From: Clostridia bacterium
GTDB lineage: Bacteria; Bacillota; Clostridia; UMGS1810
Reading direction: 5' to 3'
Length of the DNA stretch: 64,000 nt
Assembly: GCA_045540815.1 (NCBI GenBank)
Contig: JAZQHY010000040.1
Location: forward strand, 8,539 to 72,538
How positions within the stretch are numbered: position 1 is the stretch's first letter; each line of letters begins with the position of its first letter. A program made the position numbers and the translations under genes. Below, piece by piece: positions 1-64,000 of this stretch. The notes beneath the pieces are model-generated. The model had not been told where the DNA came from. It saw only the letters and a list, made by a program, of their open reading frames with translations, and ran no database searches.

Positions 1-770
1 AAGCTGAAAAATACAAGCGTGAGATAAAAGAACTTAAGGACGAGCTTGCACACAGAAACGAAAAGTTAAAGGAAAAGACCGACAGAATACTTGAAAATGC
101 GCATGCTGAGGCGAAGAAAATCCTTGAAAGTGCAAAGGAAAGCTCGGAAGAGATTATTGCCGATGCTAAGCGAGTAAGGAAAATAAAGTCGGAAAAAGAG
201 GCAAATGCCGCTATTGAAAAGGCGCGCCGTGATATAAACGCAAAAATCAAAACCGAAGCAGACGCGGTAAGTAAAAAACTATTTGAAACACCGAAAAACG
301 CCAAAGCTCCAAAATCGGTTATGCTGGGTGAAACGGTAGAGATAGTAAACCTAAAACAGCGCGGAACGGTGCTAACTCTTCCAAATTCCAAAGGCGATTT
401 ACAGGTAAGAGTGGGCATAATGAACGTAAAAACCAACCTTCAAAGCATACGTGTGATAGAAGAGCTTGCACCAAAGAAACCAAATAAGAAAAGAGCATCG
501 GCAGACGCTATGGGCAAGACATTAAGCGTTGGAAGTGAGCTTGATGTAAGAGGTCAGAACGTTGAGGATGCTATCTATATGATAGAGAAATTTTTAGACG
601 ATGCACTTATGTCATCGCTCGGTCAGGTGAGAATTATCCACGGCAAAGGCACAGGAGTGCTTAGAAGCGGCATTCACTCCTTCCTTCGCAAGCAAAAGTG
701 CGTAAAAGCATTTAGACTTGGTGTGTTTGGCGAAGGCGACACAGGTGTAACTGTGGTAGAACTGAAATAA
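1..770 (+). CDS. mutS2: Endonuclease MutS2, C-terminal part (5' end lies upstream of the window)
   Basis: Frame 3 is open from nt 3. A K/E-rich coiled coil is followed by an Smr domain (LDVRGQNVEDA...IIHGKGTGVLR). Stop TAA at 768-770. Confidence 0.85.
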   Translation, partial: AEKYKREIKELKDELAHRNEKLKEKTDRILENAHAEAKKILESAKESSEEIIADAKRVRKIKSEKEANAAIEKARRDINAKIKTEADAVSKKLFETPKNAKAPKSVMLGETVEIVNLKQRGTVLTLPNSKGDLQVRVGIMNVKTNLQSIRVIEELAPKKPNKKRASADAMGKTLSVGSELDVRGQNVEDAIYMIEKFLDDALMSSLGQVRIIHGKGTGVLRSGIHSFLRKQKCVKAFRLGVFGEGDTGVTVVELK

Positions 771-823
771 TTTAATGTAAATACTTTACAATACAAACAA
801 AAAGTGCTAGAATAATCTAAAAT

Positions 824-918
824 GCAGAGCAGGTATTGCGCGTTAAGTGTTAAAGAATGGGAGTATAGTCTTTAAACGAAGAGCCTTCGGGCTTGCGGTG
901 TAATGCTTCATCCGCTGT
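824..918 (+). promoter_or_regulatory. THF (tetrahydrofolate) riboswitch, folT-type
   Basis: Blocks GCGCGTTAAGTG..GAATGGGA..ACGAAG..GCGGTGTAATG..CATCCGCT match the remembered THF-I riboswitch core. It sits 70 nt upstream of a folate-type S-component gene and is followed by a GCTGTTA/TAACAGC hairpin. Confidence 0.75.
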
Positions 919-987
919 TAAAATTTAAAATTTAATTTTTTATTCTAACAGCCCCTGCTAAATTTATTTTTAGAAAGGGGTATTTTT

Positions 988-1755
988 ATGACAAAAAATA
1001 CTGCACTTAAGAAAACTATTCAAACAGGTCTAATCATTGCTATGGCGCTTGTGCTAAGGCAATTTGGCTATATGGTGATGATGGGCGGAGGCACGGGTAT
1101 GAGGATAAGCCCTGCGATATTTATATCACGCTTTCCTGCGGTGCTTTTCGGTCCCGTTTACGGCGGAATTACATCGGGTCTTATAGACATACTTGGTATG
1201 ATTATAAAGCCTGAGGGCGCGTGGATACCGATGCTTACTCTATCTGCGATAATTGGCGGTGTACTGGCGGGGCTAATGTGGAAGGCGGTCAAAAACGCAA
1301 ACACACGCATACTAAGAAAAACAATTCTTCTTATATTTGTGCTTGTCGGTGTACTCGGATTGGCGCTTCACGTTACTGTATCCTTCTTTGAAACAAGCGC
1401 GATTGGACAGTTTTTATCATCGCTTAAGAAAATATCCTTCTGGACAGTCGGCTTTGAGATAATATCTGTTACAGGACTTTTGATACTTGTATTGGAATAT
1501 ATCTTAAGACGAAAAAACAGCGTGTATTTTGGCGATAATTTTATAAAGCTGTTTGCCGCAATGCTTACTGCAAACGTGTTTGTAACCACGGTAAACACAT
1601 TTGTGCTAATGCATTTTATTCCCGCTGTAGCAAAGTCTGGTTTCTGGATTTTCTATGTGCCAAGGCTTACTGAAGAGGTAATTTCAACAATTTTACAATG
1701 TTTTGTTATGTCTTACCTTTTAAAATTGTACAATAATACAGTAAAAAACGGTTGA
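988..1755 (+). CDS. folT: ECF-transporter S-component-like membrane protein, probably folate family
   Basis: 255-aa polytopic membrane protein with an S-component-like N-terminus (KKTIQTGLIIAMALVL). RBS AAAGGGG. Lies directly downstream of the THF riboswitch. Confidence 0.55.
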   Translation: MTKNTALKKTIQTGLIIAMALVLRQFGYMVMMGGGTGMRISPAIFISRFPAVLFGPVYGGITSGLIDILGMIIKPEGAWIPMLTLSAIIGGVLAGLMWKAVKNANTRILRKTILLIFVLVGVLGLALHVTVSFFETSAIGQFLSSLKKISFWTVGFEIISVTGLLILVLEYILRRKNSVYFGDNFIKLFAAMLTANVFVTTVNTFVLMHFIPAVAKSGFWIFYVPRLTEEVISTILQCFVMSYLLKLYNNTVKNG

Positions 1756-1780
1756 CAAACAAAATAAATTGGTATATAAT
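1752..1780 (+). promoter_or_regulatory. SigmaA-type promoter of rpmH
   Basis: TTGACA (1752-1757), 17-nt spacer, TATAAT (1775-1780). Confidence 0.6.
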
Positions 1781-1884
1781 ATACTCTGATTTATCTGTGT
1801 TGTCAGATAATAATACAAAATAGTAATTAAAAAGTTTGTGCTTTTTTAGTTATATTTGCAATTTGTTAAGGAGGTGTATTCACG

Positions 1885-2019
1885 ATGAAAAGAACATTTC
1901 AACCAAATGTAAGACACAGAAGCAAAGTGCATGGTTTTAGAAAAAGAATGAGCACCAGTAATGGAAGAAAAGTTTTAAGTCGCAGAAGATTAAAAGGCAG
2001 AAAGTTGTTGTCTGCATAA
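1885..2019 (+). CDS. rpmH: 50S ribosomal protein L34 (not in the ORF track, 44 aa)
   Basis: Translates to [54 protein letters not shown] lies upstream. Confidence 0.95.
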
Positions 2020-2049
2020 TTTTTGACTAAAAAATTTAATCAGTTCATG

Positions 2050-2079
2050 AAAAGGCCACACTTTTTGTGGTCTTTTTTA
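2050..2079 (+). terminator. Intrinsic terminator/attenuator between rpmH and rnpA
   Basis: AAAAGGCCACA-CTTTT-TGTGGTCTTTT hairpin followed by a T-run. Confidence 0.6.
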
Positions 2080-2138
2080 AAACTATGGCGTTTGTGACGG
2101 TACATAAGTTTTTTGTCAAATCTACGAGGTGCGTTTTA

Positions 2139-2483
2139 TTGAAAAATACCATTAAGGAAAACAGAGATTTCAGGTTTGCATATAAAAGGGGCAAGAAGAT
2201 TGTAACCCCGTATATCGTTATGCATTATTATAAAAACCGCACCGATACCACCAAAATAGGTATCACAGTATCCACAACTGTTGGCAAGGCGCACGTAAGA
2301 AACCGCGTAAAAAGGCTGGTAAGAGAGGCTTATCGGATGTATTCGGAAGGTGTGCCAAACGGCTACAACATAGTGTGGGTATCCAGAAGTAAAACGGCTT
2401 TTTCATCATTTGAAGATGTGAGAAAAAGCGTTTATTCCTGCCTTTTAGAGTCAGGACTTTTAAAAGATGACAAAAAAGGCTAA
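2139..2483 (+). CDS. rnpA: Ribonuclease P protein component
   Basis: KNTIKENRDFRFAYKRGKK... follows rpmH. A TTG start at 2139 lies behind GAGGTG and gives 114 aa. The ORF-track extension from 2067 overlaps the terminator. Confidence 0.85.
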   Translation: MKNTIKENRDFRFAYKRGKKIVTPYIVMHYYKNRTDTTKIGITVSTTVGKAHVRNRVKRLVREAYRMYSEGVPNGYNIVWVSRSKTAFSSFEDVRKSVYSCLLESGLLKDDKKG

Positions 2484-2492
2484 GATTTAAAT

Positions 2493-2702
2493 ATGAAAAT
2501 AATTTTTATAGCTATTATAAAATTTTATAGAAAGTATATTTCGCCTTATAAAAAGCCGTGTTGCAGGTTTTATCCGACTTGCTCGGAGTATGCACTTTTG
2601 GCTTTCCAAAAGTACGGATGTATAAAAGGCGGATATTTAGCAGTTAAGCGAATACTTAAATGCCACCCGTTTCATTCGGGCGGTTACGACCCACTAGATT
2701 AA
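2493..2702 (+). CDS. yidD: Membrane protein insertion efficiency factor YidD
   Basis: 69 aa with [23 protein letters not shown]...[10 protein letters not shown]. Confidence 0.9.
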
Positions 2703-2739
2703 GCTTGAATTTTTGGCTTATCAAACAGGAGGAATATAA

Positions 2740-3645
2740 ATGAGCATATTATACAGAGCATTTGGATGGCTACTTAATTTTATATATGGATTTGTATCTA
2801 ACTACGGCTTAAGCATAATCCTTTTCACTATCCTTACAAAGGTTATACTTTTCCCATTAAGCTTAAAACAACAAAAGTCTATGGTAAAGATGCAGCAGGT
2901 TCAGCCGCGACTTAAAGAGATACAGGAAAAATATAAATCTGACCAGCAGCGTCAGAGCGAGGAAATGATGAAGCTATATAAAGAGCACGGCGTAAACCCT
3001 ATGGGCGGTTGTCTTCCACTACTCATTCAGCTTCCTATACTTCTTGCGCTATATCGCGTAATGTATCAGCCGCTTACTTATATGCTTGGCTATGGTGCTG
3101 ATAAAATCGGAGAGCTTGCCGAAAAATTTGGTATTGCTATGGACAATGCCAGAATGGCGGAAATAGCTATTGCAAACGCGGGAAAGCTTATAGATTTCAG
3201 CTTCTTTGGGCTTGATTTATCGCTTAATCCTAGTATAATGGTACCTTCGCTTTTGTGGATTATACCTATCACAGCGGCGCTTACTACATTTTTGTCAAGC
3301 AAGGTAACTACTGCTATGAACAAAACTACTAAAACAGAAGAAGATGAAAAACCAAAGAGAGTTTTATCGGCAGAGCCAAGTCAAAACAAAGGCAATACCG
3401 ACAGCGCACAGAGTATGACAAAGTCGATGAACGTTATGATGCCTATTATGACACTTTGGATTACATTTACTGTTCCTGCGGCGCTAGGTCTATACTGGAC
3501 AATGTCAAACCTTATTTCTATGATTCAGCAGATTGTTCTAAATAAAATATACGGGCCAAAATTCAAAGAAGAAGTAGATGCTAAGGAAATGGAAAAAGAG
3601 CTTATCAGAAAAGAAAAATATAAATACAAGAAGAAAAAGAAATAA
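2740..3645 (+). CDS. yidC: YidC/Oxa1 family membrane insertase (SpoIIIJ-like)
   Basis: Conserved block FPLSLKQQKSMVKMQQVQP..YKEHGVNPMGGCLPLLIQLPIL, a basic C-tail, and synteny. Confidence 0.9.
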   Translation: MSILYRAFGWLLNFIYGFVSNYGLSIILFTILTKVILFPLSLKQQKSMVKMQQVQPRLKEIQEKYKSDQQRQSEEMMKLYKEHGVNPMGGCLPLLIQLPILLALYRVMYQPLTYMLGYGADKIGELAEKFGIAMDNARMAEIAIANAGKLIDFSFFGLDLSLNPSIMVPSLLWIIPITAALTTFLSSKVTTAMNKTTKTEEDEKPKRVLSAEPSQNKGNTDSAQSMTKSMNVMMPIMTLWITFTVPAALGLYWTMSNLISMIQQIVLNKIYGPKFKEEVDAKEMEKELIRKEKYKYKKKKK

Positions 3646-3680
3646 AAATTTTATATAAAACCAAAAACGGGGGTATCTTA

Positions 3681-4307
3681 ATGCGCACATTAGAAAAAAC
3701 AGCTAAAACAGTTGACGCGGCAGTAGAAATGGCACTTTTAGAGCTTGGTGCTGAAAAAGAAAACGTAGAGATTGAAGTGCTTGAAGAAGGCTCAAAAGGC
3801 TTTCTTGGTATAGGAAATAAAGATGCAAAAGTAAAAGTTACTGTAAAATATGACCCTAAGGGAGATGCGGTTGATTTTCTTGAAAACTTATTTAAATATG
3901 CAAATGAAGATGTTACTGTAGCTGCACACCTTGACGGAAATAAGCTAAACATCGACCTTTCAGGTCCTGATATGGGTGTGGTAATAGGTAAAAGAGGCGA
4001 AACACTAGACGCTATACAGCATCTTACAAGCCTTGCAGTAAACAAGGGTGAAGGTGAGTTTGTAAAGGTTTCGGTTGATAGTGAAAACTACCGTGAAAAG
4101 AGAAACAAAACACTTGAATCACTTAGCAGAAAGCTTGCTGCAAAGGTTATAAGAACAGGCAGAAACGTTACTCTTGAGCCAATGAATTCATATGAAAGAA
4201 GAGTTATTCATTCAACACTTCAGGGCGAAGAATTTGTTACAACATATTCTGTAGGTCAGGCACCAAACAGAAAGGTTGTAATAGCTTACAAGAAAAACGA
4301 AGAATAA
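3681..4307 (+). CDS. jag: Jag/KhpB RNA-binding protein (Jag_N, KH, R3H)
   Basis: KH-like GKRGETLDAIQHL and R3H-like EPMNSYERRVIHS. Lies downstream of yidC. Confidence 0.85.
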   Translation: MRTLEKTAKTVDAAVEMALLELGAEKENVEIEVLEEGSKGFLGIGNKDAKVKVTVKYDPKGDAVDFLENLFKYANEDVTVAAHLDGNKLNIDLSGPDMGVVIGKRGETLDAIQHLTSLAVNKGEGEFVKVSVDSENYREKRNKTLESLSRKLAAKVIRTGRNVTLEPMNSYERRVIHSTLQGEEFVTTYSVGQAPNRKVVIAYKKNEE

Positions 4308-4319
4308 TATAAAAACAAT

Positions 4320-4345
4320 AGAGCTGTGAAAACGCAGCTCTTTTG
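4320..4345 (+). terminator. Intrinsic terminator after jag
   Basis: GAGCTG/CAGCTC stem plus TTTTG. Confidence 0.5.
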
Positions 4346-4380
4346 TGATTTATCAGTATTTTTTGAAAGGAGATACGTGT

Positions 4381-5754
4381 ATGAATCCACTAAGTACAAT
4401 TGCGGCTATATCCACACCTTACGGCAGCGGCGGTATATCGGTTATAAGGGTTAGCGGTGATAAGGCGATAGACATTTGCGACAAGATTTATAAAAACAAA
4501 AATAAGTCGCTCTCTACAGTTCCAACTCACACTATAAATTACGGATTTATTAAAGATGCAGACGGAAACACCATCGACGAAGTTCTTGTGTCTGTTATGA
4601 AAAAACCAAATTCATACACAGGCGAGGACGTTGTCGAGATAAACTGCCACGGCGGTATTATATCTACAAATAAAATACTTGAACAAGTGCTATTAAATGG
4701 CGCTGAGCTTGCTTCTCCTGGAGAATTTACAAAAAGGGCATTTTTAAACGGGCGAATAGACCTTGTAAAAGCGGAGTCTGTTATAGATATTATAAATTCC
4801 AAAACCGACCTAGAACACAATGTGTCGGTAAATCAGCTTGAAGGAAGACTTTCTAAAAAGATTGATGAACTAAGGCAAAAGCTTTTGGCGTTACTTGCGC
4901 ACGTTCAGGTGCTTGTGGACTATCCCGAAGAGGATTTAGAGCCACTTACAGATGACGAGTACACAGGGGTACTTAAAGATTGCCTTTGTGATATAGAAAA
5001 GCTTCTTGAAACGTCAAAACAAGGTAAAATCATTCGCGAAGGTGTAAAAACCGCTATTGTCGGCAAGCCGAACGTTGGTAAATCGTCGCTTTTAAATCTA
5101 CTCTACGGCGATGAAAGGGCGATAGTTACGGATATTGCTGGTACTACTCGTGATACCATTGAGGAGTATATAACTGTCGGCGATGTTATGCTTAAAGTTA
5201 TAGATACCGCGGGCATACACGAAACTGACGATGTGATAGAAAACATCGGTGTGGACAAGTCCAGAAAGGCTATAGAAAGCTCCGACCTTATCGTGTTTGT
5301 GCTTGATGCGTCAGCTGGTTTTGACACAGAAGATGAAGAAATAGCAAATCTTGTATCAGGCAGAAACCCGATAGTTCTTATAAATAAATCGGACACAGGA
5401 AGCAATATTGACAAAGATATGGTTAAAGACAGATTTGATACCATTATCGAGTTTTCAGTTAAAAACGAAACAGGTCTTGACGCACTTAAATCGGTTATAA
5501 AAGAAAGATTTGATATGGGAAAAGTCGACCTTGCGTCAGGCTCGGTTATCACAAACGTGCGACACCGAGATGCGCTTGCAAAGGCGCGCGAGAGCGTTAA
5601 ATCAGCGCTTGACAGCGTAAATATGGGACTTGAGTTAAATCTTACATTTATTGATATAGAGGACGCCATAGGAAGACTTGGCGAGATAGTAGGTCTTACA
5701 GTTGGCGAAGAGGTTGTGGACAGGATATTCCACAATTTCTGCTTGGGTAAATAA
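4381..5754 (+). CDS. mnmE: tRNA modification GTPase MnmE
   Basis: [22 protein letters not shown]1 motif [10 protein letters not shown]-terminal FCLGK. The ATG at 4381 follows an AGGAG RBS. Confidence 0.95.
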
Positions 5755-5768
5755 AAAGGGAGGTTATT

Positions 5769-7634
5769 ATGCAGGAGTATTTGGCAGGAAATTATGACGT
5801 TGTCGTTGTAGGCGGCGGTCACGCAGGATGCGAGGCGGCGCTGGCATGTGCCAGAATGGGCGTGAAAACGATAATGTTTGCTATAAATTTAGACAGCATT
5901 GCAAATATGGCGTGCAACCCTTGTATAGGCGGTACAGCAAAGGGACATTTGGTGCGCGAGATAGACGCACTTGGCGGTGAAATGGGTAAAAACGCCGACA
6001 AGACATTCATTCAGTCGCGAATACTAAACAAGGGCAAAGGTCCTGCGGTGTATTCGCTTCGCGTGCAGTCGGACAGACGTGCATATCAGGAGCAAATGAA
6101 GAAAACTCTCGAACTTCAGGACAACCTTGACATAAAGCAGGCTGAAATAGTCGAAATAGGCTTTAATGAAGATAAAAGCGTCGCATCGGTGCTTACACAC
6201 ATTGGCGCAAGATATACTGCAAAGGCGGTTATCATAGCAACGGGTACATTTTTAAAGGGCAAGGTTATAATTGGCGACGTAGCTTACGAGAGCGGACCTG
6301 ACGGAATATTTCCTGCAAATTCGCTTTCGAAATGTCTTATCGATAATGGCATTGAGCTTATGCGTTTTAAAACGGGTACACCTGCGAGAGTTAATGCAAA
6401 AACTATTGATTTTAGCAAAATGGAAGTTCAGCTTGGTGACGAGGAAATCACACCATTTTCGTTTGAAACTACAGATGTAGGCGAAAACAAGGTGTGCTGT
6501 TACCTTACATACACAAATGCGACTACGCATCAGATAATAAAGGACAACCTTCACCGATCGCCTTTATACAGCGGAAAAATTGAGGGTATAGGACCAAGAT
6601 ACTGCCCTTCTATTGAGGACAAGATTGTCCGTTTCAGCGACAAAGAACGCCATCAGCTTTTTGTTGAGCCAATGGGACTTAATACAAACGAAATGTACAT
6701 TCAGGGCTTTTCGTCAAGCCTTCCTGAAGACGTGCAGATAAAGATGCTCCGTTCACTTCCCGGTATGGAAAATGCCGAGATGATGAGAACGGCTTACGCT
6801 ATAGAGTACGATTGTATAGACTCTACCAAGCTTTACGGAACGCTTGAGTTTAAGGATTATCCCGGACTTTATGGTGCTGGACAGTTCAATGGTAGCTCGG
6901 GTTACGAGGAGGCTGCGGCACAGGGTCTTATGGCAGGCATAAACGCCGCGCTTAAGATAAAGGGCAAAGAGCCTCTTATCCTTGATCGTTCACAAGCCTA
7001 TATAGGTACGCTTATAGACGACCTTACTGTAAAGGGCACAAACGAGCCGTACAGAATGATGACATCACGAAGTGAGTACAGACTCCTTCTCCGTCAGGAC
7101 AATGCCGATCTTCGATTAACCGATATTGGTCACGAAATAGGACTTATATCCGACGAAAGATATGCGTCTTTCTGTGAAAAAAGAGAGCTTATAGAAAAAG
7201 AGATTGCGCGTGTTAAAAAGGCTGTTGTACCACCGTCAAAAGCGGTTAACGAATTTTTGGAAAGCCATAACAGTTCGCCTTTATCTACAGGTGCAAAGCT
7301 TGCAGAGCTTATTAGACGACCAGAGCTTGACTACGAGATGCTTGGCGTGATAGACGAAAACAGACCTGAACTTGACAAATACGTGCGCGAGCAGGTGTAT
7401 ATACAGGTTAAATACGAGGGCTACATCACAAAGCAGATAGAACAGGTAGAGCATTTTAAAAAGCTTGAAAGCCGAAAGATACCTTCTGATATAGACTACA
7501 ATGCTATCGACGGACTTAGACTTGAGGCAAGGCAAAAGCTTACCGCTATAAAGCCTTCATCAATCGGTCAGGCGTCGAGAATATCAGGCGTATCTCCTGC
7601 CGATGTAAACGTGCTTTTAATATATCTTTCATAG
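5769..7634 (+). CDS. mnmG: tRNA uridine 5-carboxymethylaminomethyl modification enzyme MnmG
   Basis: [29 protein letters not shown], and synteny. Confidence 0.95.
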
Positions 7635-7644
7635 GAGAATGTAT

Positions 7645-8337
7645 ATGAAAAATATTCTTGGAAATATACTTGATGATATTAAAATAGAAAAATTTCAAAA
7701 ATACTATGAGCTTTTGGTGGAATGGAATGAAAAGATAAACCTTACTGCTATTACCGAGAAAAAAGAAGTTGCTACAAAGCACTTTTTGGACTCGATACTT
7801 ATAACTGAGAGCGGTAAATTTACAAGCGGTGCAAAGGTTATAGACGTTGGAACAGGAGCGGGATTTCCTGGAATTCCGCTAAAAATCTTTGACGAGTCGC
7901 TAAATGTAATACTTATGGACTCGCTTGGAAAGAGAATAAATTTTTTAAACGAGGTTATAACTGAACTTTCGCTTGAAAATGTGGAAACTATCCACTCACG
8001 AGCAGAGGATTTGGGACAGGACAAAAACCACAGAGAACGCTACGACATTGCTGTGTCGCGTGCCGTGGCAAACCTTTCTACCCTATCCGAGCTTTGCCTT
8101 CCGTTTGTGAAGGTGGGCGGATATTTCATAAGCCTTAAAGGGCCGAATGTTGAAAATGAAATTGCCGACGCGAAAAAAGCTATAAAACTGCTTGGCGGTG
8201 AGATAGAGAACGTAGTAAACTATGATATCCCAGGCACTGATTTAAATCACAATATGGTTATCATAAAAAAGGTTTCCAGCACTTCGACAAAATATCCGCG
8301 AAAAGCACCAAAACCTGCAAAAGAACCCCTTAAATAA
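7645..8337 (+). CDS. rsmG: 16S rRNA (guanine527-N7)-methyltransferase RsmG
   Basis: WNEKINLTAI..HFLDS..DVGTGAGFPGIPLKI. The second ATG has proper RBS spacing. Confidence 0.9.
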   Translation: MKNILGNILDDIKIEKFQKYYELLVEWNEKINLTAITEKKEVATKHFLDSILITESGKFTSGAKVIDVGTGAGFPGIPLKIFDESLNVILMDSLGKRINFLNEVITELSLENVETIHSRAEDLGQDKNHRERYDIAVSRAVANLSTLSELCLPFVKVGGYFISLKGPNVENEIADAKKAIKLLGGEIENVVNYDIPGTDLNHNMVIIKKVSSTSTKYPRKAPKPAKEPLK

Positions 8338-8349
8338 AGGGGTTTTTAT
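8324..8349 (+). terminator. Intrinsic terminator overlapping the rsmG stop
   Basis: AACCCCT-TAAATAA-AGGGGTT followed by TTT. Confidence 0.5.
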
Positions 8350-8446
8350 CATTTTATAGGAGAATTTTTGGAACGATTTTGTTTGGAATTGATTTGCCCC
8401 AATGGTATAATTAAATTATAGAAAATACCAAAGAGGAGGGCTAAAT

Positions 8447-9280
8447 ATGATTGATGTTGTAAGTAAATTAAAGCCTCAAAGTACGCAGAAGGATAGCATA
8501 TTATACATACCTTGCGAAAACGTAAAACCAAACCCGTATCAGCCAAGACGACATTTTGACTCGGCATCTATAACCGAGCTTGGCGAGTCCATTAAAAAAT
8601 ATGGCGTTATTCAGCCTATATCGGTCAGAAAAATTCCAAACAGTTTTGATTACGAGCTTGTTGCAGGCGAGAGAAGGCTCAGAGCTTGCATAGAAATAGG
8701 ACTTGACAGAATACCTGCAATAGTGGTAAAGATAAACGATAACGACAGCGCAGTTATCGCCCTTATAGAAAATCTTCAAAGACAGGATTTGAATTTTTTA
8801 GAGGAAGCGGAGGCGTACCTGCACCTGATATCAGACCACGGTATGACACAGGAGGAGTTGTCGGCAAAAATAGGTAAAAGCCAGTCCGCAGTAGCAAACA
8901 AGCTTCGTGTACTTAAGCTTTCACCGATGATGCGAAAGCTGATTCTATCGCACAATTTAACCGAACGTCACGCTCGAGCGCTTTTAAGGCTTCCTGATGA
9001 TGACACGAGGATGATAGCGCTAAAAAAAGTGTGCGACAGTTCATTAACCGTCAAGGAAACGGAGCACCTTGTAGATGCAATGCTTTCATCTATCGACAAG
9101 GAGAAAAAGGAAACAAAGGGTACATATGTGCTTAAAGATGTGCGAATATTTTTGAACACTATAAAACGAGCGATAAGCGTTATGAAAAATTCAGGTATTG
9201 ATGCGATGAGTTATCAAAATGAGTCAGAGCAATACTATGAATATGTAGTAAGGATACCTAAAGCAAGCGCAGAAAAATAA
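8447..9280 (+). CDS. noc: ParB-family nucleoid occlusion protein (Noc-like)
   Basis: ParB box GERRLRA and LIENLQRQDL. The C-terminus (RIFLNTIKRAISVMKNSGI...YEYVVRIPK) resembles the Bacillus Noc tail. Follows rsmG. Confidence 0.75.
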   Translation: MIDVVSKLKPQSTQKDSILYIPCENVKPNPYQPRRHFDSASITELGESIKKYGVIQPISVRKIPNSFDYELVAGERRLRACIEIGLDRIPAIVVKINDNDSAVIALIENLQRQDLNFLEEAEAYLHLISDHGMTQEELSAKIGKSQSAVANKLRVLKLSPMMRKLILSHNLTERHARALLRLPDDDTRMIALKKVCDSSLTVKETEHLVDAMLSSIDKEKKETKGTYVLKDVRIFLNTIKRAISVMKNSGIDAMSYQNESEQYYEYVVRIPKASAEK

Positions 9281-9282
9281 AA

Positions 9283-9310
9283 AATGAGGTGTAAATATTT
9301 ACACCTCATT
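9283..9310. terminator. Bidirectional terminator between noc and the arsR-family gene
   Basis: Perfect 28-nt palindrome AATGAGGTGTAAAT|ATTTACACCTCATT. Confidence 0.7.
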
Positions 9311-9317
9311 GTCATTG

Positions 9318-9698
9318 TTAATCAATAAAAGTAACCATCTTAGTCCAGCTGTCGTCATCATCTGCATCAGACATTTCTATGTTTTCTTTGACAGGCTGAG
9401 CCTTGTTTTCTACAGGCTTTGGAACTGTTGCACTGCGGTATTCATCTAATAGCTTTGATGCTGTGTTAATGCCGTCGTCGGATACTGAATAAAGCGTCAT
9501 TTTGCCTGATTTTCGTTGGGATATTATACCGCTTTCGCATAAAATCTTCATATGGTGGGAAAGCGTAGATTGCACTATGCCGACATTTTTTAAAATGTCA
9601 TTTGCACACATCTCGCCTTTTTTTAAAAGTTCGATTATTTCAAGTCTGTTCTCATCGCAAAATGCTTTGAAAACACGTGCTGCATCTTCTCTTTTCAA
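9318..9698 (-). CDS. ArsR/SmtB-family transcriptional regulator with an acidic C-terminal tail
   Basis: FKAFCDENRLEIIELL..CANDI..VQSTLSHHMKIL winged-HTH pattern. Tail SDADDDDSW. Confidence 0.8.
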   Translation of the reverse strand: MKREDAARVFKAFCDENRLEIIELLKKGEMCANDILKNVGIVQSTLSHHMKILCESGIISQRKSGKMTLYSVSDDGINTASKLLDEYRSATVPKPVENKAQPVKENIEMSDADDDDSWTKMVTFID

Positions 9699-9898
9699 GG
9701 TTGGACACCTCCATACAAAACGATATTTATCGATATGTTATATTTTACACTAATAGAAAATTTTTGTCAAATTTTGATGTATAATTATAGTTAAAAGTGG
9801 AAATAATGTATGTTGACAAAGTGTGTATGCATAGTATAAAATATAAAAGCGGTTAGAGTGACACTGCCGAATCTTTGGCAGTGACACCTTGAAAATAC

Positions 9899-10247
9899 GG
9901 GGGCGCAATGGTTTCGACGGGGATGTTGAAGCCGGAGGAGCGAGTAGTTGCAGAGACAACTATAAAACTCTAAACTTTAAAATTAAACGCTAACGATAAT
10001 TTAGCTTACGCTGCCTAATTAACGGCAGCCGTTCTTACTCAGGCTACCGCACCTGAGATAAGAGCGTCATCTTCGCGGTGAACGTGAGCAGGTAAAGTTT
10101 TGAGCCTGCCATGAATAATGAAACTACCAAGCATTAGAGTTTGTTTGTGGACTCTACTGTGAGGGAAATTGTGACCACAAACTACACTCGTAGCGCCTTG
10201 GGTGAATAGATTTTCGGACAGGAGTTCGATTCTCCTCGCCTCCACCA
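9899..10247 (+). ncRNA. ssrA: tmRNA (SsrA), tag reading frame 9989-10018
   Basis: 5' GGGGGCGCAATGGTTTCGACGGGG and 3' GGAGTTCGATTCTCCTCGCCTCCACCA. The internal ORF GCT AAC GAT AAT TTA GCT TAC GCT GCC TAA encodes ANDNLAYAA. Confidence 0.95.
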
Positions 10248-10250
10248 AAA

Positions 10251-10284
10251 AATATCACAGGCTTTTGCCTGTGATATTTTTTTA
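10251..10284 (+). terminator. tmRNA terminator
   Basis: AATATCACAGGC-TTTT-GCCTGTGATATT followed by a T-run. Confidence 0.85.
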
Positions 10285-10294
10285 TTAGATAAGA

Positions 10295-10307
10295 GAGAAT
10301 CGAACTC
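10295..10307 (-). repeat. Inverted 13-nt copy of the tmRNA T-arm
   Basis: GAGAATCGAACTC is the exact reverse complement of 10222-10234. Confidence 0.8.
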
Positions 10308-10431
10308 AACTATCATCTCCCTTTTTTGGTAAGCAGCAAGGTGTTATGCATAAAAAATTTAATTTTTCTACTATATTATATCTTTTGTTTATGAAAAATG
10401 ACGAAAGTTGATTATTTTTCTGAACTACTAG

Positions 10432-10460
10432 TTGAAAACAGATAGTTGATGTGATATAAT
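10432..10460 (+). promoter_or_regulatory. Consensus sigmaA promoter of the redox operon
   Basis: TTGAAA (10432-10437), 17 nt, TATAAT (10455-10460), with an upstream TG. Confidence 0.65.
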
Positions 10461-10486
10461 ATATCTCGGTTAGGATTCAAAGGAGA

Positions 10487-10504
10487 TTGTTAAAAATATA
10501 ACAA
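10487..10504 (+). promoter_or_regulatory. Candidate Rex operator
   Basis: TTGTTAAAAATATAACAA compared with the clostridial Rex consensus TTGTTAANNNNTTAACAA has one mismatch. It lies in the 5' leader just after the promoter. Confidence 0.5.
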
Positions 10505-10645
10505 AGCTTTTTGGGCGTTAACCATACAAGCGGATTTATCTGTTTGAGATTTTTTTGGTGACGAAGGGCGATGCCCGTAGGTATATCTGCATTAAAAATA
10601 AAACACAGTATGACAAACAAAAAACATTAAAAAAGGAGTAGACAA

Positions 10646-11590
10646 ATGAACAAAATCACGATTATTGGTAGCGGAAGCGTTGGTTCAACAGTAGCTTACA
10701 CTCTTACCGTAGGGGGAATTGCGTCGGAGATAGTTATTATTGATATCAACAACGAAAAAGCGCTTGGCGAAGCGCTAGATATTAGACAGGGTATCCCTTT
10801 CTATAATCCATGCCAGATTTACGCAGGAAGTTATCAGGATGCTGCAGGCTCTGATATAGTTATCGTAACATCAGGACTTCCAAGAAAAGCAGGTCAGTCA
10901 AGACTTGAGCTTGCACAGACAAATATTGATGTATTAAGAAGCATCACGCCTGAAATTACACGTTATGCACCAGACGCAGTATATCTATTTGTAAGTAATC
11001 CCGTTGATATACTTACTTACGCGTTTACAAAATGGTCAGGTATCCCAGAAAGCCGTATCATTGGTTCTGGTACAGTTTTAGATACAGCAAGACTTCGTGC
11101 AAGACTTTCTGAATATTATAAAATCAGCCAGAAAAATGTTCACGCATATGTACTAGGCGAGCATGGAGATTCTTCATTTGTTCCGTGGTCACTTGCAAAC
11201 ATTTCAAACGTGCCTATCGCAGAATGTCACAAGTGTTTCTGTGCAAAAGACAGTGTTCTCCCTGAGCTTGATTATGCTGAAACTGAAGAGTATGTAAAAA
11301 AATCAGGCGGTGTGGTAATAGAAAGAAAAGGTGCTACATTCTATGCAGTATCTATGTCAGTTGCACATATCTGTAAATGTCTTCTTAGCAGTATGGATTC
11401 TACAATGACTATATCTACTATGATGCACGGCGAGTATGGCGTGGAAGATGTATGCTTAAGTACACTTAGCACAGTAGGAAATATGGGAGTACGTGAAAAG
11501 GTTATGCTTCCTCTAAGTGATGATGAAATCAGAAAACTTCACGCTAGTGCAGATAAACTTAAAGATATTATTAAAAACGTTAATATATAA
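10646..11590 (+). CDS. L-lactate/malate dehydrogenase family enzyme, with Arg at the Q102-equivalent specificity position
   Basis: KITIIGSGSVGST Rossmann fold and GEHGDS catalytic-His motif. The loop SGLPRKAGQSRLEL aligns without gaps to the LDH loop [14 protein letters not shown]. Confidence 0.85.
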   Translation: MNKITIIGSGSVGSTVAYTLTVGGIASEIVIIDINNEKALGEALDIRQGIPFYNPCQIYAGSYQDAAGSDIVIVTSGLPRKAGQSRLELAQTNIDVLRSITPEITRYAPDAVYLFVSNPVDILTYAFTKWSGIPESRIIGSGTVLDTARLRARLSEYYKISQKNVHAYVLGEHGDSSFVPWSLANISNVPIAECHKCFCAKDSVLPELDYAETEEYVKKSGGVVIERKGATFYAVSMSVAHICKCLLSSMDSTMTISTMMHGEYGVEDVCLSTLSTVGNMGVREKVMLPLSDDEIRKLHASADKLKDIIKNVNI

Positions 11591-11614
11591 TGAAGAAAAT
11601 TAGGAGGATGAAAA

Positions 11615-12991
11615 ATGGAGTATCGTATAGAACACGATTCCATGGGCGAAGTGAAAGTGCCTGCAGATAAGCTTTGGGGCGCACAGACACAGAGAAGCCA
11701 TGAGAATTTTGAAATAGGTGTGAACATTGAAACTATGCCTCGTGAGATAACTCACGCATTTGGTATACTAAAAAAAGCTGCAGCACAGGCAAACAGCTCT
11801 CTTCGTCCTGAAAAGATGACTGCGCAGAAGCTTTCAGCTATAGAAAAAGCTTGCGACGAGGTTATATCGGGAGAGCTTAATGATAACTTCCCGCTTGTAG
11901 TATGGCAGACAGGTTCTGGTACACAGTCAAATATGAATGCAAACGAGGTTATAGCAAACAGAGGAAACCAGATAGCAGGCGAAAAAATTCTTCATCCAAA
12001 TGATGATGTAAATATGAGCCAGTCATCAAACGATACATTCCCTACTGCAATGCATATCGCAGCAGTTTTGATGCTTGAAGATAAGCTTATCCCTGCAGCT
12101 AAAACTTTAATCGATACCTTCATTCGTCTTGAAAAAGAAAACGAAGGCATAGTAAAGAGCGGCAGAACTCACCTTCAGGACGCTACTCCTATTACATTTT
12201 CACAGGAGATAAGCGGTTGGAGAAGTAGCCTTGAAAGAGATGTAGAGCTTATTAAGCGTGCTATAGAGCCACTTAGAGAGCTTGCGCTTGGCGGTACAGC
12301 CGTTGGTACAGGTCTAAACGCACCAAAGGGCTTTGGCGAGCTTGTTGCCGAGAAGGTTACAAACCTTACAGGTAAGAAATTCATTACTGCAGGCAATAAA
12401 TTCCACGCTCTTACTTCTAAAGACGAGCTTGTATTTGCACACGGCGCTATAAAGGCTCTTGCGTGCGATATGATGAAGATAGCAAACGACGTTAGATGGC
12501 TTGCAAGCGGACCTAGAGATGGTCTTGGAGAGATATTCATTCCTGAAAACGAGCCGGGTTCATCTATTATGCCGGGCAAGGTAAACCCTACACAGTGCGA
12601 GGCTGTTACTATGGTTGCCGTTCAGGTAATGGGTAACGACGTAGCTGTAGGCGTTGCAGCATCACAGGGTAACTTCGAGCTTAACGTATTTATGCCTGTA
12701 TGCGTGTACAACTTCTTACAGTCTGCAAGACTTCTTGCGGAAGCAATTCTTTCATTTAATAAGAACTGCGCAGTTGGCATCAAGGCAAACAAAGAAAAGA
12801 TGCATCACAATCTTCACAATTCACTTATGCTTGTTACCGCGCTAAATCCGTACATCGGTTACGAAAATGCGGCAAAGACAGCAAAGAAGGCATTTAAAGA
12901 TAACATTTCTCTAAAACAGGCTTGTGTAGAGCTTGGATTTTTAACCGAGGAGAAATTTGATGAAGTTTTCCATCCTGAACAGATGGTGTGA
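11615..12991 (+). CDS. fumC: Class II fumarate hydratase
   Basis: DSMGEVKVPADKLWGAQTQRS, WQTGSGTQSNMN, GSSIMPGKVNPTQCE. Confidence 0.93.
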   Translation: MEYRIEHDSMGEVKVPADKLWGAQTQRSHENFEIGVNIETMPREITHAFGILKKAAAQANSSLRPEKMTAQKLSAIEKACDEVISGELNDNFPLVVWQTGSGTQSNMNANEVIANRGNQIAGEKILHPNDDVNMSQSSNDTFPTAMHIAAVLMLEDKLIPAAKTLIDTFIRLEKENEGIVKSGRTHLQDATPITFSQEISGWRSSLERDVELIKRAIEPLRELALGGTAVGTGLNAPKGFGELVAEKVTNLTGKKFITAGNKFHALTSKDELVFAHGAIKALACDMMKIANDVRWLASGPRDGLGEIFIPENEPGSSIMPGKVNPTQCEAVTMVAVQVMGNDVAVGVAASQGNFELNVFMPVCVYNFLQSARLLAEAILSFNKNCAVGIKANKEKMHHNLHNSLMLVTALNPYIGYENAAKTAKKAFKDNISLKQACVELGFLTEEKFDEVFHPEQMV

Positions 12992-13006
12992 TTGGAGGAA
13001 TAGTAA

Positions 13007-13795
13007 ATGAAGGTAGCATATTTCCCGGGCTGTACTTTAAAGACTAAAGCCAAGGATTTAGATAAATATGCAAGAAAATGTGCCGAGGTGCTTGGTATAG
13101 AGCTAGAGGAAATCGAGGCTTGGCAGTGTTGCGGCGGCGTGTTTACTACAAACAAAAACGAAATTGCAACAAAGCTATCAAGTGTGCGTGCACTAAAGGC
13201 GGCACAGGAAAAGAATCAGATGCTTGTATCTGTATGCTCTGCTTGTCACAATGTTATAAAGCAGACTAACAATATGATGCAGACTGACGACGAATTTGCG
13301 TCAAAGGTTAACAACTATATGGCACCTGAAAGCTATAGCGGCGAAACAAAAGTTCTTCACTATTTAGAGCTTCTTCGTGACGTAGTAGGCTTTGACAAGG
13401 TGAAAGAAAAAGTGGTTAACTCGCTAGAGGGTAAAAAAGTAGCTGCTTATTACGGCTGTCTGCTTCTTCGTCCCGGTAAGGTAATGGCAATGGATGACGT
13501 GGAAAACCCTACTATTATAGAAGATTTAATTAAAGCACTTGGCGGTGAGCCTGTTGTATATCCGTACAGAAATGAATGCTGCGGCGGATATGTGACTATG
13601 GAAAACCCTGACCTTGCAAAGGCGAAGAGTCAAAAGGTTACATCAAGTGCTAAAAACGGCGGCGCAGAAGTAATACTTACTGCATGCCCTTTATGTAAAT
13701 ACAATTTAGAAAAAAACGGCACAGACGTTCCTGTAATATATCTTACAGAGCTTCTTGCCGAAGCGCTTGGAGTAAAGGAGGGGGACAATGAATAA
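13007..13795 (+). CDS. hdrB: Heterodisulfide reductase subunit B-like protein (two CCG domains)
   Basis: AWQCCGG..CSACH and NECCGG..CPLCK motifs. 262 aa. Confidence 0.85.
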   Translation: MKVAYFPGCTLKTKAKDLDKYARKCAEVLGIELEEIEAWQCCGGVFTTNKNEIATKLSSVRALKAAQEKNQMLVSVCSACHNVIKQTNNMMQTDDEFASKVNNYMAPESYSGETKVLHYLELLRDVVGFDKVKEKVVNSLEGKKVAAYYGCLLLRPGKVMAMDDVENPTIIEDLIKALGGEPVVYPYRNECCGGYVTMENPDLAKAKSQKVTSSAKNGGAEVILTACPLCKYNLEKNGTDVPVIYLTELLAEALGVKEGDNE

Positions 13796-14180
13796 TTCAT
13801 TAAAGAATCTTCAGTCGGAAATCATCCGCCAGAGCGGTGTTAATCCGAAAAAGTGTATGAAATGCGGAAAATGCTCTGCTACTTGTCCTGCTTACGATGC
13901 TATGGAATACCATCCACACCAGTTTGTGAGTATGGTTGAATCAGGAGATATTGAACCTCTTTTAAAATCAGAGTCATTATACACTTGTTTATCTTGTTTT
14001 GCGTGCATCGACAGATGTCCTAGAGGCGTTGAGCCTGCAAAGATAGTTGAGGCAGTAAGGCTTGAGGTTATAAAGAAACAGGGCGCAAACCACATGACTG
14101 CAAACGATGTTCCAAATCTATTAGACGAGGATATTCCTCAGCAGGCACTTGTTAGCGCATTTAGAAAATACAGTAAATAA
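13788..14180 (+). CDS. hdrC: Heterodisulfide reductase subunit C-like 4Fe-4S protein
   Basis: CMKCGKCSATCP and CLSCFACIDRCP. Overlaps the hdrB stop by 8 nt. Confidence 0.8.
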   Translation: MNNSLKNLQSEIIRQSGVNPKKCMKCGKCSATCPAYDAMEYHPHQFVSMVESGDIEPLLKSESLYTCLSCFACIDRCPRGVEPAKIVEAVRLEVIKKQGANHMTANDVPNLLDEDIPQQALVSAFRKYSK

Positions 14181-14194
14181 GGAGGAAAAGGCAA

Positions 14195-16189
14195 ATGCAA
14201 AGAATAGGCGTATTCGTGTGCTGGTGCGGAACTAACATAGCCGGCACTGTGGATGTAGAGGCAGTATCTAAAGCTTTAGCAAATGAGCCGGGTGTTGTCT
14301 TTTCCACAAACTATCAGTATATGTGTTCTCAGGCAGGTCAGGACATTATAATTAACGCCGTTAAAGAGCACAACCTAACAGGCATCGTGGTATGTTCTTG
14401 TTCACCAAGAATGCACGAGGCTACATTTAGAAAAACTGCGGCTGCAGCAGGATTAAATCCATACATGGTTGAGATAGCAAACATCCGTGAGCAGTGTTCA
14501 TGGGTACACAAGGATATGGCTACAGGTACAGAAAAAGCTATAATCCTAGGCAAAGCAGCGGTTGCAAAGGTTAACCTAAACGCTCCACTTACACCTGGCG
14601 AAAGCCCTGTAACAAAGAGAGCGCTTGTAATCGGCGGCGGTATCGCAGGTATTCAGACTGCACTTGATATTGCAGAGGCAGGCTTTAAAGTAGATATCGT
14701 TGAGAAAAAATCTACTATCGGTGGTAAGATGGCACAGCTTGACAAGACATTCCCTACTCTTGACTGTGCGGCTTGTATCCTTACACCAAAGATGGTTGAT
14801 GTTGCTCAAAACGAAAACATCCGCATATTCTCATACAGCGAGGTAGAGGATGTAACAGGTTTCGTAGGAAACTTTGATGTTAAGATAAGAAAGAAAGCAC
14901 GCTATGTTAAAGAGGACGTATGTACAGGTTGCGGTATCTGTACAGAAAAATGTCCTGTTAAAAACGTTCCAAACGAGTTTAACCTTGGTATGGACAATCG
15001 TCGTGCTATATACATTCCGTTTGCACAGGCAGTTCCAAAGGTTGCTACTATCGACCCTAATGCTTGTAATATGCTTAAAAACGGAAAATGCGGTGTATGT
15101 TCTAAAGTATGTACCGCAGGCGCTATAGATTATACACAAAAAGATGAAATAATTGAAGAAAAATATGGTGCAATTGTTGCTGCTACAGGTTTTAACCCTA
15201 TCAGCATGGACAAATTTGACGAGTTTGCGTACAATCAGTCGAAAGATGTCATTACATCACTTGAATTTGAAAGACTAACAAACGCGGCAGGTCCATCTGC
15301 AGGTAAGCTTGTAAGACCGTCTGACGGCAAACACCCTCACACAATTGTTTTTGTACAGTGTGTAGGTTCAAGATGCTCATCTTGCGCAGAAAAAGGTAAA
15401 GAGTATTGCTCAAAGATTTGCTGTATGTACACTGCAAAACACGCAATGCTTACAAGAGATAAGTATCCTGATACTGACGTGTATGTATTCTATATAGACG
15501 TACGTACTCCTGGTAAGGCTTTTGACGAGTTCTACCGCAGAGCAGTAGAGGAATACGGCGTTCATTATATAAAAGGTATGGTTGGTAAGGTTGCTCCAGA
15601 GGGCGATAAGCTTATGGTGCAGGCATCTGACCTTCTTGCAAATAAACAGCTTCATATAGAAGCAGACCTTGTAGTATTAGCTGCGGCTATCGAGCCTGAC
15701 AAGTCAGCAAGACCGCTTGCTACAAAGCTAACTGCAAGTATGGATACAAACGATTTCTTCACAGAGGCACATCCAAAGCTTCGTCCTGTAGAAAGCCCAA
15801 CTGCTGGTGTATTCTTATCAGGTGCGTGTCAGGGTCCAAAAGATATCCCTGAAACAGTATCACAGGCGAGTGCGGCTGCTGCAAAGGTTATAGGCCTTCT
15901 TGCAAAAGATAAGCTTACAGGTAACCCTTGCGTAGCAGGTGCAAACGAGATGATGTGTAACGGATGTTCGTCTTGTGAAAAGGTATGTCCTTACGGCGCT
16001 ATCACATATGTGGACAAAGAATTCCGTATGCCTGACAGAACTACTGCTATTAGACGTGTTGCTTCGGTTAACGAGGCTGTGTGTCAGGGCTGTGGTGCTT
16101 GTACAGTTGCTTGTCCTTCAGGCGCTATGGACCTAAAAGGCTTTGCCAATAAACAGATTATGGCGGAGGTGGATGCTATATGCAAATAA
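14195..16189 (+). CDS. hdrA: Heterodisulfide reductase subunit A-like FAD/Fe-S protein
   Basis: 664 aa with VIGGGIAGIQTALDIAEAG, several CxxCxxCxxxCP ferredoxin motifs and an N-terminal Cys cluster. Confidence 0.85.
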   Translation: MQRIGVFVCWCGTNIAGTVDVEAVSKALANEPGVVFSTNYQYMCSQAGQDIIINAVKEHNLTGIVVCSCSPRMHEATFRKTAAAAGLNPYMVEIANIREQCSWVHKDMATGTEKAIILGKAAVAKVNLNAPLTPGESPVTKRALVIGGGIAGIQTALDIAEAGFKVDIVEKKSTIGGKMAQLDKTFPTLDCAACILTPKMVDVAQNENIRIFSYSEVEDVTGFVGNFDVKIRKKARYVKEDVCTGCGICTEKCPVKNVPNEFNLGMDNRRAIYIPFAQAVPKVATIDPNACNMLKNGKCGVCSKVCTAGAIDYTQKDEIIEEKYGAIVAATGFNPISMDKFDEFAYNQSKDVITSLEFERLTNAAGPSAGKLVRPSDGKHPHTIVFVQCVGSRCSSCAEKGKEYCSKICCMYTAKHAMLTRDKYPDTDVYVFYIDVRTPGKAFDEFYRRAVEEYGVHYIKGMVGKVAPEGDKLMVQASDLLANKQLHIEADLVVLAAAIEPDKSARPLATKLTASMDTNDFFTEAHPKLRPVESPTAGVFLSGACQGPKDIPETVSQASAAAAKVIGLLAKDKLTGNPCVAGANEMMCNGCSSCEKVCPYGAITYVDKEFRMPDRTTAIRRVASVNEAVCQGCGACTVACPSGAMDLKGFANKQIMAEVDAICK

Positions 16190-16617
16190 ACGGAGAATTC
16201 AAACCACTTATTGTAGCATTCTGCTGCAACTGGTGTTCATATGCAGGAGCTGACCTTGCGGGTAACAACCGTTTGGCATATCCTGAAAATGTTAAAATAA
16301 TAAAAGTGCCTTGTTCTTGCAGAGTAAACCCTATGTTTATCCTTCGTGCATTCCAGAAGGGTGCAGACGGTGTAATCCTTTGCGGTTGCCACCCTGGTGA
16401 TTGTCATTACACATCGGGTAACTACTTTACAAGAAGAAGAATGTCGCTTCTATTCTCAATGCTTAACTTCCTTGGCGTAGAAAAGGAAAGAGTAAGAGTT
16501 GAATGGGTATCTGCGGCAGAGGGTGCGAAGTTTGCCACTACTATGAACGAGTTCACAGAGGCGGTAACCGCACTTGGCGAAAATAAGAGATTGGAGGATT
16601 TGAGATGCAAAAGATAA
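16180..16617 (+). CDS. mvhD: MvhD/FlxD-like hydrogenase iron-sulfur (delta) subunit
   Basis: FCCNWCSYAGADLAG...CGCHPGDCHY. Overlaps the hdrA stop. Confidence 0.8.
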   Translation: MQINGEFKPLIVAFCCNWCSYAGADLAGNNRLAYPENVKIIKVPCSCRVNPMFILRAFQKGADGVILCGCHPGDCHYTSGNYFTRRRMSLLFSMLNFLGVEKERVRVEWVSAAEGAKFATTMNEFTEAVTALGENKRLEDLRCKR

Positions 16618-17600
16618 CAAGAGATGAGCTTTTGAAAAAAGCATCTGAACTTCTCCAAAACGGCACAGTAAATAGAGTGCTTGGCTGGAAAACAGGTGAA
16701 TTTGACTACGATGTAACACCATTTGTGTTTGGCGATATAGAGTCACTTGAAAAGGATTTTGTGTACAACGATTTTTGCGGTGCAAACTTCTCAAAATACC
16801 TTGTAGCCGAAACCAAAAAAGAAGGCAAGGTGCTTGTATTTCTAAAACCTTGCGACACATACAGCTTCAATCAGCTTTTAACTGAGCACAGATTTAACCG
16901 CGAGAACGTATATGCGGTTGGTATCCCGTGTGAAGGTATGGCTGACGTTGATAAAGTAAAGAAAATCGCTGGCGACGGCATCAGCTCTATATCGTTTGCA
17001 GATGGCAAAATCGTAGTAGACACTATCTATGATGGTGAAAAGGCTATCGACGCAAAAGACGTGCTACTAGAAAGATGCGTAGTATGTAAGAGTAAAAAAT
17101 GCGTTGCATACGACGAGCTTTTAGGTGAAAACGGTGAGGTAATCGATTCTACACGTTTTGACGAGGTTGAAAAACTTGAAAATATGTCACCTGACGAAAG
17201 ATTTGCATTCTGGCAGAATGAACTTTCTCGTTGTATCAGATGTAATGCGTGCCGTGACATATGTCCTGCTTGTACTTGTGAGAAATGCGTGTTTGACAAC
17301 CCTGAATCAGGCGTTGAAAACAAAGCCATTTCTGACAGCTTCGAGGAAAAAATGTTCCATATTATAAGAGCATTCCACGTTGCAGGCAGATGTACAGACT
17401 GTGGCGAGTGCTCAAGAGTATGCCCACAGGGAATTAAACTTCACCTTCTAAACAGAAAGTTTATTAAGGATATAAACACATTCTATGGTGAATATCAGGC
17501 AGGAGAGGTAGAAGGTAACCGCGCTCCGCTTGTAGATTACACACTAGATGATATCGAGCCTGACGAGGCTGTGGAGAAAGGAGATGGCACAAATGCGTAA
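16605..17600 (+). CDS. Fe-S oxidoreductase subunit (FlxC-like, poly-ferredoxin type)
   Basis: CIRCNACRDICPACTCEKC and CTDCGECSRVCP. 331 aa. Translationally coupled to mvhD. Confidence 0.6.
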   Translation: MQKITRDELLKKASELLQNGTVNRVLGWKTGEFDYDVTPFVFGDIESLEKDFVYNDFCGANFSKYLVAETKKEGKVLVFLKPCDTYSFNQLLTEHRFNRENVYAVGIPCEGMADVDKVKKIAGDGISSISFADGKIVVDTIYDGEKAIDAKDVLLERCVVCKSKKCVAYDELLGENGEVIDSTRFDEVEKLENMSPDERFAFWQNELSRCIRCNACRDICPACTCEKCVFDNPESGVENKAISDSFEEKMFHIIRAFHVAGRCTDCGECSRVCPQGIKLHLLNRKFIKDINTFYGEYQAGEVEGNRAPLVDYTLDDIEPDEAVEKGDGTNA

Positions 17601-18612
17601 ATGTAAACTATCAAACCTTTCAAAGATTTTTGAAAAAATCAGTGAAAATGCATCTCTTTATCTTCCTGTAGACACCGACAACGGCGCAGAGTATAAAAAA
17701 TGGGAAAACGGCATGGAAATGTCAAACTCTCTTAACACAAACAGAAGTCCTAAAGACTTTTTCTTCCCACAGTCAGAAGAACTTATGGAATTTAAGACAG
17801 AGGGTAAGAACATCGAAGTTATCGACACAAGAAAAGACGCCGAAGACTTTGTGGTATTTGGCGTAAGAGCTTGTGACGTAAGAAGCTTTGACGTGCTTGA
17901 CAGAGTATTTTTGGTTGAACCTTACGACAGCTACTATGCTAATAAGCGTGAGCATTCAACTATCGTTTCTATGGCTTGCACAAGACCTACTGAAACTTGC
18001 TTCTGTAACACATTCGGCATAGACGCTACCGACCCTAAGGGCGACGTATCTTGCTGGAAGACAGATGACGAAATATTCTTTATGGCAAACACCGAAAAAG
18101 GCGAAAAGTTTATGTCAGTAATAGAAAGCATTACAGAAGAAACTGACGATAAAGAGGTAAATGCGCAGAAGGAAAAGACAAAAGAGGTTATGAAAAAGCT
18201 TCCTTTGGCAAATCTAACTGCTGATGCATTTGGCGGAGGACTTACAGAGAAGTATTTTGACGCGCCAGAGTGGAAAGAACTTTCGCAGGCTTGCCTAGGC
18301 TGTGGTACTTGTACTTTCGTATGCCCTACTTGTCAGTGCTATGATATAAAGGATTATAACACAGGAAAAGGTGTTATCCGTTTCAGATGCTGGGATTCGT
18401 GTATGTATTCTGATTTTACAAAGATGGCACACGGAAACTCAAGAAACTCACAAGTAGAGAGATTCAGACAGAGATTTATGCACAAGCTTGTGTATTATCC
18501 TGAAAATAACGACGGAATATTCGGTTGCGTAGGTTGCGGCAGATGCCTTGCAAAATGCCCAATCTCTATGAACATCGTTAAAGTAATGAAAACACTTGGA
18601 GGAAAAGCGTAA
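17593..18612 (+). CDS. Fe-S oxidoreductase subunit (FlxB / AsrA / sulfhydrogenase-beta-like)
   Basis: CLGCGTCTFVCPTCQCYD and CVGCGRCLAKCP. The ATG at 17593 has good spacing from AAGGAG. The ORF-track start at 17548 is probably too long. Confidence 0.6.
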   Translation: MRKCKLSNLSKIFEKISENASLYLPVDTDNGAEYKKWENGMEMSNSLNTNRSPKDFFFPQSEELMEFKTEGKNIEVIDTRKDAEDFVVFGVRACDVRSFDVLDRVFLVEPYDSYYANKREHSTIVSMACTRPTETCFCNTFGIDATDPKGDVSCWKTDDEIFFMANTEKGEKFMSVIESITEETDDKEVNAQKEKTKEVMKKLPLANLTADAFGGGLTEKYFDAPEWKELSQACLGCGTCTFVCPTCQCYDIKDYNTGKGVIRFRCWDSCMYSDFTKMAHGNSRNSQVERFRQRFMHKLVYYPENNDGIFGCVGCGRCLAKCPISMNIVKVMKTLGGKA

Positions 18613-19445
18613 TGAGTCATATAGAAGAAACCTTGATTCCTAAAATCGGCGTTATAACAGACGTGCGTATAGATACTCCTGATGTTAAGACATTCAGAGT
18701 AGTTACACCTGACGGCAAAAAGGCGTTTGACCACAAGCCAGGTCAGTGTGCAATGCTTTCTATTCCGGGCGTAGGCGAAGCGATGTTTTCTATCACATCA
18801 TCACCTACAAACACCGAATTTATGGAATTTTCAATTAAAAAATGCGGTTGTGTAACAGAATGGCTTCATCAGGCAGAGGTGGGTCAGCAGATTACTATTC
18901 GTGGACCTTACGGCAGACCATTCCCTGTAGATGATGAATTTGCAGGTAAAGATATGCTGTTCATCGCAGGCGGTATCGGTCTTGCACCACTTCGCTCTGT
19001 TATCAACTATTGTCGTCACTACCGCGACAGATACGGTAAAATAGATATCGTATATGGTTCAAGAAGTAAAGACGATTTGGTTGATTATCAGGAAATTATA
19101 AATGAATGGGTAGGCGACGACAACGTAAACGTTTACCTTACAATAGACAATCCGCAGGAGGGGTGGGACGGCCACGTTGGTTTCGTACCAAACTATGTAA
19201 AAGAGCTTGGCTTTGATACAAACAAAACCGCAGTACTTTGCGGACCTCCTATAATGATTAAGTTCACACTTCAAGGTCTTGTAGATATGGGCTTTGACAA
19301 AACTCAGGTTTACACAACAATGGAATTAAAAATGAAATGCGGCGTAGGTAAATGCGGCAGATGTAATATCGGCTCAAAATACGTATGTAAAGACGGTCCG
19401 GTATTCCGTTGTGATGAACTTGACGAACTACCTGATGAATATTAA
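18612..19445 (+). CDS. FAD/NAD(P)-binding oxidoreductase with C-terminal 2Fe-2S cluster (FlxA / AsrB / PyrK-like)
   Basis: FNR-like fold (PGQCAMLSIPGVGE, IAGGIGLAPLRS) and CGVGKCGRCNIG. The start overlaps the previous stop (TAATG). Confidence 0.7.
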   Translation: MSHIEETLIPKIGVITDVRIDTPDVKTFRVVTPDGKKAFDHKPGQCAMLSIPGVGEAMFSITSSPTNTEFMEFSIKKCGCVTEWLHQAEVGQQITIRGPYGRPFPVDDEFAGKDMLFIAGGIGLAPLRSVINYCRHYRDRYGKIDIVYGSRSKDDLVDYQEIINEWVGDDNVNVYLTIDNPQEGWDGHVGFVPNYVKELGFDTNKTAVLCGPPIMIKFTLQGLVDMGFDKTQVYTTMELKMKCGVGKCGRCNIGSKYVCKDGPVFRCDELDELPDEY

Positions 19446-19462
19446 TTAAGGAGGAAATTCTA

Positions 19463-20137
19463 ATGGAAAATATGGTAAATATATTTCTTTTCGGTAAAAA
19501 ATACGAAGTACCTGAAAACCTTACTATAATGAGCGCAATGGAATACGCTGGCTATCAGTTAGTGCGTGGTTGCGGTTGCAGAAACGGTTTTTGCGGTGCG
19601 TGTGCTACTATTTACAGAATAAAAGGCGATAGAGAATTAAAAGCTTGTCTTGCTTGTCAGACAAAGGTTGAGGACAATATGTACATTGCTACACTTCCGT
19701 TCTTCCCTCTTGTAAAACAGGTTTATGATATGAACACTGTTTCAATAGACGAGCAGGTAATGATGCAGCTTTATCCTGAAATCTACGCTTGTATCGGCTG
19801 TAATGCTTGTACAAAAGCTTGTACACAGGAGCTAAACGTTATGCAGTACATTGCTTACGCACAGAGAGGTGATTTTGAAAAATGCGCTGAGGAGTCATTT
19901 GACTGCGTAATGTGCGGTGTATGTTCTTCAAGATGTCCTGCAGGTATATCTCATCCGCAGGTTGCAATGCTTGCAAGAAGAATTAATGGTAAATACCTTG
20001 CTCCTAAATGCGACCACCTTGAAAACAGAGTTCAGGAAATCAAAGACGGCACATTTACAGACCTTATCGAAGCGCTTATGCAGAAGCCAATCGATGAGAT
20101 TAAAGAGCTTTACAACACTAGAGAGATTGAGAAATAA
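19463..20137 (+). CDS. Succinate dehydrogenase/fumarate reductase iron-sulfur subunit-like protein
   Basis: N-terminal 2Fe-2S pattern (GCGCRNGFCGACA) plus CIGCNACTKAC and CVMCGVCSSRCP. 224 aa. Confidence 0.7.
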   Translation: MENMVNIFLFGKKYEVPENLTIMSAMEYAGYQLVRGCGCRNGFCGACATIYRIKGDRELKACLACQTKVEDNMYIATLPFFPLVKQVYDMNTVSIDEQVMMQLYPEIYACIGCNACTKACTQELNVMQYIAYAQRGDFEKCAEESFDCVMCGVCSSRCPAGISHPQVAMLARRINGKYLAPKCDHLENRVQEIKDGTFTDLIEALMQKPIDEIKELYNTREIEK

Positions 20138-20151
20138 GGAGGCGGCTTAAA

Positions 20152-21747
20152 ATGTATTCAGAAAAACTAAAAGAATCTATAAAGGCGGTTGAAGCTGCCA
20201 GAGATAAAAACACTGCTTACGAGCCAGAAAGAATGACCGCTCAGCAGAAAGAAGACCTTTTAAAAGCTTATCATCCTGACTACAAGGAATCAGAATTTTC
20301 TGTGCTTGAGATAGGTCCAAACAAAGGCGATAAGGTGCCTCACGAGTTGGCCGCTATGCTACAGGCTCATTCAAGAGTTAACCCTAGTGATATCGACCTT
20401 ACAAACCCTGACTACGATGTAGACGTACTTATCATCGGCGGTGGCGGTGCGGGTTCTTCTGCAGCTATCGAGGCTCACGAGGCAGGCGCAGATGTTATGA
20501 TAGTTACAAAGCTTAGAATAGGCGATGCCAACACTATGATGGCAGAGGGCGGTATTCAGGCTGCTGATAAGGAGAACGACTCTCCTGCAATCCATTTTGT
20601 AGACGCATTCGGTGGCGGCCACTTTGCTGCAAAGAGAGAGCTTCTATCAAAGCTTGTATGCGACGCTCCTGATGCTATACTATGGCTTTCGGAGCTTGGC
20701 GTTGAATTTGATAAAGACGAAGATGGCAGAATGGTTACTACTCACGGTGGTGGTACATCTAGAAAACGTATGCACGCTGCAAAGGACTATTCAGGTGCAG
20801 AAATCATGCGTACTCTTCGTGACGAAGTATTAAACAGAAATATCCCTGTAGTTGATTTCACATCAGCTATAGAGTTAATACTTGATGAAAACGGCAACGC
20901 AGCAGGTGCGGTGCTAATGAATATGGAAACAAAGGAAATCCTAGTTGCAAAGGCTAAAACTGTTATCATCGCTACAGGCGGTGCAGGCAGAATGCACTAT
21001 CAGGGCTTCCCTACTTCAAACCATTACGGTGCTACAGCAGATGGTCTTGTACTTGGTTACAGGGCAGGTGCAAAATTACTTTATGCTGAAACACTTCAGT
21101 ATCACCCAACAGGCGCTGCATACCCTGAACAGATTTTCGGTGCGCTAGTTACTGAAAAAGTTCGTTCACTTGGTGCAAAGCTTGTAAACTCTAAGGGTGA
21201 AGTATTTATGCATCCACTAGAAACTCGTGACGTTGCTGCAGCCTCTATTATCCGTGAATGTAACGACAGAGGCAACGGCATCGAAACAGGTAACGGTCTT
21301 GGCGTATGGCTAGACACTCCAATGATTGAAAAAATTGGCGGTGAAGGTACTATTGAGGCTAGAATTCCTGCTATGATGAGAATGTTTGGTAAATACGGCA
21401 TAGATATCCGTAAAGAACCTATCCTTGTTTACCCTACACTTCACTATCAGAACGGCGGTCTTGACATAAATGCTGACTGTATGACTACAAATGTTGAAAA
21501 CCTATTTGTAGCAGGAGAGGCTGTTGGCGGTATCCACGGCAGAAACAGACTTATGGGTAACTCACTTCTTGATATCATCGTATTCGGCAGAAGCGCAGGT
21601 AAGAGTGCTGCCACTAAATGTAAAGATGTTAAGGTTGGAAAGCTTACACTTGACCACGTGAATAAATTTGAAAAGGAAATAGCTGATGCGAAATACGAAA
21701 CAAACGAAGTATCTCCTAAGCTTTTACCTGATTACACAAGAAAATAA
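20152..21747 (+). CDS. Fumarate reductase/succinate dehydrogenase-family flavoprotein, soluble type
   Basis: DVLIIGGGGAGSSAA, YHPTG, GIHGRNRLMGNSLLD. It has NTMMAEGG where covalent-FAD enzymes carry a His. Confidence 0.75.
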   Translation: MYSEKLKESIKAVEAARDKNTAYEPERMTAQQKEDLLKAYHPDYKESEFSVLEIGPNKGDKVPHELAAMLQAHSRVNPSDIDLTNPDYDVDVLIIGGGGAGSSAAIEAHEAGADVMIVTKLRIGDANTMMAEGGIQAADKENDSPAIHFVDAFGGGHFAAKRELLSKLVCDAPDAILWLSELGVEFDKDEDGRMVTTHGGGTSRKRMHAAKDYSGAEIMRTLRDEVLNRNIPVVDFTSAIELILDENGNAAGAVLMNMETKEILVAKAKTVIIATGGAGRMHYQGFPTSNHYGATADGLVLGYRAGAKLLYAETLQYHPTGAAYPEQIFGALVTEKVRSLGAKLVNSKGEVFMHPLETRDVAAASIIRECNDRGNGIETGNGLGVWLDTPMIEKIGGEGTIEARIPAMMRMFGKYGIDIRKEPILVYPTLHYQNGGLDINADCMTTNVENLFVAGEAVGGIHGRNRLMGNSLLDIIVFGRSAGKSAATKCKDVKVGKLTLDHVNKFEKEIADAKYETNEVSPKLLPDYTRK

Positions 21748-21816
21748 TAACTTATTATGGGCGGTTGGCAACAATCGCCCGTAAGTATGACAAAAAAAGA
21801 AAAGAGGTCATTTTAA

Positions 21817-23070
21817 ATGAATTTATTTGGTGGAGTTATTCCTATAACAGGAATTTCATTTTTAATGTTTTGTGTATTTGCTATTGCAGCAGTAGGTTTT
21901 GCGCTTGGCAGAATAACAATTAAAGGTGTTGCTCTTGGCGATGCAGCAGTATTTATTATGGCGCTTGTGTTCGGTGCATTTTTCTTTAAACCGCTAGAAG
22001 CACAGCTTATGGTAGACGGAACAGCATATGCTGAAAAAGCGCTTGAAATCATCGAAAATCTTGGTCTTATCCTGTTTGTAACATCTGTTGGCTTTATCGC
22101 AGGACCAAAATTCTTCGGTAATATGAAGAGAAACTTTAAGTCTTACGTATTACTAGGTCTTGTAGTTATCCTTATGGGCGGACTTGCAGCAGTAGCTTGT
22201 ATATATATGGGTGAAATATTTGGCTATGGCGCAAGCATCACAGATCAGGACGGCTTTGTAGCTATGATAGTTGGCCTTCTTTCAGGCTCACTTACATCTA
22301 CCCCTGCATTCTCTGCAGCAAAAGCTACAGTTGCTCCTGAATTTACAAGCCTTGTATCAGTTGGACACGGTATCGCGTACATATTCGGTGTAGTTGGTGT
22401 TGTACTTTTCGTTCAGATTATACCAAAGCTTACTAAAGCTGATATGGCGGCTGAAAGAGCTAAAATTACTGCAGTTGCTGACGGTTCACAGAAAAAAACA
22501 TTTGCTGGTAAACTACTTGAGCTTGACGAGCATGGCTTTGGTGCATTTGCACTTGCGGCAGTAGTTGGAACTATATTAGGTAAGATAAAAATACCTCTAA
22601 GTGCCGAAGGACTTTCTGGAACTTGCTTCTCGCTTACTACTACAGGCGGTTGCCTTTTAGCATCACTTGTATTTGGTCACTTTGGAAGAATTGGTAAGCT
22701 TTCTATTATGCCAAAAGGAAGTACTCTTAAGCTTTTCCGCGAGCTTGGACTTATGCTTTTCCTAATCGGCGCAGGTATCCCTGGCGGTGCGGACTTTGTG
22801 GCTAACTTCGACCCTATGTACTTTATCTATGGTATTATAATGACTATCGTACCTTTGGTTATTGGCTTCTTGTTTGCTAAATATGTGCTTAAGCTTAGCC
22901 TTCTTAACAACCTTGGTTCAATCACAGGTGGTATGACAAGTACACCTGCACTAGGAACTCTAATCAGTACAGCAAAAACAGAGGACGTTGCAGCAGCTTA
23001 TGCGGCTACGTACCCTATCGCACTAATCGCGGTTGTGCTTGTATCACAGTTCCTTATCATATTGTTCTAA
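21817..23070 (+). CDS. AAE (aspartate:alanine exchanger / YidE-YbjL) family transporter, short form without a central TrkA-C domain
   Basis: 417-aa polytopic protein with two similar halves. Terminal motif GSITGGMTSTPALG. Confidence 0.55.
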   Translation: MNLFGGVIPITGISFLMFCVFAIAAVGFALGRITIKGVALGDAAVFIMALVFGAFFFKPLEAQLMVDGTAYAEKALEIIENLGLILFVTSVGFIAGPKFFGNMKRNFKSYVLLGLVVILMGGLAAVACIYMGEIFGYGASITDQDGFVAMIVGLLSGSLTSTPAFSAAKATVAPEFTSLVSVGHGIAYIFGVVGVVLFVQIIPKLTKADMAAERAKITAVADGSQKKTFAGKLLELDEHGFGAFALAAVVGTILGKIKIPLSAEGLSGTCFSLTTTGGCLLASLVFGHFGRIGKLSIMPKGSTLKLFRELGLMLFLIGAGIPGGADFVANFDPMYFIYGIIMTIVPLVIGFLFAKYVLKLSLLNNLGSITGGMTSTPALGTLISTAKTEDVAAAYAATYPIALIAVVLVSQFLIILF

Positions 23071-23087
23071 TATAGATAATATATATA

Positions 23088-23119
23088 AAAAAGGATATGC
23101 ATTTGCATATCCTTTTTTA
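23088..23119 (+). terminator. Intrinsic terminator ending the redox operon
   Basis: AGGATATGC-ATTT-GCATATCCT followed by TTTTT. Confidence 0.8.
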
Positions 23120-23143
23120 GTTGAAAAATTTTATAGGAAACTA

Positions 23144-23176
23144 TTGACAAATCGAGTTAGTTATGCTAAACTAACT
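23144..23176 (+). promoter_or_regulatory. feo promoter with an overlapping palindromic operator
   Basis: TTGACA (23144-23149), 17 nt, TAAACT (23167-23172). The inverted repeat AGTTAGTT-N6-AACTAACT (23155-23176) covers the -10 element. Confidence 0.55.
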
Positions 23177-23226
23177 AATGCAATAGAAATAATAATTCTT
23201 ATTTTTTAGGTTTAAAGGTGAGATAT

Positions 23227-23439
23227 ATGAATTTAAGACAGGCAGAGGAAGGAAAAGAATATATCATCAGCCGTATAGAAACAGACGATGAAGAACTAGA
23301 TGCGTTTCTGTTTTCACTAGGTTGCTATTCAGGCGAGCCAATTACAGTTATCTCCCACCGAAAAGGTGGATGTGTGGTTTCTATAAAGGACGGCAGATAC
23401 AGTATAGACAATCATTTGGCAGAAGCTATTATTATTTAA
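23227..23439 (+). CDS. feoA: Ferrous iron transport protein A
   Basis: 70 aa, small SH3-like FeoA pattern. Lies upstream of feoB. The ATG at 23227 follows AAAGGTGAG. Confidence 0.85.
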   Translation: MNLRQAEEGKEYIISRIETDDEELDAFLFSLGCYSGEPITVISHRKGGCVVSIKDGRYSIDNHLAEAIII

Positions 23440-23555
23440 TGAAATTTAAAAGCGGCTGCCTTTAAAAATGATTTGCGGTTAGCTTTATCTAACTCGAAAG
23501 CATTTAAATTTTTTATATTAAAAAATTTTAGCATAAATGACAGGAGGAAAAAAGT

Positions 23556-25589
23556 ATGAGAATTGCTTTAACAGGCAATCCAAACAGTGGTAAAACTACT
23601 ATGTACAACGCACTTACAGGTCAGAATGAGAGCGTCGGAAACTGGGCAGGTGTTACCGTTGAAAAGAAGGAACATATAATTAAAAAGAGTTTTTGCATTG
23701 GAAACGAGGAATTAGTAGCGGTAGACTTACCCGGTGCATATTCAATGTCACCATTTACATCGGAAGAAAGCATAACAAGTGATTATGTAAAAAACGAAAA
23801 CCCTGATGTTATTATAAATATCGTTGACGCTACAAACCTTAGCAGAAGTTTGTTTTTCACTACTCAGTTATTAGAACTCGGTGTGCCTGTGGTTGTTGCG
23901 CTTAACAAAACAGATATAAACGAGAAAAAAGAAACGGAAATTGATGAAAGTGCACTTGCTAAAAAGCTAGGCTGTCCTGTAGTAAAGACCACCTCTACAA
24001 CTTCAGAAGGCTTAAAGGAGGCAGTTGCAGCAGCACTTGAGCTAAAGGGTAAGGGTCAGAAAGCTCCTTACTTACAGGGCGATATCGACCTTACAAGCAA
24101 AAAAGCAGTCGAGGAAGCTGACAGAAAGAGATTTGAGTTTGTAAATAAACTGGTATCACAGGTTGAAGATAGAAAAGTACATACAAACGAAAAGAATTTT
24201 CAGGATAAAATAGACGCAGTACTTACAAATAAGTGGCTTGGTATTCCAATATTTGCAGTTGTAATGTATCTTGTGTTCTGGATTTCACAGGTAGGTCCGG
24301 GTGTATGGATAGCGGAAGGCTATGAATTTGAATCTGGCTACACTATTCCTGGTCTTGTAACCCTTCTTGAAGGTTTTCAGAGCTGGGTAGGAGGATTTTT
24401 GGAAGGTGCAAACCCGCTTCTTTACGCGCTTTTAATTGACGGTGTAATTGGCGGTGTGATAGCGGTTATAGGATTTTTACCACTTGTAATGGTAATGTAT
24501 TTCCTTATCGCACTACTTGAAGACTGCGGATATATGGCGAGAGTATCGGTAGTACTTGACCCTATATTTAAAAAGGTTGGTCTGTCTGGTAAATCTGTAA
24601 TTCCGTTTGTAATAGGTACAGGCTGTGCTATTCCTGGCGTAATGGCGTCACGTACTATCAGAAACGAAAGAGAACGCAGAGCTACTGCAATGCTTGCTCC
24701 GTTTATGCCTTGCGGTGCAAAGCTTCCTGTTATTGCGTTATTTGCAGGTGCATTCTTTAAAGATGCTGCGTGGGTTGGTCCGTTAATGTACCTTGTTGGT
24801 ATAGTTATCATATTCTTTGGTGCACTTTTGGTAAACAGAATCACCGGCAACAGCAAGAAAACATCATACTTTATAATAGAGCTTCCCGAGTACAAAGCGC
24901 CAAGCTTTTACAGAGCGTTTGGCTCAATGTGCTCACGTGGTTGGGCGTACATAGTAAAAGCGGCTACAATTATACTTCTATGTAACACGGTAGTACAGAT
25001 AATGCAGACATTTAGCTGGAGCTTCACAGAGGCGGCATCGGCAGATGAGTCAATTCTTGCGTCTATCGCGGGCCCGTTTGCATATCTCCTCGTTCCTGTT
25101 GTAGGTGTGCTTTCGTGGCAGCTTGCGGCAGCTGCAATTACAGGCTTTATTGCTAAAGAAAACGTTGTTGGTACACTCGCAGTATGCTTTGTCGGACTTG
25201 AAAATCTTATAGATGCAGAAGCACTTGAGCTTATGGAAGGTGCAGGTGCAGAGGTTGCAACAGCATTTGCTATTACAAAGGTTGCTGCTCTTGCATACCT
25301 AATGTTTAACCTGTTTACACCGCCTTGCTTTGCGGCTATCGGCGCTATGAATGCTGAAATGAAGAGTGCTAAATGGCTATGGGGTGGTATAGGTCTTCAA
25401 ATCGTAACAGGTTATACTGTAGGATTTTTGGTGTATCAGATCGGCACACTTATTACCACGGGCTCGGTTGGGGCAGGCTTTGTTCCCGGTCTTGTTGCAG
25501 TTGTAGTAATGGCGGGTATAATCGCATATTTATGTGTAAAACCGAATAAAAGCGCAAATTTTTTGAGTAATAAAAAAGTTTCTGCGTAG
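23556..25589 (+). CDS. feoB: Ferrous iron transport protein B
   Basis: IALTGNPNSGKTT G-domain followed by a large polytopic membrane domain. 677 aa. Confidence 0.95.
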   Translation: MRIALTGNPNSGKTTMYNALTGQNESVGNWAGVTVEKKEHIIKKSFCIGNEELVAVDLPGAYSMSPFTSEESITSDYVKNENPDVIINIVDATNLSRSLFFTTQLLELGVPVVVALNKTDINEKKETEIDESALAKKLGCPVVKTTSTTSEGLKEAVAAALELKGKGQKAPYLQGDIDLTSKKAVEEADRKRFEFVNKLVSQVEDRKVHTNEKNFQDKIDAVLTNKWLGIPIFAVVMYLVFWISQVGPGVWIAEGYEFESGYTIPGLVTLLEGFQSWVGGFLEGANPLLYALLIDGVIGGVIAVIGFLPLVMVMYFLIALLEDCGYMARVSVVLDPIFKKVGLSGKSVIPFVIGTGCAIPGVMASRTIRNERERRATAMLAPFMPCGAKLPVIALFAGAFFKDAAWVGPLMYLVGIVIIFFGALLVNRITGNSKKTSYFIIELPEYKAPSFYRAFGSMCSRGWAYIVKAATIILLCNTVVQIMQTFSWSFTEAASADESILASIAGPFAYLLVPVVGVLSWQLAAAAITGFIAKENVVGTLAVCFVGLENLIDAEALELMEGAGAEVATAFAITKVAALAYLMFNLFTPPCFAAIGAMNAEMKSAKWLWGGIGLQIVTGYTVGFLVYQIGTLITTGSVGAGFVPGLVAVVVMAGIIAYLCVKPNKSANFLSNKKVSA

Positions 25590-25706
25590 GTAATCGCTAG
25601 ACAATTCATACATTGTAGGGCGCGGCGGTTTTTGACGCACCGTTAATGCAGAATTCTCGGCGCATTTAAAGACTGTGCTCTGCAAATTAAAGTAAAGGAA
25701 AGTATT

Positions 25707-25865
25707 ATGAAGGATATTATTGTTATTGCTATAATAATTGTAATCACTGCTATGGCAGGGTTATATATATACAAAGCTAAAAAAAACGGCAAAAAATGTA
25801 TAGGTTGTCCTGACAGCGGCTCGTGCAATTGCGGATGCTGCGGAGTCGAAAACAAAGATAAATAA
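25707..25865 (+). CDS. FeoB-associated Cys-rich small membrane protein (52 aa, absent from the ORF track)
   Basis: MKDIIVIAIIIVITAMAGLYIYKAKKNGKKCIGCPDSGSCNCGCCGVENKDK. RBS AAAGGAAAG. Immediately downstream of feoB. Confidence 0.8.
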   Translation: MKDIIVIAIIIVITAMAGLYIYKAKKNGKKCIGCPDSGSCNCGCCGVENKDK

Positions 25866-25870
25866 AACAA

Positions 25871-25902
25871 AAGCGGATTTGAATATCAAATCTGCTTTTT
25901 TA
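25871..25902 (+). terminator. feo operon terminator
   Basis: AAGCGGATTTGA-ATA-TCAAATCTGCTT followed by a T-run. Confidence 0.8.
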
Positions 25903-25925
25903 TATAATTAGGAAAAATATAAAAC

Positions 25926-25941
25926 TGTTTCACATGGAACA
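25926..25941. promoter_or_regulatory. parS-like centromere site
   Basis: TGTTTCACATGGAACA compared with TGTTNCACGTGAAACA has 2 mismatches. Intergenic. Confidence 0.55.
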
Positions 25942-25959
25942 TTTTAAGTTGTGAGAGCA

Positions 25960-26229
25960 TTAAAAAAATATTTGCAACAGTAATATAAGACATATTCCCG
26001 GCAGACCAAATATACCTAAAAGTATTGCCGTTATGGCGTTTATGCCTATGTAAATTCCGGTCAAGCTTGAAAATAAATTTATAAATAACAGTAGTATAAC
26101 GCCAAGTGCACTGTTTAGGATAAGCTTAAATATAATTTTTAGCGGCGTAAGAAAGATTTTTGCCACTACAAATATTATAAGCATTCCCAGAATGTAGCCG
26201 GCTACTACCGAAAAGTTAATAGCTTCCAA
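25960..26229 (-). CDS. bofA: Pro-sigmaK processing inhibitor BofA
   Basis: 89-aa two-TM protein with INAITAILLGIFGLPGICLILLL, resembling the BofA C-terminal motif. yaaL is its neighbour. Confidence 0.75.
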   Translation of the reverse strand: MEAINFSVVAGYILGMLIIFVVAKIFLTPLKIIFKLILNSALGVILLLFINLFSSLTGIYIGINAITAILLGIFGLPGICLILLLQIFF

Positions 26230-26401
26230 AAGAAAATCACCTCTTTATACATTTATATTTGTAAAAAGGGTGATTATTCTATTTTTTGGACAAATATTTA
26301 GGCCAAGAGAAATTAAGCTGCATAAGTTTTAAGTTTTATAAAATTGTACACTTTCAATTTGTTGTCTTCAAAAGGTATCAGCCTATCTCCCACTCCTTTG
26401 C

Positions 26402-26695
26402 TTATGCTCCTTGCTCATCAAACTCTTTGATAAGCTTTAATATAAATTTATACTTTGCCTCTTTGGCAAGTATCATATATGAATAAAAGTCTATAAGGTC
26501 TGAGTCTGTTGCTTCTTTAAAGTTTTCTCTCTCGCTTTCAATCTCTTTACCAACAGCGGTCAAAAGAGTAGTAAGACTTTTTCTTTCCTGCTCTTTTTTT
26601 CGCTTTAATTTTATTTCTTCCAGATTATCCAGAGTGTATTTTATAGGCAGTCTACTTAGTTTTTCAGTTAAAACACTTGTGTTCATTTTAGTCAC
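26402..26695 (-). CDS. yaaL: YaaL family protein (DUF2508)
   Basis: The C-terminal DLIDFYSYMILAKEAKYKFILKLIKE pattern is typical of DUF2508. Adjacent to bofA, as in Bacillus. Confidence 0.65.
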   Translation of the reverse strand: MTKMNTSVLTEKLSRLPIKYTLDNLEEIKLKRKKEQERKSLTTLLTAVGKEIESERENFKEATDSDLIDFYSYMILAKEAKYKFILKLIKEFDEQGA

Positions 26696-26906
26696 CTCTC
26701 ATTAATGTATCAAGACCTAAACTCTACGCAGTTTAAGTGCTGTCACATTAAGTATAGTCGATGAAATCATCAAATATACCGCTGTAATTGTAAATTTTTT
26801 CTAAAATAATGCTTATTTTAAGAGTTTTTTTAAATAAATTTACAAAAATCCCTTGCAAAATTGCTCGGAAAATATTATGATAATAATATATACTTATTAA
26901 AATGGG

Positions 26907-28004
26907 GTGAAGTGTGTGAATGTAAAATTTTTCAAACAGGTGACCCAACAAATGAAGAGCGTTATAGGAAGAGAACTTGGTATTATTACTGAGGGCGGAT
27001 TTGTTGTTGCGGCAAATGAAAACTGTATTTCACAAAAAGATTTGGAGTGCGTTATGTCTTTTGCCGAGGACAATCACGAAATATTCACTTATAACGGCTA
27101 TACGTACAAGCCTGTAAGTCCTATGAGAAAGTGTGAGTACATAGCATTTGTTCAGGGCGATGACCCAATTGCAAAAAATTACGTTGATATACTTGATATA
27201 AATTTTTCGAGTTTAAAATCAATATACGACGATAAACATGACACTGTTAACTTTATAAAAAATATCCTTATGGACAATATCTTACCTGGTGACGTTCTTG
27301 CTAAAGCGGCAGAGCTTCACTTTAACGTCGAGGAAAAACGTGTGGTTTTGATAGTTCAGGCAGAGGGAGTAAAGGATTTCTCTGTATTTGAGATTATCGA
27401 AAATATGTTCCCTGACAAACAGAAGGACTTTATTGTTGGAATAGATGAGGAAAACATTGCTATTGTAAAATGTATTGAAGACGAACACAGTGATGCCGAA
27501 GGGTTTGAAAAGCTTGCCAGAGAAATAGCTGATACTATAAACACTGAAGCGCTTACTCCGGTGAATATTGGTATAGGTACTGCTGTTAACAATGTCAGAG
27601 AAATATCAAAATCGTTTAAAGAAGCACGCTCTGCTCTTGAAATTGGCAGAATTTTTGACAATGAGAAAAATATCATCAGCTATGAGGATTTAGGTATAGG
27701 AAGACTTATTTATCAGCTTCCTACAACACTTTGCGAGCTTTTCTTAAACGAGGTATTTAAAAAAGGCACTATAGATGACCTTGATCAGGAAATACTTTTC
27801 ACTATTCAGAAATTTTTCGAGAACAATCTAAACGTGTCAGAAACTTCAAGACAGCTTTATGTACACAGAAATACTCTTGTGTACAGACTTGACAAGATAC
27901 AGAAGATTACAGGTCTTGACCTTAGAATATTTGACCAGGCGATAATATTCAAGGTAGCTATGATGGTAAACAAATACCTTAGTGCAGATGACCTAAGAAT
28001 TTGA
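26907..28004 (+). CDS. PucR/CdaR-family transcriptional regulator
   Basis: C-terminal HTH NLNVSETSRQLYVHRNTLVYRLDKIQKITGLDLR. Start uncertain (GTG 26907 or 26916). Confidence 0.7.
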   Translation: MKCVNVKFFKQVTQQMKSVIGRELGIITEGGFVVAANENCISQKDLECVMSFAEDNHEIFTYNGYTYKPVSPMRKCEYIAFVQGDDPIAKNYVDILDINFSSLKSIYDDKHDTVNFIKNILMDNILPGDVLAKAAELHFNVEEKRVVLIVQAEGVKDFSVFEIIENMFPDKQKDFIVGIDEENIAIVKCIEDEHSDAEGFEKLAREIADTINTEALTPVNIGIGTAVNNVREISKSFKEARSALEIGRIFDNEKNIISYEDLGIGRLIYQLPTTLCELFLNEVFKKGTIDDLDQEILFTIQKFFENNLNVSETSRQLYVHRNTLVYRLDKIQKITGLDLRIFDQAIIFKVAMMVNKYLSADDLRI

Positions 28005-28014
28005 GGTGCAAAGA

Positions 28015-28701
28015 TTGATAGTTTTTAACAACGTATCAAAAATATATGACAACGGCGTTCAGGCGCTTGAAAATGTAAATATATTTATCGACAAGGGCGA
28101 ATTTGTGTTCCTTGTCGGTTCTTCTGCTGCGGGTAAATCCACTATGATTAAGCTTATGCTTAAAGAGATTGACCCTACAGAAGGTAATGTAATAATAAAT
28201 GATGTAGACGTTACTGCGCTTTCGCGTAAGGAAATTCCGTATTTCCGCCGTTCTATAGGCGTGGTGTTTCAGGATTACCGTCTTCTTCCAAATAAAACTG
28301 CGTATGAAAACGTAGCTTTTGCTATGGAGGTTGTGGGAGCGTCAAAACGTGAGATAAGACGTCAGGTACCAAACGTACTTAGTATGGTTGGCCTTACAAA
28401 CAAAGCTAAAATGTATCCAAACGAGCTTTCGGGCGGTGAACAGCAAAGAGTGTCTATTGCAAGAGCGATAGTAAATAATCCTTCTGTTTTAATAGCGGAC
28501 GAGCCTACAGGAAACCTTGACCCTGAAACCGCAAGCGAGATAATGGAAATAATGGAAAGAATAAACCTTCGCGGAACTACTATAATTATGGCTACACACG
28601 CAGAAAAGATAGTAAACGATATGCAAAAGCGTGTTATCACCGTTGATGGCGGTCATATTGCAAACGATGCTAAACGGGGAGGTTACAGCTATGTCGATTA
28701 G
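28015..28701 (+). CDS. ftsE: Cell division ATP-binding protein FtsE
   Basis: Walker A GSSAAGKST, LSGGEQQR, Walker B LIADEPTG. A TTG at 28015 follows GAGGTG. The ORF-track start is 28006. Confidence 0.9.
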   Translation: MIVFNNVSKIYDNGVQALENVNIFIDKGEFVFLVGSSAAGKSTMIKLMLKEIDPTEGNVIINDVDVTALSRKEIPYFRRSIGVVFQDYRLLPNKTAYENVAFAMEVVGASKREIRRQVPNVLSMVGLTNKAKMYPNELSGGEQQRVSIARAIVNNPSVLIADEPTGNLDPETASEIMEIMERINLRGTTIIMATHAEKIVNDMQKRVITVDGGHIANDAKRGGYSYVD

Positions 28702-29590
28702 AACACTTAAAAGCGCAACCAAGGAAGCGTCAAAGGCGATTGTCAGAAATGGAATAATGAGTGCGGCATCTATATTGGTAGTAGGTGCGTGTCTTCTTCT
28801 TTTTGGTGTGTTTATGATAATCACTATTAATGTAAACTACATAGGTGAACAGATTACAAATCAGTGTCAGCTGCAGGTTTATATAGACGATAATATGCGC
28901 GATGCGGCAAATATTGAGAGAATAGGCAAAGAAATTCGCTCACTTGAAAATGTCGAAAGTGCCCAGCACGTTACAGGTAAGCAGACATTTGATGAGTTTA
29001 AAAATGACCTTACCGCTGAAGAGCTTACAGCATACGAGGCTGTGCCTGAAACTATTATCAGCGACTCATTTAAGGTTATACTTGCAGATTTGAGCCTTGC
29101 AGGTGATGTAGCGGACAAGGCAGAGAAAATAGAGGGCGTGTCAAGGGTTAATAATCACGAGAACGAAATAGCAACAGTGGAAACCTTATCGCGCGTAATC
29201 AGACACGTATCGGTGTGGGTAGTATTATTCTTTGCGCTTATAAGTATATTTATCATTTCAAATACTATTAAGCTTACTGTTCACAATAGACGCAGAGAGA
29301 TAAATATTATGAAATATATCGGTGCAACTGATTCATTTATCAGATGGCCGTTTGTGGTGGAAGGCGTTATAGTAGGACTTATCGGTGCTACGGTAGCATT
29401 TATAGCTACACATATAGGCTACGCGGTACTTTTAGGACAGATTTCAAAGATATCTGCCATAAGCTCACTTATTAAGCTTAAAACGTTTGGAGATATGTTT
29501 GGCATACTGCTTCTCACTTATGTATTCCTGGGCTTTGCCATCGGTTCGGTTGGCAGTGCGGTGTCTATCAGAAAGTATCTGAAGGTGTGA
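28691..29590 (+). CDS. ftsX: Cell division permease-like protein FtsX
   Basis: The ATG at 28691 follows GGGAGG and overlaps the ftsE stop. Four TM segments with a large first extracellular loop. Confidence 0.85.
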   Translation: MSIRTLKSATKEASKAIVRNGIMSAASILVVGACLLLFGVFMIITINVNYIGEQITNQCQLQVYIDDNMRDAANIERIGKEIRSLENVESAQHVTGKQTFDEFKNDLTAEELTAYEAVPETIISDSFKVILADLSLAGDVADKAEKIEGVSRVNNHENEIATVETLSRVIRHVSVWVVLFFALISIFIISNTIKLTVHNRRREINIMKYIGATDSFIRWPFVVEGVIVGLIGATVAFIATHIGYAVLLGQISKISAISSLIKLKTFGDMFGILLLTYVFLGFAIGSVGSAVSIRKYLKV

Positions 29591-29594
29591 TATT

Positions 29595-30716
29595 ATGAGA
29601 AATAAACTTGTTATGAAAATTTTTGCTTGGGTTGCGCTTGTTGCATTTGTAGGACTAATGGTGTTTTCATCGATACCATTTGTGGTAAACGCTGCAAACT
29701 ACACTCAGCAAAAAAATGAGCTTAAAGAAAAGATAAATGACAGCAAGGAAAAGAAAAATGCAGCCCAGATAGATAAAAAGGCTATAGACAAAGAGGTGTC
29801 CGCTCTTCAGGGACAGATAGACACATTAAACAGTCAGATAAACGTGTCAAACGACCTTATCGCAAAGAAAACTGCAGAGTACAATGAAGCCAAGGCTAAA
29901 AGCGAAGAACAGGCGATTGCTTATCAGGGCAGAGTAAAGATAATGGTTGAAAAAGGAGCATCTACTTATCTTGAGGTGCTTTTAAATTCAAAGTCCATTA
30001 CTGATTTTCTAAATCGTCTTGACGTAATGAAGCAGGTTGCGGAGTATGACAGCAATCTACTGGACAACCTTAAAACTATTGAAGGCGAGATTGAAGAGAT
30101 AAAAGTAGCGCTGGAAGAAGAAAACAAAACTTTAAATGCTGCAAAATCAGAGCTTGCATCACAGAAAAAAGTTCTTGATGCTAAGCAGGCAGAGAGTGAC
30201 AGCTACTTAAAAGCGCTTGAAAAAGATATAAAGAAATACGAAAAGGAGCTTGCTGCAGCAGAAGCGGCAGAAGCTGCTGCCAGAAGAAGTGCGGCAGGGC
30301 TTGCGAGCAATTCTAAGTTTGTCGGCGGTGAATTTGGTTGGCCGTCAGACAGCGCGTGGAATATAACATCGTACTACGGAAGACGTTTCCATCCAACACT
30401 TAAGGTGTGGAAAACGCACACAGGGATGGATATTGGTGCTGCATATGGTACGAACGTGCTTGCGGCAAATGATGGTAAGGTTATCGTGGCGCAGTGGAAC
30501 AACGCATACGGAAACTATGTAGTTATCGACCACGGCGGCGGTTACACTACTCTTTATGCACACAACAGTAAGCTTAACGTAAGCGTAGGCCAAAGTGTTT
30601 CCAGAGGTCAGGTTATAGCTAAAGTTGGTTCTACAGGCTTTTCTACAGGACCGCATCTTCATTTTGAGATTATGATAAACGGCGCAACGGTGGATCCGCT
30701 TCCGTACGTGCAGTGA
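29595..30716 (+). CDS. Coiled-coil M23 family metallopeptidase (EnvC/PcsB-like partner of FtsEX)
   Basis: Signal anchor, long coiled coil, M23 motifs HTGMDIGA and GSTGFSTGPHLHFE. Confidence 0.85.
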   Translation: MRNKLVMKIFAWVALVAFVGLMVFSSIPFVVNAANYTQQKNELKEKINDSKEKKNAAQIDKKAIDKEVSALQGQIDTLNSQINVSNDLIAKKTAEYNEAKAKSEEQAIAYQGRVKIMVEKGASTYLEVLLNSKSITDFLNRLDVMKQVAEYDSNLLDNLKTIEGEIEEIKVALEEENKTLNAAKSELASQKKVLDAKQAESDSYLKALEKDIKKYEKELAAAEAAEAAARRSAAGLASNSKFVGGEFGWPSDSAWNITSYYGRRFHPTLKVWKTHTGMDIGAAYGTNVLAANDGKVIVAQWNNAYGNYVVIDHGGGYTTLYAHNSKLNVSVGQSVSRGQVIAKVGSTGFSTGPHLHFEIMINGATVDPLPYVQ

Positions 30717-30758
30717 TTAATTTCGAATAGTACAAACTTTATATGGCATAATAAATAA

Positions 30759-30788
30759 TAACACCCCTGCTTTGGTGGGGGTGTTTAC
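30759..30788 (+). terminator. Stem-loop/terminator after the M23 peptidase gene
   Basis: AACACCCC/GGGGTGTT stem with a weak T-run. Confidence 0.45.
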
Positions 30789-30809
30789 TATATACAGGGA
30801 AGTGAACGT

Positions 30810-31976
30810 ATGTATAACAAAAAACACGTATTTTTTACTATTATAATTACTTTTGTGATCGCAACTATGTTTTATATGAGCTTTGGTGGCGGAATGTTAT
30901 ATTCTGCAGTGTCAAATGGTGGCGCATCGGAGCTTGATAAAATTGAAAAGATAGTTGAGAGTGCATACATATTTGACTATAGTAAGCAAGGTGCGACCGA
31001 TGCAGCGCTTAGCGCATACGTGTCAGCGCTTGGCGATCCTTATTCAAACTATTACAATGAAGCTGATTATCGTGCGCTTAACGAAAACCTTTCGGGTAAT
31101 TATAAAGGCATAGGTGTTGAGGTTTATGTAACTCCAGAAGATAATAACATAACCGTAATATCTGCGTTTGACGGTACACCTGCTCAAAAAGCCGGTATAA
31201 AGGCAAATGATAAAATAATAAAGGTCGATAATATTCCTGTAAATGCAGATAATTACAATCGTGCTATCAGCCTTATAAAGGGTATTGAGAAAACAACGCA
31301 CGAGGATAAAGTAGACATAACTCTGCTTCGTGACGACAAAGAAATTACCGTTACTGTAAACAGAGAAAAAATAGTTCTTCAGACGGTATCAAGCGAAATG
31401 CGTGAAACAATAGCAATTATCAGAATTTCATCGTTTGACGACAATACGGGCAATGATTTTAGAAAGCATTTAAATGATATTAAGAAAAAAAGCCCAAAGG
31501 GCCTCATCATAGACCTTCGCGATAACCCCGGCGGAACGCTTGATGCCGTAACAAGTGTTGCAGACCAGCTTCTGCCGGAAGGTGTAATTGTATCTATGGT
31601 TGATAAACAAGGTAATAAGCAGGAGTTTAAATCCGACAAAGATTTTTATGACATTCCTCTTTGTGTGCTTATAAACGGCTCAAGTGCAAGTGCATCGGAG
31701 GTGCTTGCGGGCGCTGTGCGTGATTTTAGCCGTGGTACACTTGTAGGTACGAAATCTTTTGGTAAAGGCATAGTACAGTCGGTAATAAATTTAACAGATA
31801 AAACAGCACTTACTATAACCACTGCAAAATACTATACGCCAAGTGGCGAGTGTATCCACGGGGTTGGTATAGAGCCGGATGTAAAGATTGAAAGTAAGTC
31901 AAATGAAGCGGTGTCTACTATAAAATTTGAAGACGATATTCAACTTCACAAGGCGTTAGAATTACTTGGAGTATAA
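30810..31976 (+). CDS. S41 family C-terminal processing peptidase (CtpA/CtpB-like) with PDZ domain
   Basis: PDZ block (GTPAQKAGIKANDKIIKVD), DLRDNPGG, GSSASASEVLAGA, GTKSFGKG. Confidence 0.85.
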   Translation: MYNKKHVFFTIIITFVIATMFYMSFGGGMLYSAVSNGGASELDKIEKIVESAYIFDYSKQGATDAALSAYVSALGDPYSNYYNEADYRALNENLSGNYKGIGVEVYVTPEDNNITVISAFDGTPAQKAGIKANDKIIKVDNIPVNADNYNRAISLIKGIEKTTHEDKVDITLLRDDKEITVTVNREKIVLQTVSSEMRETIAIIRISSFDDNTGNDFRKHLNDIKKKSPKGLIIDLRDNPGGTLDAVTSVADQLLPEGVIVSMVDKQGNKQEFKSDKDFYDIPLCVLINGSSASASEVLAGAVRDFSRGTLVGTKSFGKGIVQSVINLTDKTALTITTAKYYTPSGECIHGVGIEPDVKIESKSNEAVSTIKFEDDIQLHKALELLGV

Positions 31977-32036
31977 ATCAATTGGGTGCAAACGGCGAAA
32001 AATTAGCTAAATACATTATTATTTAAAAATTAGTGA

Positions 32037-32076
32037 ATATAATGGCAGATGTGTTATCCGCCATTATATTTATTTT
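32037..32076. terminator. Bidirectional terminator between the S41 peptidase gene and spoIVB
   Basis: 10-bp stem ATATAATGGC/GCCATTATAT flanked by A-runs and T-runs. Confidence 0.7.
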
Positions 32077-33326
32077 TGGATTTTTTCAGATTCAGCCATC
32101 ATATTTTCAATAAATATCCCGTAACCACGTGTTGGATCATTTACAAAAACGTGTGTTACTGCACCTATAAGTTTGCCATTTTGTAAGATTGGCGAGCCTG
32201 ACATTCCCTGAACTATACCGCCAGTTTTTTCTAAAAGACGCTTGTCGGTTATTTTTATTACCATACCTTTTGTGTCCGAACTGGTTTGGTGTGATACCTT
32301 TGTTATACATATGTCAAATTTTTCCACAAAACTTCCTGTTACGTTTGATAGGATTTGCGCATCTCCTGCTACAACCTCTGATTTATCCGCTATTTCTACA
32401 GCATTTAAGCGATTTGGCAGCATTTCAGGCTCCAGTTTTCCGTACAAGCCACAATCACAATTCGAATTAACAATTCCTATTTTTTTATCGCCTACAAAAG
32501 AACCCCTTAGTTCACCTGGTCTGCCGGATACTCCTTTTTCTACAGAAACAATTGTAGACGGAAGTATATCTCCTGTTGCAACCGGCAAAAGCTTTCCTGT
32601 ATCAGCATCAGAAATACCGTGGCCAAGTGCGCCAAAAACATTTGTATCAGGATTGTAAAACGTAAGTGTGCCTATACCCGCTGCGCTGTCACGTACCAAA
32701 AGTCCCAGCTTGTATTTGCCGTCATCTTTTGCTGCCTTGAGTGTTATTGATTGTGTTAAAATCTCATTATCACGTTTGAGTTCGAGTTCAACCTTGCCAT
32801 CGGAGTTTGAAACGATGTCAGCCAGCTCCGATATTCTTTTGGGTATCGTTCCGTTAGCCTTTACTATTATATCGCCTTCTTTTATGTTTTTATTTTTGCA
32901 TGGCGAAACTATTTTTCCGTTTGCACCTTCAAAATCTGCTATTCCAACAACCATAAGTCCGTCTGTATAAAGCTTTACACCTATACTGCTGCCGCACGGT
33001 ATTACTTTGGTTTGCTTAATTACATTTACATCGATGCTTTTAACAGGAATAGCGCCTAAAAACTTTACTGTACCCTCGTAGTTGCCATTTGAAAGACGTC
33101 TGGTGTCCTTGGCTACTATGTTCTGATTTAATGCCTCTGTATCTAATTCTACCTTAAATAGCTGTGGTGTAAATTTAGTGTCGTTTATGGTAGCGTTTTC
33201 AAAAAGTACTATGTCACTAGGTATAAAAAACACAGCGCATATGCAGGTATATATTATGGAAGAAACTATTGCAAATGCTACTGTGAGAGAAAAAGTTTTA
33301 ATAAGTTTTTTTCGCACTCGGCACAC
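32070..33326 (-). CDS. spoIVB: SpoIVB peptidase (S55)
   Basis: GIGTLTFYNPDTNVFGALGHGI, PDZ segment, GIVQGMSGSPI. Confidence 0.9.
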   Translation of the reverse strand: MCRVRKKLIKTFSLTVAFAIVSSIIYTCICAVFFIPSDIVLFENATINDTKFTPQLFKVELDTEALNQNIVAKDTRRLSNGNYEGTVKFLGAIPVKSIDVNVIKQTKVIPCGSSIGVKLYTDGLMVVGIADFEGANGKIVSPCKNKNIKEGDIIVKANGTIPKRISELADIVSNSDGKVELELKRDNEILTQSITLKAAKDDGKYKLGLLVRDSAAGIGTLTFYNPDTNVFGALGHGISDADTGKLLPVATGDILPSTIVSVEKGVSGRPGELRGSFVGDKKIGIVNSNCDCGLYGKLEPEMLPNRLNAVEIADKSEVVAGDAQILSNVTGSFVEKFDICITKVSHQTSSDTKGMVIKITDKRLLEKTGGIVQGMSGSPILQNGKLIGAVTHVFVNDPTRGYGIFIENMMAESEKIQK

Positions 33327-33476
33327 TCCTTTGTTTTAAATTTAAAAAATCACTAAATTTAAAATTGCCGATAAGCGAATTTTGTATGCTGACAAAATAT
33401 TTAATACTTTCCAAAAATATTTTTTAAAAATACATTGTAAAATGTCAAAAAATAAAATATAATGGAGATATGAGAG

Positions 33477-34430
33477 GTGAAAACATTGCGTGTATATAGT
33501 CCGTTTAAACCAAAATATAAATATTCAGTAAAGCTTCCTAAATACAAAAAGAGGAGTTTTGGTAAAAAACTTCTTGTTGTTTTGGCGGTTTTGCTCGTTT
33601 TGGCGATTTTGGCGGGAGTGGCTTATTTTGCCAAAAATACCATTGACACAAAAATCGAAAATAAATTTTCTAAATACGGACCTCTTAACTACGATATGAT
33701 GAAGATGCCGATGTTTTATCCTAACACTCCTGACGATATTCAAGAAGATATGATAAGAAAAGCTGACGAATATTACGCTCGGTTGATAGCTGAAGGGAAA
33801 ATTTATGTTCCTGAGCCGGCAGAGGTCGAAGGAGTTTATGTGAAAGACGGCACAAAGACTTGTTATCTGACTTTTGATGATGGACCTTCTATGATAACAG
33901 ACGATATCTTGGATACGCTAAAAAAACACGATATAAAAGCTACGTTCTTTGTTATAGGCGAACAGATGCAGTATTACAAAGATACTGTAAGGCGTATGCA
34001 CAAAGAGGGGCATACTATAGGAAACCATAGTTATTATCACAATTATAAGGCTATATATAAAGATGCGGAAAATTTTGAAAATGAGCTTTTGCTTGTGAAA
34101 AAAAGTATAGATGATATATTAGGCTTTGAATATGAACGAAGGGTTTTTCGTTTTCCTGGCGGATCATTTGAACAGGGTAAGCAAGAATTCAAGCAGATAC
34201 TTATAAATAATAATTATAAGTATATTGATTGGAATAGCTTAAATGGCGACAGCGAAGTAAAAGATCCGGATTTTGAATTTTTATTTAATAACCTTGTTGA
34301 AACAACAAAAGGCAAGGAAGATGTAGTAGTGCTTATGCACGATGCAGGCGCCAAAAAGTCAACTGCTGAGCATTTGGAGAAGTTTATTGAATATTTAAAA
34401 AATCAAGGATTTGTTTTTAAATCATTGTAA
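33477..34430 (+). CDS. Membrane-anchored polysaccharide deacetylase (NodB/CE4 family)
   Basis: TFDDGPS, HSYYH, N-terminal TM segment. Confidence 0.8.
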   Translation: MKTLRVYSPFKPKYKYSVKLPKYKKRSFGKKLLVVLAVLLVLAILAGVAYFAKNTIDTKIENKFSKYGPLNYDMMKMPMFYPNTPDDIQEDMIRKADEYYARLIAEGKIYVPEPAEVEGVYVKDGTKTCYLTFDDGPSMITDDILDTLKKHDIKATFFVIGEQMQYYKDTVRRMHKEGHTIGNHSYYHNYKAIYKDAENFENELLLVKKSIDDILGFEYERRVFRFPGGSFEQGKQEFKQILINNNYKYIDWNSLNGDSEVKDPDFEFLFNNLVETTKGKEDVVVLMHDAGAKKSTAEHLEKFIEYLKNQGFVFKSL

Positions 34431-34434
34431 AGTC

Positions 34435-34472
34435 CAAGTCTTTTGCTTTAAGCAAAAGACTTGTTTGTTTTT
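34435..34472 (+). terminator. Intrinsic terminator after the deacetylase gene
   Basis: CAAGTCTTTTGCTT/AAGCAAAAGACTTG hairpin followed by a T-run. Confidence 0.8.
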
Positions 34473-34538
34473 ATTTTAACTCTTTTTCTGTATGGAAATT
34501 CAAAAAGTATGAAAAAATTCAAAAATATTTTAAAAAAA

Positions 34539-34554
34539 TGTTCCACATGGAACA
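34539..34554. promoter_or_regulatory. parS-like centromere site upstream of soj
   Basis: TGTTCCACATGGAACA. It shares the 15-mer CACATGGAACATTTT with the site at 25926. Confidence 0.6.
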
Positions 34555-34597
34555 TTTTTGTGGTACAATATGTTTATATTACAAAAGGAGGGGTGTT

Positions 34598-35368
34598 ATG
34601 GGCAAGATAATAGCCATTGCCAACCAGAAAGGGGGAGTTGGCAAAACCACAACTTCGGTTAACTTGAGCTCGGCACTTGGAGTACTTGGAAAAAAAGTCC
34701 TTCTTATAGATATCGACCCTCAGGGAAACGCATCAAGCGGAGTAGGTGTGGTTGAACTTGAAGATAAAAACACCATATACGATGTATTGGTTGACGGTAT
34801 AGATATAAATGAAGCCATAATCAAAACAGAGTTTGAAAATCTTTTCCTTTGCCCGTCGGACATATCGCTTGCGGGTGCTGAAATAGAGCTTGTGGCACTT
34901 GACAACAGAGAGTTCAGATTTAAAAATGCTCTTGACAATGTAAAAGATGAATATGATTTTATTATAATTGATTGTCCGCCGTCGCTTGGGCTTCTTACAC
35001 TAAATGTATTTGTAGGAGCAGACAGTGTGCTTATACCAATCCAGTGCGAATACTATGCGCTTGAGGGACTTAGCCAACTTATGAACACTATCAGAATGGT
35101 GAAAAAAGCGCTAAATCCTTCTATAGATATAGAAGGGGTACTTCTTACGATGTTTGATGCACGAACAAACCTTTCTATACAGGTAGTGGAGGAAGTAAAA
35201 AAATATTATCCTAATAAGGTATACACTACTGTTATACCTAGAAACGTTCGTCTTAGCGAGGCTCCATCATTTGGTCAGCCTATAGACGTGTATGATAAAC
35301 ATTCAAAGGGTGCGCATTGCTATGCCGAACTTGCAAAAGAGGTAGCAAATGCAAACAAAGGAGAGTGA
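34598..35368 (+). CDS. soj: ParA-family chromosome partitioning ATPase Soj
   Basis: KIIAIANQKGGVGKTTT deviant Walker A. The ATG at 34598 follows GGAGGGG. Confidence 0.92.
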   Translation: MGKIIAIANQKGGVGKTTTSVNLSSALGVLGKKVLLIDIDPQGNASSGVGVVELEDKNTIYDVLVDGIDINEAIIKTEFENLFLCPSDISLAGAEIELVALDNREFRFKNALDNVKDEYDFIIIDCPPSLGLLTLNVFVGADSVLIPIQCEYYALEGLSQLMNTIRMVKKALNPSIDIEGVLLTMFDARTNLSIQVVEEVKKYYPNKVYTTVIPRNVRLSEAPSFGQPIDVYDKHSKGAHCYAELAKEVANANKGE

Positions 35369-35373
35369 AAAAG

Positions 35374-36237
35374 ATGGCAAAAGGATTAGGGCGCGGTCTT
35401 GGTGCTCTTATAAAAGAAAGTCCGGTTATCGAAGAAACTGTAACCGCTACGCCAAACGGTATTGTTACAGAGCTTAAGATAGTTGATGTTGAGCCGAATA
35501 AAGGTCAGCCGCGCAAGGATTTTGACGAGGAAGCACTGGAGGCACTAAGTGCATCTATAAAAGAACACGGCGTTATCCAGCCGATACTTGTTATAAAATC
35601 CAAAAATGGTTTTTATAAGATAATAGCGGGCGAGAGAAGATGGCGTGCTGCTAAAATGGCAGGACTTAAAAAAATTCCTGCAATTATAAAAGAGTATGAC
35701 GATGTTAAAGCGTATGAGGTATCGCTTATAGAAAACCTTCAGAGAGAGGACCTAAATCCTATCGAAGAGTCGCTTGGCTATAAAAAACTTATTGACGAAT
35801 TTTCACTTACACAGGAGCAAATAGCTAAAAGAGTAAGTAAGTCAAGGTCGGCGGTTGCAAATTCATTAAGACTTTTAACACTTCCTGACGAGGTGGTAAG
35901 CCTTATAGAAGATAAAAAGCTTTCTACAGGTCACGCAAAAGTGCTGTTGTCGGCAAGTGACAAAAAATTTATTGTGGAAACCGCAAAGCTTGTAGCCGAA
36001 AAACAAATAAGCGTGCGTGAGCTTGAAAAAATAATTAAGCTAGAAGGAAGACCACGACCTAAAGAGAAAAAAGAGGATTTAAATTTAAAGCTTGCGATTT
36101 TGGAGCTTGAAAAAACAGCTTCCGAACTTATAGGTTCGAAGGTGAAAATTTCCGGAGGCAAGAATAAAGGCAAAATTGAAATTGAATATTATGGAAATGA
36201 CGATTTAGAAAGAATAATTAATCTGCTAAAAAAATAA
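35374..36237 (+). CDS. spo0J: Chromosome partitioning protein ParB/Spo0J
   Basis: MAKGLGRGLGALI, GERRWRAAKMAGL, LIENLQREDLNP. The ATG at 35374 follows GGAGAG. Confidence 0.92.
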   Translation: MAKGLGRGLGALIKESPVIEETVTATPNGIVTELKIVDVEPNKGQPRKDFDEEALEALSASIKEHGVIQPILVIKSKNGFYKIIAGERRWRAAKMAGLKKIPAIIKEYDDVKAYEVSLIENLQREDLNPIEESLGYKKLIDEFSLTQEQIAKRVSKSRSAVANSLRLLTLPDEVVSLIEDKKLSTGHAKVLLSASDKKFIVETAKLVAEKQISVRELEKIIKLEGRPRPKEKKEDLNLKLAILELEKTASELIGSKVKISGGKNKGKIEIEYYGNDDLERIINLLKK

Positions 36238-36414
36238 ATTCCAAAAACTTACAGATTTACGAAAAACCGCAAAAAATTGGCTTTTAAAAACAAACTCTGC
36301 TGACATTTTACAACATAGGTAATATGATTTCGCGCAAAAAGCGATAAACTCGTTAGAATCCAAAATATTAGATATTTTGAACATAGATGGTTTTACAAAG
36401 GAGATGAATGAGGT

Positions 36415-36816
36415 TTGAAACAAAATACAAAGTTTTTATGGCTTTATACTGCTATACTTTTTTCGTTTGCGCTAATACTTATAATTTTTGCCGGGTTAAC
36501 TCAAAATAATTTCCAAAAAGAAATTGAAGAGAGCGACAAAACAAATAAGACAATGCTCGAACAAATTGAAACACTAAAGAATGAAAACGCAAAACTTTCT
36601 GAAGAACTTAAAACTATTTCGGAAAATCTTGAACTTGCAAAAACTGAAAATGAAGAATTGACAGTTTATAAAGAAAACGGCGAAAAGATATTTGAAGCGT
36701 ATCAACTTTTAAATAAGGGAAGAAATGAAAGTGCTGTAAGTAAGATACAGGATCTTGACACCGATCTTCTTACCCCTATGCAGTTATACTTATACAAAAT
36801 CATTATACAATACTAA
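36415..36816 (+). CDS. Hypothetical membrane-anchored coiled-coil protein
   Basis: TTG start, one N-terminal TM segment (WLYTAILFSFALILIIFAGL), then a heptad-like K/E-rich region. No recognised family. Confidence 0.45.
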   Translation: MKQNTKFLWLYTAILFSFALILIIFAGLTQNNFQKEIEESDKTNKTMLEQIETLKNENAKLSEELKTISENLELAKTENEELTVYKENGEKIFEAYQLLNKGRNESAVSKIQDLDTDLLTPMQLYLYKIIIQY

Positions 36817-36828
36817 GGAGAGATAAAA

Positions 36829-38097
36829 ATGTTAGACATAAAAATTTTAAGAACAGAACCTGAAAAGGTTAAAGCAGCGCTTAAAAGCAGAAACTCTGAA
36901 ATAGATGTTGATGCTATCATAAAGCTTGACGAGGAAAGAAGAAGTGTACTTTTTAAAGTTGAGCAGCTTAAGAGCAAACAAAACGAAGAAAGCAAAAAAA
37001 TTCCTCAGCTAAAAAAAGAGGGTAAGGACGTAAGCGGTATTTTTGAAGAAATGAAAAAACTTTCTGACGAGATTAAAGCGCTTGATGCAGAAGTAAGAGA
37101 ATACGACGAAAAAGTGCAGATGGCTATGCTTACCATTCCAAATATCCCCGATGAATCGGTGCCAATCGGTGACAGTGATGCAGATAATGTTGAGATAAGA
37201 AAACATCTAGAGCCAAGAAAGTTTGATTTTGAACCAAAGGCGCATTGGGATATTGGTGAAGGCCTTGATATCCTTGACTTTGAACGCGGTGCAAAGATTT
37301 CAGGCGCGCGTTTTACTGTGTACAAAGGTCTTGGTGCAAGACTTGAAAGAGCGGTAATTCAGTTCTTCCTAAACACTCACACAGAAGAGTCGGGATACAC
37401 AGAAATATTCCCTCCATATATGGTAAACAGAGCATCTATGACAGGTACAGGTCAGCTTCCAAAATTTGAAGAAGATGCATTCAAGGTTTCAAACAACGGC
37501 TATTTTATGATACCTACAGCAGAAGTTCCCGTTACAAATCTTCACAGAGATGAAATTCTTGACGGAAGCAAGCTTCCTATAAAATATGCTGCGTATTCAG
37601 CGTGCTTCAGAGCAGAAGCAGGCTCTGCCGGCAGAGATACCAGAGGCCTTATCCGTCAGCATCAGTTCAATAAGGTTGAGCTTGTAAAATTTGCAAAACC
37701 TGAAGACAGCTTTGCAGAATTAGAATCACTTACAAACGACGCAGAAAAGCTATTACAGAAGCTTGGTATAGCATACAGAGTGGTTTGTCTATCATCTGGC
37801 GACCTTGGTTTTTCTTCTGCAAAAACATACGATATCGAGGTGTGGATGCCAAGCTACGGCAGATATGTTGAGATTTCTTCTTGCTCAAACTTTGTCGATT
37901 ATCAGGCAAGACGCGCTAATATTAAGTTTAAAAACTCTCCTAAGGACAAAGCTCAGTTTGTTCATACTCTAAACGGCTCAGGTCTTGCAGTGGGCAGAAC
38001 TGTTGCAGCTATACTTGAAAACTATCAGAACGAAGACGGCAGCGTAACAGTTCCTGAGGTTTTAAGGCCTTATATGGGTACAGATATTATTAAATAA
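36829..38097 (+). CDS. serS: Seryl-tRNA synthetase
   Basis: MLDIKILR N-terminal coiled coil plus class II motifs ([30 protein letters not shown]). Confidence 0.95.
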
Positions 38098-38113
38098 AAA
38101 TCTGAAAAAAGTG

Positions 38114-38142
38114 TTGACAAGCAATATTACGTGTGGTATTAT
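38114..38142 (+). promoter_or_regulatory. Extended -10 sigmaA promoter of the aro leader
   Basis: TTGACA (38114-38119), 17 nt, TGgTATTAT (38134-38142). Confidence 0.65.
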
Positions 38143-38174
38143 ATTTTTAATAAATTTATGAGGATTGTTTAACT

Positions 38175-38243
38175 ATGAAAAGATTAAGCTTTGCAGCTGA
38201 ATACTTTTATTACTTTTACTTTAGCAAAACAAAAATAAAGTAA
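38175..38243 (+). CDS. Tyr/Phe-rich leader peptide (22 aa) of the aroF-tyrA operon
   Basis: MKRLSFAAEYFYYFYFSKTKIK. GAGGA RBS 10 nt upstream. 7 aromatic codons in 8 consecutive positions. Confidence 0.6.
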   Translation: MKRLSFAAEYFYYFYFSKTKIK

Positions 38244-38308
38244 GAGTGATTTCTGATGCTGCAAATCGAATGTAGTCCTTGTATAAATAATAATACTTCG
38301 ATTAATAA

Positions 38309-38350
38309 GGTTCTATCACAGTGAGAAATCACAGTGGAAGAACCTTTTTT
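38309..38350 (+). terminator. Attenuator terminator upstream of aroF
   Basis: GGTTCTATCACAGTGA-GAAA-TCACAGTGGAAGAACC (13/16 bp) followed by TTTTTT. An alternative 9-bp pairing exists between GTGATTTCT (38246-38254) and AGAAATCAC inside the terminator. Confidence 0.7.
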
Positions 38351-38378
38351 AATTCGAAAAATTTGGGAGGAAATAAAA

Positions 38379-39380
38379 ATGATAGTAATTTTAAAAGACA
38401 AAACACCAAAACAGCAGATTGACAAGCTAGTTGGCTGGGTCGAAGAACAGGGCGTTGGAGCGCATCTTTTTGAGGGACATTTCCAGACAGTTATAGGACT
38501 TATCGGCGATACATCAAAAATTGATACCGACATCATTAGAACTCTTGATTGCGTAAGTGATGTTAAGCACATTTCGGAGCCGTTTAAGAGCGCAAACAGA
38601 AAGTTCCACCCCGACGATACAGTAGTTGATATCAGCGGAGTAAAACTTGGCGGCGGGAATTTCCAGATTATAGCAGGTCCTTGTTCTATTGAATCGGAAT
38701 CACAGCTTATTGAAACTGCAAACGGCGTTAAAGCTGCAGGAGCAAAGCTTCTTCGCGGCGGTGCGTTCAAACCAAGAACTTCTCCTTACGCGTTTCAGGG
38801 TATGAGAGCTGAAGGTCTTGAGCTTCTTAAAAAAGCAAAGAAGGAAACTGGTCTTCCTATAGTAACAGAGATTATGGATATATCTCATCTTGAACTTTTT
38901 GACGATGTAGATGTTATACAGGTTGGCGCTAGAAATATGCAAAATTTTGAGCTTTTAAAAGAGCTTGGTAAAACAAGAAAACCAATCCTTTTAAAAAGAG
39001 GCCTTTCAAGTACTATTCAGGAACTGCTAATGAGTGCTGAATACATTATGGCTAGCGGCAATGAAAATGTCATCCTATGCGAAAGAGGTATCAGAACATT
39101 TGAAACTACAACCAGAAACACCCTTGATATCTCGGCTGTATCGGTTATCAAAGAACTAAGCCACTTACCTGTAATAATTGACCCATCTCATGCTTGCGGT
39201 ATTGCTAAGCTTGTTAAGCCTATGGCTATGGCAGCTGCGGCAGCAGGCGCAGACGGTCTTATGATAGAAGTTCACAACAACCCCGCAAAAGCACTTTGTG
39301 ATGGCCCACAGTCACTTACTCCTGACCAGTTTGCAGATGTTGTTAAGAGTGTAAACAAGGTTTTGGAGGCGTGCAAATAA
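38379..39380 (+). CDS. aroF: 3-deoxy-7-phosphoheptulonate (DAHP) synthase, type I-beta with N-terminal regulatory domain
   Basis: IAGPCSIES, LRGGAFKPRTSPY, PVIIDPSH. The ATG at 38379 follows GGGAGG. The ORF-track start at 38334 lies inside the terminator. Confidence 0.88.
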   Translation: MIVILKDKTPKQQIDKLVGWVEEQGVGAHLFEGHFQTVIGLIGDTSKIDTDIIRTLDCVSDVKHISEPFKSANRKFHPDDTVVDISGVKLGGGNFQIIAGPCSIESESQLIETANGVKAAGAKLLRGGAFKPRTSPYAFQGMRAEGLELLKKAKKETGLPIVTEIMDISHLELFDDVDVIQVGARNMQNFELLKELGKTRKPILLKRGLSSTIQELLMSAEYIMASGNENVILCERGIRTFETTTRNTLDISAVSVIKELSHLPVIIDPSHACGIAKLVKPMAMAAAAAGADGLMIEVHNNPAKALCDGPQSLTPDQFADVVKSVNKVLEACK

Positions 39381-40216
39381 TGAACGTAGGTATTGTAGGT
39401 CTTGGACTTATAGGTGGTTCGCTGGCAAAAGCGTTTAAAAGGCATACAAATCATACCATACTTGGTATGGACGTTGCTCATGCGCCCGTTGCTGCGGCAA
39501 AGCTTTTGGACGCTATAGACGATGAACTAACTGCAGACAGACTTTGTGAGTGCGATATAATTATTATGGCGACATATCCGCGTGCAACAGTAGAATTTTT
39601 GGAAAATAATGCTTCAAAAATAAAAAAAGGTGCAAAGGTTATTGATTGTGGCGGTGTAAAGAGAGTGGTTTGCGAAAAATGCTTTGATATTGCAGCAAAA
39701 AACGAATTTACGTTTATTGGCGGACACCCTATGGCAGGCACGCAGTTTACAGGTTTTAAATACTCTATTGAGGATATGTTTGACGACGCGTCGATAATTC
39801 TCGTTCCTGAACGCACAGACGATATAAGCCTTTTATCTGAGATAAAGAATATATTTACAGACATTGGCTTTGCATCGGTAACCATTTCAAAAGCTGACGA
39901 ACACGACGAGATTATCGCATTTACATCACAGCTTGCTCACGTGGTGTCAAATGCATACGTGAAAAGTCCAACTGCAAAGCGCCATAAAACCTTTTCTGCA
40001 GGCAGCTACAAGGATTTAACCCGTGTGGCAAAGCTTAACGAAACAATGTGGTCGGAGCTTTTTATAGATAACGGCGACAATTTATCGCACGAGATAGAAT
40101 CGCTTATAACCGAGCTTTCTAAATATAACGAAGCGATAAAAAACAAAGATTTTGATGCGTTGAAGGAACTTCTAAAGCAAGGCAGAGAGCTTAAAGAACA
40201 AATAGATGGTGTATGA
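39380..40216 (+). CDS. tyrA: Prephenate dehydrogenase
   Basis: MNVGIVGLGLIGGSLA Rossmann fold and GGHPMAG. The start overlaps the aroF stop (TAATG). Confidence 0.85.
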   Translation: MNVGIVGLGLIGGSLAKAFKRHTNHTILGMDVAHAPVAAAKLLDAIDDELTADRLCECDIIIMATYPRATVEFLENNASKIKKGAKVIDCGGVKRVVCEKCFDIAAKNEFTFIGGHPMAGTQFTGFKYSIEDMFDDASIILVPERTDDISLLSEIKNIFTDIGFASVTISKADEHDEIIAFTSQLAHVVSNAYVKSPTAKRHKTFSAGSYKDLTRVAKLNETMWSELFIDNGDNLSHEIESLITELSKYNEAIKNKDFDALKELLKQGRELKEQIDGV

Positions 40217-40220
40217 TATA

Positions 40221-40345
40221 AAGGGATAGCGATAGGGCGCGTTTTCTTAGGGATGAAATGTCCAAAATGCATTGTTTTGGTGCATTACATTGTCAAAACC
40301 AATTAATCCCTAAGAGAACGAGCCCTAGGCTATCCCTTTTTTGCT
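40221..40345 (+). terminator. Unusually long compound hairpin plus T-tract after tyrA
   Basis: AAGGGATAGC/GCTATCCCTT, TAGGGC/GCCCTA and GTTTTCTTAGGGA/TCCCTAAGAGAAC give about 29 bp. They enclose a 53-nt apical region. The hairpin is followed by TTTTTT. Confidence 0.6.
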
Positions 40346-40347
40346 TA

Positions 40348-40376
40348 TTGACAAAAAAGCCTAGTAATAATAAAAT
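40348..40376 (+). promoter_or_regulatory. Promoter of the pqqD-like operon
   Basis: TTGACA (40348-40353), 17 nt, TAAAAT (40371-40376). Confidence 0.55.
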
Positions 40377-40410
40377 AGAAATAGTAGTATTAATTTGGAG
40401 GTAATACATT

Positions 40411-40674
40411 ATGAAGATAAAATCAGGCTTTATTCTAAAAGACGTTGCAGGTAGCAACCTTATAGTGCCAATAGGCGAGAACTTGGTTGATTTCAGCCAG
40501 ATGATAACTATAAACGAAACAGGAGCATTTCTTTTTAATAAATTAATTGACGGTGCAGAGCTTGATGAACTTGCTAATGCTTTGACAGAGGAGTACGATG
40601 TGGATTTTGACAGCGCAAAATCTGATGCCGAAAAATTTGTTAAGCTTCTTGCTGACGAAGGAATGTTAGAATAA
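40411..40674 (+). CDS. PqqD-family protein (RiPP recognition element-like)
   Basis: 87 aa with the pattern ...LIVPIGE..MITINETGAFLFNKL..ELDELANALTEEYDVD...DAEKFVKLLADEGML, typical of PqqD/RRE domains. Confidence 0.75.
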   Translation: MKIKSGFILKDVAGSNLIVPIGENLVDFSQMITINETGAFLFNKLIDGAELDELANALTEEYDVDFDSAKSDAEKFVKLLADEGMLE

Positions 40675-41153
40675 TGATAGAATTTGAAAAGATAAAATAT
40701 GCCCAGATGAAATCAATAGTTCCGCTTATACAAAGCGTAATTTCAGACGGACGGGAGGCTAAAATACGCGTTACAGGAAACAGTATGTACCCGACTCTTA
40801 TTGACAGGCGGGATACTGTTCGTCTTTGTACTATTGATAGGATTAAAGTCGGCGATGTCATACTATACCTCCGTGAAAACGGTGATTACGTTCTTCATCG
40901 CGTTATCGGGAAAAAAGGAGATAACCTAGCTTTTGCTGGCGACAATGAACTCATTCGTGAATATCCTGTAAGCACATCGCAGTGCATAGCGAAAATGACC
41001 GGTTTTATAAGAAACGGTAAAGAATATGATTGCAAAACAAACATCAAATATAGATTTATGGTTTTTTTGTGGACTCGTCTGTTTTGTATGAGAGGTATTT
41101 TGGCAAAGGTATTTGGAGTATATATTTTAATAAGAAGGAGATTTAAAAAGTGA
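40674..41153 (+). CDS. S24/S26-family serine peptidase, SipW/ER-type-like (Ser-His)
   Basis: GNSMYPTL box and HRVIGKKGD box, with His where bacterial SPase I has Lys. No N-terminal TM segment and a hydrophobic C-terminal tail. The start overlaps the pqqD stop. Confidence 0.65.
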   Translation: MIEFEKIKYAQMKSIVPLIQSVISDGREAKIRVTGNSMYPTLIDRRDTVRLCTIDRIKVGDVILYLRENGDYVLHRVIGKKGDNLAFAGDNELIREYPVSTSQCIAKMTGFIRNGKEYDCKTNIKYRFMVFLWTRLFCMRGILAKVFGVYILIRRRFKK

Positions 41154-42823
41154 GTGGTAAAAACGGTGCATTAAGCTGGATAATCAAACATTCCAAACGA
41201 TATATTCCACACCTGTGTGTACTTACAAATTTAGGAATATTTATATCTGCTTTAGCGGTTGCGTTTTCCCTTGTTTCTAAAAACGTAGTTGATATAGCAG
41301 CTGGTCAAATACCCGGAAATCTTATTGTCGCAGCGCTTGGACTTGGATTTCTTATAATCAGCCAATTAGTTGTACATATCCTTTACTCGCTTATTGATGT
41401 TAGATTTTTAGGAAGGCTTAGAATTACCCTTAGAAATGAATTGTTTTCTTCGATATTAAGCAAAAAGTGGATAGAAATCACCAAATATCACACTGGTGAA
41501 CTGCAGAATAGATTGTACAGCGATATAGGAGTTGTTGTGTCAGGTGTAGTTGACATAATCCCTAATGCGGTGTCTTTTATAGCTCGAATTGTACTTAGCT
41601 TCTGCGCGCTTTATATGATGGATTCTTTTTTTGCCGTGCTTTGCTTGTTGGTAGGCCCTGTTATACTTGTGCTAACACGCGTTTACAGCAAATATATGAA
41701 AAGATGGCATAAGAGATGCCTTGAAAGCGAAGGTAAAGTTCGCTCGTTCTTGCAGGAGTGTTTACAAAATCTTATAGTAATTAAGTCGTTTGGAAACGAA
41801 AATAAGATTGTAGATAATGCTACAAAGCTTCAAAACGATGCTTACAATCTTGAAATAAAGAGAAATAACATAAGTATATCTGCTTCTGTTATGTTCTCGC
41901 TTGTTATGACTGTCGCATACTATTTTACGCTTGGCTGGTGTGCATATAAACTTTCTATGGGCGTGATGTCTTTCGGTACACTTATTGCAATGCTTCAGCT
42001 TGTGGGTCAGGTTCAGTCGCCATTTAAGGAGCTTTCGTCCATTTTGCCTAAATATTATTCTATGATAGCCTCGGCGGAGCGAATTTTGGAAATTGAGCAA
42101 ATGAACGATGATAAATGTGAAAACGACCAAAATGCATATGATTTGTATAATAATATGGAGAAAATTGTCGTTGAAAATCTTTCGTTTTCGTATGATAATG
42201 AAAAAGTTCTTGATGATACAGGCTTTGAGATAGAAAAAGGTGAGTTTGTAGCGATTTGCGGCCGTTCGGGAATAGGTAAAAGCACTATCCTTAAACTACT
42301 CTTGAGTATTATATACCCTGACGCAGGACGTATATATATGAAGCTTTCCGACGGAATTAGCGTTCCAATATCGAAGGACACCAGAAGCTTATTTGCATAT
42401 GTGCCACAGGGAAATATGATACTTTCTGGTACTATACGTGAGAACATAGCTTTTTCAAACAAAACCGCATCTGACGAGGATATCAAAAGATGCGCGCAGG
42501 CAGCAGATATGTGGGAGTATATAGAATCTCTTCCTGACGGACTTGATACTATGCTTGGTGAAAAAGGTTTGGGTTTGTCGGAGGGTCAAATTCAAAGGCT
42601 TGCAATAGCCAGAGCGCTTTTATATGATGCGCCCATACTTCTTTTGGACGAGGCTACCTCGGCACTTGACGACGCTACAGAAAAGCGGGTTATTGGCAAT
42701 ATAAGAGAGATGAACAAAAAAACTTGTATATTTGTTTCTCATAAAAAAGCCGCTGTCGAAATGTGTGATAAAAGTGTAGTGATAAACAATGGGAATTTTG
42801 AAATTTTGCACAAAAACAAATAA
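41150..42823 (+). CDS. ABC exporter, fused permease-ATPase (no C39 peptidase domain)
   Basis: N-terminal 6-TM domain, GRSGIGKST, LSEGQIQRLAIARAL, LLLDEATSALD. GTG start overlaps the previous stop. Confidence 0.88.
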   Translation: MSGKNGALSWIIKHSKRYIPHLCVLTNLGIFISALAVAFSLVSKNVVDIAAGQIPGNLIVAALGLGFLIISQLVVHILYSLIDVRFLGRLRITLRNELFSSILSKKWIEITKYHTGELQNRLYSDIGVVVSGVVDIIPNAVSFIARIVLSFCALYMMDSFFAVLCLLVGPVILVLTRVYSKYMKRWHKRCLESEGKVRSFLQECLQNLIVIKSFGNENKIVDNATKLQNDAYNLEIKRNNISISASVMFSLVMTVAYYFTLGWCAYKLSMGVMSFGTLIAMLQLVGQVQSPFKELSSILPKYYSMIASAERILEIEQMNDDKCENDQNAYDLYNNMEKIVVENLSFSYDNEKVLDDTGFEIEKGEFVAICGRSGIGKSTILKLLLSIIYPDAGRIYMKLSDGISVPISKDTRSLFAYVPQGNMILSGTIRENIAFSNKTASDEDIKRCAQAADMWEYIESLPDGLDTMLGEKGLGLSEGQIQRLAIARALLYDAPILLLDEATSALDDATEKRVIGNIREMNKKTCIFVSHKKAAVEMCDKSVVINNGNFEILHKNK

Positions 42824-42880
42824 TTCAACTGTACACATTGCACAAAAACGAAAAAACTCCGAAAAAAATAGACTTAAGCA

Positions 42881-42909
42881 TTGACAACCAGAATTTATTT
42901 TAGTATAAT
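42881..42909 (+). promoter_or_regulatory. Perfect consensus sigmaA promoter
   Basis: TTGACA (42881-42886), 17 nt, TATAAT (42904-42909). Confidence 0.7.
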
Positions 42910-42953
42910 TTACCTAAGAAATAATAATCTGATGAGAGGGGATTTATTTTATT

Positions 42954-44027
42954 ATGAGAACAAAGAAAATGCTTTTTAAAGCAGCAGTATGTCTAATGGC
43001 TGTTGTAATAATGATGTTTTCTACAGTTTCAGCTCTAGCTGCTGCAGATTACTACACAACTACAACATACAATTTGTCTACTGGTGAAGTAACTGTTAAA
43101 ACTACTGTAACTAATGTTGCAGCAAACGACGAAATTGCTTACATAGCATACACAGGTGGAAATCCTGAAGATGATGATGCTATCTTCTACATCGACCAGA
43201 TAACTGCAGAAGAAGGCAATAATGTAATTGAATACACTGCACCTGCAGAGAAAATTGCTGATGACACTCATGTTATGCTAGTTGGTACTACAGCTGGTAA
43301 GCTTTCTGAGGATCAGACTGATGCTATTAAATTTGGTACAGACTATACTCTTACTGTTGTTGCAACAAACGGTAAAGTTGCTTTAGCAGATGCTGCTGAT
43401 GCTGCAAACAAAACTGAAGTTGACAATAAGACTGCAGAAATTAAAGTTGGTAATGGTAACGAAATCATATATCAGTTAACAGCTGCAGAAGGTTTCGACG
43501 ATACAAACCCTGTTGTTACTTTAGTTGATGGTCAGGGCGCAGCAATCGCTCACGAAAACAAAACTTTTAAAGTGACTGGCGATGCTACTCTTACTGTAAC
43601 ATTCAGCAAAACTGAAACAAAGACTGAAGCAGTTGAAGAAGAAGAAGTAAATGATGCTGAAAAAGAACTAGTAGATGTTACAACAAATACAAATGTTAAT
43701 ACAGGTGAAGTTGTTGAAACAAAAGCTATCACTAAATTTGGTACTATGACTATTGGTGATACAGCATGTGCTGCATATGGTATTGAACTAAGTGACACAG
43801 CTGACTTTGCTAATAAAGAAGTGTTCAATGGTCTTGGTACTTGGGCTGACCTAACAGATAAAAATGGTAGATTCGCTATCGTAATCGAAGGTACTCCAGA
43901 AGAATTTGAAAATGTAACCTATTATATAAGAACATTTGTTACAGTTGGTGACAATACAACATACGGTAAAGTTTTTGAGTATGTAAATGGTGTTGGTGAA
44001 ATATACACAGCTCCGGCTGCTAACTAA
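42954..44027 (+). CDS. Secreted Thr/Val/Asp-rich protein of unknown function
   Basis: Sec-type signal peptide (MRTKKMLFKAAVCLMAVVIMMFSTVSALAAAD). 357 aa. Codon choice differs from its neighbours. No family recognised. Confidence 0.6.
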   Translation: MRTKKMLFKAAVCLMAVVIMMFSTVSALAAADYYTTTTYNLSTGEVTVKTTVTNVAANDEIAYIAYTGGNPEDDDAIFYIDQITAEEGNNVIEYTAPAEKIADDTHVMLVGTTAGKLSEDQTDAIKFGTDYTLTVVATNGKVALADAADAANKTEVDNKTAEIKVGNGNEIIYQLTAAEGFDDTNPVVTLVDGQGAAIAHENKTFKVTGDATLTVTFSKTETKTEAVEEEEVNDAEKELVDVTTNTNVNTGEVVETKAITKFGTMTIGDTACAAYGIELSDTADFANKEVFNGLGTWADLTDKNGRFAIVIEGTPEEFENVTYYIRTFVTVGDNTTYGKVFEYVNGVGEIYTAPAAN

Positions 44028-44069
44028 TAGTAATTATTTTATAGATAATATAATAGGAGGATGATTTCG

Positions 44070-44273
44070 ATGAAAAAATTATATGAAGTTCCAGCAATGG
44101 AAATCGTTAGATTAGATGCTTCTGAAAATATAGCTAAGTTACCTTCTGCAGGTACTGGCGAAGGTTCTACATCAACAAGCACTACTGGTTCAGCAGTAAC
44201 AACTACTGTTAGAACAAAAAGCTTAATGGCTGAAATACTTGGTGCTGCATCATCTAACAACGTAGATGCTTAA
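44070..44273 (+). CDS. 67-aa Ser/Thr-rich small peptide without a signal sequence (candidate precursor peptide)
   Basis: MKKLYEVPAMEIVRLDASENIAKLPSAGTGEGSTSTSTTGSAVTTTVRTKSLMAEILGAASSNNVDA. AGGAGG lies 9 nt upstream. A terminator follows. Confidence 0.55.
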   Translation: MKKLYEVPAMEIVRLDASENIAKLPSAGTGEGSTSTSTTGSAVTTTVRTKSLMAEILGAASSNNVDA

Positions 44274-44292
44274 TCATTAATTAAGATATTTA

Positions 44293-44330
44293 AAGGTTGA
44301 TACATATTTGTATCAACCTTTTTTATTTTT
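44293..44330 (+). terminator. Intrinsic terminator after the small peptide gene
   Basis: AAGGTTGATA/TATCAACCTT stem followed by a T-run. Confidence 0.85.
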
Positions 44331-44496
44331 AATATTTAAGGCGAGTAAATAAAGTAGCTGTGGAAGACACAGATAAAGTATTGCCAGTTTTACTGCATTT
44401 GGAAAATATTATTTTGATAAAATCAACAAAAACTATGGATTTTTATTTTTGTTGTGGTATAATAGAAATATATATTATTTGAATAACGAGGAAAGT

Positions 44497-45360
44497 ATGG
44501 GATATTATAAAATCGCAGATATAGTATTTGAAATTAAAAATATAAATTACAATTTTTTTCATAAACGAATGAAAGCATATAAGCTTTGTGATACTCCGAC
44601 TAATGTTGATGTGGTTGTTTCATATGAAGAGCGTGATAATATCGAAGTTACGCATGAAAGGGCAATTGCACTAAAAAACAATCGCTATTGGGTTTATGAA
44701 AATGACGAATACATATTATATGATTATTATGATGAATTTAAAAAAACATATAGCTATATAAAGGCAAATGGTAATTGGAGCGTAGTTGAATGTGTTATAA
44801 GTGACGCGACAAATGAATTTGATGTTCCAAATGATGTAAGGAGCTTTAACATACTTTCGTTGGTTATGCAAAATGTAATACTATTTCGTAATGGTATAGT
44901 GCTTCACTCCTCTGCCATAGCATATAAGAATCAAGGCATAGCTTTTTTTGCCCCGTCAGGAACGGGAAAATCAACACATACACGACTTTGGAAAACATAT
45001 TACGATGATGTTGAAATAATAAATGACGATTCTCCCGCTGTAAGGATTATAGATGGGAAATATCTTATGTATGGCACTCCGTGGAGTGGCAAAACGGATA
45101 TAAATATAAATAAAAGTGTTGAGCTTAGCGCAATAGTATTTTTAAGGCAAGCGCACGAAAACTCCATAAGAAAAGTAAACAACACAATAGAGGCATTACA
45201 GGTTATACTACCCGAGATATATAAGCCAGCATTTGAAGATATGGCGGATTTAAATATGAATATGCTTGATAAGCTTATAAAAAATATTCCAATGTATGTA
45301 ATGTACTGCAATATTTCAAGAGAAGCTGTAGATACAGTAAAAAATGAAATTATAAAATAA
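44497..45360 (+). CDS. HPr kinase/phosphorylase C-terminal-domain-like P-loop protein (HprK-related kinase)
   Basis: LHSSAIAYKNQGIAFFAPSGTGKSTHTRLW resembles the HprK catalytic core. The ATG at 44497 follows GAGGAAAG. Very AT-rich. Confidence 0.55.
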   Translation: MGYYKIADIVFEIKNINYNFFHKRMKAYKLCDTPTNVDVVVSYEERDNIEVTHERAIALKNNRYWVYENDEYILYDYYDEFKKTYSYIKANGNWSVVECVISDATNEFDVPNDVRSFNILSLVMQNVILFRNGIVLHSSAIAYKNQGIAFFAPSGTGKSTHTRLWKTYYDDVEIINDDSPAVRIIDGKYLMYGTPWSGKTDININKSVELSAIVFLRQAHENSIRKVNNTIEALQVILPEIYKPAFEDMADLNMNMLDKLIKNIPMYVMYCNISREAVDTVKNEIIK

Positions 45361-45401
45361 TATAAAAATTAATAATATAAATTTGAAGGGGGAACCTACG
45401 A

Positions 45402-47051
45402 ATGAAAAAAATTATAAAACAAAGTGTAGTGTGGGGCATTATCGTCTCTTTAGTGCTTACAGGACAGATGATGGTATATGCACAGAAAACATTTACCGAC
45501 CTTACAAGCAGCCATTGGGCATATGCATCAATAAACACGTTGGTAAATGACGGAACAATAAATGGTTACCAGGATGGCACTTTCAGACCCGAGGGGACTG
45601 TTACCAGAGCGGAATTCGTTAAAATGATAGGCAACGGTTCGACAATGAGAGCTCAGAGATATTTTGACGTTGATGAAACTCATTGGGCATACAGCTACAT
45701 AATGACATCAGGTATGAAGGAAGATGGTTCAAACCGATTTTTCCCAGACAGACCTATCACCAGAGGCGAGGTAGTAGAGCTTTTGTGGAAACGAGGCGGC
45801 TCATTAAAAAACACAGTCGCACCATCGGTTGTTACAGACCAGTATAAAGATAATACTGATGCTATCGCATGGGCATATACATATGGACTAATGCAGGGCG
45901 ATAATGGTATAGACTTAAGAACAAGTGACACACTTACAAGAGCAGAAGCAACTGCACTAATTGTACGTGCTAGAGCAATAACAGTAAATTCACCAAAGAG
46001 CGATATAGTAAATACTGTTCAAGACGAACTTTTAAAAACTGTATTTGAAAGTGTAAATATATTTGAAACAAAAGAGTATGTACCTGAAAAGACTGTAACA
46101 AACGGCGAATTTGCCAGAGCAGCTGTAAGATTGGCAACAGGCGAACGTATGCTTACCTATAAAGGTTATTCAGCAGTTGAAGAATTTGATCATAAATATG
46201 CAAAAGATATATATGCTATCGGTACAGCGTGTCTTGGCGAGGACACTATAAACGCAGATTTTGCAGATAAGAAAACTACAGTTCAGGATGGCGTTGCTAT
46301 GCTTGTGCATGCAGCAATAAAAAATTCTGCTTACCCTGTAGCATATGGTTCAAAAAACAGCTATTATTCAGACATAAAAGGAAAACTATCTGATAAAGCA
46401 AACGAATATCTTACATATGCGTATAAAAATGGCATAAAACTTTATGCAAATGATAGAATTGATGCATCAAGAGAAATTACACATAAAGATATTGCCTGTG
46501 TGCTATTACAGCTTGATAAGAAAATAGGTCTTATCAGATCAAAAACAACTACTGAGAATAGTGCATACAGTGCAGACAAAATAAGAACAGACCTTGGTTC
46601 ATATCCAGCAAATGCATCTGAATATGTGTATATCTTGGAGGACGTTCCAAACCTTGCTTATACAACCGAGCTTACTGCGTATGGAGATGTTAAATCTGAT
46701 CGTAGTGCAGTGTTTGCTTTGGCAAATGAATATAGCTATATATTTGAATCCACTTTAAAAAGCTATAGATATTTATGTAAGAAAAACGGTGCAGATGTAA
46801 AATTCACTTACTATCCTTCACTTGTTTATGATAATGGCAATGGTTATACAATGCGTGTAAAATGTGAGATTATCGGCGAACCTATGAGTGTTTATATGCA
46901 GGATATGTTCGAGGGTGAATATGGTGATAACTACAAAGTATATAAGGGTATGACATTCTTTATGGATATAGTAACAGGCGGTCCGGTTACAGATATAGTT
47001 ATCGATACCGATAAAGTAGAAGTAGATAAGATGGTTGCTATCATAAAATAA
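45402..47051 (+). CDS. Cell-surface protein with three N-terminal SLH domains
   Basis: Signal peptide plus three SLH repeats (FTDL..HWAY..INGYQDGTFRPEGTVTRAEF, FDVDETHWAY.., ..AIAWAY..LTRAEA). The C-terminal 350 aa are unassigned. Confidence 0.75.
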   Translation: MKKIIKQSVVWGIIVSLVLTGQMMVYAQKTFTDLTSSHWAYASINTLVNDGTINGYQDGTFRPEGTVTRAEFVKMIGNGSTMRAQRYFDVDETHWAYSYIMTSGMKEDGSNRFFPDRPITRGEVVELLWKRGGSLKNTVAPSVVTDQYKDNTDAIAWAYTYGLMQGDNGIDLRTSDTLTRAEATALIVRARAITVNSPKSDIVNTVQDELLKTVFESVNIFETKEYVPEKTVTNGEFARAAVRLATGERMLTYKGYSAVEEFDHKYAKDIYAIGTACLGEDTINADFADKKTTVQDGVAMLVHAAIKNSAYPVAYGSKNSYYSDIKGKLSDKANEYLTYAYKNGIKLYANDRIDASREITHKDIACVLLQLDKKIGLIRSKTTTENSAYSADKIRTDLGSYPANASEYVYILEDVPNLAYTTELTAYGDVKSDRSAVFALANEYSYIFESTLKSYRYLCKKNGADVKFTYYPSLVYDNGNGYTMRVKCEIIGEPMSVYMQDMFEGEYGDNYKVYKGMTFFMDIVTGGPVTDIVIDTDKVEVDKMVAIIK

Positions 47052-47060
47052 TATTAAATC

Positions 47061-47092
47061 AAAAAAAGACTTCCTTTGTGGAAGTCTTTTTA
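47061..47092. terminator. Bidirectional terminator between the SLH gene and uppP
   Basis: AAAGACTTCC-TTTGT-GGAAGTCTTT flanked by A-runs and T-runs. Confidence 0.8.
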
Positions 47093-47140
47093 TTGTATTC
47101 TCACGTGTCTTAAGGGAGGGGTTAAAATCGATAATTTACA

Positions 47141-47956
47141 TTATCTAATAAAACTAAAATACAATAATACTATTATACCTAGCACTATTCTATAGTAACC
47201 AAATGATTTGAAATCGTGTTTTTTAACAAATTCCATAAGGAACTTTATACACATCATTGATACAACGTACGCAACCGCCATACCTGTTAATAGGATTATG
47301 ATATTGTCACCGGTCATAAGGTCAAGATTACTTATTATCTTTAAAAAACTTACCCCAACCATAACAGGTATTGCAAGGAAGAATGAAAACTCTGCCGCGA
47401 CTCCTCTTGAACATCCAAGTATTATCGCACCAAGTATTGTAGCACCCGAACGAGATGTGCCAGGAATGATAGAAAGCACCTGAAATAGACCGATTAAAAG
47501 TGCGGTTTTGTAGGACATATCCGCTAAATCATTTACAAGCGGATTTTTCTTTCTGTTTTCTATAACTATAAAAAGTATGCCGTAGATTATAAGTGTTGCC
47601 GCTACTACAAATGGAGTTTCAAACTTTTCCATAATAGGGTCTAAAATCAGCCCGAATACCGCCGCCGGAAGACAGGCAACTATAACTTTAAACCACATAT
47701 TCCACGTAGATTTTTTCTCGCTTGCCGACTTTGACGGCGAAAGCGGATTGAGTTTTTTGAAGAAAAGCGTAACTACTGCAAGTATCGCACCTAGCTGTAT
47801 AACATATATGTACAGGTCACTCGCTGTAAATTCATTGTAATTGTTTAAAAATGAATTTACCAGTATCATATGACCTGTGCTTGATATTGGTAGCCACTCA
47901 GTGATTCCTTCTACTATACCCAGCAAAATGGATTTTAGCATTTCAATAAATAGCAT
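47141..47956 (-). CDS. uppP: Undecaprenyl-diphosphate phosphatase
   Basis: [14 protein letters not shown] and [10 protein letters not shown] motifs. 8 TM segments. Confidence 0.92.
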
Positions 47957-47966
47957 AAATTCTACC

Positions 47967-48932
47967 TCATTTCAAAGTGTTTTTATATTCATATAATGTT
48001 TCCTTCAGTATGCTTAAATCAGTTATCAGATTAACAGTGTTTCTAAGCTTTGTAGCATTTTTTAGTCCTTTTGTGTACCAAGCGATGTGCTTTCGTGCCT
48101 CACGTATGCCTATGTGCTCGCCTTTTAACTTTATAAGTAAATCAATATGTTCGTTTAACGTATCCATTCTTTCGCAAGGACTAGGCTCATATAGTGCATT
48201 TCCATATTCAATATATTCAAGCACCTGTTTAAATATAAACGGATTTCCTTCTGCACCTCTTGCTATCATTACCGCATCACAGCCTGTGTGGTCAAACATA
48301 TCCATTGCGTCTTTTGCGGTGAAAATGTCACCATTTCCTATAACAGGTATTGATACCGCCTTTTTTACATCGCGTATGATGTCCCAGTCGGAATGTCCCG
48401 AATAATACATTTCACGCGTTCTTGGGTGAATGGTAATAGCCGATGCACCATTGTCTTCTATAACTTTCGCAATCTCGCAAACGTCAATGTGGTCTTTGCC
48501 GTAACCAGAACGAATCTTGCAGGTAACAGGCACGTCCACCGCGTTTGAAACCGCCTTTACTATCTTGCCAATGTTTTCGGGGTCTTTTAAAAGTGCACTT
48601 CCGTCACCATTGTTAAATACCTTCGGCGCAGGGCAACCCATATTAATGTCGAGAATTTTTCCAACACCATTAAGCGCCCTGTTTGCCGTACTTGCCATAA
48701 TTTCAGCATCACTACCGAAAATCTGCACCGCAAGAGGAGCCTCCGCCTCGTCTGATACAAGTAGCTCAAAAGTCTTTTTGTCACCATAGTGAATCGCTTT
48801 TGAACTTACCATTTCACTGTATACCAGACCAGCACCAAACTTTTTGCATATAAGCCTGAACGGAAGGTCGGTTACGCCCGCCATTGGTGCTAAAAATATA
48901 TTGTTGTCTAAAGTTATATTTCCTATTTTCAT
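47967..48932 (-). CDS. dusB: tRNA-dihydrouridine synthase B
   Basis: [28 protein letters not shown]. Confidence 0.9.
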
Positions 48933-48985
48933 AATGTTCTCCGTTTCTATTTATTTATTTTATCATAGAATAAATAAATTGGCAA

Positions 48986-49016
48986 TAAAAAGCCTTGCGA
49001 AATACATACGCAAGGG
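48986..49016 (-). terminator. Minus-strand intrinsic terminator downstream of dpaB and the GC-rich element
   Basis: On the minus strand: CCTTGCG-TATGTATTT-CGCAAGG followed by CTTTTT. Confidence 0.75.
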
Positions 49017-49055
49017 AAATATTATTCATATGATATCTGTATCGATTATTTGGTT

Positions 49056-49150
49056 TGGGGACCGGGGTATCCCCGGCCGGTAGGGGTCCGGGGCGAATCG
49101 GAACGCCCCGGGGTTTTTGGACTTTTGACCCCAAAAGTCCCCGCCGGAGG
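49056..49150 (-). other. GC-rich triple-hairpin element of unknown function (3' UTR of dpaAB or a small RNA)
   Basis: Three stems: CCGGGG/CCCCGG (49062-49076), CCGGGGCG/CGCCCCGG (49088-49111) and GGACTTTTG/CAAAAGTCC (49119-49140). GC content is far above the surrounding sequence. Confidence 0.5.
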
Positions 49151-49187
49151 CAAAAGAAAATTATAAAAATATTTTGTTATACAGCAA

Positions 49188-49772
49188 TCACCTTTCTATT
49201 ATTACCGGTTGAATTTGCTTTTTTTCAAGAGCCATTTCAAGCGTAGGGAGTATCATAGTCATATCCGCGACAAGCGATGTCGGCTTTCCGCACGGGTCAT
49301 CCTGACCAAACGGAACAAAAAATACGTTTTTGGCATTTATAAGCATCCCCCAGTTTTTGGCGCAAGCTCCAAGTCCGTCGTTGGTTGATATGGCAATTAT
49401 AAGCGGATTATCATTTCGAAGATTTGCTTTTGCCGCCATGGTTACACACGTGTCGGTTATCGCGTTTGCTATCTTTGATACCGTGTTTCCTGTGCAAGGT
49501 GCTATGATAAGCGCATCAAGCAAATTTTTTGGTCCTATAGGCTCTGCGGTTTTGATGCTTGTTATTATATCCGAGCCTGTAATGTCCTTTACCTGTGATA
49601 TAAAATCTTCTGCCTTTCCAAAACGTGTGTCGGTGGAAAAACTCATTTCAGACATAATGGGCAAAACTCTAGCACCCGTTTCGGCAAGCTTTTTGATTTC
49701 AGGCAAAACCTTTGAAAATGTACAGAATGACCCCGTAAGAGCAAAACCAATTGTATATTTTGATAAATCCAT
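49188..49772 (-). CDS. dpaB: Dipicolinate synthase subunit B
   Basis: GFALTGSFCTF flavoprotein-like N-terminus. Adjacent to dpaA. Confidence 0.85.
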   Translation of the reverse strand: MDLSKYTIGFALTGSFCTFSKVLPEIKKLAETGARVLPIMSEMSFSTDTRFGKAEDFISQVKDITGSDIITSIKTAEPIGPKNLLDALIIAPCTGNTVSKIANAITDTCVTMAAKANLRNDNPLIIAISTNDGLGACAKNWGMLINAKNVFFVPFGQDDPCGKPTSLVADMTMILPTLEMALEKKQIQPVIIER

Positions 49773-49774
49773 AG

Positions 49775-50647
49775 TTACACCCCCAGTTCGGATAAAATAT
49801 TTTCAATAGTAACCTTAATCATATCTCCTGCAGTTTTTGGTGCTACCTTTCCAGGAAGAGAAAGCGCAGTTATCACCTTTATTCCCAGTATTTCTGCCAT
49901 CTTTGTGTTTACGCCTCCGGGTGCTGATGCCAGGTCGATAATAAGCGAGTCTTTGCCTATCTTCGATAGTAAATCATACGATAATATCTCATACGGAATG
50001 GTGTTGAATATGATATCTTTACCTTTCACGGCATCTTTAAGCTCATCTAACCTGACCGCGTTGTAGCCGTACGCCTTTATCCAGGCTAAATCTGCGTATT
50101 TTCTCGCCTCCGCAAAAACTTCCGCTCCAAGCGATGCAAGCATATGCGAAAGTATTTTTCCTATCCTGCCAAATCCAAGCACCAGACATTTTGACGAGTG
50201 GAGAGTTATAGGCATCTCACGCATTGCAATCTCTATCGCACCTTCGGCAGTTGGGATGGAGTTTAATACAGTCAGCTCCTCGCGTGTGAAATAGTCTATA
50301 ATCTGAATGCTGTATACACTGCCAAGCTTAAAAATGTTTTCAGGTATCCTGCCTCCAATTAGTATTTGCTTAGGTGTCATACACTTAAACACCTCGTAGA
50401 AATATATATCGCCGTCATATAGCGGTGTATTAACCGTGACATTGTCGGTAGTTATAGGAAGTCCTGTTATGATTATGTCGGCGTTTTTAATGCCGTCATA
50501 AAGGTTTTCAGGCTTTTTTATTCGTGGATTAAATGAAATGTCAGCATTAAACCCGAAAGCCGATACATCAAACCCAGAGGCAGAAAAGCTGTCTGCCATC
50601 TTCACTATTCGCATATCTCCGCCCAGCACCAAAAGTTTCTTTTCCAT
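49775..50647 (-). CDS. dpaA: Dipicolinate synthase subunit A
   Basis: NAD-binding VLGFGRIGK. 290 aa. Paired with dpaB. Confidence 0.85.
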   Translation of the reverse strand: MEKKLLVLGGDMRIVKMADSFSASGFDVSAFGFNADISFNPRIKKPENLYDGIKNADIIITGLPITTDNVTVNTPLYDGDIYFYEVFKCMTPKQILIGGRIPENIFKLGSVYSIQIIDYFTREELTVLNSIPTAEGAIEIAMREMPITLHSSKCLVLGFGRIGKILSHMLASLGAEVFAEARKYADLAWIKAYGYNAVRLDELKDAVKGKDIIFNTIPYEILSYDLLSKIGKDSLIIDLASAPGGVNTKMAEILGIKVITALSLPGKVAPKTAGDMIKVTIENILSELGV

Positions 50648-50773
50648 GCGCGAATGCCCCCTTACTTTTAATAATTTATATTATGAAAAAATAAAGCATA
50701 GTGTGAATTTTGTCATAAGAAAATCGGGCGCTACATATATATGTACAAACATAAATTTGCAGGGGGTTATTTT

Positions 50774-52243
50774 ATGGATATATATAAGGATATTGCCACC
50801 AGAACAAACGGCGATATATACATAGGAGTAGTAGGCCCTGTCAGAACAGGAAAATCAACCTTTATAAAAAGGTTTATGGATTCGATGGTTATTCCGAGTA
50901 TTGACAATGCCTACGTGCGCGAACGCGCCAGAGATGAGCTTCCGCAGAGCGCGGGCGGAAGAACTATTATGACTACAGAGCCAAAATTCATACCCAACGA
51001 GGCTGTGGAGATAAGTCTGTCGGACAATGCAAATCTAAGAGTGAGAATGATAGACTGCGTCGGATACGTGGTGGATTCTGCACTTGGACATATTGAGGAA
51101 GAAGCTCCCCGAATGGTAAAAACACCTTGGTACGACGAGGAAATTCCGTTTGAAAAGGCGGCAGAGATTGGAACAAAAAAGGTTATAAACGAGCATTCCA
51201 CTATAGGTATAGTGGTTACCACCGATGGCTCGGTAACAGAAATTCCGCGCGAGGATTATATCGAGGCGGAAAGCAGGGTTATATCGGAGCTTAAGGAAAT
51301 AAACAAGCCTTTTATCGTACTTTTAAACAGCGTAAATCCAAACAGCGAAAAGACCCAAATGGTCAAGGAGAGCATAGAGGAAATGCACGACGTACCTGTT
51401 CTTCCTGTAAACTGCGCTGAACTCGAAAGAGAAGATATAATGAAAATAATCGAGTTTATCCTGTTTGAGTTTCCGCTTAAAGAAATCGGCATAAATATTC
51501 CTAAATGGATTGAAAAACTAAATATTTCACATTGGCTCAAAAAAGGCTTTTATGATAAAGCGCTTGAGTCTATCGGAAATGTTAGAAAAATAAGCGACTC
51601 AAAGAAGGTGTTGAACTCTCTCGAAGAGTATGAATATACAAAAACCGCAAGCGTTTCAAATATAAACCTTGGCGAGGGCACACTTGTAGTTGACATAACA
51701 ACAGATGATGAGCTTTTCTATAAAATACTCGGTGAAACGTCAGGCTTTGAGATAAACGGACAGGATTCGCTGATTTCACTTATGCAGGAGCTTTCACAGG
51801 TTAAAAAGGAATATGATAAGGTAGCGTATGCACTAAAAGAAGTAAATGAGTTTGGATATGGTATCGTTTCGCCAGGCATAGAGGATTTAAGTTTAGAGGA
51901 GCCTGAAATAGTAAAACAGGGCGGTCAGTTTGGCGTACGACTTCGTGCATCTGCGCCTTCTATCCATATGATACGCGCAGATATCGAAACGGAGGTAAGC
52001 CCAATCGTCGGTACAGAGAAACAGTCGGAGGATTTGGTGCATTATCTTCTAAATGAATTTGACGAGTCGCCTGAAAAGATATGGGAGTCAAATATCTTTG
52101 GTAAATCACTTCACGCACTTGTAAACGAAGGTCTTCACAATAAGCTTTCCAGAATGCCTGAGGACGCACAGTTTAAGCTTCAGGAAACACTACAAAAAAT
52201 TATCAATGAAGGCTCAGGCGGACTTATTTGTATAATACTTTAA
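50774..52243 (+). CDS. spoIVA: Stage IV sporulation protein A (coat morphogenetic ATPase)
   Basis: MDIYKDIATRTNGDIYIGVVGPVRTGKSTFIKRFM. 489 aa. The ATG at 50774 follows AGGGGG. Confidence 0.95.
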   Translation: MDIYKDIATRTNGDIYIGVVGPVRTGKSTFIKRFMDSMVIPSIDNAYVRERARDELPQSAGGRTIMTTEPKFIPNEAVEISLSDNANLRVRMIDCVGYVVDSALGHIEEEAPRMVKTPWYDEEIPFEKAAEIGTKKVINEHSTIGIVVTTDGSVTEIPREDYIEAESRVISELKEINKPFIVLLNSVNPNSEKTQMVKESIEEMHDVPVLPVNCAELEREDIMKIIEFILFEFPLKEIGINIPKWIEKLNISHWLKKGFYDKALESIGNVRKISDSKKVLNSLEEYEYTKTASVSNINLGEGTLVVDITTDDELFYKILGETSGFEINGQDSLISLMQELSQVKKEYDKVAYALKEVNEFGYGIVSPGIEDLSLEEPEIVKQGGQFGVRLRASAPSIHMIRADIETEVSPIVGTEKQSEDLVHYLLNEFDESPEKIWESNIFGKSLHALVNEGLHNKLSRMPEDAQFKLQETLQKIINEGSGGLICIIL

Positions 52244-52249
52244 TAAATA

Positions 52250-52296
52250 AAATGTATCTTTAAACGTATTTATTTAAAGATACATTTTTAATTTTT
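52250..52296 (+). terminator. spoIVA terminator
   Basis: 15-bp stem AAATGTATCTTTAAA/TTTAAAGATACATTT followed by a T-run. Confidence 0.85.
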
Positions 52297-52414
52297 TACA
52301 AATAAATGTCACCTGCATCTTAGAGAACGGATCTCCGTTTCCTTCCGCTCATCGCATTTGACATTTTTCCTTCAAAATGGTATACTATTTTAGATAAATT
52401 TACGAGGTGTTAAT

Positions 52415-53011
52415 ATGCTTTATACAGCTTCTTTATCAAAGTTAATAGACGTTTTTAATAAGATGCCGGGGATAGGTCATAAATCCGCGGTGCGTCTTGC
52501 GTTTTATATTTTGTCGCTTACAAAAGAGGAAACAGCTGATATCATTTCCACTATAGAGAAGGCGAAGGAAAGCATCACATATTGCGAAAAATGTTATAAC
52601 CTTACAGAGTCAAACCCTTGTGAGATATGCGGGAATTCTAAACGCGACCAGTCAACCATTTGCGTAGTAGAAACGCCGAAGGACGTTATAGCACTTGAAA
52701 AAACGAGAGAGTATTTCGGGCTTTATCACGTGCTTCACGGCGTAATTTCGCCTATGGACAATATAGGTCCTGATATGCTAAAGATAAAAGAGCTTTTGGA
52801 GCGTATTGCAAACGAGGATATAAAAGAGGTTATCATCGCCTGCAATCCAAGTGTGGAGGGCGAGGCTACAGCTATGTATCTCTCAAAGCTTATAAAGCCG
52901 TTTGGCGTGAAAGTTTCACGAATAGCGTTTGGTCTTCCTATTGGCGGTGACCTTGAGTATGCCGACCAGGTTACACTTACAAAAGCTATCGAGGGCAGAC
53001 GAGAATTGTAA
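52415..53011 (+). CDS. recR: Recombination protein RecR
   Basis: PGIGHKSAVRLAFYIL, Zn finger CEKCYNLTESNPCEIC, Toprim segment. Confidence 0.95.
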   Translation: MLYTASLSKLIDVFNKMPGIGHKSAVRLAFYILSLTKEETADIISTIEKAKESITYCEKCYNLTESNPCEICGNSKRDQSTICVVETPKDVIALEKTREYFGLYHVLHGVISPMDNIGPDMLKIKELLERIANEDIKEVIIACNPSVEGEATAMYLSKLIKPFGVKVSRIAFGLPIGGDLEYADQVTLTKAIEGRREL

Positions 53012-53086
53012 ATAGAATTTATTAACATATTCTTTGCAAAATGCCATATAATTATCGCATAAGATATATTAAGATGAGGTGATTTT

Positions 53087-53746
53087 GTGGCACACATTGC
53101 AACTGTAATTCTTTCCAATTTTAAAGGGAAACTGTTTAAAAAAATTGACTATTCATATTCGGATATCTCTGGCACAGAAATATTGAATATTAAAATAAAA
53201 TCCCAAAAATGCAAAAAGAAGCTTTTAAAAATGCTCTCAAAAAACGGGATAAAATACATTGTGTCACGAGATTGCGATGGTATTGCAAACACTGACGGGC
53301 AAGCGTTACTTAAAAGCATTTATCCCATTATCGTGAAACGTTTTGCAAAGACATATAAAAAGTCGGACAGCGTACTTGTATGTGCAGATAGATTAGATAG
53401 CATAGCAAAAGAAACTATTTTAATGCTGTGCGACCATTTTAAATACATAAGTGTAGCTACTTCGGATTATAATAAGGATAAATTTTTTGACGAGGTGTTT
53501 TCGGAAAAAGGTGTTACCATTCTTCCGCCTTCGGAAAATGTAAACGAGCCTGTGCTTTATATATCGGGAAATAAACCAAAAAGGAAAAACATCTTTGATA
53601 TGTCGAGCGGAAAAAACATAAAAATATATACGCCCGACAAAAAAGTAATTTCGCCTGCGCTTTGTGAGGCAGTTATAAAAGCTAAAAACGGCGAAAATTG
53701 CGATTTGAAAACCGAGTTTTTAAGTCTTAAATTTAAAGTTATTTGA
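53087..53746 (+). CDS. Hypothetical protein (219 aa)
   Basis: GTG start after GAGGTG. Lys-rich soluble protein with no recognisable motif. Confidence 0.4.
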   Translation: MAHIATVILSNFKGKLFKKIDYSYSDISGTEILNIKIKSQKCKKKLLKMLSKNGIKYIVSRDCDGIANTDGQALLKSIYPIIVKRFAKTYKKSDSVLVCADRLDSIAKETILMLCDHFKYISVATSDYNKDKFFDEVFSEKGVTILPPSENVNEPVLYISGNKPKRKNIFDMSSGKNIKIYTPDKKVISPALCEAVIKAKNGENCDLKTEFLSLKFKVI

Positions 53747-53771
53747 CAACTTGCGTTTGTTTGATTATAAT
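53743..53771 (+). promoter_or_regulatory. Consensus sigmaA promoter of greA
   Basis: TTGACA (53743-53748), 17 nt, TATAAT (53766-53771). Confidence 0.65.
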
Positions 53772-53806
53772 ATGAATATTAAAGTTAATGAGGAGAGTTT
53801 TTAGTA

Positions 53807-54289
53807 ATGGTAAAAAACACAAAAAAAGTTGTTTTGACTCCTGCGGGTCTAAAAAAGCTGGAGGACGAACTTGAATATTTAAAAGTTGAAAAACGAAAAG
53901 AAATTGCTGAGAAAATAAAAATTGCAAGAGGTTTTGGCGACCTTTCGGAAAACGCAGAATATGTAGCTGCGAAGGAAGAACAGGGCAATATGGAAATCCG
54001 TATCGCCGAGATAAAGAAAATTCTTGAAAATGCCGAAATTATTGACGATAGCGAGATTTCAACCGATACTGTAAGCATTGGCGCTAAGGTTAAGGTTTTA
54101 GACGTTGAGTTTGAAGAGGAAGAGGAATATTATATCGTAGGCTCAACAGAGGCAGACCCTAGCCAGAATAAGATTTCTGACGAATCACCTGTAGGCAAAG
54201 CGCTTATCGGCAGAAAAATCGGCGAAACAATTGACGTAGAGATACCATCAGGTACTATTTCGTTTAAAATACTTGAAATCACAAAATAG
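53807..54289 (+). CDS. greA: Transcription elongation factor GreA
   Basis: [42 protein letters not shown]. Confidence 0.95.
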
Positions 54290-54303
54290 GAGGACACATA
54301 CTA

Positions 54304-55869
54304 ATGAGCGAGCAGAACACAAATCAGGCACCAGAGCTTGAGCTTAGCGAAATACTTCAGATAAGAAGAGATAAGTTAAAAGAGCTTCAAAACGACGGCA
54401 GAGACCCGTTTGAAATAACAAAATACGACAGAACTCACACTTCGGGCGATATTAAAAACGATTACACCGAAGAGGAAAGAGAAATCACTAAAAGAGGCAG
54501 TGACGTTCCTGAAAAAATCATTGCAAAAATCTCAAAGCTTGACGGACAGAAGGTGTCTGTAGCAGGACGTATTATGTCTAAACGTGGTATGGGTAAGGTA
54601 GGCTTTGTGCATATAGCAGACCTTGACGGACAGATTCAGCTATTTGTTAAGAAGGATATCTTCGGCGAAGAAGAGTACAACCGTTTTAAAAAGCTTGACA
54701 TCGGTGATATCATAGGCGCTGAAGGTGAGGTATTCTCTACACAGACAGGCGAAATCTCTATCAGAGCAGAGAAGATTACACTTCTTTCAAAGTCACTTCT
54801 TCCTCTTCCAGAGAAATTCCACGGCCTTGTCGATACTGACTTAAGATATCGTCAGAGATACGTTGACCTTATTATGAACGATGATGTTAAAAAGACATTT
54901 ATCACCAGAAGTAAGATTATAAGAGCGATAAGAACATACCTTGATAACGAAGGATTTTTAGAGGTGGAAACACCAATACTTAATACAATCGCAGGCGGTG
55001 CGTCTGCAAGACCATTTATCACACACCACAATACGCTTGATATTGATATGTATCTTCGTATAGCTACTGAGCTACACTTAAAACGTCTTATCGTAGGCGG
55101 TATGGAAAAGGTGTATGAAATCGGCAGACAGTTTAGAAACGAGGGTATGGACATTAAGCATAACCCAGAGTTTACATCTATCGAGATATACGAGGCATTT
55201 ACCGATTACGAAGGTATGATGGATTTAACTGAAAATCTTATTAGATACGCAGCGAAAGAGGCATGCGGTACTGAAAAGATTATGTATCAGGGCGTTGAAA
55301 TCGACCTTTCACACTTTGACAGAATGACTATGATTGACTCTGTTAAGAAATATTCGGGCGTTGACTTTAACGAGATTAAATCAGACGCCGAAGCACAGGC
55401 GATTGCTAAGGAAAAAGGCCTTGAAGTTGACCCTGTTAAAGCTACAAGAGGCGATATCATCGCACTATTCTTTGATGAGTACGTAGAGGACAAACTTGTT
55501 CAGCCTACATTTATCACCGATTACCCTGTTGAAATCTCTCCTCTTGCAAAGAGAAAACCAGGTCAGCCTGAACTTACAGAGAGATTTGAAGTATTTATCA
55601 CAGGCAGAGAGTTTGGTAACGCATTCTCAGAATTAAACGACCCTATCGACCAGAAGGAACGCTTTATGGCACAGGTTGCACTTAGAGAAGCAGGCGACGA
55701 CGAGGCAAATATGATGGACGACGACTTCATCACAGCCCTTGAATACGCTATGCCTCCAACAGGCGGTCTTGGCATAGGCATCGACAGACTTGTAATGCTT
55801 CTTACAGACTCATACTCTATAAGAGACGTGCTACTATTCCCAACAATGAAGCCAAGGGAAACAAACTAA
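54304..55869 (+). CDS. lysS: Lysyl-tRNA synthetase, class II
   Basis: OB-fold region, [30 protein letters not shown]. Confidence 0.95.
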
Positions 55870-55880
55870 TTGAATTTAAA

Positions 55881-55921
55881 AAACTGCTATGGGGCAATAT
55901 CCTTATAGCAGTTTTATTTTT
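55881..55921 (+). terminator. lysS terminator
   Basis: AAACTGCTAT/ATAGCAGTTT stem followed by a T-run. Confidence 0.8.
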
Positions 55922-56026
55922 GTCTAAATAGTTAACCACGTGTTAACTTATTGTTAATTTCATTGACTGAAAAGGCGTTTTGTGTTAAAATTACCTTACC
56001 ATATTTAACAAAGAGGGTTAGCATAA

Positions 56027-56650
56027 ATGGATTTCAAAAGCAAAATGTCAAATTTCTTTTATTATCATAAAGTTCATATAGCGGTATTTATATTTGCGAT
56101 TATTTGCGCAGGTTTAACATTTAGACAGTGCTCAAGTATAGAGCCTGCAGATATATCCATTGTATACGCGTGTTCGGAAACAGCAGGAAACGAAACTGCA
56201 GATTTTTTGGAAACGGCTATTGAGGGAACAGGAATTATTCCTGATATAGACCAAAACGGAGTTGTTACCGCATCAGTGTTTGCACTGTATACCCCCGACC
56301 ACGTTCAAGGCGGTCAGGACGTAAACGCGTACAACAAGATATTTATAGAGATGATAGAGGGCGAAAATTCACTTTTCCTTATTGATAAAAGATTTATCAT
56401 AGAAGAAACATACGGGGCACTTTTACCTATAGATGACATTGCTGACGGGATAAGTGAAGATAAGCTTTTAAAAAATACCGAAGGTCAGGTTATAGGTATA
56501 GATGTGTCTGGCTCGCGTCTTTTTAAAGATGCGAAAGTGCCGTCAAAAGGCTTGTATGTGGCATTGTCAAGCGTAGTTTTAAGTGATGCAAATTCACCTG
56601 AGTACAAATGCGCTTATGAGCTTGCAGAGTATATTGTAACTAATAAATAA
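56027..56650 (+). CDS. Hypothetical membrane-anchored protein (207 aa)
   Basis: A single N-terminal TM segment (IAVFIFAIICAGL) and then a soluble domain. No family recognised. Confidence 0.45.
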   Translation: MDFKSKMSNFFYYHKVHIAVFIFAIICAGLTFRQCSSIEPADISIVYACSETAGNETADFLETAIEGTGIIPDIDQNGVVTASVFALYTPDHVQGGQDVNAYNKIFIEMIEGENSLFLIDKRFIIEETYGALLPIDDIADGISEDKLLKNTEGQVIGIDVSGSRLFKDAKVPSKGLYVALSSVVLSDANSPEYKCAYELAEYIVTNK

Positions 56651-56678
56651 GATACCTTTTACATAAAGAGGTGGTTTT

Positions 56679-57428
56679 ATGGAAACAACAAAGGTAAATT
56701 TAAATATAGATGACCAGCTTTTTCGCAGGTATAAGAATGGTAATGACCTAAAAGCGAGAGATGAGATAATAGAAAATTATCTTTATCTTGCAAAAATCAT
56801 TACCAAAAGATATGTAGGAAAAGGCGTTGATTACGATGACCTTTATCAGGTTGCGTGCGTGGGACTAATCAACGCGGTTGAGAGATACGATGTTGATAAA
56901 GGTGTGCGTTTCAGCACCTTTGCTACACCGACTATCCTTGGTGAAATAAAGAGGTATTTTCGTGATAAAGGATGCCTTATAAAGCTTCCGCGAAAGATTT
57001 ATGAGATATTCCAAAAAGCAAACCGAATAAGCCTTGCTCGTATGCAGTATGACGGCCACGTGCCTACCACCGACGAGCTTGCCACAGCGCTTGGCGTGTC
57101 GGAAAAAGACATACTTGAATCAATGGCGTTTGAAGATATAGCAAGTATCCAGTCGCTTGAAAAGACTATGTATGAAGGAAGCGACGTAAACCTTGGTCAC
57201 CTAATCGGTGTAGAGGAAAACAATTTTCTTATCATAGAAAATCAGGATTTTTTGTGTGACAGTATGAGAAGACTTTCGAGCGAAGAGAAAAAGCTTGTGG
57301 TCGAAAGGTTTTATAAAGAACGCACTCAAAAACAGGTTGCGGAGGAGTGGGATGTTTCGCAGATGTATATCTCAAGGCTTGAAAGAAAGGTTCTTCACAA
57401 GATACGCAGTATGTATTTTGATGAATAA
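56679..57428 (+). CDS. Sigma-70 family RNA polymerase sigma factor, group 3 (SigB/F/G-like)
   Basis: Region 2 YDDLYQVACVGLINAVERYD..FSTFATPTILGEIKRYFRD. Region 4 QKQVAEEWDVSQMYISRLERKVL. Confidence 0.85.
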   Translation: METTKVNLNIDDQLFRRYKNGNDLKARDEIIENYLYLAKIITKRYVGKGVDYDDLYQVACVGLINAVERYDVDKGVRFSTFATPTILGEIKRYFRDKGCLIKLPRKIYEIFQKANRISLARMQYDGHVPTTDELATALGVSEKDILESMAFEDIASIQSLEKTMYEGSDVNLGHLIGVEENNFLIIENQDFLCDSMRRLSSEEKKLVVERFYKERTQKQVAEEWDVSQMYISRLERKVLHKIRSMYFDE

Positions 57429-57513
57429 ACATAGTATAGATAACTTTAATGATTTTACGGGTTGTAAGAAAAAATTATTGTGCAATAATATTTCGGATTT
57501 TTTAAAATAATGT

Positions 57514-57629
57514 TTGACATATTAAAACCGTTGTGATATAATACTACGGTAACCGCGTAAATGAGGTTTTTAAAATTCTTATAGAATACCTCTGATTTAG
57601 CGAGATTTGACAAAGGGAGGTGTACTTAA
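57514..57629 (+). promoter_or_regulatory. rplU promoter and structured 5' leader (possible L21 leader)
   Basis: TTGACA (57514-57519), 17 nt, TGaTATAAT (57534-57542). The leader contains a GAGGT...ACCTC hairpin. The L21-leader assignment rests on position only. Confidence 0.4.
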
Positions 57630-57938
57630 ATGTACGCAATTATTAAAACCGGCGGTAAGCAGTACAAAGTTTCAGAAGGCGATGTACTATTTATCGAAAA
57701 GTTAGCTGCAGCTGAAGGCGAAGCAGTTAAATTTGAAGAGGTTTTAGCTGTTGGTGGAGATAAAACTGTTATCGGTACTCCAGTAGTTGACGGAGCTTCT
57801 GTAGATGCTAAAGTTCTTGAGAACGGCAAAGCTAAGAAGATAATTGTTTTCAAATATAAACCTAAAAAAGGTTATAAGAAGAAACAGGGTCACAGACAGC
57901 CATACACTAAAATCCAGATTGAAAAAATCAATGCTTAA
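57630..57938 (+). CDS. rplU: 50S ribosomal protein L21
   Basis: [18 protein letters not shown]. Confidence 0.97.
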
Positions 57939-57940
57939 TT

Positions 57941-58270
57941 ATGGTTAAGGTTAGTTTTTTCAAGAAAGACGGATACATTGTCAAATTTGAAATGAAGGGC
58001 CACGCAGAGTTTTCGGAAGAAAATGATATTGTATGTGCAGCACTTTCGGCAGTAGCGTATTCCACTATAAACGGAATTGAGAATGTACTTAATATACCTT
58101 GTGGATATGAAACAGACGACGACGGATACTTATTTTTTGTACTGCCAGACGATTTAGGCGATGAATCTTTAAAAAAAGCGAGTATACTATTAGATACTAT
58201 GTATCTATTTATCTCAGATTTACACAAGCAGCATCCAGATAATGTTGCTATATTAGAACCGGAGGTGTAA
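57941..58270 (+). CDS. prp: Ribosomal-processing cysteine protease Prp
   Basis: GHAEF...DIVCAALS motif. Lies between rplU and rpmA. Confidence 0.88.
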   Translation: MVKVSFFKKDGYIVKFEMKGHAEFSEENDIVCAALSAVAYSTINGIENVLNIPCGYETDDDGYLFFVLPDDLGDESLKKASILLDTMYLFISDLHKQHPDNVAILEPEV

Positions 58271-58273
58271 CTA

Positions 58274-58558
58274 ATGCTTAAATTGAATTTACAGTTATTT
58301 GCTCATAAAAAAGGTGTCGGCAGCACTAAGAACGGCCGTGACAGTGAGTCAAAGCGTCTTGGTGTTAAGAGAGCAGACGGTCAGTTCGTTACTGCTGGTA
58401 ACATCCTAGTTAGACAGAGAGGAACTAAAATCCATCCTGGACTAAATGTTAAAAAAGGCAGCGACGATACTCTATTTGCTATCGTTGACGGAAAAGTTAA
58501 ATTCGAGAGAAAAGGCAAAGATAAGAAACAGGTTAGTGTTTACGAGATTGCCCAGTAA
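58274..58558 (+). CDS. rpmA: 50S ribosomal protein L27 with a cleavable N-terminal extension
   Basis: [24 protein letters not shown]. Confidence 0.97.
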
Positions 58559-58573
58559 TTTAATTTAACAAAG

Positions 58574-58610
58574 AGGCTGACTATTTAAGGTCAGCCTTTA
58601 TTTGTATTTT
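58574..58610 (+). terminator. rpmA terminator
   Basis: AGGCTGAC/GTCAGCCT stem followed by a T-rich run. Confidence 0.7.
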
Positions 58611-58644
58611 GATGTATATAATAATAATTTGTTAAACAGAATGT

Positions 58645-58704
58645 GTTGTAGGGAATGCATTTATGCATTCTGCGTTAGGAACGGATAAATCTGTTCCCTA
58701 CAGT
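58645..58704 (+). other. Compact three-stem structured element upstream of obg
   Basis: Outer stem TGTAGG(GAA)/(TTC)CCTACA. Inner stems GAATGCA-TTTA-TGCATTC and GGAACGG-ATAAAT-CTGTTCC. The outer and inner stems compete for the same bases. Confidence 0.45.
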
Positions 58705-58744
58705 ATATTTATTGATTTAAACGACTTGAAAGGAGCGATTTATT

Positions 58745-60022
58745 GTGCTTGCGGATACAGCGGTTATCACACTTGAGGCAGGTAACGGCGGAAACGGACT
58801 TGTGTCATTTCACAGAGAAAAATATGTTGCGGCGGGCGGACCTGACGGCGGTGACGGCGGCAAGGGCGGAGATATAGTTTTTGTTGTCGACCCTAAAATA
58901 AGTACACTTGCGGACTTTAGGTACCGCAGACATTATAAAGCGCAAAACGGCGGTGACGGTCAGGCGGCAAAGGGCTTTGGGAAAAAAGGTGAGGACCTTG
59001 AAGTATTTGTTCCTGTAGGAACTGTTATTAAAGATGCGAACAGCGGCAAGGTAATTGCAGATATGAAAACACCTGATATGCGCGTGGTTGTGTGTAAGGG
59101 CGGAAATGGCGGTTGGGGAAATACCCATTTTGCCACACCTACAAGACAAACTCCAAAGTTTGCAAAGCGCGGAATACCTGGTGAATCAAGGGACGTTACC
59201 CTTGAACTTAAGCTTTTAGCAGACGTAGGACTGGTAGGTTTTCCAAACGTTGGTAAATCTACACTTTTATCGGTAGTAAGCGATGCTAAACCAAAGATTG
59301 CAAACTATCACTTTACCACACTTGAGCCAAATCTTGGCGTGGTTGATTTGGGAATAGGAAACAGCTTTGTTATAGCTGATATTCCAGGTATTATCGAAGG
59401 TGCGAGTGAGGGTATAGGACTTGGTCACGAGTTTTTGCGTCACGTAGAGCGCACCCGACTTCTTATCCACGTGGTTGACGCATCAGGTATAGAGGGCAGA
59501 AATCCTATCGAGGATTTTGACAAAATCAATCTTGAAATAGAGCAGTACAATCCAAAGCTTGCCGAGAAAAAGCAGATTGTGGCTGCAAATAAAAAAGACG
59601 TTGTGTATGATGAGGCTATTTATAACGGCTTTTGCGAGGAAATGAGAAACCGTGGATATGAGGTTTTTGAAATTTCGGCTGCTACCAATATGGGCGTAAG
59701 AGAGCTTATGATGTATGTGTCAAGCATACTTGACGAAATTCCAATGCCTGTATTGTATGACGAGACAGATATGGAAACAGAGGTTATTAAATTTGAAGAG
59801 GACGAGCCGTTCACAGTTGAAGTTGTAGATGGTGTGTATGTTGTAGAAGGTCCTTGGGTGCTTAGCGTACTTGGCTCAACAAACCTTGAAGATTCAGAGT
59901 CTGTTCAGTTCTTCCAACGTTCTATGAAGAAAAAAGGAGTAATAGCCGAGCTTGAAAAGCACGGAATAAACGAGGGCGATTTAGTCAGAATGTACGACGT
60001 TGAATTCGAATATATGAAATAA
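58745..60022 (+). CDS. obg: GTPase Obg
   Basis: Gly-rich Obg fold (GNGGNG, GGDGGKGGD), G1 motif GFPNVGKST, OCT-like C-terminus. GTG start after AAGGAG. Confidence 0.93.
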   Translation: MLADTAVITLEAGNGGNGLVSFHREKYVAAGGPDGGDGGKGGDIVFVVDPKISTLADFRYRRHYKAQNGGDGQAAKGFGKKGEDLEVFVPVGTVIKDANSGKVIADMKTPDMRVVVCKGGNGGWGNTHFATPTRQTPKFAKRGIPGESRDVTLELKLLADVGLVGFPNVGKSTLLSVVSDAKPKIANYHFTTLEPNLGVVDLGIGNSFVIADIPGIIEGASEGIGLGHEFLRHVERTRLLIHVVDASGIEGRNPIEDFDKINLEIEQYNPKLAEKKQIVAANKKDVVYDEAIYNGFCEEMRNRGYEVFEISAATNMGVRELMMYVSSILDEIPMPVLYDETDMETEVIKFEEDEPFTVEVVDGVYVVEGPWVLSVLGSTNLEDSESVQFFQRSMKKKGVIAELEKHGINEGDLVRMYDVEFEYMK

Positions 60023-60052
60023 ATATTAATAATTTTTACAAGTATTATACAA

Positions 60053-60087
60053 AAAAGCCGAAACGATTGACGTATGTGTTTCGGCTT
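60053..60087 (+). terminator. Stem-loop after obg, overlapping the yhbY promoter
   Basis: AAAGCCGAAAC/GTTTCGGCTTT stem. TTGACG..TATAAT is embedded in it. Confidence 0.5.
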
Positions 60088-60130
60088 TAGTATAATAAAT
60101 ATATGATTTTACGTGAGAAAGGAGCATTTT

Positions 60131-60439
60131 ATGCTTACTTCAAAACAGAGAGCTTTTTTAAGAAGCCTTGCAAATACCGAGCCTGCCATATTCCAGATAG
60201 GAAAAGGCGGTATAAATGAAAATTTTATAAAACAGCTTGTAGACGCGCTTGAAAAAAGAGAAATAGTAAAAGTGCACGTGCTTGAAAACTCACTACTTGA
60301 CACACGTGAGGTGTGCGAGGAAGTGGCAGAGCTTGCAAAAGCCGAGCCTGTACAGGTAATCGGTAAGAAATTTGTCGTGTACAGACAGTCGCGCGAAAAC
60401 AGAAAGATAGATTTAAAAAGACTTACAGTATTAGACTAA
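60131..60439 (+). CDS. yhbY: Ribosome assembly RNA-binding protein YhbY (CRM domain)
   Basis: LTSKQRAFLRSLANTEPAIFQIGKGGI. The ATG at 60131 follows AAAGGAG. Confidence 0.88.
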   Translation: MLTSKQRAFLRSLANTEPAIFQIGKGGINENFIKQLVDALEKREIVKVHVLENSLLDTREVCEEVAELAKAEPVQVIGKKFVVYRQSRENRKIDLKRLTVLD

Positions 60440-60451
60440 GTGGTGATAAAT

Positions 60452-61048
60452 ATGCCTAAAAAAGTCGCAATAATGGGCGGAACATTTAATCCTATTCATA
60501 ACGGACATATCAAAATGGCAAAATACGTCACAGAGCATAATATATGCGACGAGGTGTGGTTTATGCCAAACGGCAATCCGCCACACAAAAAAGATGAAAC
60601 AATAGCGGATAAAACACATCGAGCAAATATGGTAAAGCTTGCTATAGAGGACTTTGATAAATTTCACTTTTGCGATATTGAGGTTAAAAGAGAAGGTTAT
60701 TCATACCTTGTCGATACCTTAAAAGAGCTTTGTGAAAGCTACAATTACGATTTTTACTTTATGCTTGGCGCCGATTCGCTTGCGCAGATAGAAAAATGGT
60801 ACAACTTTGAAGATTATGCGAAACACTGCAAATTTTTAGCGTTTGGCAGAAGTAAATCCGGCGATATAAAAAAGATTTCAAAATACCTTTCGGACAAATA
60901 TTCGTTTGACATAATCTGCGTGGACATGCCATATGTGGATATTGCTTCCACAGATATACGGAAAAACCTTAAATCAGGTCATTTGGCAGTTGATTTTTTA
61001 CCTGAGAAGGTATATAATTATATATTAGACAATGAGCTTTATATTTGA
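60452..61048 (+). CDS. nadD: Nicotinate-nucleotide adenylyltransferase
   Basis: VAIMGGTFNPIHNGH. Alternative GTG start at 60440. Confidence 0.9.
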   Translation: MPKKVAIMGGTFNPIHNGHIKMAKYVTEHNICDEVWFMPNGNPPHKKDETIADKTHRANMVKLAIEDFDKFHFCDIEVKREGYSYLVDTLKELCESYNYDFYFMLGADSLAQIEKWYNFEDYAKHCKFLAFGRSKSGDIKKISKYLSDKYSFDIICVDMPYVDIASTDIRKNLKSGHLAVDFLPEKVYNYILDNELYI

Positions 61049-61061
61049 GGTGAAACTTAAA

Positions 61062-61628
61062 TTGACTATAGAAAATATAATTGAAAATCTTAAGTGTACA
61101 CTTGAGGAAGAGCGCTTTGAACATTCCATAGGCGTTATGGAGATGGCAGTAAAGCTAGCGAAAATTCACGGCGCAGACGAGAAGAAGGCAGAGCTTGCGG
61201 GATTACTTCACGACTGTGCAAAAAACATTCCGTATGATGATATGTACAAAATGTGTAAGGATTACGGCATAGAGCTTGATGAGATTACTATGAAACAGCC
61301 TGGGCTTGTGCACGCATTTTTAGGTGCATATATAGCAAAGCGCGACTACGGCATAGACGATGAAATATACGATGCTATTTACTATCACACGGTAGGGAAG
61401 CCGGATATGAGCCTTCTTACCAAGATAATATACATATCCGACAGCATAGAAAAAAACAGACATTATGATGGAGTGGAGGAGCTTCGCGCCCTTGCGTATG
61501 AAGACTTAGACCGTGCACTTGTTATGCAGATAGACAATACTGTCCGCTCAGTGCTAAAAAAACGCACACTTCTTCATACAAATACCATTGACACCAGAAA
61601 TTATTATCTGGAAAAAACCGAAATGTAA
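61062..61628 (+). CDS. yqeK: HD-domain bis(5'-nucleosyl)-tetraphosphatase YqeK
   Basis: RFEHSIGV..LLHDCAK HD motif. TTG at 61062 follows GAGGTGA. Lies downstream of nadD. Confidence 0.85.
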   Translation: MTIENIIENLKCTLEEERFEHSIGVMEMAVKLAKIHGADEKKAELAGLLHDCAKNIPYDDMYKMCKDYGIELDEITMKQPGLVHAFLGAYIAKRDYGIDDEIYDAIYYHTVGKPDMSLLTKIIYISDSIEKNRHYDGVEELRALAYEDLDRALVMQIDNTVRSVLKKRTLLHTNTIDTRNYYLEKTEM

Positions 61629-61642
61629 ACGGGTGACTATAA

Positions 61643-62896
61643 ATGAAAACTTTTTCGACATTTTTAAAGTTAACAGTATGTTTTACGCTTATACTATCCA
61701 TACTTGTAGGCGGAGTATGGTTTATTTTCCATACGGCAAATAAAGAAATTATAATGGACGAAAACAATGACGGCGTAGAGGATTCGTACGTAAATGCGCT
61801 TCTTCTCGGCGTTGATAAAGACGGTACCAGAACGGACGTTATCATATTTGCTCAGCTCGACTTAATAGACGGCACAGTAAATATGCTTCAGATACCTCGT
61901 GATACATATGTTGAAATAAATAAGGTTGACAAGAAAATAAACTCAGCATATGGTTATAATAAAGAAGAAGAGTTGTTTAAAGAGGTTGAGTATCTTCTCG
62001 GCGTTGAGGTAAGTAAGTATATTTTGGTAAACACCAAAGGTTTTCGTGATATCATAGACGCTATTGGCGGAGTGGACTTCGATGTTCCTATAAATATGAA
62101 TTACGACGACCCCGTTCAGGATTTCCATATCCACCTTAAAAAAGGTCAGCAGTTGCTTGACGGCACAAAAGCGGAAATGCTTGTTCGTTTCAGACAGAAT
62201 AACGACATGACAGGCTATCCTATGGGAGATATAGATAGAATAGCTGTGCAGAAGGAATTTATGAATGCCGCTATAGACAAGATATTCTCTATGCGTTCAA
62301 TATTTAAAATACCTAAGTTTGTGTCAATAGCACAGGATAATGTGTCTACAAACTTCTCGGCTACGCAGATAGCGCAGTACGCACCAAAGGTATTAAAGCT
62401 TGAACAAGGAGGTATACAGATTCATCAGCTTCCTGGTGGAACTCGTGACGGCTCGCCATATTATTTCATAGATAAAACACTTACAAAAGAGCTTATTGAC
62501 ACGCATTTCACCCCATCAACCGATTCTGTAAATTCAGCAGAGCTTAATAAACGTGACGAAAACCTTGAAATTGACGAGGAAGATATAAAAGAGGCAAACC
62601 CTAGCTTTGTACCCGAAAAGAAATGGTCGAACCGTTTTACCACAGTTACACTTATAGATGGCACAAACGGGGAAGCGGATATTGATAAATACGTAGATAT
62701 CCTTACCGAATATGGGTACAGGATAGGTACTGTGTCCGATACAGGCGGAGTGGTGTATCCGTACTCAATTGTGTTTGCACATAAGAATAACAAAAAAGGT
62801 GATATCATATGTAACCTGTTTGATATAGAGCAGTTCACGGTTGATAAAAATAACAGCCCGAACGCTGACGTCACCATAATAATTGGTAAAGAATAA
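61643..62896 (+). CDS. LytR-CpsA-Psr (LCP) family protein with a LytR_C-like C-terminal domain
   Basis: N-terminal TM segment, LLLGVDKDGTRTDVIIFAQLD, LQIPRDTYV, KINSAY. Confidence 0.85.
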   Translation: MKTFSTFLKLTVCFTLILSILVGGVWFIFHTANKEIIMDENNDGVEDSYVNALLLGVDKDGTRTDVIIFAQLDLIDGTVNMLQIPRDTYVEINKVDKKINSAYGYNKEEELFKEVEYLLGVEVSKYILVNTKGFRDIIDAIGGVDFDVPINMNYDDPVQDFHIHLKKGQQLLDGTKAEMLVRFRQNNDMTGYPMGDIDRIAVQKEFMNAAIDKIFSMRSIFKIPKFVSIAQDNVSTNFSATQIAQYAPKVLKLEQGGIQIHQLPGGTRDGSPYYFIDKTLTKELIDTHFTPSTDSVNSAELNKRDENLEIDEEDIKEANPSFVPEKKWSNRFTTVTLIDGTNGEADIDKYVDILTEYGYRIGTVSDTGGVVYPYSIVFAHKNNKKGDIICNLFDIEQFTVDKNNSPNADVTIIIGKE

Positions 62897-62907
62897 AGGA
62901 GTAATAT

Positions 62908-63264
62908 ATGGATTCTTTAAAAACTGCCCAGAGTATCGTTAAGATACTGGACGACAAAAAAGCAATAAATATAAAGGTGTTAGACATTCGTGAGCTTACA
63001 ACTATGGCAGATTATTTCATCGTGTGCTCGGGTAATTCCACTACACAGATAAAGGCAATATCAGACGAGGTAAACGAGGAAATGTCAAAAGAGGGTATAA
63101 AGCCTATCGGACGTGAAGGATTTGCCACAGCAAGCTGGGTGCTTATCGACTACGGCGATGTGATAGTCCACGTGTTTAACCACGAATCTAGAGATTTTTA
63201 CTCTATTGAGCATTTGTGGGCAGATGCCAAAGAGGTTGATATATCAGATATTATAGAGGAATAA
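62908..63264 (+). CDS. rsfS: Ribosome silencing factor RsfS
   Basis: [32 protein letters not shown]. Confidence 0.92.
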
Positions 63265-63278
63265 GGAGTGCGGACAAA

Positions 63279-64000
63279 ATGAATTATAACTTTGCAGAAA
63301 TAGAGAAAAAATGGCAGAAAAAATGGGAAGAAACAGGTGCGTTTAAGGTAGAAAAAAGCGATAAGCCAAAATACTATGCCCTTGAAATGTTCCCATATCC
63401 TTCAGGAAATCTTCATATGGGTCACGTTAGAAACTATTCTATAGGTGACGTAGTGGCAAGATTTAAAAAGATGAACGGATTTAATGTGCTTCATCCTATG
63501 GGATGGGACTCGTTTGGTCTTCCTGCGGAAAACGCGGCTATTAAGCACGGTATCCACCCGCACGGCTGGACAGATTCAAACATTGCAAATATGAGAGAAC
63601 AGCTTAAATCTCTTGGCTTTAGCTATGACTGGGACAGAGAAGTTGCTACATGTAAAGAGGACTATTATAAATGGACGCAATGGCTATTTTTACAGTTCTA
63701 TAAAAACGGACTTGCGTACAAGAAAAAATCATTTGTAAACTGGTGTCCGTCTTGTAACACAGTTCTTGCAAACGAGCAGGTTGTAAACGGCTGTTGCGAA
63801 AGATGTAAAACAGAAGTTGGTAAGAAGGATTTGGAACAGTGGTTCTTTAAAATCACAGATTATGCCGACAGACTACTTGCCGATATAGATAAATTAAAGG
63901 GCTGGCCTGATAAGGTTAAAGCTATGCAGTCAAACTGGATAGGCAAGAGCGAAGGTGCCGAGGTTAATTTTAAAATTGACGGCACAGACAAGACTCTTAC
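63279..64000 (+). CDS. leuS: Leucyl-tRNA synthetase, N-terminal part (continues beyond the window)
   Basis: [43 protein letters not shown]. The frame stays open to the window end. Absent from the ORF track. Confidence 0.93.

Follow-up and report, generated by a model that had tools for sequence, protein, structure and literature searches.

An arginine-102 protein on a lactate dehydrogenase scaffold is the probable malate dehydrogenase at the head of a putative clostridial succinate operon

The product of an open reading frame (ORF) that heads a fumarase and fumarate reductase operon in a Clostridia genome is very probably an NADH-dependent L-malate dehydrogenase (MDH) built on the canonical scaffold of an allosteric L-lactate dehydrogenase (LDH), with MDH as its main activity. 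This reading, well supported by an invariant Arg102, the place of the gene in the operon, its being the only gene of its family in the genome, the presence of a GTP-dependent PEPCK, and the occurrence in relatives of separate LDHs with Q102 and E199, agrees with the original prediction of a probable malate dehydrogenase as far as sequence can carry it. New here are a large gut and rumen clade whose members are uniformly named "L-lactate dehydrogenase" and carry a fully conserved LDH-type FBP site, and the position of that clade within a polytomy among canonical LDHs. The reasoning that places MDH activity on an LDH scaffold is itself not new, having been published for Ccel_0137 and Cthe_0345 of cellulolytic clostridia (PMC3268733).

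Results

A lactate dehydrogenase fold with arginine at the specificity position

The ORF lies in the window, by which we mean the whole 64,000-nt stretch of DNA that was analysed. The ORF and the segments that bear on its specificity are the following, in window positions:

10646..11590, + strand: ORF of an LDH-scaffold dehydrogenase, 314 aa, proposed NADH-dependent L-malate dehydrogenase (oxaloacetate reductase)
10874..10903, + strand: mobile substrate loop G77-R86 (LDH numbering G99-R109), GLPRKAGQSR, from alignments to LDHs
10883-10885, + strand: AGA codon of Arg80, equivalent to Arg102 by gapless alignment
11096..11149, + strand: FBP-site signature of the LDH type, R151 (R173), H166 (H188) and Y168 (Y190)
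11156..11176, + strand: GEHGDSS with the catalytic His173 (H195, codon 11162-11164) and Ser177 (position 199)

An AGGAG ribosome-binding site precedes the ORF, whose product has the Pfam domains Ldh_1_N and Ldh_1_C of the LDH/MDH superfamily. The protein exceeds the NCBIfam cut-offs for L-LDH (NF000824, 354.8 against 339; TIGR01771, 324.2 against 303.55) and misses those for MDH (NF004863, 270.4 against 283; TIGR01763, 207.7 against 351.85), and every named homologue is called "L-lactate dehydrogenase" in its public record; the guess that automated annotation would call the gene ldh was therefore correct. The AlphaFold2 model (pLDDT 93.6) matched allosteric L-LDHs in Foldseek with TM 0.91-0.94, and the best 50 matches were all L-LDHs. 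Such a predicted structure confirms the LDH fold alone and does not discriminate between substrates. Both the exceeded L-LDH cut-offs and the 50 structural matches nevertheless count against the MDH reading.

Residues 70-100 of the 314-aa protein (DIVIVTSGLPRKAGQSRLELAQTNIDVLRSI) were compared by BLASTP with the Geobacillus LDH segment quoted in the original prediction, which is an exact match to residues 76-106 of PDB 1ldn/1ldb. The alignment has no gaps and sets Arg80 opposite Gln102, and HMMER alignments to the solved LDHs 4m1q and 2zqy keep the loop (GLPRKAGQSRLEL) gapless and in the same register. The two methods thus agree on the claimed gapless match with Arg at the Gln102 position, and in the alignments to solved LDHs the Arg is not shifted off it. 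The catalytic set R109, D168, R171 and H195 is complete, and the protein also has the NAD-type D53, T246, GEHGD, Ser at 199 and the R173/H188/Y190 triad. At position 199 this Ser (Ser177) stands where canonical LDHs have Asp or Glu. As predicted, the His motif reads GEHGDS, not the GGHG found in seven type-3 MDHs and in two sequences near their cut-off.

Published diagnostic residue sets are Q102, D/E199 and T246 for LDHs, and R102, M199 and A/S246 for type-3 MDHs (PMC11747225). The pattern in the 314-aa protein is a mixed one, MDH-type at 102, LDH-type in the rest of the frame, and with the acidic residue 199 gone. Q102 occurs in all 14 characterised canonical LDHs surveyed in PMC10583557, from which we also take the definition of the FBP-site signature R173/H188/Y190, and is treated there as a strong signature of LDH function. 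T246, by the account in PMC11747225, is permissive for pyruvate and unfavourable for oxaloacetate, and an intermediate-group MDH that bears it accepts both substrates; its retention in the 314-aa protein counts against the MDH reading.

In the catalytic cycle that we envisage, the mobile loop would shut over the active site, whereupon Arg102 (Arg80) would pair with the C4 carboxylate of oxaloacetate while Arg171 bound the C1 carboxylate. Arg109 would polarise the carbonyl and the His195-Asp168 pair would deliver the proton. The Ser that takes the place of the acidic LDH residue 199 would remove a negative charge near the C4-carboxylate pocket.

Arg102 is a fixed trait of a gut and rumen clade

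Residue counts for the clade were taken from an alignment of 200 members, made up of 120 close homologues, all 73% or more identical, and 80 species-representative loci with identities of 52-76%. R102, Q107, T246 and D53 are each present in 200/200 (52-100% identity), and the catalytic residues are likewise conserved over all 200; Arg102 is thus neither a chance occurrence nor a sequencing variant. At 199 the clade has S, A, C, M or G, and no member has D or E. Arg102 is a fixed clade trait, coupled to the loss of the acidic residue 199. The FBP-site residues are nearly as constant, with R173 in 194, H188 in 198 and Y190 in 194 of the 200. Among 92-144 diverse relatives, too, a non-acidic 199 accompanies R102, and E199 mostly accompanies Q102. 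One representative (P0129), 720 aa long, contains two LDH-like stretches and would seem to be a tandem fusion.

The distribution of the two forms was followed in 40 sampled relatives. An R102/Q107 orthologue, nearly always adjoining fumC or hdrB, is present in 18, and a Q102/E107/E199 LDH, located away from fumC, in seven. Three of the 40 have both forms, with the R102/Q107/S199 copy adjoining fumC and the Q102/E107/E199 copy elsewhere, as expected of two enzymes with different jobs. In about 15 of the 18 relatives that have the R102 orthologue, it is the sole family member.

The gene heads a conserved operon preceded by a candidate Rex box

The MDH-candidate gene heads an 11-gene same-strand operon, and a gene for an AAE-type exporter follows 69 nt further on. 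The leader and downstream features are:

10432..10460, + strand: sigma-70-type promoter match, TTGAAA-17-TATAAT with a TG extension, 11/12, the best in 10200-23600 and a consensus match only
10487..10504, + strand: Rex-type operator-like palindrome TTGTTAAAAATATAACAA, the single match in the window
11615..12991, + strand: FumC, class II fumarate hydratase (TIGR00979, 717.6 bits against a cut-off of 664.75)
13007..16617, + strand: HdrB-like (CCG domains), HdrC-like, HdrA-like and MvhD-like genes
16605..19445, + strand: three Flx-like electron-input genes, for Fe-S, AsrA/HydB-like Fe-S and AsrB/HydG-like FAD/NAD(P)-binding proteins
19463..21747, + strand: soluble fumarate reductase pair, a 2Fe-2S/4Fe-4S subunit and a flavoprotein
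21817..23070, + strand: AspT/YidE/YbjL (AAE) family transporter, putative succinate exporter (TIGR01625, 130.1 bits against a cut-off of 71.95)
23086-23119: terminator-like hairpin after the AAE transporter gene

The two-subunit fumarate reductase is anchorless, and the best family for its flavoprotein is the thiol:fumarate reductase TfrA (NF004900), at 350.9 bits, which is under the cut-off. The entire cluster is present around a 74%-identical homologue, and across species the next gene is fumC or hdrB in 57 of the 65 loci with at least 1.5 kb of downstream sequence. The operon is thus real and kept across species, bearing out the earlier description of a first gene before fumC and a fumarate-reductase-like module. 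In a deep clade member (L111, 53% identity) it is a malic-enzyme gene that comes next.

At about 20 of 80 loci, the MDH gene is followed directly by hdrB in an operon without fumC. Many of these loci are from Lachnospiraceae or Christensenellaceae (examples are L057, L061, L064, L069, L076, L077, L079, L091, L093, L094, L099, L105 and L107), and in such cases the fumarase must lie elsewhere or belong to another class. The mdh-fumC-Flx-Hdr-Frd cluster was also seen in MAGs labelled Treponema, Spirochaetaceae, Sphaerochaetaceae and Spirochaetales (L055, L058, L062, L070, L103), with 55-68% identity to the clostridial gene; either the operon was transferred horizontally in its entirety or the contigs were mis-binned.

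In the leader, the palindrome TTGTTAAAAATATAACAA has one mismatch to the clostridial Rex consensus TTGTTAANNNNTTAACAA and sits after the promoter match. At 21 of 73 species loci, a Rex-type box with two mismatches or fewer lies in the 300 nt before the orthologue, as against 0.7% of shuffled upstream regions. By its sequence, the box suggests NADH/NAD-responsive control of the entire succinate operon, and such a candidate site fits an NADH-responsive, NADH-consuming operon. An Rfam scan found no riboswitch in the leader, its sole match being to a tmRNA upstream. This tmRNA gene (RF00023, 152 bits; window 9899-10247) is directly upstream of the operon promoter.

Genome content, the route to succinate and other possible substrates

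The source genome assembly comprises 1.55 Mb in 69 contigs and is 92.8% complete. The search for a separate ldh or mdh that had been proposed as a check found no second Ldh_1_N/Ldh_1_C gene and no Ldh_2 or Mqo gene in this 92.8%-complete genome, a completeness at which a second LDH/MDH gene could be missing. The same 92.8%-complete genome yielded no ATP-PEPCK, PEP carboxylase or malic enzyme. It does contain a GTP-type PEPCK gene, cut by a contig end (contig C31:15901-16530, L030), and it encodes the alpha subunit of an oxaloacetate decarboxylase and, elsewhere, a D-lactate-dehydrogenase-like 2-hydroxyacid dehydrogenase. The GTP-dependent PEPCK is of the same unusual type as the enzyme in the succinate pathway of P. 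thermosuccinogenes.

With this gene content, a full route from PEP to exported succinate can be written only if ORF 10646-11590 gives the MDH step. In the direction of flux that we infer, GTP-PEPCK would carboxylate PEP to oxaloacetate, the enzyme of ORF 10646-11590 would reduce oxaloacetate to malate, and FumC would convert malate to fumarate. The soluble fumarate reductase, coupled to Flx-Hdr, would then form succinate, which would leave the cell via the AAE transporter. MDH would thus open a succinate branch that is under Rex control and reoxidises NADH.

As the genome's only enzyme of the LDH/MDH family, the protein could form some lactate. That it is a dual-purpose 2-oxoacid reductase, serving the succinate branch with oxaloacetate reduction and also making physiologically relevant L-lactate from pyruvate, is in our view unlikely, even though several observations favour it: the gene is the only family member both here and in most carrier relatives (about 15/18), and the combination of FBP site and Rex box is typical of fermentative ldh genes. 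T246, present in 200/200, is also found in the intermediate-group MDH that takes both substrates (PMC11747225), and overlapping specificities, which weigh against the MDH reading as well, were inferred for the clostridial pair Ccel_0137 and Ccel_2485 by Li et al. 2012 (PMC3268733). Relatives that use a true LDH, however, keep a separate Q102 gene for it, and the D-lactate-dehydrogenase-like enzyme is encoded elsewhere in the genome. Moreover, Arg102 in the engineered Geobacillus enzyme reportedly cuts pyruvate use by orders of magnitude (Wilks 1988).

We regard it as very improbable that the annotation is right as it stands, the protein being a genuine L-lactate dehydrogenase in which Arg102 is tolerated and the adjacency to fumC incidental. 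The curated L-LDH HMM cut-offs that it exceeds, its LDH structural neighbours and an intact allosteric-LDH FBP-site signature would all suit such an enzyme, but Arg102 is invariant and the acidic 199 always absent in the clade, the linkage to fumC or hdrB holds over 52-100% identity and across families, and a Q102 paralogue stands alongside in three relatives. Q102 is, besides, the residue in each of the 14 characterised canonical LDHs (PMC10583557), and the residue pattern is shared by 1Y6J/Cthe_0345, by gene order an orthologue of the primary MDH Ccel_0137 (PMC3268733). Another anionic 2-oxoacid as substrate in place of oxaloacetate (2-oxoglutarate or sulfopyruvate, for example) is hardly credible either: Arg102 signals just a second negative group on the substrate and the family includes enzymes with shifted specificities, but the neighbouring gene is a malate-using one (fumarase in most loci, malic enzyme in one deep member) and the operon is without genes of 2-oxoglutarate or sulfopyruvate pathways. 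What the sequences show are the residue features, their conservation, the operon linkage and the genome content; the preference for oxaloacetate is inferred.

Position of the clade among lactate dehydrogenases

Phylogenies were built quickly under LG+G4 (144 rows) and more carefully under LG+C20 (92 rows), with the seven sequences above the MDH3 (TIGR01763) cut-off as root; the MDH of P. limnophila and published sequences of the "intermediate group" were in neither tree. All GEHG-type sequences stand apart from the MDH3 outgroup, across branches supported at 100/98 and 100/100. The GEHGD-type sequences form one group (100/100), at whose base R102 sequences that have A or M at 199 form a grade. 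The backbone is a polytomy in both the LG+G4 and the LG+C20 trees, and within it neither the clade of ORF 10646-11590 (99/98) nor that of 1Y6J (98/78) is joined to another; the same polytomy includes the Q102 LDH clades of L. casei and B. selenitireducens. Joining the two R102 clades costs 31.6 log-likelihood units and is not rejected (AU p = 0.21).

Within the GEHGD/T246 radiation, the branches with good support require residue 102 to have changed state at least four times. For several R102 sequences the nearest neighbours are, with good support, Q102 sequences (representatives P0205/P0162, L016/P0169, P0261/P0194/P0252 and P0199+P0256), from which we take residue 102 to have switched repeatedly in the LDH-type radiation.

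Carrying R102 together with a complete R173/H188/Y190 in about 97% of its 200 members, the clade may be a natural FBP-gated MDH. Known tetrameric MDHs have no FBP signature and are not allosteric, and a single LDH-to-MDH case is cited in the literature (PMC10583557); hence, of the features described here, only the conserved R-H-Y of an R102 clade could be of interest to specialists. As against that single case, the LDH-to-MDH switch would, on the sequences compared here, be recurrent; alternatively, the clade retained an ancestral Arg, the FBP site having already arisen. The joint proposal of an FBP-gated natural MDH with either history, recurrent switching at residue 102 or an ancestral Arg kept after the origin of the FBP site, is a tentative one, which we consider possible and somewhat doubtful. 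If FBP gating were true, the glycolytic signal that normally triggers lactate formation would trigger the succinate branch instead.

Discussion

Consequences for annotation

The L-LDH name spans hundreds of sequences from gut and rumen Clostridia, with carriers that include Acutalibacteraceae, Oscillospiraceae, Roseburia faecis, Agathobacter, Blautia, Dorea, Faecalicatena and Christensenellaceae. Since the homologues are named L-LDH and the NCBIfam cut-offs admit them, metabolic reconstructions of these gut and rumen microbiomes will over-count lactate producers and overlook the entry reaction of a succinate pathway in which electron bifurcation may conserve energy. 1Y6J and all named members of its clade (P0271-P0390; L112) are also labelled L-LDH, though the C. 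thermocellum gene is a malate-shunt MDH; the L-LDH mislabel of the 1Y6J clade is systematic. A rule that would correct such cases is R102 with a non-acidic 199 in a gene adjoining fumC, hdrB or a malic-enzyme gene. For enzymologists, the clade would be a natural counterpart of the classic Q102R experiment and a candidate FBP-regulated MDH.

Comparison with known systems

The closest precedent is the pair Ccel_0137 and Cthe_0345. Knockout and extract assays in C. cellulolyticum identified Ccel_0137, an LDH paralogue initially predicted to be an LDH, as the primary MDH, and Li et al. 2012 made the Arg-for-Gln102 argument for it and for C. thermocellum Cthe_0345, describing also the Cthe_0345/Cthe_0344 arrangement of MDH and malic enzyme (PMC3268733). 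PDB 1Y6J, deposited as C. thermocellum L-lactate dehydrogenase, has Arg102, and a malic-enzyme gene comes next in the C. thermocellum chromosome; that 1Y6J is Cthe_0345 rests on this gene order and on Li et al. 2012 (PMC3268733). Like Cthe_0345 (1Y6J) and Ccel_0137, the protein studied here combines an LDH scaffold bearing GEHGD, T246 and R173/H188/Y190 with Arg102 and a non-acidic 199, is named L-LDH in databases and adjoins a malate-using gene. It differs in being only about 41% identical, in belonging to a well-supported clade (99/98) that the best tree does not join to that of 1Y6J, although their union is not rejected (AU p = 0.21), in having Q107 and S199 where the Cthe_0345/Ccel_0137 type has E107 and Q199 (R-S-T at residues 102-199-246, as against R-Q-T in 1Y6J), and in its partners, which are fumarase and fumarate reductase (a succinate branch) here and malic enzyme (a malate shunt) there, with L111 as the exception.

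The operon as a whole resembles the succinate operon of Pseudoclostridium thermosuccinogenes, which comprises fumarate hydratase, a Flx-Hdr complex, fumarate reductase and a putative succinate transporter, and whose proposed role is to link the reduction of fumarate to that of ferredoxin (PMC7282089). Comparing domain composition with that description, both have a fumarase, seven Flx/Hdr genes, two fumarate reductase genes and a transporter, in the same order, and the GTP-dependent PEPCK as carboxylating step is common to P. thermosuccinogenes and the source genome. The first gene, by contrast, is that of the MDH here and in most gut and rumen relatives, whereas the description of the P. thermosuccinogenes operon begins with fumarate hydratase (PMC7282089).

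The residue pattern also recalls the Q102R form of Geobacillus stearothermophilus LDH, with Arg102 set in an allosteric LDH framework that keeps T246 and D197. Wilks and co-workers reportedly found in 1988 that the single change Q102R is enough to make the Geobacillus LDH a specific MDH, T246 and D197 being left in place. Unlike that engineered enzyme, the natural clade has also fixed Q107 and lost the acidic 199; the identity of the 314-aa protein to relatives of the Geobacillus enzyme is about 40%.

With type-3 MDHs (TIGR01763; the Bacillus and Chloroflexus type), the protein shares Arg102, NAD dependence and the superfamily, and its loop motif, G-[LIV]-[PA]-R-K-x-G, is similar to that of MDH3. 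The seven MDH3 sequences that exceed the cut-off have R-M-A at 102-199-246 and GGHG, whereas here the motif is GEHGD, 246 is T and not A/S, 199 is S and not M, and the family cut-offs are missed. Membership of the type-3 MDHs was accordingly rejected, with the cut-offs failed, R102 the only diagnostic residue shared and a position outside the MDH3 clade (100/98).

Lastly, the MDH of Planctopirus limnophila is given, in the passage of PMC10583557 that cites Brochier-Armanet and Madern 2021, as the sole documented LDH-to-MDH reversal. The clade described here is like it in being related to canonical LDHs and bearing an MDH-type residue 102, and differs at the FBP-site triad, which is R-H-Y in the clade as against R-D-T in the P. 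limnophila enzyme, described in that source as non-allosteric.

Follow-up and report, generated by a model that had tools for sequence, protein, structure and literature searches.

A probable Tyr/Phe leader-peptide attenuator upstream of aroF-tyrA in a Clostridia genome

Main finding

The short aroF-tyrA operon located in the 64,000-nucleotide stretch of Clostridia bacterium DNA analysed here (the window) is very probably controlled by a ribosome-mediated, leader-peptide transcription attenuator, judging from the arrangement of its leader and from that of related leaders. The operon would most likely be switched on when charged Tyr or Phe tRNA is scarce. The first-pass annotation had proposed a segment able to pair with the terminator, left free by a ribosome stalled on the aromatic codons and hidden by one that reaches the stop codon; in support of this logic, the ORF, its reading frame, the terminator and the alternative pairings are conserved, with covariation, in dozens of species of Clostridia.

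The leader and its operon in the window

The features on which the argument depends are the following, in window coordinates:

38114-38142, + strand: sigma-70-type promoter, TTGACA-17-TATTAT with an extended −10 TG, matching 11 of 12 consensus positions
38160-38164, + strand: leader Shine-Dalgarno GAGGA, read from the sequence, 10 nt 5′ of the leader ATG at 38175
38175-38243, + strand: leader ORF of 22 codons, translated as MKRLSFAAEYFYYFYFSKTKIK and then stop
38190-38223, + strand: segment 1, with an outer strand UUUGCAGC (38190-38197) and an inner strand (38209-38223), from the minimum-free-energy fold
38202-38222, + strand: sensor run, seven Tyr/Phe codons in succession (Y F Y Y F Y F), codons 10-16 of the translation
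38236-38267, + strand: segment 2, the switch strand, which in the folds is a partner of segment 1 or of the terminator 5′ arm and loop
38265-38302, + strand: spacer hairpin from the folds, ATCGAATGTA (38265-38274) with TACTTCGAT (38294-38302), with one bulge
38307-38350, + strand: segments 3 and 4, the intrinsic terminator by direct folding, stem 38307-38346 and U-run ending at 38350
38365-38370, + strand: aroF Shine-Dalgarno GGGAGG, 3′ of the terminator and unpaired in the predicted folds
38379-39380, + strand: aroF, 3-deoxy-7-phosphoheptulonate (DAHP) synthase, 333 aa (NF006421, 498 bits against a cutoff of 335)
39371-40216, + strand: tyrA, prephenate dehydrogenase (best match NF006307, E = 4e-55, under the equivalog cutoff)
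40220-40345, + strand: very long hairpin followed by U6 (−62.4 kcal/mol, z = −8.8)

Transcription from the promoter is expected to start at about 38149, and the −10 element lies 33 nt from the leader ATG. Besides the sensor run, codon 6 of the ORF encodes an additional Phe. The promoter, the 22-codon ORF preceded by a ribosome-binding site and the seven aromatic codons in eight positions (38202-38225), all described in the first-pass annotation, were recovered at the same places, the last as a count of 7/8. Among 3632 control small ORFs, only 3 carry at least six aromatic residues in any 8 positions and 28 carry at least five. With this aromatic density, and with a z of −6.0 for the fold of the entire leader, the features of the window are well beyond chance.

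The terminator hairpin (−21.3 kcal/mol, z = −5.5 against shuffles) has a GAAA loop, a T6 run at 38345-38350 and a position 33 nt 5′ of aroF. The first-pass annotation had placed it at 38309-38350 with 16-nt arms. The hairpin, its loop and its T run stand, but the arms are not perfect, because the 16 base pairs of the stem (38307-38346) are broken by two A-A mismatches and include one G-U pair. These mismatches are also the reason why a simple terminator scanner run on the window did not report the attenuator hairpin. Segment 2 includes both the leader stop codon (38241-38243) and GUGAUUUCU (38246-38254). The same nine positions, written as GTGATTTCT, had been singled out earlier as an antiterminator segment; position and complementarity to the terminator hold, and the distance from the stop codon is 2 nt, not 3. 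The complement AGAAATCAC (38324-38332) sits in the terminator loop and the top of the 3′ arm, so that 38309-38332 can alternatively pair with segment 2 as an antiterminator. In the window the core of this antiterminator is 9 bp only, plus scattered extensions.

In the minimum-free-energy fold, 38209-38223 pairs with 38236-38250, closed by an outer helix of 38190-38197 with 38258-38265, and the terminator forms as well. Segment 1 contains most of the aromatic codons. The aromatic codons themselves thus form one strand of helix 1:2, which the first-pass annotation had not described; together with the closing outer helix, they complete a three-helix architecture of the trp/pheA type, in which helices 1:2, 2:3 and 3:4 are possible and mutually exclusive. 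The spacer hairpin, also mentioned earlier, is present in the folds of the window, but it falls in a variable insert region of all three alignments described below (A1 to A3) and is not conserved in relatives; it looks specific to the window.

The tyrA gene starts at GTG 39371 or ATG 39380 and overlaps the 3′ end of aroF. The long hairpin that follows it occurs as a single copy in the window and is likely the terminator that ends the leader-aroF-tyrA transcription unit.

Proposed mechanism

We hypothesize that transcription from the promoter at 38114-38142 would produce a 5′ leader encoding the 22-codon peptide, whose codons 10-16 specify Tyr and Phe. When charged tRNA-Tyr and tRNA-Phe are plentiful, the ribosome would reach the stop codon and cover the start of segment 2, the terminator would fold and transcription would stop near 38350. 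When either charged tRNA is scarce, the ribosome would stall on the aromatic run and mask segment 1, leaving segment 2 free to capture the nascent 5′ arm of the terminator, and RNA polymerase would enter aroF-tyrA. If the leader were not translated at all, helices 1:2 and 3:4 would both form and termination would be expected. We infer termination at about 38350, read-through driven by stalling and the limiting amino acid in vivo (Tyr or Phe) from this arrangement, and the response of the leader to charged tRNA is likewise predicted from it.

Conservation among relatives

Relatives were collected as 80 loci with AroF 64-73% identical to that of the window; the best matches, at 73% identity, come from Candidatus Fimenecus and Acutalibacteraceae. 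The leader ORF, on whose conservation the first-pass annotation had staked its reading, is conserved: a codon scan found an in-frame Tyr/Phe codon run upstream of aroF in 72/81 loci, all from Clostridia, and an ATG-initiated ORF with at least five aromatic residues in 8 positions is present in 61 relatives, that is, 62 loci counting the window. The mean composition of these leaders is 4.8 Phe and 4.0 Tyr, with Trp in just 2/62. Carriers available in culture include Angelakisella massiliensis (L019) and Hominicoprocola fusiformis (L017), whereas some close relatives lack the leader altogether (e.g., L003). Of 60 related loci, 75% have a promoter matching at least 10/12 consensus positions within 110 nt 5′ of the leader ATG, compared with 2.3% of control windows, and the median distance between the end of the −10 element and the leader ATG is 32 nt across related loci.

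Both alternative duplexes are more stable than expected when each locus is shuffled on its own. The antiterminator duplex has a mean z of −2.9 and lies below −2 in 75% of loci, while the 1:2 duplex has the same mean and lies below −2 in 74%. Within segment 2 the two overlap by 4 nt or more in 93% of 61 loci.

Covariation and a covariance model

Three alignments were used. In the first MAFFT alignment (A1), five terminators were out of register, that of the window included; A2, rebuilt with MAFFT on sequence alone, omits those five, the window among them, and A3 is a model-fitted alignment of 49 sequences. Covariation of orthologous leaders had been proposed earlier as a check, and all helices show compensatory changes. 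For helix 1:2 plus the terminator (A2), pairing is 85% against 33-53% when slid, 16/30 pairs are compensatory and 0/500 shuffles reach the score. Compensatory changes occur in 10/12 pairs of the terminator stem in A2 and in 12/12 in A3, and both segment 1 helices, outer and inner, covary in relatives. At pair 38-71 of A2, UA becomes AU as a Phe codon (UUU) becomes a Tyr codon (UAU), retaining aromatic identity and pairing at the same time.

For the antiterminator, the sequence-only alignment gives 80% pairing against 24-56% when slid, with 7/12 pairs compensatory and 0/500 shuffles as high. Covariation is weak when a fixed register is imposed on the 49-sequence alignment (68.5% paired, score 0.189 against 0.167 for shuffles, 16/500 as high), and the register of this helix varies between subfamilies. 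The case for the antiterminator is therefore built on the sequence-only alignment and the shuffling of individual loci, not on the fixed-register count. The GUGAUUUCU:AGAAAUCAC pairing of the window corresponds to the family-wide antiterminator.

A covariance model (R1) of this FAAEYFYFYF-type family of aroF leaders was built from 20 relatives, leaving the window out. It matches the window at 38184-38351 over the full model length (56.3 bits, E ~1e-9), and across 81 sources it finds 49 elements, every one directly upstream of aroF. The next R1 match in the window (28.6 bits, 10244-10358, minus strand) was considered as a second attenuator and rejected: it is a plain terminator adjoining the tmRNA gene.

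Constrained folding of the nascent RNA

Folding of the alternative structures, another check proposed in the first-pass annotation, reproduced both states on nascent window RNA. The ribosome footprint was masked and the RNA was folded either at full length or with nascent 3′ ends. When 38196-38229 is masked and the transcript extends to 38334, the antiterminator is the best fold: 38246-38254 is joined to 38324-38332, and 38256-38267 to 38309-38322. With the ribosome placed at the stop codon, this pairing is gone and the top of the terminator forms. At equilibrium the full-length RNA always has the terminator in its best structure, even with segment 1 masked; therefore, the switch must be kinetic, as in classical attenuators. 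With the stall moved to the last aromatic codons (P-site at 38220), the antiterminator is no longer the best fold, and the outer helix of 1:2 can form again behind the ribosome. Overall, the modelled geometry fits the class, in that segment 1 would be masked by a stalled ribosome and segment 2 by one at the stop codon.

Conserved features and competing explanations

The aromatic run is at once a coding sequence and an RNA strand, and it is reasonable to ask which of the two is selected. It reads as a regular UUUUAC repeat within one strand of a conserved helix, so that RNA-level constraints alone could keep much of it, and the codon usage is skewed as pairing demands (UUU 252 versus UUC 43). 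Both observations would suit an attenuator that works independently of translation and has a protein or small ligand as its switch (for instance, a TRAP-like protein bound to UAC/UUU repeats), the ORF being incidental. However, an in-frame ATG with a Shine-Dalgarno sequence accompanies the aromatic frame in 63/72 loci and each of the other two frames in only 3-4 of 72. Where codons within the run have changed, they still encode aromatic residues (Phe to Tyr) and the opposite strand has changed to match, and the stop codon is constrained relative to segment 2, falling between 15 nt 5′ of it and within or beyond it in 61/61 loci. No Rfam riboswitch or protein-binding leader family was matched either. 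We consider such a protein- or ligand-operated switch improbable.

Leader peptides that control translation are known, the erm leaders being an example (PMC8274638), and the aroF leader could in principle act mainly on aroF translation or on mRNA stability, through coupling or occlusion of the ribosome-binding site, rather than on termination. The conserved structures point elsewhere: a canonical hairpin with a U-run stands between leader and aroF in 61/62 leader-bearing loci (60 by scan plus L013, corrected by hand). Moreover, in the window the aroF Shine-Dalgarno lies at least 15 nt past the stem and is unpaired in every predicted fold, and it is the terminator that the alternative structure competes with, rather than the ribosome-binding site. 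A leader acting mainly after transcription thus seems to us about as improbable as the protein- or ligand-operated switch.

Still less probable is that the product of the small ORF matters in itself, as a functional hydrophobic micro-peptide (e.g., a membrane peptide) co-expressed with aroF. Its N-terminal motif FAAEYFYF is indeed fairly conserved as a peptide, but the codons for FAAE fall on the helix strand UUUGCAGC. The leaders are 14 to 45 residues long, and their C-termini show no conservation at the peptide level; these follow the segment 2 RNA strand in any frame, ending for example in ...SKSDLCC or in ...FTAEK.

Least probable of all, and effectively refuted by conservation, would be a hairpin that merely terminates or insulates serS beside an aromatic ORF and pairings arisen by chance in AT-rich intergenic DNA: the simple terminator scan reported no separate terminator in the stretch from the serS stop (38097) to the promoter, so that the hairpin may additionally stop serS read-through, but the hairpin is preceded by a strong promoter of its own and by the ORF, the ORF-plus-terminator module precedes aroF in more than 100 loci in unrelated genomic neighbourhoods, and the chance rates among control ORFs are tiny.

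Distribution and a possible regulon

The leader-peptide attenuator may reach beyond aroF. A search for leaders that did not depend on aroF gave 56 metagenome loci, 43 of which then turned out to precede aroF. Four metagenome loci carry the full element ahead of other genes of aromatic metabolism. The targets other than aroF are a PaaK-like ligase together with an indolepyruvate:ferredoxin oxidoreductase (PaaK-IOR), a TrpX-like transporter and tyrosine-phenol-lyase-like genes. A metagenome scan for the exact peptide core of the window gave nothing; a looser pattern gave matches.

We tentatively propose, with slightly more doubt than confidence, that these elements form a large and apparently uncatalogued RNA/peptide attenuator family of gut and rumen Clostridia that senses the charging of Tyr-tRNA and Phe-tRNA, defines a small regulon and fills the role that T-boxes have in other Firmicutes. 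Under this proposal, the regulon appears to comprise the shikimate operon aroF-tyrA-aroB-aroA-aroC, the PaaK-like ligase with indolepyruvate:ferredoxin oxidoreductase, the TrpX-like ABC transporter and the tyrosine-phenol-lyase-like enzyme, the last behind Tyr-only leaders. The ligase and oxidoreductase may yield aromatic amino acids via reductive carboxylation of arylacetates. If true, the three non-shikimate functions would be tied to Tyr/Phe starvation, offering leads on the scavenging or re-synthesis of aromatic amino acids from phenylacetate or phenol, which is relevant to host–microbe chemistry.

The aroF leader leaves the understanding of attenuation itself unchanged: the mechanism is textbook, and it is the element family, common in gut and rumen Clostridia, that seems uncatalogued. 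A literature search of incomplete coverage turned up no account of a Tyr/Phe leader from Clostridia, so that absence is not proven. If the attenuator is confirmed, the entry flux into aromatic amino-acid synthesis in many abundant, mostly uncultured gut and rumen Clostridia would be set by leader-peptide attenuation and not by the expected T-box. R1 is a ready covariance model for annotating this intergenic element with its tiny ORF, both of which current genome pipelines pass over.

Comparison with known systems

T-boxes and the known leader families were rejected because Rfam searches gave no match to them. Over 37000-41000, with E up to 10, the only matches were spurious snoRNA and miRNA families; neither the T-box riboswitch (RF00230) nor the Phe, Leu/Phe, Trp, His, Leu and Thr leader families were among them. 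At the gathering threshold, the whole window and 20 related loci gave no relevant family, T-box included. T-boxes share with our element the reading of tRNA charging by a transcription attenuator of Firmicutes, the choice between antiterminator and terminator and the association with amino-acid genes; they differ in binding uncharged tRNA directly, without need for translation.

In its proposed logic and its three-helix architecture the element is identical to E. coli pheL-pheA, pheM-pheST and the trp, his, leu and thr leaders, with the regulatory codons in segment 1 and a stop codon placed so that the terminating ribosome would cover segment 2. Those leaders are proteobacterial and each senses a single amino acid. 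In E. coli, aroF-tyrA itself is under the TyrR repressor, with no leader control.

Within Firmicutes, where T-boxes are usual, the Leu/Phe leader of Lactococcus and the His leaders of Bacilli are also leader-peptide attenuators (PMC2965389), but they belong to other operons, use other codons and are unrelated in sequence.

The aroR leader of C. glutamicum (Neshat et al. 2014, as described in PMC11802643 and PMC4046766) is a short ORF with Phe and Tyr codons directly 5′ of the DAHP synthase gene aroF, and it works by ribosome-mediated transcription attenuation. By these accounts it has only a Phe-Tyr-Phe triplet, compared with 7-8 aromatic codons in the leader of the window; the host is an actinobacterium, and the two are likened here by description. 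The aroR attenuator has been studied experimentally; the element of the window is predicted from sequence. In the experiments summarized in PMC11802643, aroR responded to Phe and not to Tyr; since only Phe limitation acted there, dual Tyr/Phe sensing is not guaranteed for the Clostridia leader.

The predicted uORF attenuator uORFC-13-1 (Brewer et al. 2021, RNA Biol, PMC8632094) occurs exclusively upstream of aroF, and the element of the window agrees with it in position and parts, the two being compared by the published description only: a promoter, an RBS, a start codon, Phe codons and then an intrinsic terminator, with environmental sequences included. It differs in being reported only from Acholeplasma and unidentified environmental DNA (24 representatives), and in having a U run that codes for at least one Phe, with Tyr codons unmentioned (PMC8632094). 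We found no mention of this motif beyond that paper in the literature covered by our search. The remark in the first-pass annotation that leader-peptide attenuators are rare in Firmicutes is a fair one; yet the same idea is known for aroF of C. glutamicum, through aroR, and is predicted in Acholeplasma, through uORFC-13-1.

The aroF leader and its surroundings

The region between serS and aroF very probably acts as a ribosome-mediated transcription attenuator that reports the charging of tRNA-Tyr and tRNA-Phe. The first-pass annotation had proposed this from the sequence, and we judge it correct, since conservation, covariation and constrained folding, all in silico, agree.

Features of the leader and of the genes around it (window coordinates)
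36829-38097, serS (TIGR00414, 573 bits)
38114-38142, promoter TTGACA-17-TATTAT with extended TG, 11/12 consensus positions
10 nt 5′ of the ATG at 38175, Shine-Dalgarno GAGGA
38175, start ATG of the leader ORF, translation MKRLSFAAEYFYYFYFSKTKIK
38202-38222, run of seven consecutive Tyr/Phe codons in the leader ORF
38246-38254 and 38324-38332, complementary 9-mers, read from the sequence
38307-38346, terminator hairpin with GAAA loop, then U6 (−21.3 kcal/mol, z = −5.5, by folding)
38379-39380, aroF, DAHP synthase (NF006421, 498 bits)
39371-40216, tyrA, prephenate dehydrogenase, overlapping aroF
40220-40345, very large, near-perfect hairpin of about 120 nt with U6, probable end of the aroF-tyrA operon (−62 kcal/mol, z = −8.8)
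40348-40376, strong promoter TTGACA-17-TAAAAT
40411-40674, PqqD-family protein gene, 3′ of that promoter
40674-41153, weakly signal-peptidase-like protein gene
41150-42823, ABC exporter gene

The promoter, ribosome-binding site, ORF, aromatic codons, terminator and 9-mers of the earlier description were all found, with minor corrections: the hairpin does carry a GAAA loop and U6, but its arms are interrupted by two A-A mismatches, and the first 9-mer does lie just past the leader stop, at a gap of 2 nt and not 3 nt. Absent from that description is a minimum-free-energy fold (z = −6.0) in which aromatic codons 38209-38223 pair with 38236-38250 and an outer helix, UUUGCAGC (38190-38197) with GCUGCAAA (38258-38265), closes the codon region. 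This completes the leader's segments 1 to 4, where 1:2 is the aromatic-codon helix, 2:3 the antiterminator and 3:4 the terminator.

Farther 5′ (34538-38097) lie parA-parB, a 133-aa ORF without a Pfam match (36415-36816) and then serS. GC skew is positive over the entire window, which suggests leading-strand, origin-proximal chromosome. The window also holds a THF riboswitch near its start (823-919, 58 bits) and a tmRNA gene (9899-10247, 152 bits) with a bidirectional-looking terminator beside it (about 10244-10290). Judging from the downstream genes of 80 loci with related AroF, the usual regulated operon is aroF-tyrA-aroB-aroA(-aroC); that of the window is aroF-tyrA only, truncated relative to most relatives, and the stretch examined yielded neither aroB nor aroA. 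The hairpin directly 3′ of the tyrA stop codon occurs once in the window; despite its unusual length, it probably terminates the operon. The genes after the 40348-40376 promoter resemble a RiPP-like cluster for peptide maturation and export, in which no precursor peptide was recognized.

Conservation among relatives

All 80 loci come from Clostridia and encode an AroF 64-73% identical to that of the window. Two cultured species are represented; most of the genomes are metagenome assemblies assigned to Acutalibacteraceae, Oscillospiraceae, Lachnospiraceae and Christensenellaceae. Of the 80 relatives, 61 (62 loci with the window) have, as the best small ATG-ORF within 450 nt 5′ of aroF, one with at least five aromatic residues in eight positions (usually 6-8); the motif FAAEYFYFYF recurs among these ORFs. 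Among 3632 control small ORFs elsewhere in the same loci, 3 reach six of eight and 28 reach five of eight. These leaders average 4.8 Phe and 4.0 Tyr codons, and just 2 of 62 contain Trp.

A frame-blind codon scan finds the aromatic run in 72 of 81 loci, the window counted. An in-frame upstream ATG with a Shine-Dalgarno sequence accompanies 63 of the 72 runs in the aromatic frame versus 3-4 of 72 in the other two frames, which argues for translation and against a repeat acting as RNA only. In 75% of loci a promoter matching at least 10/12 positions stands 5′ of the leader, spaced as in the window, versus 2.3% of control windows. Leader and aroF are separated by a hairpin with a U-run in 61 of 62 loci (the scan gave 60, and that of L013 was fixed by hand).

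The attenuator is common but not universal, as leaderless relatives show: no aromatic leader was found 5′ of aroF in L003, L023, L027, L043, L050, L055, L060, L068 and L073, nor in L033 and L046, where aroF may sit within a pheA operon, as the gene before it has a C-terminal end that looks pheA-like by eye. Neither a T-box nor any other Rfam element was detected in the 17 leaderless loci scanned.

Alternative helices and the proposed switch

For 61 loci, the best duplexes of the post-run spacer with the terminator 5′ arm and loop (antiterminator), and of the aromatic-codon region with the same spacer, were compared with shuffles of that spacer. Each duplex has a mean z of −2.9 and falls below −2 in about 75% of loci, and the two overlap in segment 2 nucleotides in 93%. 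In a sequence-only MAFFT alignment of 20 relatives that leaves the window out, helix 1:2 and the terminator are 85% paired (33-53% in slid registers), with compensatory changes in 16 of 30 pairs; the antiterminator is 80% paired (24-56% slid), with 7 of 12. Neither score was reached by any of 500 shuffles. At one pair, Phe UUU alternates with Tyr UAU in the leader while A changes to U in segment 2, so that both aromatic codon and pairing are kept.

The covariance model built from this alignment (R1) matches the window element over its full length (56.3 bits) and finds 49 elements in 81 sources, all just 5′ of aroF. Compensatory changes occur in 28 of 30 model pairs in the 49-element alignment, which was fitted to R1 and so leans in its favour. 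On this broad set a single fixed antiterminator register is weakly supported, and registers are shifted in subfamilies, e.g., L001 and L006.

Constrained folding of the window RNA outlines the switch. With a ribosome masking 38196-38229 and the RNA ending at 38334, segment 2 takes the terminator 5′ arm (38246-38254 with 38324-38332; 38256-38267 with 38309-38322). Placing the ribosome on the stop codon rules out the antiterminator, and the terminator begins to nucleate; RNA free of ribosomes forms both 1:2 and 3:4. A stall on the Tyr/Phe codons would thus free segment 2 to capture the terminator 5′ arm, following classical attenuator logic, and a ribosome reaching the leader stop would block the antiterminator and let the terminator form. 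The leader stop codon of each of the 61 loci falls from 15 nt 5′ of segment 2 to within or beyond it, so a terminating or translating ribosome always covers this segment. The full-length RNA at equilibrium always prefers the terminator, so the choice would be made kinetically, like that of the trp and pheA attenuators.

The element before other genes

A metagenome search for the leader pattern that did not require aroF returned 56 loci, 43 with aroF next. Four others show the complete element when scored with R1.

Elements before other genes (locus coordinates)
L094, 3314-3445, minus strand, 108 bits, before a PaaK-like phenylacetate-CoA ligase and an indolepyruvate:ferredoxin oxidoreductase alpha subunit
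L092, 3247-3368, 80 bits, leader MAFVNFAAAYYYYYFATR, before a TrpX-like ABC substrate-binding protein and permease
L110, 321-465, 55 bits, before a tyrosine-phenol-lyase/tryptophanase-family gene
L118, 2305-2442, 52 bits, before a gene of the same family

Occurrence before several gene sets suggests a regulon. The L094 arrangement hints that arylacetate-to-amino-acid reductive carboxylation might be switched on by Tyr/Phe starvation, and the L092 system possibly serves aromatic amino-acid uptake. The L110 and L118 leaders carry six consecutive Tyr codons with no Phe in the run (…FAAEYYYYYY…); induction of a degradative-type lyase when Tyr-tRNA is short might be accounted for by its reverse reaction, which forms Tyr. 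A tuning of leader codons to the downstream gene is only suggestive, since Tyr-only runs also occur in leaders before aroF (L015, L029).

Comparison with known systems

The element is genuine, and the support for it is strong; its mechanism is well known and brings no new principle. Its weight lies in how widely the family occurs in gut Clostridia, the apparent regulon and the lack of a catalogue entry: Rfam gave no match for T-box or for Phe, Leu/Phe, Trp, His, Leu or Thr leaders, and our literature search found no paper on a Clostridial Tyr/Phe aroF leader family. According to PMC2965389, leader peptides that stand in for T-boxes in Firmicutes are unusual. The uORFC-13-1 motif, predicted in Acholeplasma and environmental DNA (PMC8632094), is likewise described 5′ of aroF. 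Functionally, the window leader is of the same type as the pheL-pheA and trp attenuators, and its nearest precedent is the Corynebacterium glutamicum aroR leader, also directly 5′ of aroF, which carries Phe-Tyr-Phe and whose Phe response was shown experimentally, according to PMC11802643 and PMC4046766.

Follow-up and report, generated by a model that had tools for sequence, protein, structure and literature searches.

A seven-gene block in a Clostridia bacterium genome appears to be a distant clostridial variant of the RiPP-like gene clusters for linear polyphosphorylated peptides (LPP), working by the mechanism proposed below, a reading to which we assign a probability of roughly 0.7. The block probably encodes machinery that makes, trims and exports a small hypervariable peptide, including a phosphorylating step. 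The LPP family was first described in 2026 by Popov et al. (Nat Commun, May 2026; PMC13381572) and has five components: an RRE encoded as a discrete protein, a leader peptidase of the SipW type, a kinase related to HprK, an exporter similar to MsbA, and a precursor whose leader contains YxxP. The reference cluster is lppA-K-B-S-D-N of Paenibacillus alginolyticus DSM5050; in the Paenibacillus system a signal-peptidase-like enzyme cleaves RRE-dependently, and core Ser3 undergoes kinase-dependent polyphosphorylation (PMC13381572).

A sequence-only reading of the window (the whole 64-kb stretch of DNA analysed) had suggested a system that recognizes a peptide, modifies and cleaves it, and exports it. 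That idea is supported by what the window shows: its set of genes, the catalytic motifs, the fold of the kinase, the contrast in conservation between leader and core, and synteny. The accompanying claim that the block fits no described RiPP class has to be abandoned, as the same enzyme set has been described and tested as the LPP family (PMC13381572).

Organization of the block

The block lies between tyrA (prephenate dehydrogenase) and a BacA/UppP gene, and has the following features.

40220–40345, + strand: long imperfect hairpin and T-run; terminator of tyrA and upstream block boundary
40348–40376, + strand: promoter of the PqqD-peptidase-ABC operon, TTGACA-17-TAAAAT, 11/12 consensus matches
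40411–40674, + strand: discrete RRE of the PqqD family, 87 aa; counterpart of LppB and lasso B1
40674–41153, + strand: Ser-His leader peptidase resembling signal peptidase I (SipW/archaeal type), 159 aa; counterpart of LppS
41150–42823, + strand: MsbA-like half-transporter ABC exporter without peptidase domain, 557 aa; counterpart of LppD
42881–42909, + strand: sigma-70 promoter of the secreted protein and peptide genes, TTGACA-17-TATAAT, 12/12 matches
42954–44027, + strand: secreted Thr-rich protein with signal peptide, 357 aa, unnamed family; directly 5' of the precursor gene
44056–44061, + strand: AGGAGG ribosome-binding site of the precursor gene, read from sequence; kept in related loci L039 and L042
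44070–44273, + strand: putative precursor peptide, 67 aa, with a leader of about residues 1–23 and a core of about 44 aa
44292–44331, + strand: intrinsic terminator behind the precursor gene, 13-bp stem and T-run; kept in L039 and L042
44455–44463, + strand: candidate extended -10 promoter of the kinase and SLH genes, TGgTATAAT, read from sequence
44497–45360, + strand: HprK-like kinase with a P-loop, ScmC family, 287 aa; LppK counterpart
45402–47051, + strand: cell-wall-anchored SLH protein, 549 aa; SLH E 1e-22
47063–47091, both strands: bidirectional terminator, 12-bp stem; downstream block boundary

The seven genes, overlaps, consensus promoter, hairpin, terminators and lower G+C content that the sequence-only reading had listed were each recovered in the window. 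The block is indeed more AT-rich than its flanks (35.4% G+C against 39.4% in the remaining window), and since 1.7% of equal-sized segments have a G+C content as low, the difference is real but modest. The reading frames confirm translational coupling by a 1-nt stop/start overlap between the RRE and peptidase genes at 40674 and a 4-nt overlap between the peptidase and exporter genes at 41150–41153. The hairpin at 40220–40339 has an RNA folding energy of -61.1 kcal/mol (z = -8.96; 0 of 200 shuffles equally stable) and is followed by a T-run. In loci L041 and L039 the same GGATAG...CTATCC base closes just a short hairpin, which points to an insertion of about 90 nt within the terminator loop of the window. 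Conservation of the operon promoter extends to four relatives, with both hexamers invariant across the window, L041, L039 and L003, and the perfect consensus promoter reported for the secreted protein and peptide is the top-scoring site of the region in a consensus scan. The TGgTATAAT site, missed by that scan because its -35 element is weak, could possibly serve the kinase and SLH genes.

The 87-aa protein matches PF05402 (Pfam, E 6e-15), as its earlier assignment to the PqqD family implied, and its top NCBIfam matches are lasso PqqD chaperones. The exporter contains ABC_membrane (1e-27) and ABC_tran (5e-26) domains, with MsbA as top NCBIfam match (2.6e-80). These domains begin at residue 24, so there is no C39 domain, in agreement with the fused exporter originally described.

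A family with a conserved leader and a variable core

The cassette is a member of a very large, multi-phylum family, a point missed when the window was read alone. Its peptidase has 7,754 cluster representatives at E<=1e-10, and the RRE gene adjoins the peptidase gene in nearly all of about 35 related loci. The seven-gene order recurs at about 40% identity in a different chromosomal context. Relatives variously carry radical SAM enzymes, peptidase-ABC fusions (L028/L029, where the peptidase forms the cytoplasmic N-terminal part of the exporter, at the place that a C39 domain would take) or a capsule-locus setting; the exporter is absent from L001 and L022.

The small ORF is supported by sequence comparison as the conserved precursor of the system. 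Its leader, about residues 1–23 (MKKLYEVPAMEIVRLDASENIAK), precedes a Ser/Thr-rich, hypervariable core, and the window peptide matches the leader HMM at E 2e-11. Leaders homologous to it occur in about 30 loci from several phyla, and ORFs bearing such leaders lie beside most cassettes with sufficient flanking sequence; the small ORF, whose conservation was questioned at the outset, is conserved. In close relatives the leader is 92–100% identical, against 32–34% for the core, and its codon changes (6 synonymous versus 2 conservative) indicate that it is under purifying selection. The peptide has no N-terminal hydrophobic segment, consistent with the absence of a signal sequence noted before, and its start at ATG 44070 gives the 67 aa first reported. 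An ORF-finder start at 44061 was rejected, as the ATG there abuts AGGAGG and is ACG in L042.

A predicted peptide kinase

The kinase matches TIGR04249 (ScmC, 8e-7) with weak HprK_rel_A/B matches besides (NCBIfam), and its homologues bear PF27840 ScmC; TIGR04249 is among the models grouped as 'HprK kinase' in Supplementary Data 2 of PMC13381572. A start at 44449 was replaced by 44497. The AF2 model (pLDDT 93) retrieved HprK/P or PEP carboxykinase as its top 28 PDB matches (probability at least 0.99). Residues H137, G155, G157, K158, S159, D177 and D178 fit the lasso-peptide kinase motif H...G..G.GKS...DD, defined in BsfK and partly checked by alanine substitution (PMC10368454). The motif is retained save for its first Gly, which is Ala in the subtype of the window. 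The protein first described as an HPr-kinase-like P-loop protein shares its fold and motifs with peptide kinases.

Instead of being phosphorylated, the peptide could merely be trimmed and exported unmodified, as class II bacteriocins or pheromones are, except that a Ser-His peptidase guided by the RRE would replace the C39 domain of the exporter; the kinase-like protein would then have another target (a regulator, the precursor of a wall polymer or the secreted protein). Loci L006, L008, L014 and L021 retain the RRE, peptidase, exporter, secreted protein and peptide with no ScmC-type kinase gene within the examined flanks, so phosphorylation would not be obligatory for the chassis; one genome has its kinase at a second locus, next to capsule regulators, and the peptide of the window does not begin its core with A-x-S as LPP peptides do. 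We nevertheless consider this explanation rather unlikely, as ScmC-type kinases are present with the RRE and peptidase in most loci and in all three architectures, the kinase gene remains beside the peptide gene even in split modules, and homologous kinases phosphorylate precursor peptides RRE-dependently (PMC10368454, PMC13381572).

Leader peptidase and surface proteins

The peptidase matches archaeal-type signal peptidase I (TIGR02228, 3e-10), Peptidase_S24 (1e-4) and S26 (4e-4), each slightly under cut-off, in line with the S24/S26-type call made earlier. Its GxSMxP, HR and GDN boxes are invariant among 15 homologues, and S37/H75/E96 align with catalytic S29/H68/D93 of LppS.

The secreted protein, recognized as such from the outset, has a single N-terminal hydrophobic segment with an AxA-type signal peptide site, and no sequence match in Pfam, NCBIfam or PDB. 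Its gene is the immediate upstream neighbour of the peptide gene in 12 related loci (identified by custom HMM, phmmer or translated sequence); apart from these, L048 has a candidate gene of 312 aa in the same position. Between close relatives it is 42–49% identical, versus 70–88% for their other proteins. The SLH protein, whose surface anchoring was likewise anticipated and agrees with its HMM match, carries, besides a signal peptide, three SLH and three SLH-like repeats as well as an alpha/beta domain at its C-terminus. Its AF2 model (pLDDT 89) matches PDB entries by the SLH triplet alone, the C-terminal domain giving no informative structural match. The protein has 431 hits at E<=1e-20, and the orthologue (530–560 aa among loci) adjoins the PqqD-peptidase(-ABC) genes or the remaining cassette in 13 of the 13 examined loci holding it. 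The sequence-only reading had missed that both proteins belong to the module as conserved components rather than standing beside it by chance. What is new is that a fast-evolving secreted protein always lies directly 5' of the peptide gene in the subtype of the window, and that a conserved SLH wall protein is adjacent in every examined locus that has it.

SipW is a signal peptidase serving TasA/TapA, and the peptidase could similarly be dedicated to the secreted protein, with an SLH-anchored fibre or layer being built and the peptide a minor accessory. The archaeal/SipW-type family matches, the AxA-type site and the co-conservation of the SLH and secreted proteins fit this scenario. We judge it improbable, because the peptidase has no N-terminal membrane anchor (hydrophobic segments are entirely missing from its homologues), is produced in translational coupling with a cytoplasmic RRE, and is retained, or fused to the cytoplasmic end of the exporter, in relatives without the secreted protein; moreover, LppS cuts a leader peptide, not a signal peptide (PMC13381572).

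The block has no lasso cyclase, radical SAM enzyme, LanM or YcaO, as correctly observed earlier, and no B2 protease. That the block is a decaying leftover of a lasso or radical-SAM RiPP cluster, its core enzyme lost and its product no longer made, could be suspected from the radical SAM/SPASM maturases between RRE and peptide in some relatives and from the lasso chaperones matched by the RRE, but is hardly credible given seven intact genes with catalytic residues retained, conserved promoters, ribosome-binding sites and terminators, purifying selection on the leader, and recurrence of the radical-SAM-less architecture in many genomes at 40% identity.

Proposed mechanism

In the LPP-type mechanism that we favour, the 67-aa precursor would be produced at high level in the cytoplasm (consensus promoter, strong ribosome-binding site), and the RRE would bind the YxxPx-hydrophobic motif of its leader (Y5-P8-M10). 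In the window itself, phosphorylation, the position of cleavage, export and a part for either surface protein are inferred. In lasso and LPP systems the RRE stimulates the kinase as well as the peptidase (PMC10368454, PMC13381572). Here it may hand the precursor to the ScmC/HprK-like kinase, predicted to (poly)phosphorylate Ser/Thr near the core start. The best guess for the phosphosite is S26, core residue 3 if cleavage occurs after K23; the two closest relatives have Thr there, and LppK rejects an S3T substitution (PMC13381572). The RRE may also hand the precursor to the anchor-less Ser-His-acid peptidase, which would remove the leader. LppS cleavage needs leader residues F-3, E-2 and T-1, with the motif Px9Fx[T/A] (PMC13381572). 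These residues are absent from the window leader, which has I-A-K 13 residues past the Pro instead, so the site given is a guess. The MsbA-like exporter would pump the linear peptide of about 44 aa out of the cell, whose surface is the proposed site of action. There the peptide would probably have two partners, the SLH protein and the secreted protein, which is co-transcribed with it and evolves just as fast; contact of either with the peptide is a proposal.

Comparison with known systems

C39 PCATs, which act on double-glycine leaders, similarly tie leader cleavage to an ABC exporter, and in L028/L029 the peptidase is likewise the N-terminal domain of the exporter. The window differs in having an S24/S26-fold serine peptidase rather than papain-like C39, a separate RRE and no GG motif. 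As with SipW and TasA/TapA of Bacillus subtilis, an ER/archaeal-type Ser-His signal peptidase gene lies beside a secreted structural protein gene, but the enzyme of the window is anchor-less and RRE-coupled, and its secreted protein is unrelated to TasA.

The SynChlorMet cassette (TIGR04248-04251: PqqD-like ScmD, ScmC, radical SAM ScmE/ScmF), defined in databases only and with no mention found in the literature searched, shares a ScmC-family kinase (PF27840/TIGR04249) and a PqqD-like partner. Relatives of the window also have ScmE/F-like radical SAM/SPASM enzymes and Cys-rich precursors, whereas the window has no radical SAM enzyme and all scores fall under curated cut-offs. Phosphorylated lasso clusters (paeninodin pade; Bradymonas bsf) have in common a B1-type RRE, a YxxPxL-type leader motif, an ABC exporter and an HprK-like kinase acting, RRE-aided, on the linear precursor. 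Unlike them, the window has neither the B2 transglutaminase-like cysteine protease nor the asparagine-synthetase-like lasso cyclase; as a serine peptidase removes the leader, the product should be linear.

The window holds a variant that is, by sequence, remote from the characterised LPP cluster and closest to clostridial groups unanalysed in PMC13381572. Identity to LppS is 30% for the peptidase (E 4e-11), and identity to LppB is 20% for the RRE (E 9e-4). The variant falls outside SSN cluster 1, the one analysed, and is nearer to clusters 4/9, marked 'ND' in PMC13381572, to whose RREs its own is about 41% identical. The 64 kb hold neither an LppN NTP-transferase (NTP_transf_5) nor a protein homologous to the radical SAM maturase of relatives. 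Px9Fx[T/A] is missing from the leader, in which the stretch from Pro to the putative site is three residues longer, and the core does not start with A-x-S. Gene order differs, secreted and SLH wall proteins are added, and the host belongs to Clostridia rather than Bacilli. What unites the window with the LPP family is a discrete RRE, a SipW-type peptidase with an aligned triad, a TIGR04249-group kinase, an MsbA-like exporter and a precursor in which a YxxP leader and a conserved N-terminus are combined with a variable core of about 45 aa, with relatives in capsule loci.

Organization of the block

The block between tyrA and uppP had been read from sequence alone as fitting no described class of RiPP. 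That statement is now out of date, since a gene set for Linear Polyphosphorylated Peptides (LPP) was described in 2026 (Popov et al., Nat Commun 2026, PMC13381572). It comprises the SpI-like peptidase LppS, the discrete RRE LppB, the HprK-like kinase LppK, the NTP-transferase LppN, the MsbA-like exporter LppD and the precursor LppA, and the family was defined from 126 mostly Bacilli clusters (PMC13381572). In the window, seven plus-strand ORFs extend from 40411 to 47051, and family scans agree with the earlier assignments of PqqD, S24/S26-like peptidase, ABC, HprK-like and SLH proteins:

40411-40674, + strand, PqqD protein (RRE), 87 aa; PF05402, E 6e-15
40674-41153, + strand, peptidase, 159 aa; its ATG and the PqqD stop codon share one base
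41150-42823, + strand, ABC exporter, 557 aa; 4-nt overlap with the peptidase gene
42954-44027, + strand, secreted protein, 357 aa; one N-terminal hydrophobic segment
44070-44273, + strand, small ORF (putative precursor), 67 aa; no hydrophobic segment
44497-45360, + strand, P-loop kinase-like protein, 287 aa; best model TIGR04249 (ScmC)
45402-47051, + strand, SLH protein, 549 aa; SLH E 1e-22

The other features noted in the sequence-only reading were also recovered. The first three genes appear translationally coupled through their 1-nt and 4-nt overlaps, the 357-aa protein has a single N-terminal hydrophobic segment and the 67-aa peptide has none, and the flanking core genes encode prephenate dehydrogenase and BacA/UppP. 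The perfect consensus promoter lies at 42881-42909 (TTGACA-17-TATAAT, 12/12 matches), the giant hairpin at 40220-40339 (-61 kcal/mol, z = -9) and the bidirectional terminator at 47063-47091. The lower G+C content of the block (35.4% vs 39.4% elsewhere) is real and modest, with 1.7% of equal-sized windows being as low. Another terminator follows the small ORF at 44292-44321. The peptide start was corrected to the ATG at 44070, nine bases past AGGAGG; the ATG abutting this RBS is ACG in one relative. The kinase start was corrected to 44497, in agreement with the N-terminus of its homologues.

In the hairpin region (40220-40345), about 90 nt of additional palindromic sequence sits inside the loop of the tyrA terminator. 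Related loci from other genomes (numbered L001-L049) carry only a short GGATAG...CTATCC hairpin (L041, 6775-6876; L039, 9618-9738) or have another, G+C-rich insert in this place (L003, 250-460). The loop is a variable insertion site, and the inserts are possibly small palindromic elements. In L039, no prephenate dehydrogenase gene was called between the DAHP synthase and PqqD genes (9618-9738), where tyrA lies in L041 (5939-6775) and in the window (39371-40216), so the block's upstream junction varies even between close relatives. An Rfam scan of 38000-49500 gave only sub-threshold matches, all overlapping terminators (VrrA, Phe leader, L20 leader), which we judged to be chance. The VrrA match (44202-44326; 37 bits vs a gathering score of 50, E 0.0025) runs over the 3' end of the peptide gene into its terminator, and is probably driven by the terminator hairpin. 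A PADLOC scan of the six non-transporter proteins of the block matched no defence system.

A conserved leader and a variable core

In comparisons with close relatives whose enzymes are 70-88% identical, the peptide is 92-100% identical over its first 26 residues and only 32-34% over the remaining ~40. Changes in the leader codons comprise six synonymous substitutions and two conservative replacements, and the RBS and terminator of the gene are kept. Given this conserved leader with mostly synonymous changes, the variable core and the retained signals, the pattern is that of a putative translated precursor whose leader serves recognition and whose core diversifies. The small ORF is also conserved more widely: homologous leader-bearing ORFs adjoin most cassettes that have enough flanking sequence (custom profile, E 1e-14 to 1e-4). 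We conclude that the observation is genuine and the cassette conserved and functional-looking; that it is a decayed cluster is less likely.

The conserved N-terminus carries YEVPAM at residues 5-10, followed by a variable C-terminus. This Y-x-x-P-x-hydrophobic element resembles the motif bound by discrete lasso RREs, [Y/W]xxPx[L/V/I/F/A] (PMC13381572, PMC10368454), although the Met at its last position in the window falls outside the listed set; in relatives this position is V or I. The published consensus for the leader of LppA is YxxPxVLxHQxIxFETxxS (PMC13381572). Read directly, the window leader has no Px9Fx[T/A], the tenth residue after P8 being S18, followed by E and N. It has instead I21-A22-K23, then L-P-S. 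This (I/L)-A-x triplet, 13 residues past the Pro, has A or T as x in most relatives, paralleling F-x-[T/A]. By inference only, cleavage after the triplet would give a 44-aa core that starts L-P-S and, like LppA, has Ser at position 3, a position occupied by Thr in the closest relatives. If the distance from the Tyr is lasso-like or LPP-like, the site would instead be I21/A22 or N20/I21. The window leader contains no GG, and NCBIfam has no model for the precursors.

Within the leader, 39 consecutive nucleotides (44082-44120, codons 5-17) are identical to their equivalents in L039 and L042, with zero synonymous changes, though the neighboring proteins are only 70-88% identical. This conservation exceeds what the protein needs; a recombination anchor for core swapping and an RNA-level constraint are both possible.

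The peptidase as a putative cytoplasmic leader peptidase

The peptidase best matches the archaeal-type signal peptidase I model TIGR02228 (3e-10), with Peptidase_S24 and S26 just below threshold. It is 30% identical to LppS (E 4e-11), and BLASTP aligns its S37, H75 and E96 with LppS S29, H68 and D93. Among 15 homologues the GxSMxP, HR and GDN boxes are invariant, as are S37 and H75, and only E or D occurs at position 96, the window having Glu for the Asp of LppS. LppS cuts after T-1 and requires LppB, and cleavage is abolished by S29A, H68A and D93A (PMC13381572).

An alternative is a SipW/TasA-like role, in keeping with the best model. Signal peptidase I enzymes (S26, SipW) have an N-terminal anchor that places the catalytic domain outside, unlike the window peptidase, in which a Kyte-Doolittle window, the one method used, revealed no N-terminal hydrophobic anchor and only a marginal C-terminal segment (score 1.58); by the same measure, the L002 and L019 homologues lack hydrophobic segments altogether. 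Furthermore, in L028/L029 the ABC exporter carries the peptidase domain at its N-terminus, before the first transmembrane helix, the place of the C39 domain in PCATs. Because of the missing anchor and the fusion position, the peptidase is predicted to be a cytoplasmic leader peptidase and not a signal peptidase; the SipW/TasA-like role is less likely.

The fusions are 751-aa ORFs (L028, 9926-12181; L029, 6675-8930) with Peptidase_S24 above threshold at 33 bits. The two MAGs carry Alphaproteobacteria and Bacteroidales labels, yet their sequences at this locus are almost the same, so that one of them is probably mis-binned. Similar fusions of 743-747 aa, for example in Paludibacter propionicigenes, form cluster 8 of the published peptidase sequence-similarity network (SSN), where they are listed without analysis (PMC13381572). 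At E<=1e-10, 7,754 cluster representatives of the peptidase were recovered in an exhaustive profile search, mostly stand-alone proteins of ~150 aa. Three representatives, P0395 (444 aa), P0359 (481 aa) and P0392 (365 aa), have the domain at the C-terminus of longer proteins. P0395 has a weak ScmC match ahead of it and may be a kinase-peptidase fusion; alternatively it could be a mis-called overlap, since the kinase and peptidase genes overlap in L019.

Kinase, RRE and exporter

The kinase best matches TIGR04249 (ScmC, 8e-7), with weak matches to HprK-related kinases A/B. We found 6,723 homologues; all 120 listed are PF27840 (ScmC), and the few named among them are called hypothetical. A profile search against PDB sequences reached only the P-loops of ABC proteins, so fold comparison was needed to reach HprK/P. 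The AlphaFold model (pLDDT 93) is confident, and its 28 best fold matches in the PDB are all HprK/P or PEP carboxykinase (probability >=0.99). The residues H137, G157-K158-S/T, T160, W165 and D178 are invariant across all architectures. The lasso-peptide kinase BsfK has the motif H148-G163-G166-G168-K169-S170-D186-D187, partly tested by alanine substitution (PMC10368454); the window kinase reproduces it (H137, G155, G157, K158, S159, D177, D178), except that the first Gly is Ala in the radical-SAM-less, SLH-associated subtype to which the window belongs. The earlier HprK-like assignment thus gains support from the modelled fold and this motif. Export of an unmodified peptide is a less likely alternative; the kinase is missing from four related loci and the exporter from two.

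C-terminal Ser, the site used by paeninodin-type kinases (PMC8498205), was considered as the kinase target and rejected: it ends 9/14 Cys-rich precursors and 0/12 of the radical-SAM-less precursors listed.

The best NCBIfam matches of the RRE are lasso PqqD chaperones, and it is 20% identical to LppB (E 9e-4). The membrane domain of the exporter begins at residue 24, in line with the earlier call of an exporter without a C39 domain, and its best NCBIfam match is MsbA (2.6e-80).

Related loci and their architectures

About 45 loci were collected by a peptidase homology search, contig look-ups and a scan of species-representative genomes, and their ORFs were searched with the seven window proteins and custom profiles. 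Clostridia are represented, as are genomes classified as Bacteroidota, Verrucomicrobiota, Acidobacteriota and Proteobacteria; the nearest relatives of the window are Clostridia MAGs. An exact-sequence search with the window peptidase matched no recorded contig. The PqqD-peptidase-ABC-kinase set recurs with similar small ORFs. The full order PqqD-peptidase-ABC-secreted-peptide-ScmC-SLH is found in L002/L013, L005, L007 and L048 (where a 312-aa gene was assigned as the secreted protein by position, not by profile), and the same order minus the exporter in L001 and L022. These loci are ~40% identical to the window, and L001, L002, L005, L007 and L022 have other chromosomal neighbors, with argS and an S41 peptidase gene preceding the cassette. 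L039, L041 and L003/L042 hold the window's own position, after serS-aroF(-tyrA). Recent horizontal acquisition was dropped because close relatives keep the block there.

Three architectures were distinguished:

Radical SAM type: L012, L016, L017, L019 (Anaerocolumna xylanovorans DSM 12503), L020, L023-L026 and L033; a radical SAM/SPASM enzyme closest to ScmE/ScmF, plus one or two Cys-rich precursors that share the leader
Double radical SAM type: L032 and L034; two radical SAM-like genes (called from a CxxxCxxC motif read in the sequence), resembling the SynChlorMet cassette defined in databases
NTP-transferase type without radical SAM: L028/L029, which have the peptidase-exporter fusion, and L030 (Sphingobacterium suaedae); NTP_transf_5 present

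The radical SAM maturases match no NCBIfam model above threshold; those of L012, L019, L024 and L033 are ScmE/F-like, all below the cut-off. Cys-rich precursors were located in L012 (13439-13902), L019 (9000-9176), L024 (4849-5238) and L033 (8761-8946), and also in L032/L034. These radical SAM versions look like an uncharacterized thioether-type RiPP group on an LPP-like chassis.

The module can also be split. One organism has the SLH gene beside PqqD-peptidase-ABC at one locus, and the secreted protein, peptide and ScmC at a second (L049, 4175-8867), after wzz, a BY-kinase-like gene and cpsB. Capsule/EPS regulatory genes also adjoin L012 (9202-15589), L024 (494-7008), L019 (5513-6259), L026 (12143-12895), L021 (7967-9702) and L027 (10443-11159). 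CpsB matches range from 1e-46 to 1e-93, and Wzz and BY-kinase-like AAA_31 genes accompany them; the cassette sits between cpsB and wzz in L012 and L024.

Secreted and SLH proteins

The secreted protein has no Pfam, NCBIfam or PDB sequence match, and Pfam searches of 12 homologues gave nothing consistent. In the profile-searched related loci its gene is always directly 5' of the peptide gene. The protein is 42-49% identical where the enzymes are 70-88% identical, evolving about as fast as the peptide core.

The SLH protein model (pLDDT 89) has a signal peptide and an SLH triplet matching Sap and SpaA, followed by a predicted second triplet of SLH-like repeats and a predicted C-terminal alpha/beta domain. 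Fold searches matched the SLH triplet only, the C-terminal domain giving meaningless weak matches. Orthologues number 431 at E<=1e-20, and in 13/13 examined loci that hold one, it adjoins PqqD-peptidase(-ABC) or the rest of the cassette; three of the 13 were picked solely for long contigs. The SLH gene stays beside the cassette when the precursor lies elsewhere (L015, L018, L044 from Acetivibrio sp. MSJd-27, L046 and L047). In L044 no leader-bearing peptide or secreted-protein homologue lies within 10 kb of the ScmC-PqqD-peptidase-ABC operon, so the gene for its substrate must lie elsewhere. The gene for a 191-aa protein without a Pfam match (5807-6382, - strand) is located just downstream of the L044 SLH orthologue; the protein also occurs in L043 and L045.

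Proposed pathway and significance

Recognition, modification, cleavage and export of a peptide, as first proposed, is supported by analogy, the enzyme set being the same as in LPP and the peptidase triad aligning with that of LppS. Our model draws on the gene content, motifs, kinase fold, leader/core conservation and synteny observed here, and takes its chemistry only from a homologue of 20-30% identity; we infer the phosphosite, cleavage site, export and partner roles in the window by that analogy. The RRE would bind the leader and the kinase would phosphorylate a core Ser or Thr. The RRE-guided Ser-His-acid peptidase would then take the leader off in the cytoplasm, and the exporter would release a linear peptide of ~44 aa, which may act at the envelope with the secreted and SLH proteins as candidate partners.

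The subtype could be a cell-surface system of its own, in which an exported, hypervariable, possibly phosphorylated peptide and the co-transcribed, equally hypervariable secreted protein assemble on the conserved SLH anchor. We regard this as an unlikely proposal; if true, it would provide a strain-specific surface signature for kin recognition, phage-receptor masking or matrix/capsule organization, and the first concrete functional handle on LPP-like peptides. The SLH gene, the fast-evolving secreted protein and the peptide-kinase half behind wzz, the BY-kinase-like gene and cpsB make the envelope link specific and testable.

What is added here is two extra conserved genes (SLH and secreted protein) and a modular chassis of RRE, signal-peptidase-like peptidase, ScmC/HprK-like kinase, exporter and YxxP leader, which extends to thousands of peptidase/kinase clusters, far beyond 126. 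The chassis can take on a radical SAM enzyme with Cys-rich cores or a peptidase-exporter fusion, and the window version has no further enzyme. The main value is a lead to the role of LPP-like peptides at the cell surface, together with evidence that the published view of the family understates by far both its size and its modularity. Cultured organisms that carry related cassettes include Acetivibrio sp. MSJd-27, Anaerocolumna xylanovorans DSM 12503 and Sphingobacterium suaedae.

Comparison with known systems

Several described systems resemble the block in part. With every sizeable plus-strand ORF accounted for, the seven proteins include no B2 transglutaminase-like protease or asparagine-synthetase-like cyclase domain of the lasso type; because there is no cyclase, a linear product is implied by the gene content. 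A SynChlorMet cassette has the radical SAM/SPASM proteins ScmE and ScmF beside ScmC and ScmD; no homologue of the relatives' radical SAM maturase occurs in the window, and a literature search on ScmC/SynChlorMet found nothing relevant. C39 peptidase-containing ABC transporters have a papain-like C39 domain and act with a double-glycine leader; the exporter and leader of the block have neither.

The closest counterpart is LPP. There, LppK adds one to four phosphates to core Ser3 in a heterologous host; unphosphorylated precursor is a poor LppS substrate, and LppN showed no effect (PMC13381572). The window shares a SipW-type peptidase gene co-located with a discrete RRE (1-nt overlap), an MsbA-like exporter, and an HprK/P-fold kinase whose best model, TIGR04249, is one of the three (with TIGR04352 and TIGR04355) that define the published 'HprK kinase' group (PMC13381572). 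The capsule-locus setting of relatives also matches that reported for LPP. The published account does not mention Clostridia, radical SAM enzymes or secreted partners; SLH is absent from its main text and occurs in 9/126 neighborhoods (PMC13381572).

By E value the window peptidase falls outside SSN cluster 1, the characterized LPP, in the sample of the network compared: cluster 1 edges are better than 1e-23, and the window peptidase reaches 4e-11 and 4e-9 against two cluster 1 sequences vs 1e-25 to 7e-29 against sampled members of clusters 4 and 9. Both RRE and peptidase are much closer, at 36-43% identity (E 1e-20 to 7e-29), to cluster 4 and 9 members from Anaerocolumna, Dehalobacter, an uncultured Ruminococcus and Firmicutes bacterium CAG:56, all marked 'ND' and left out of the published analysis (PMC13381572).

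The window also differs from LPP in gene content. LppN belongs to the LPP set, whereas none of the seven proteins matches NTP_transf_5 (PF14907) and phmmer with the L019 protein finds none in the 64 kb; the gene is present beside the relatives L019, L028 and L030. The LPP leader has Px9Fx[T/A] followed by xxS, in contrast to that of the window, which is clostridial and has conserved SLH and secreted genes. On account of the missing NTP-transferase, the different leader tail, the lineage and these conserved partners, the window version is, by sequence comparison, a distant variant of the LPP kind of system.
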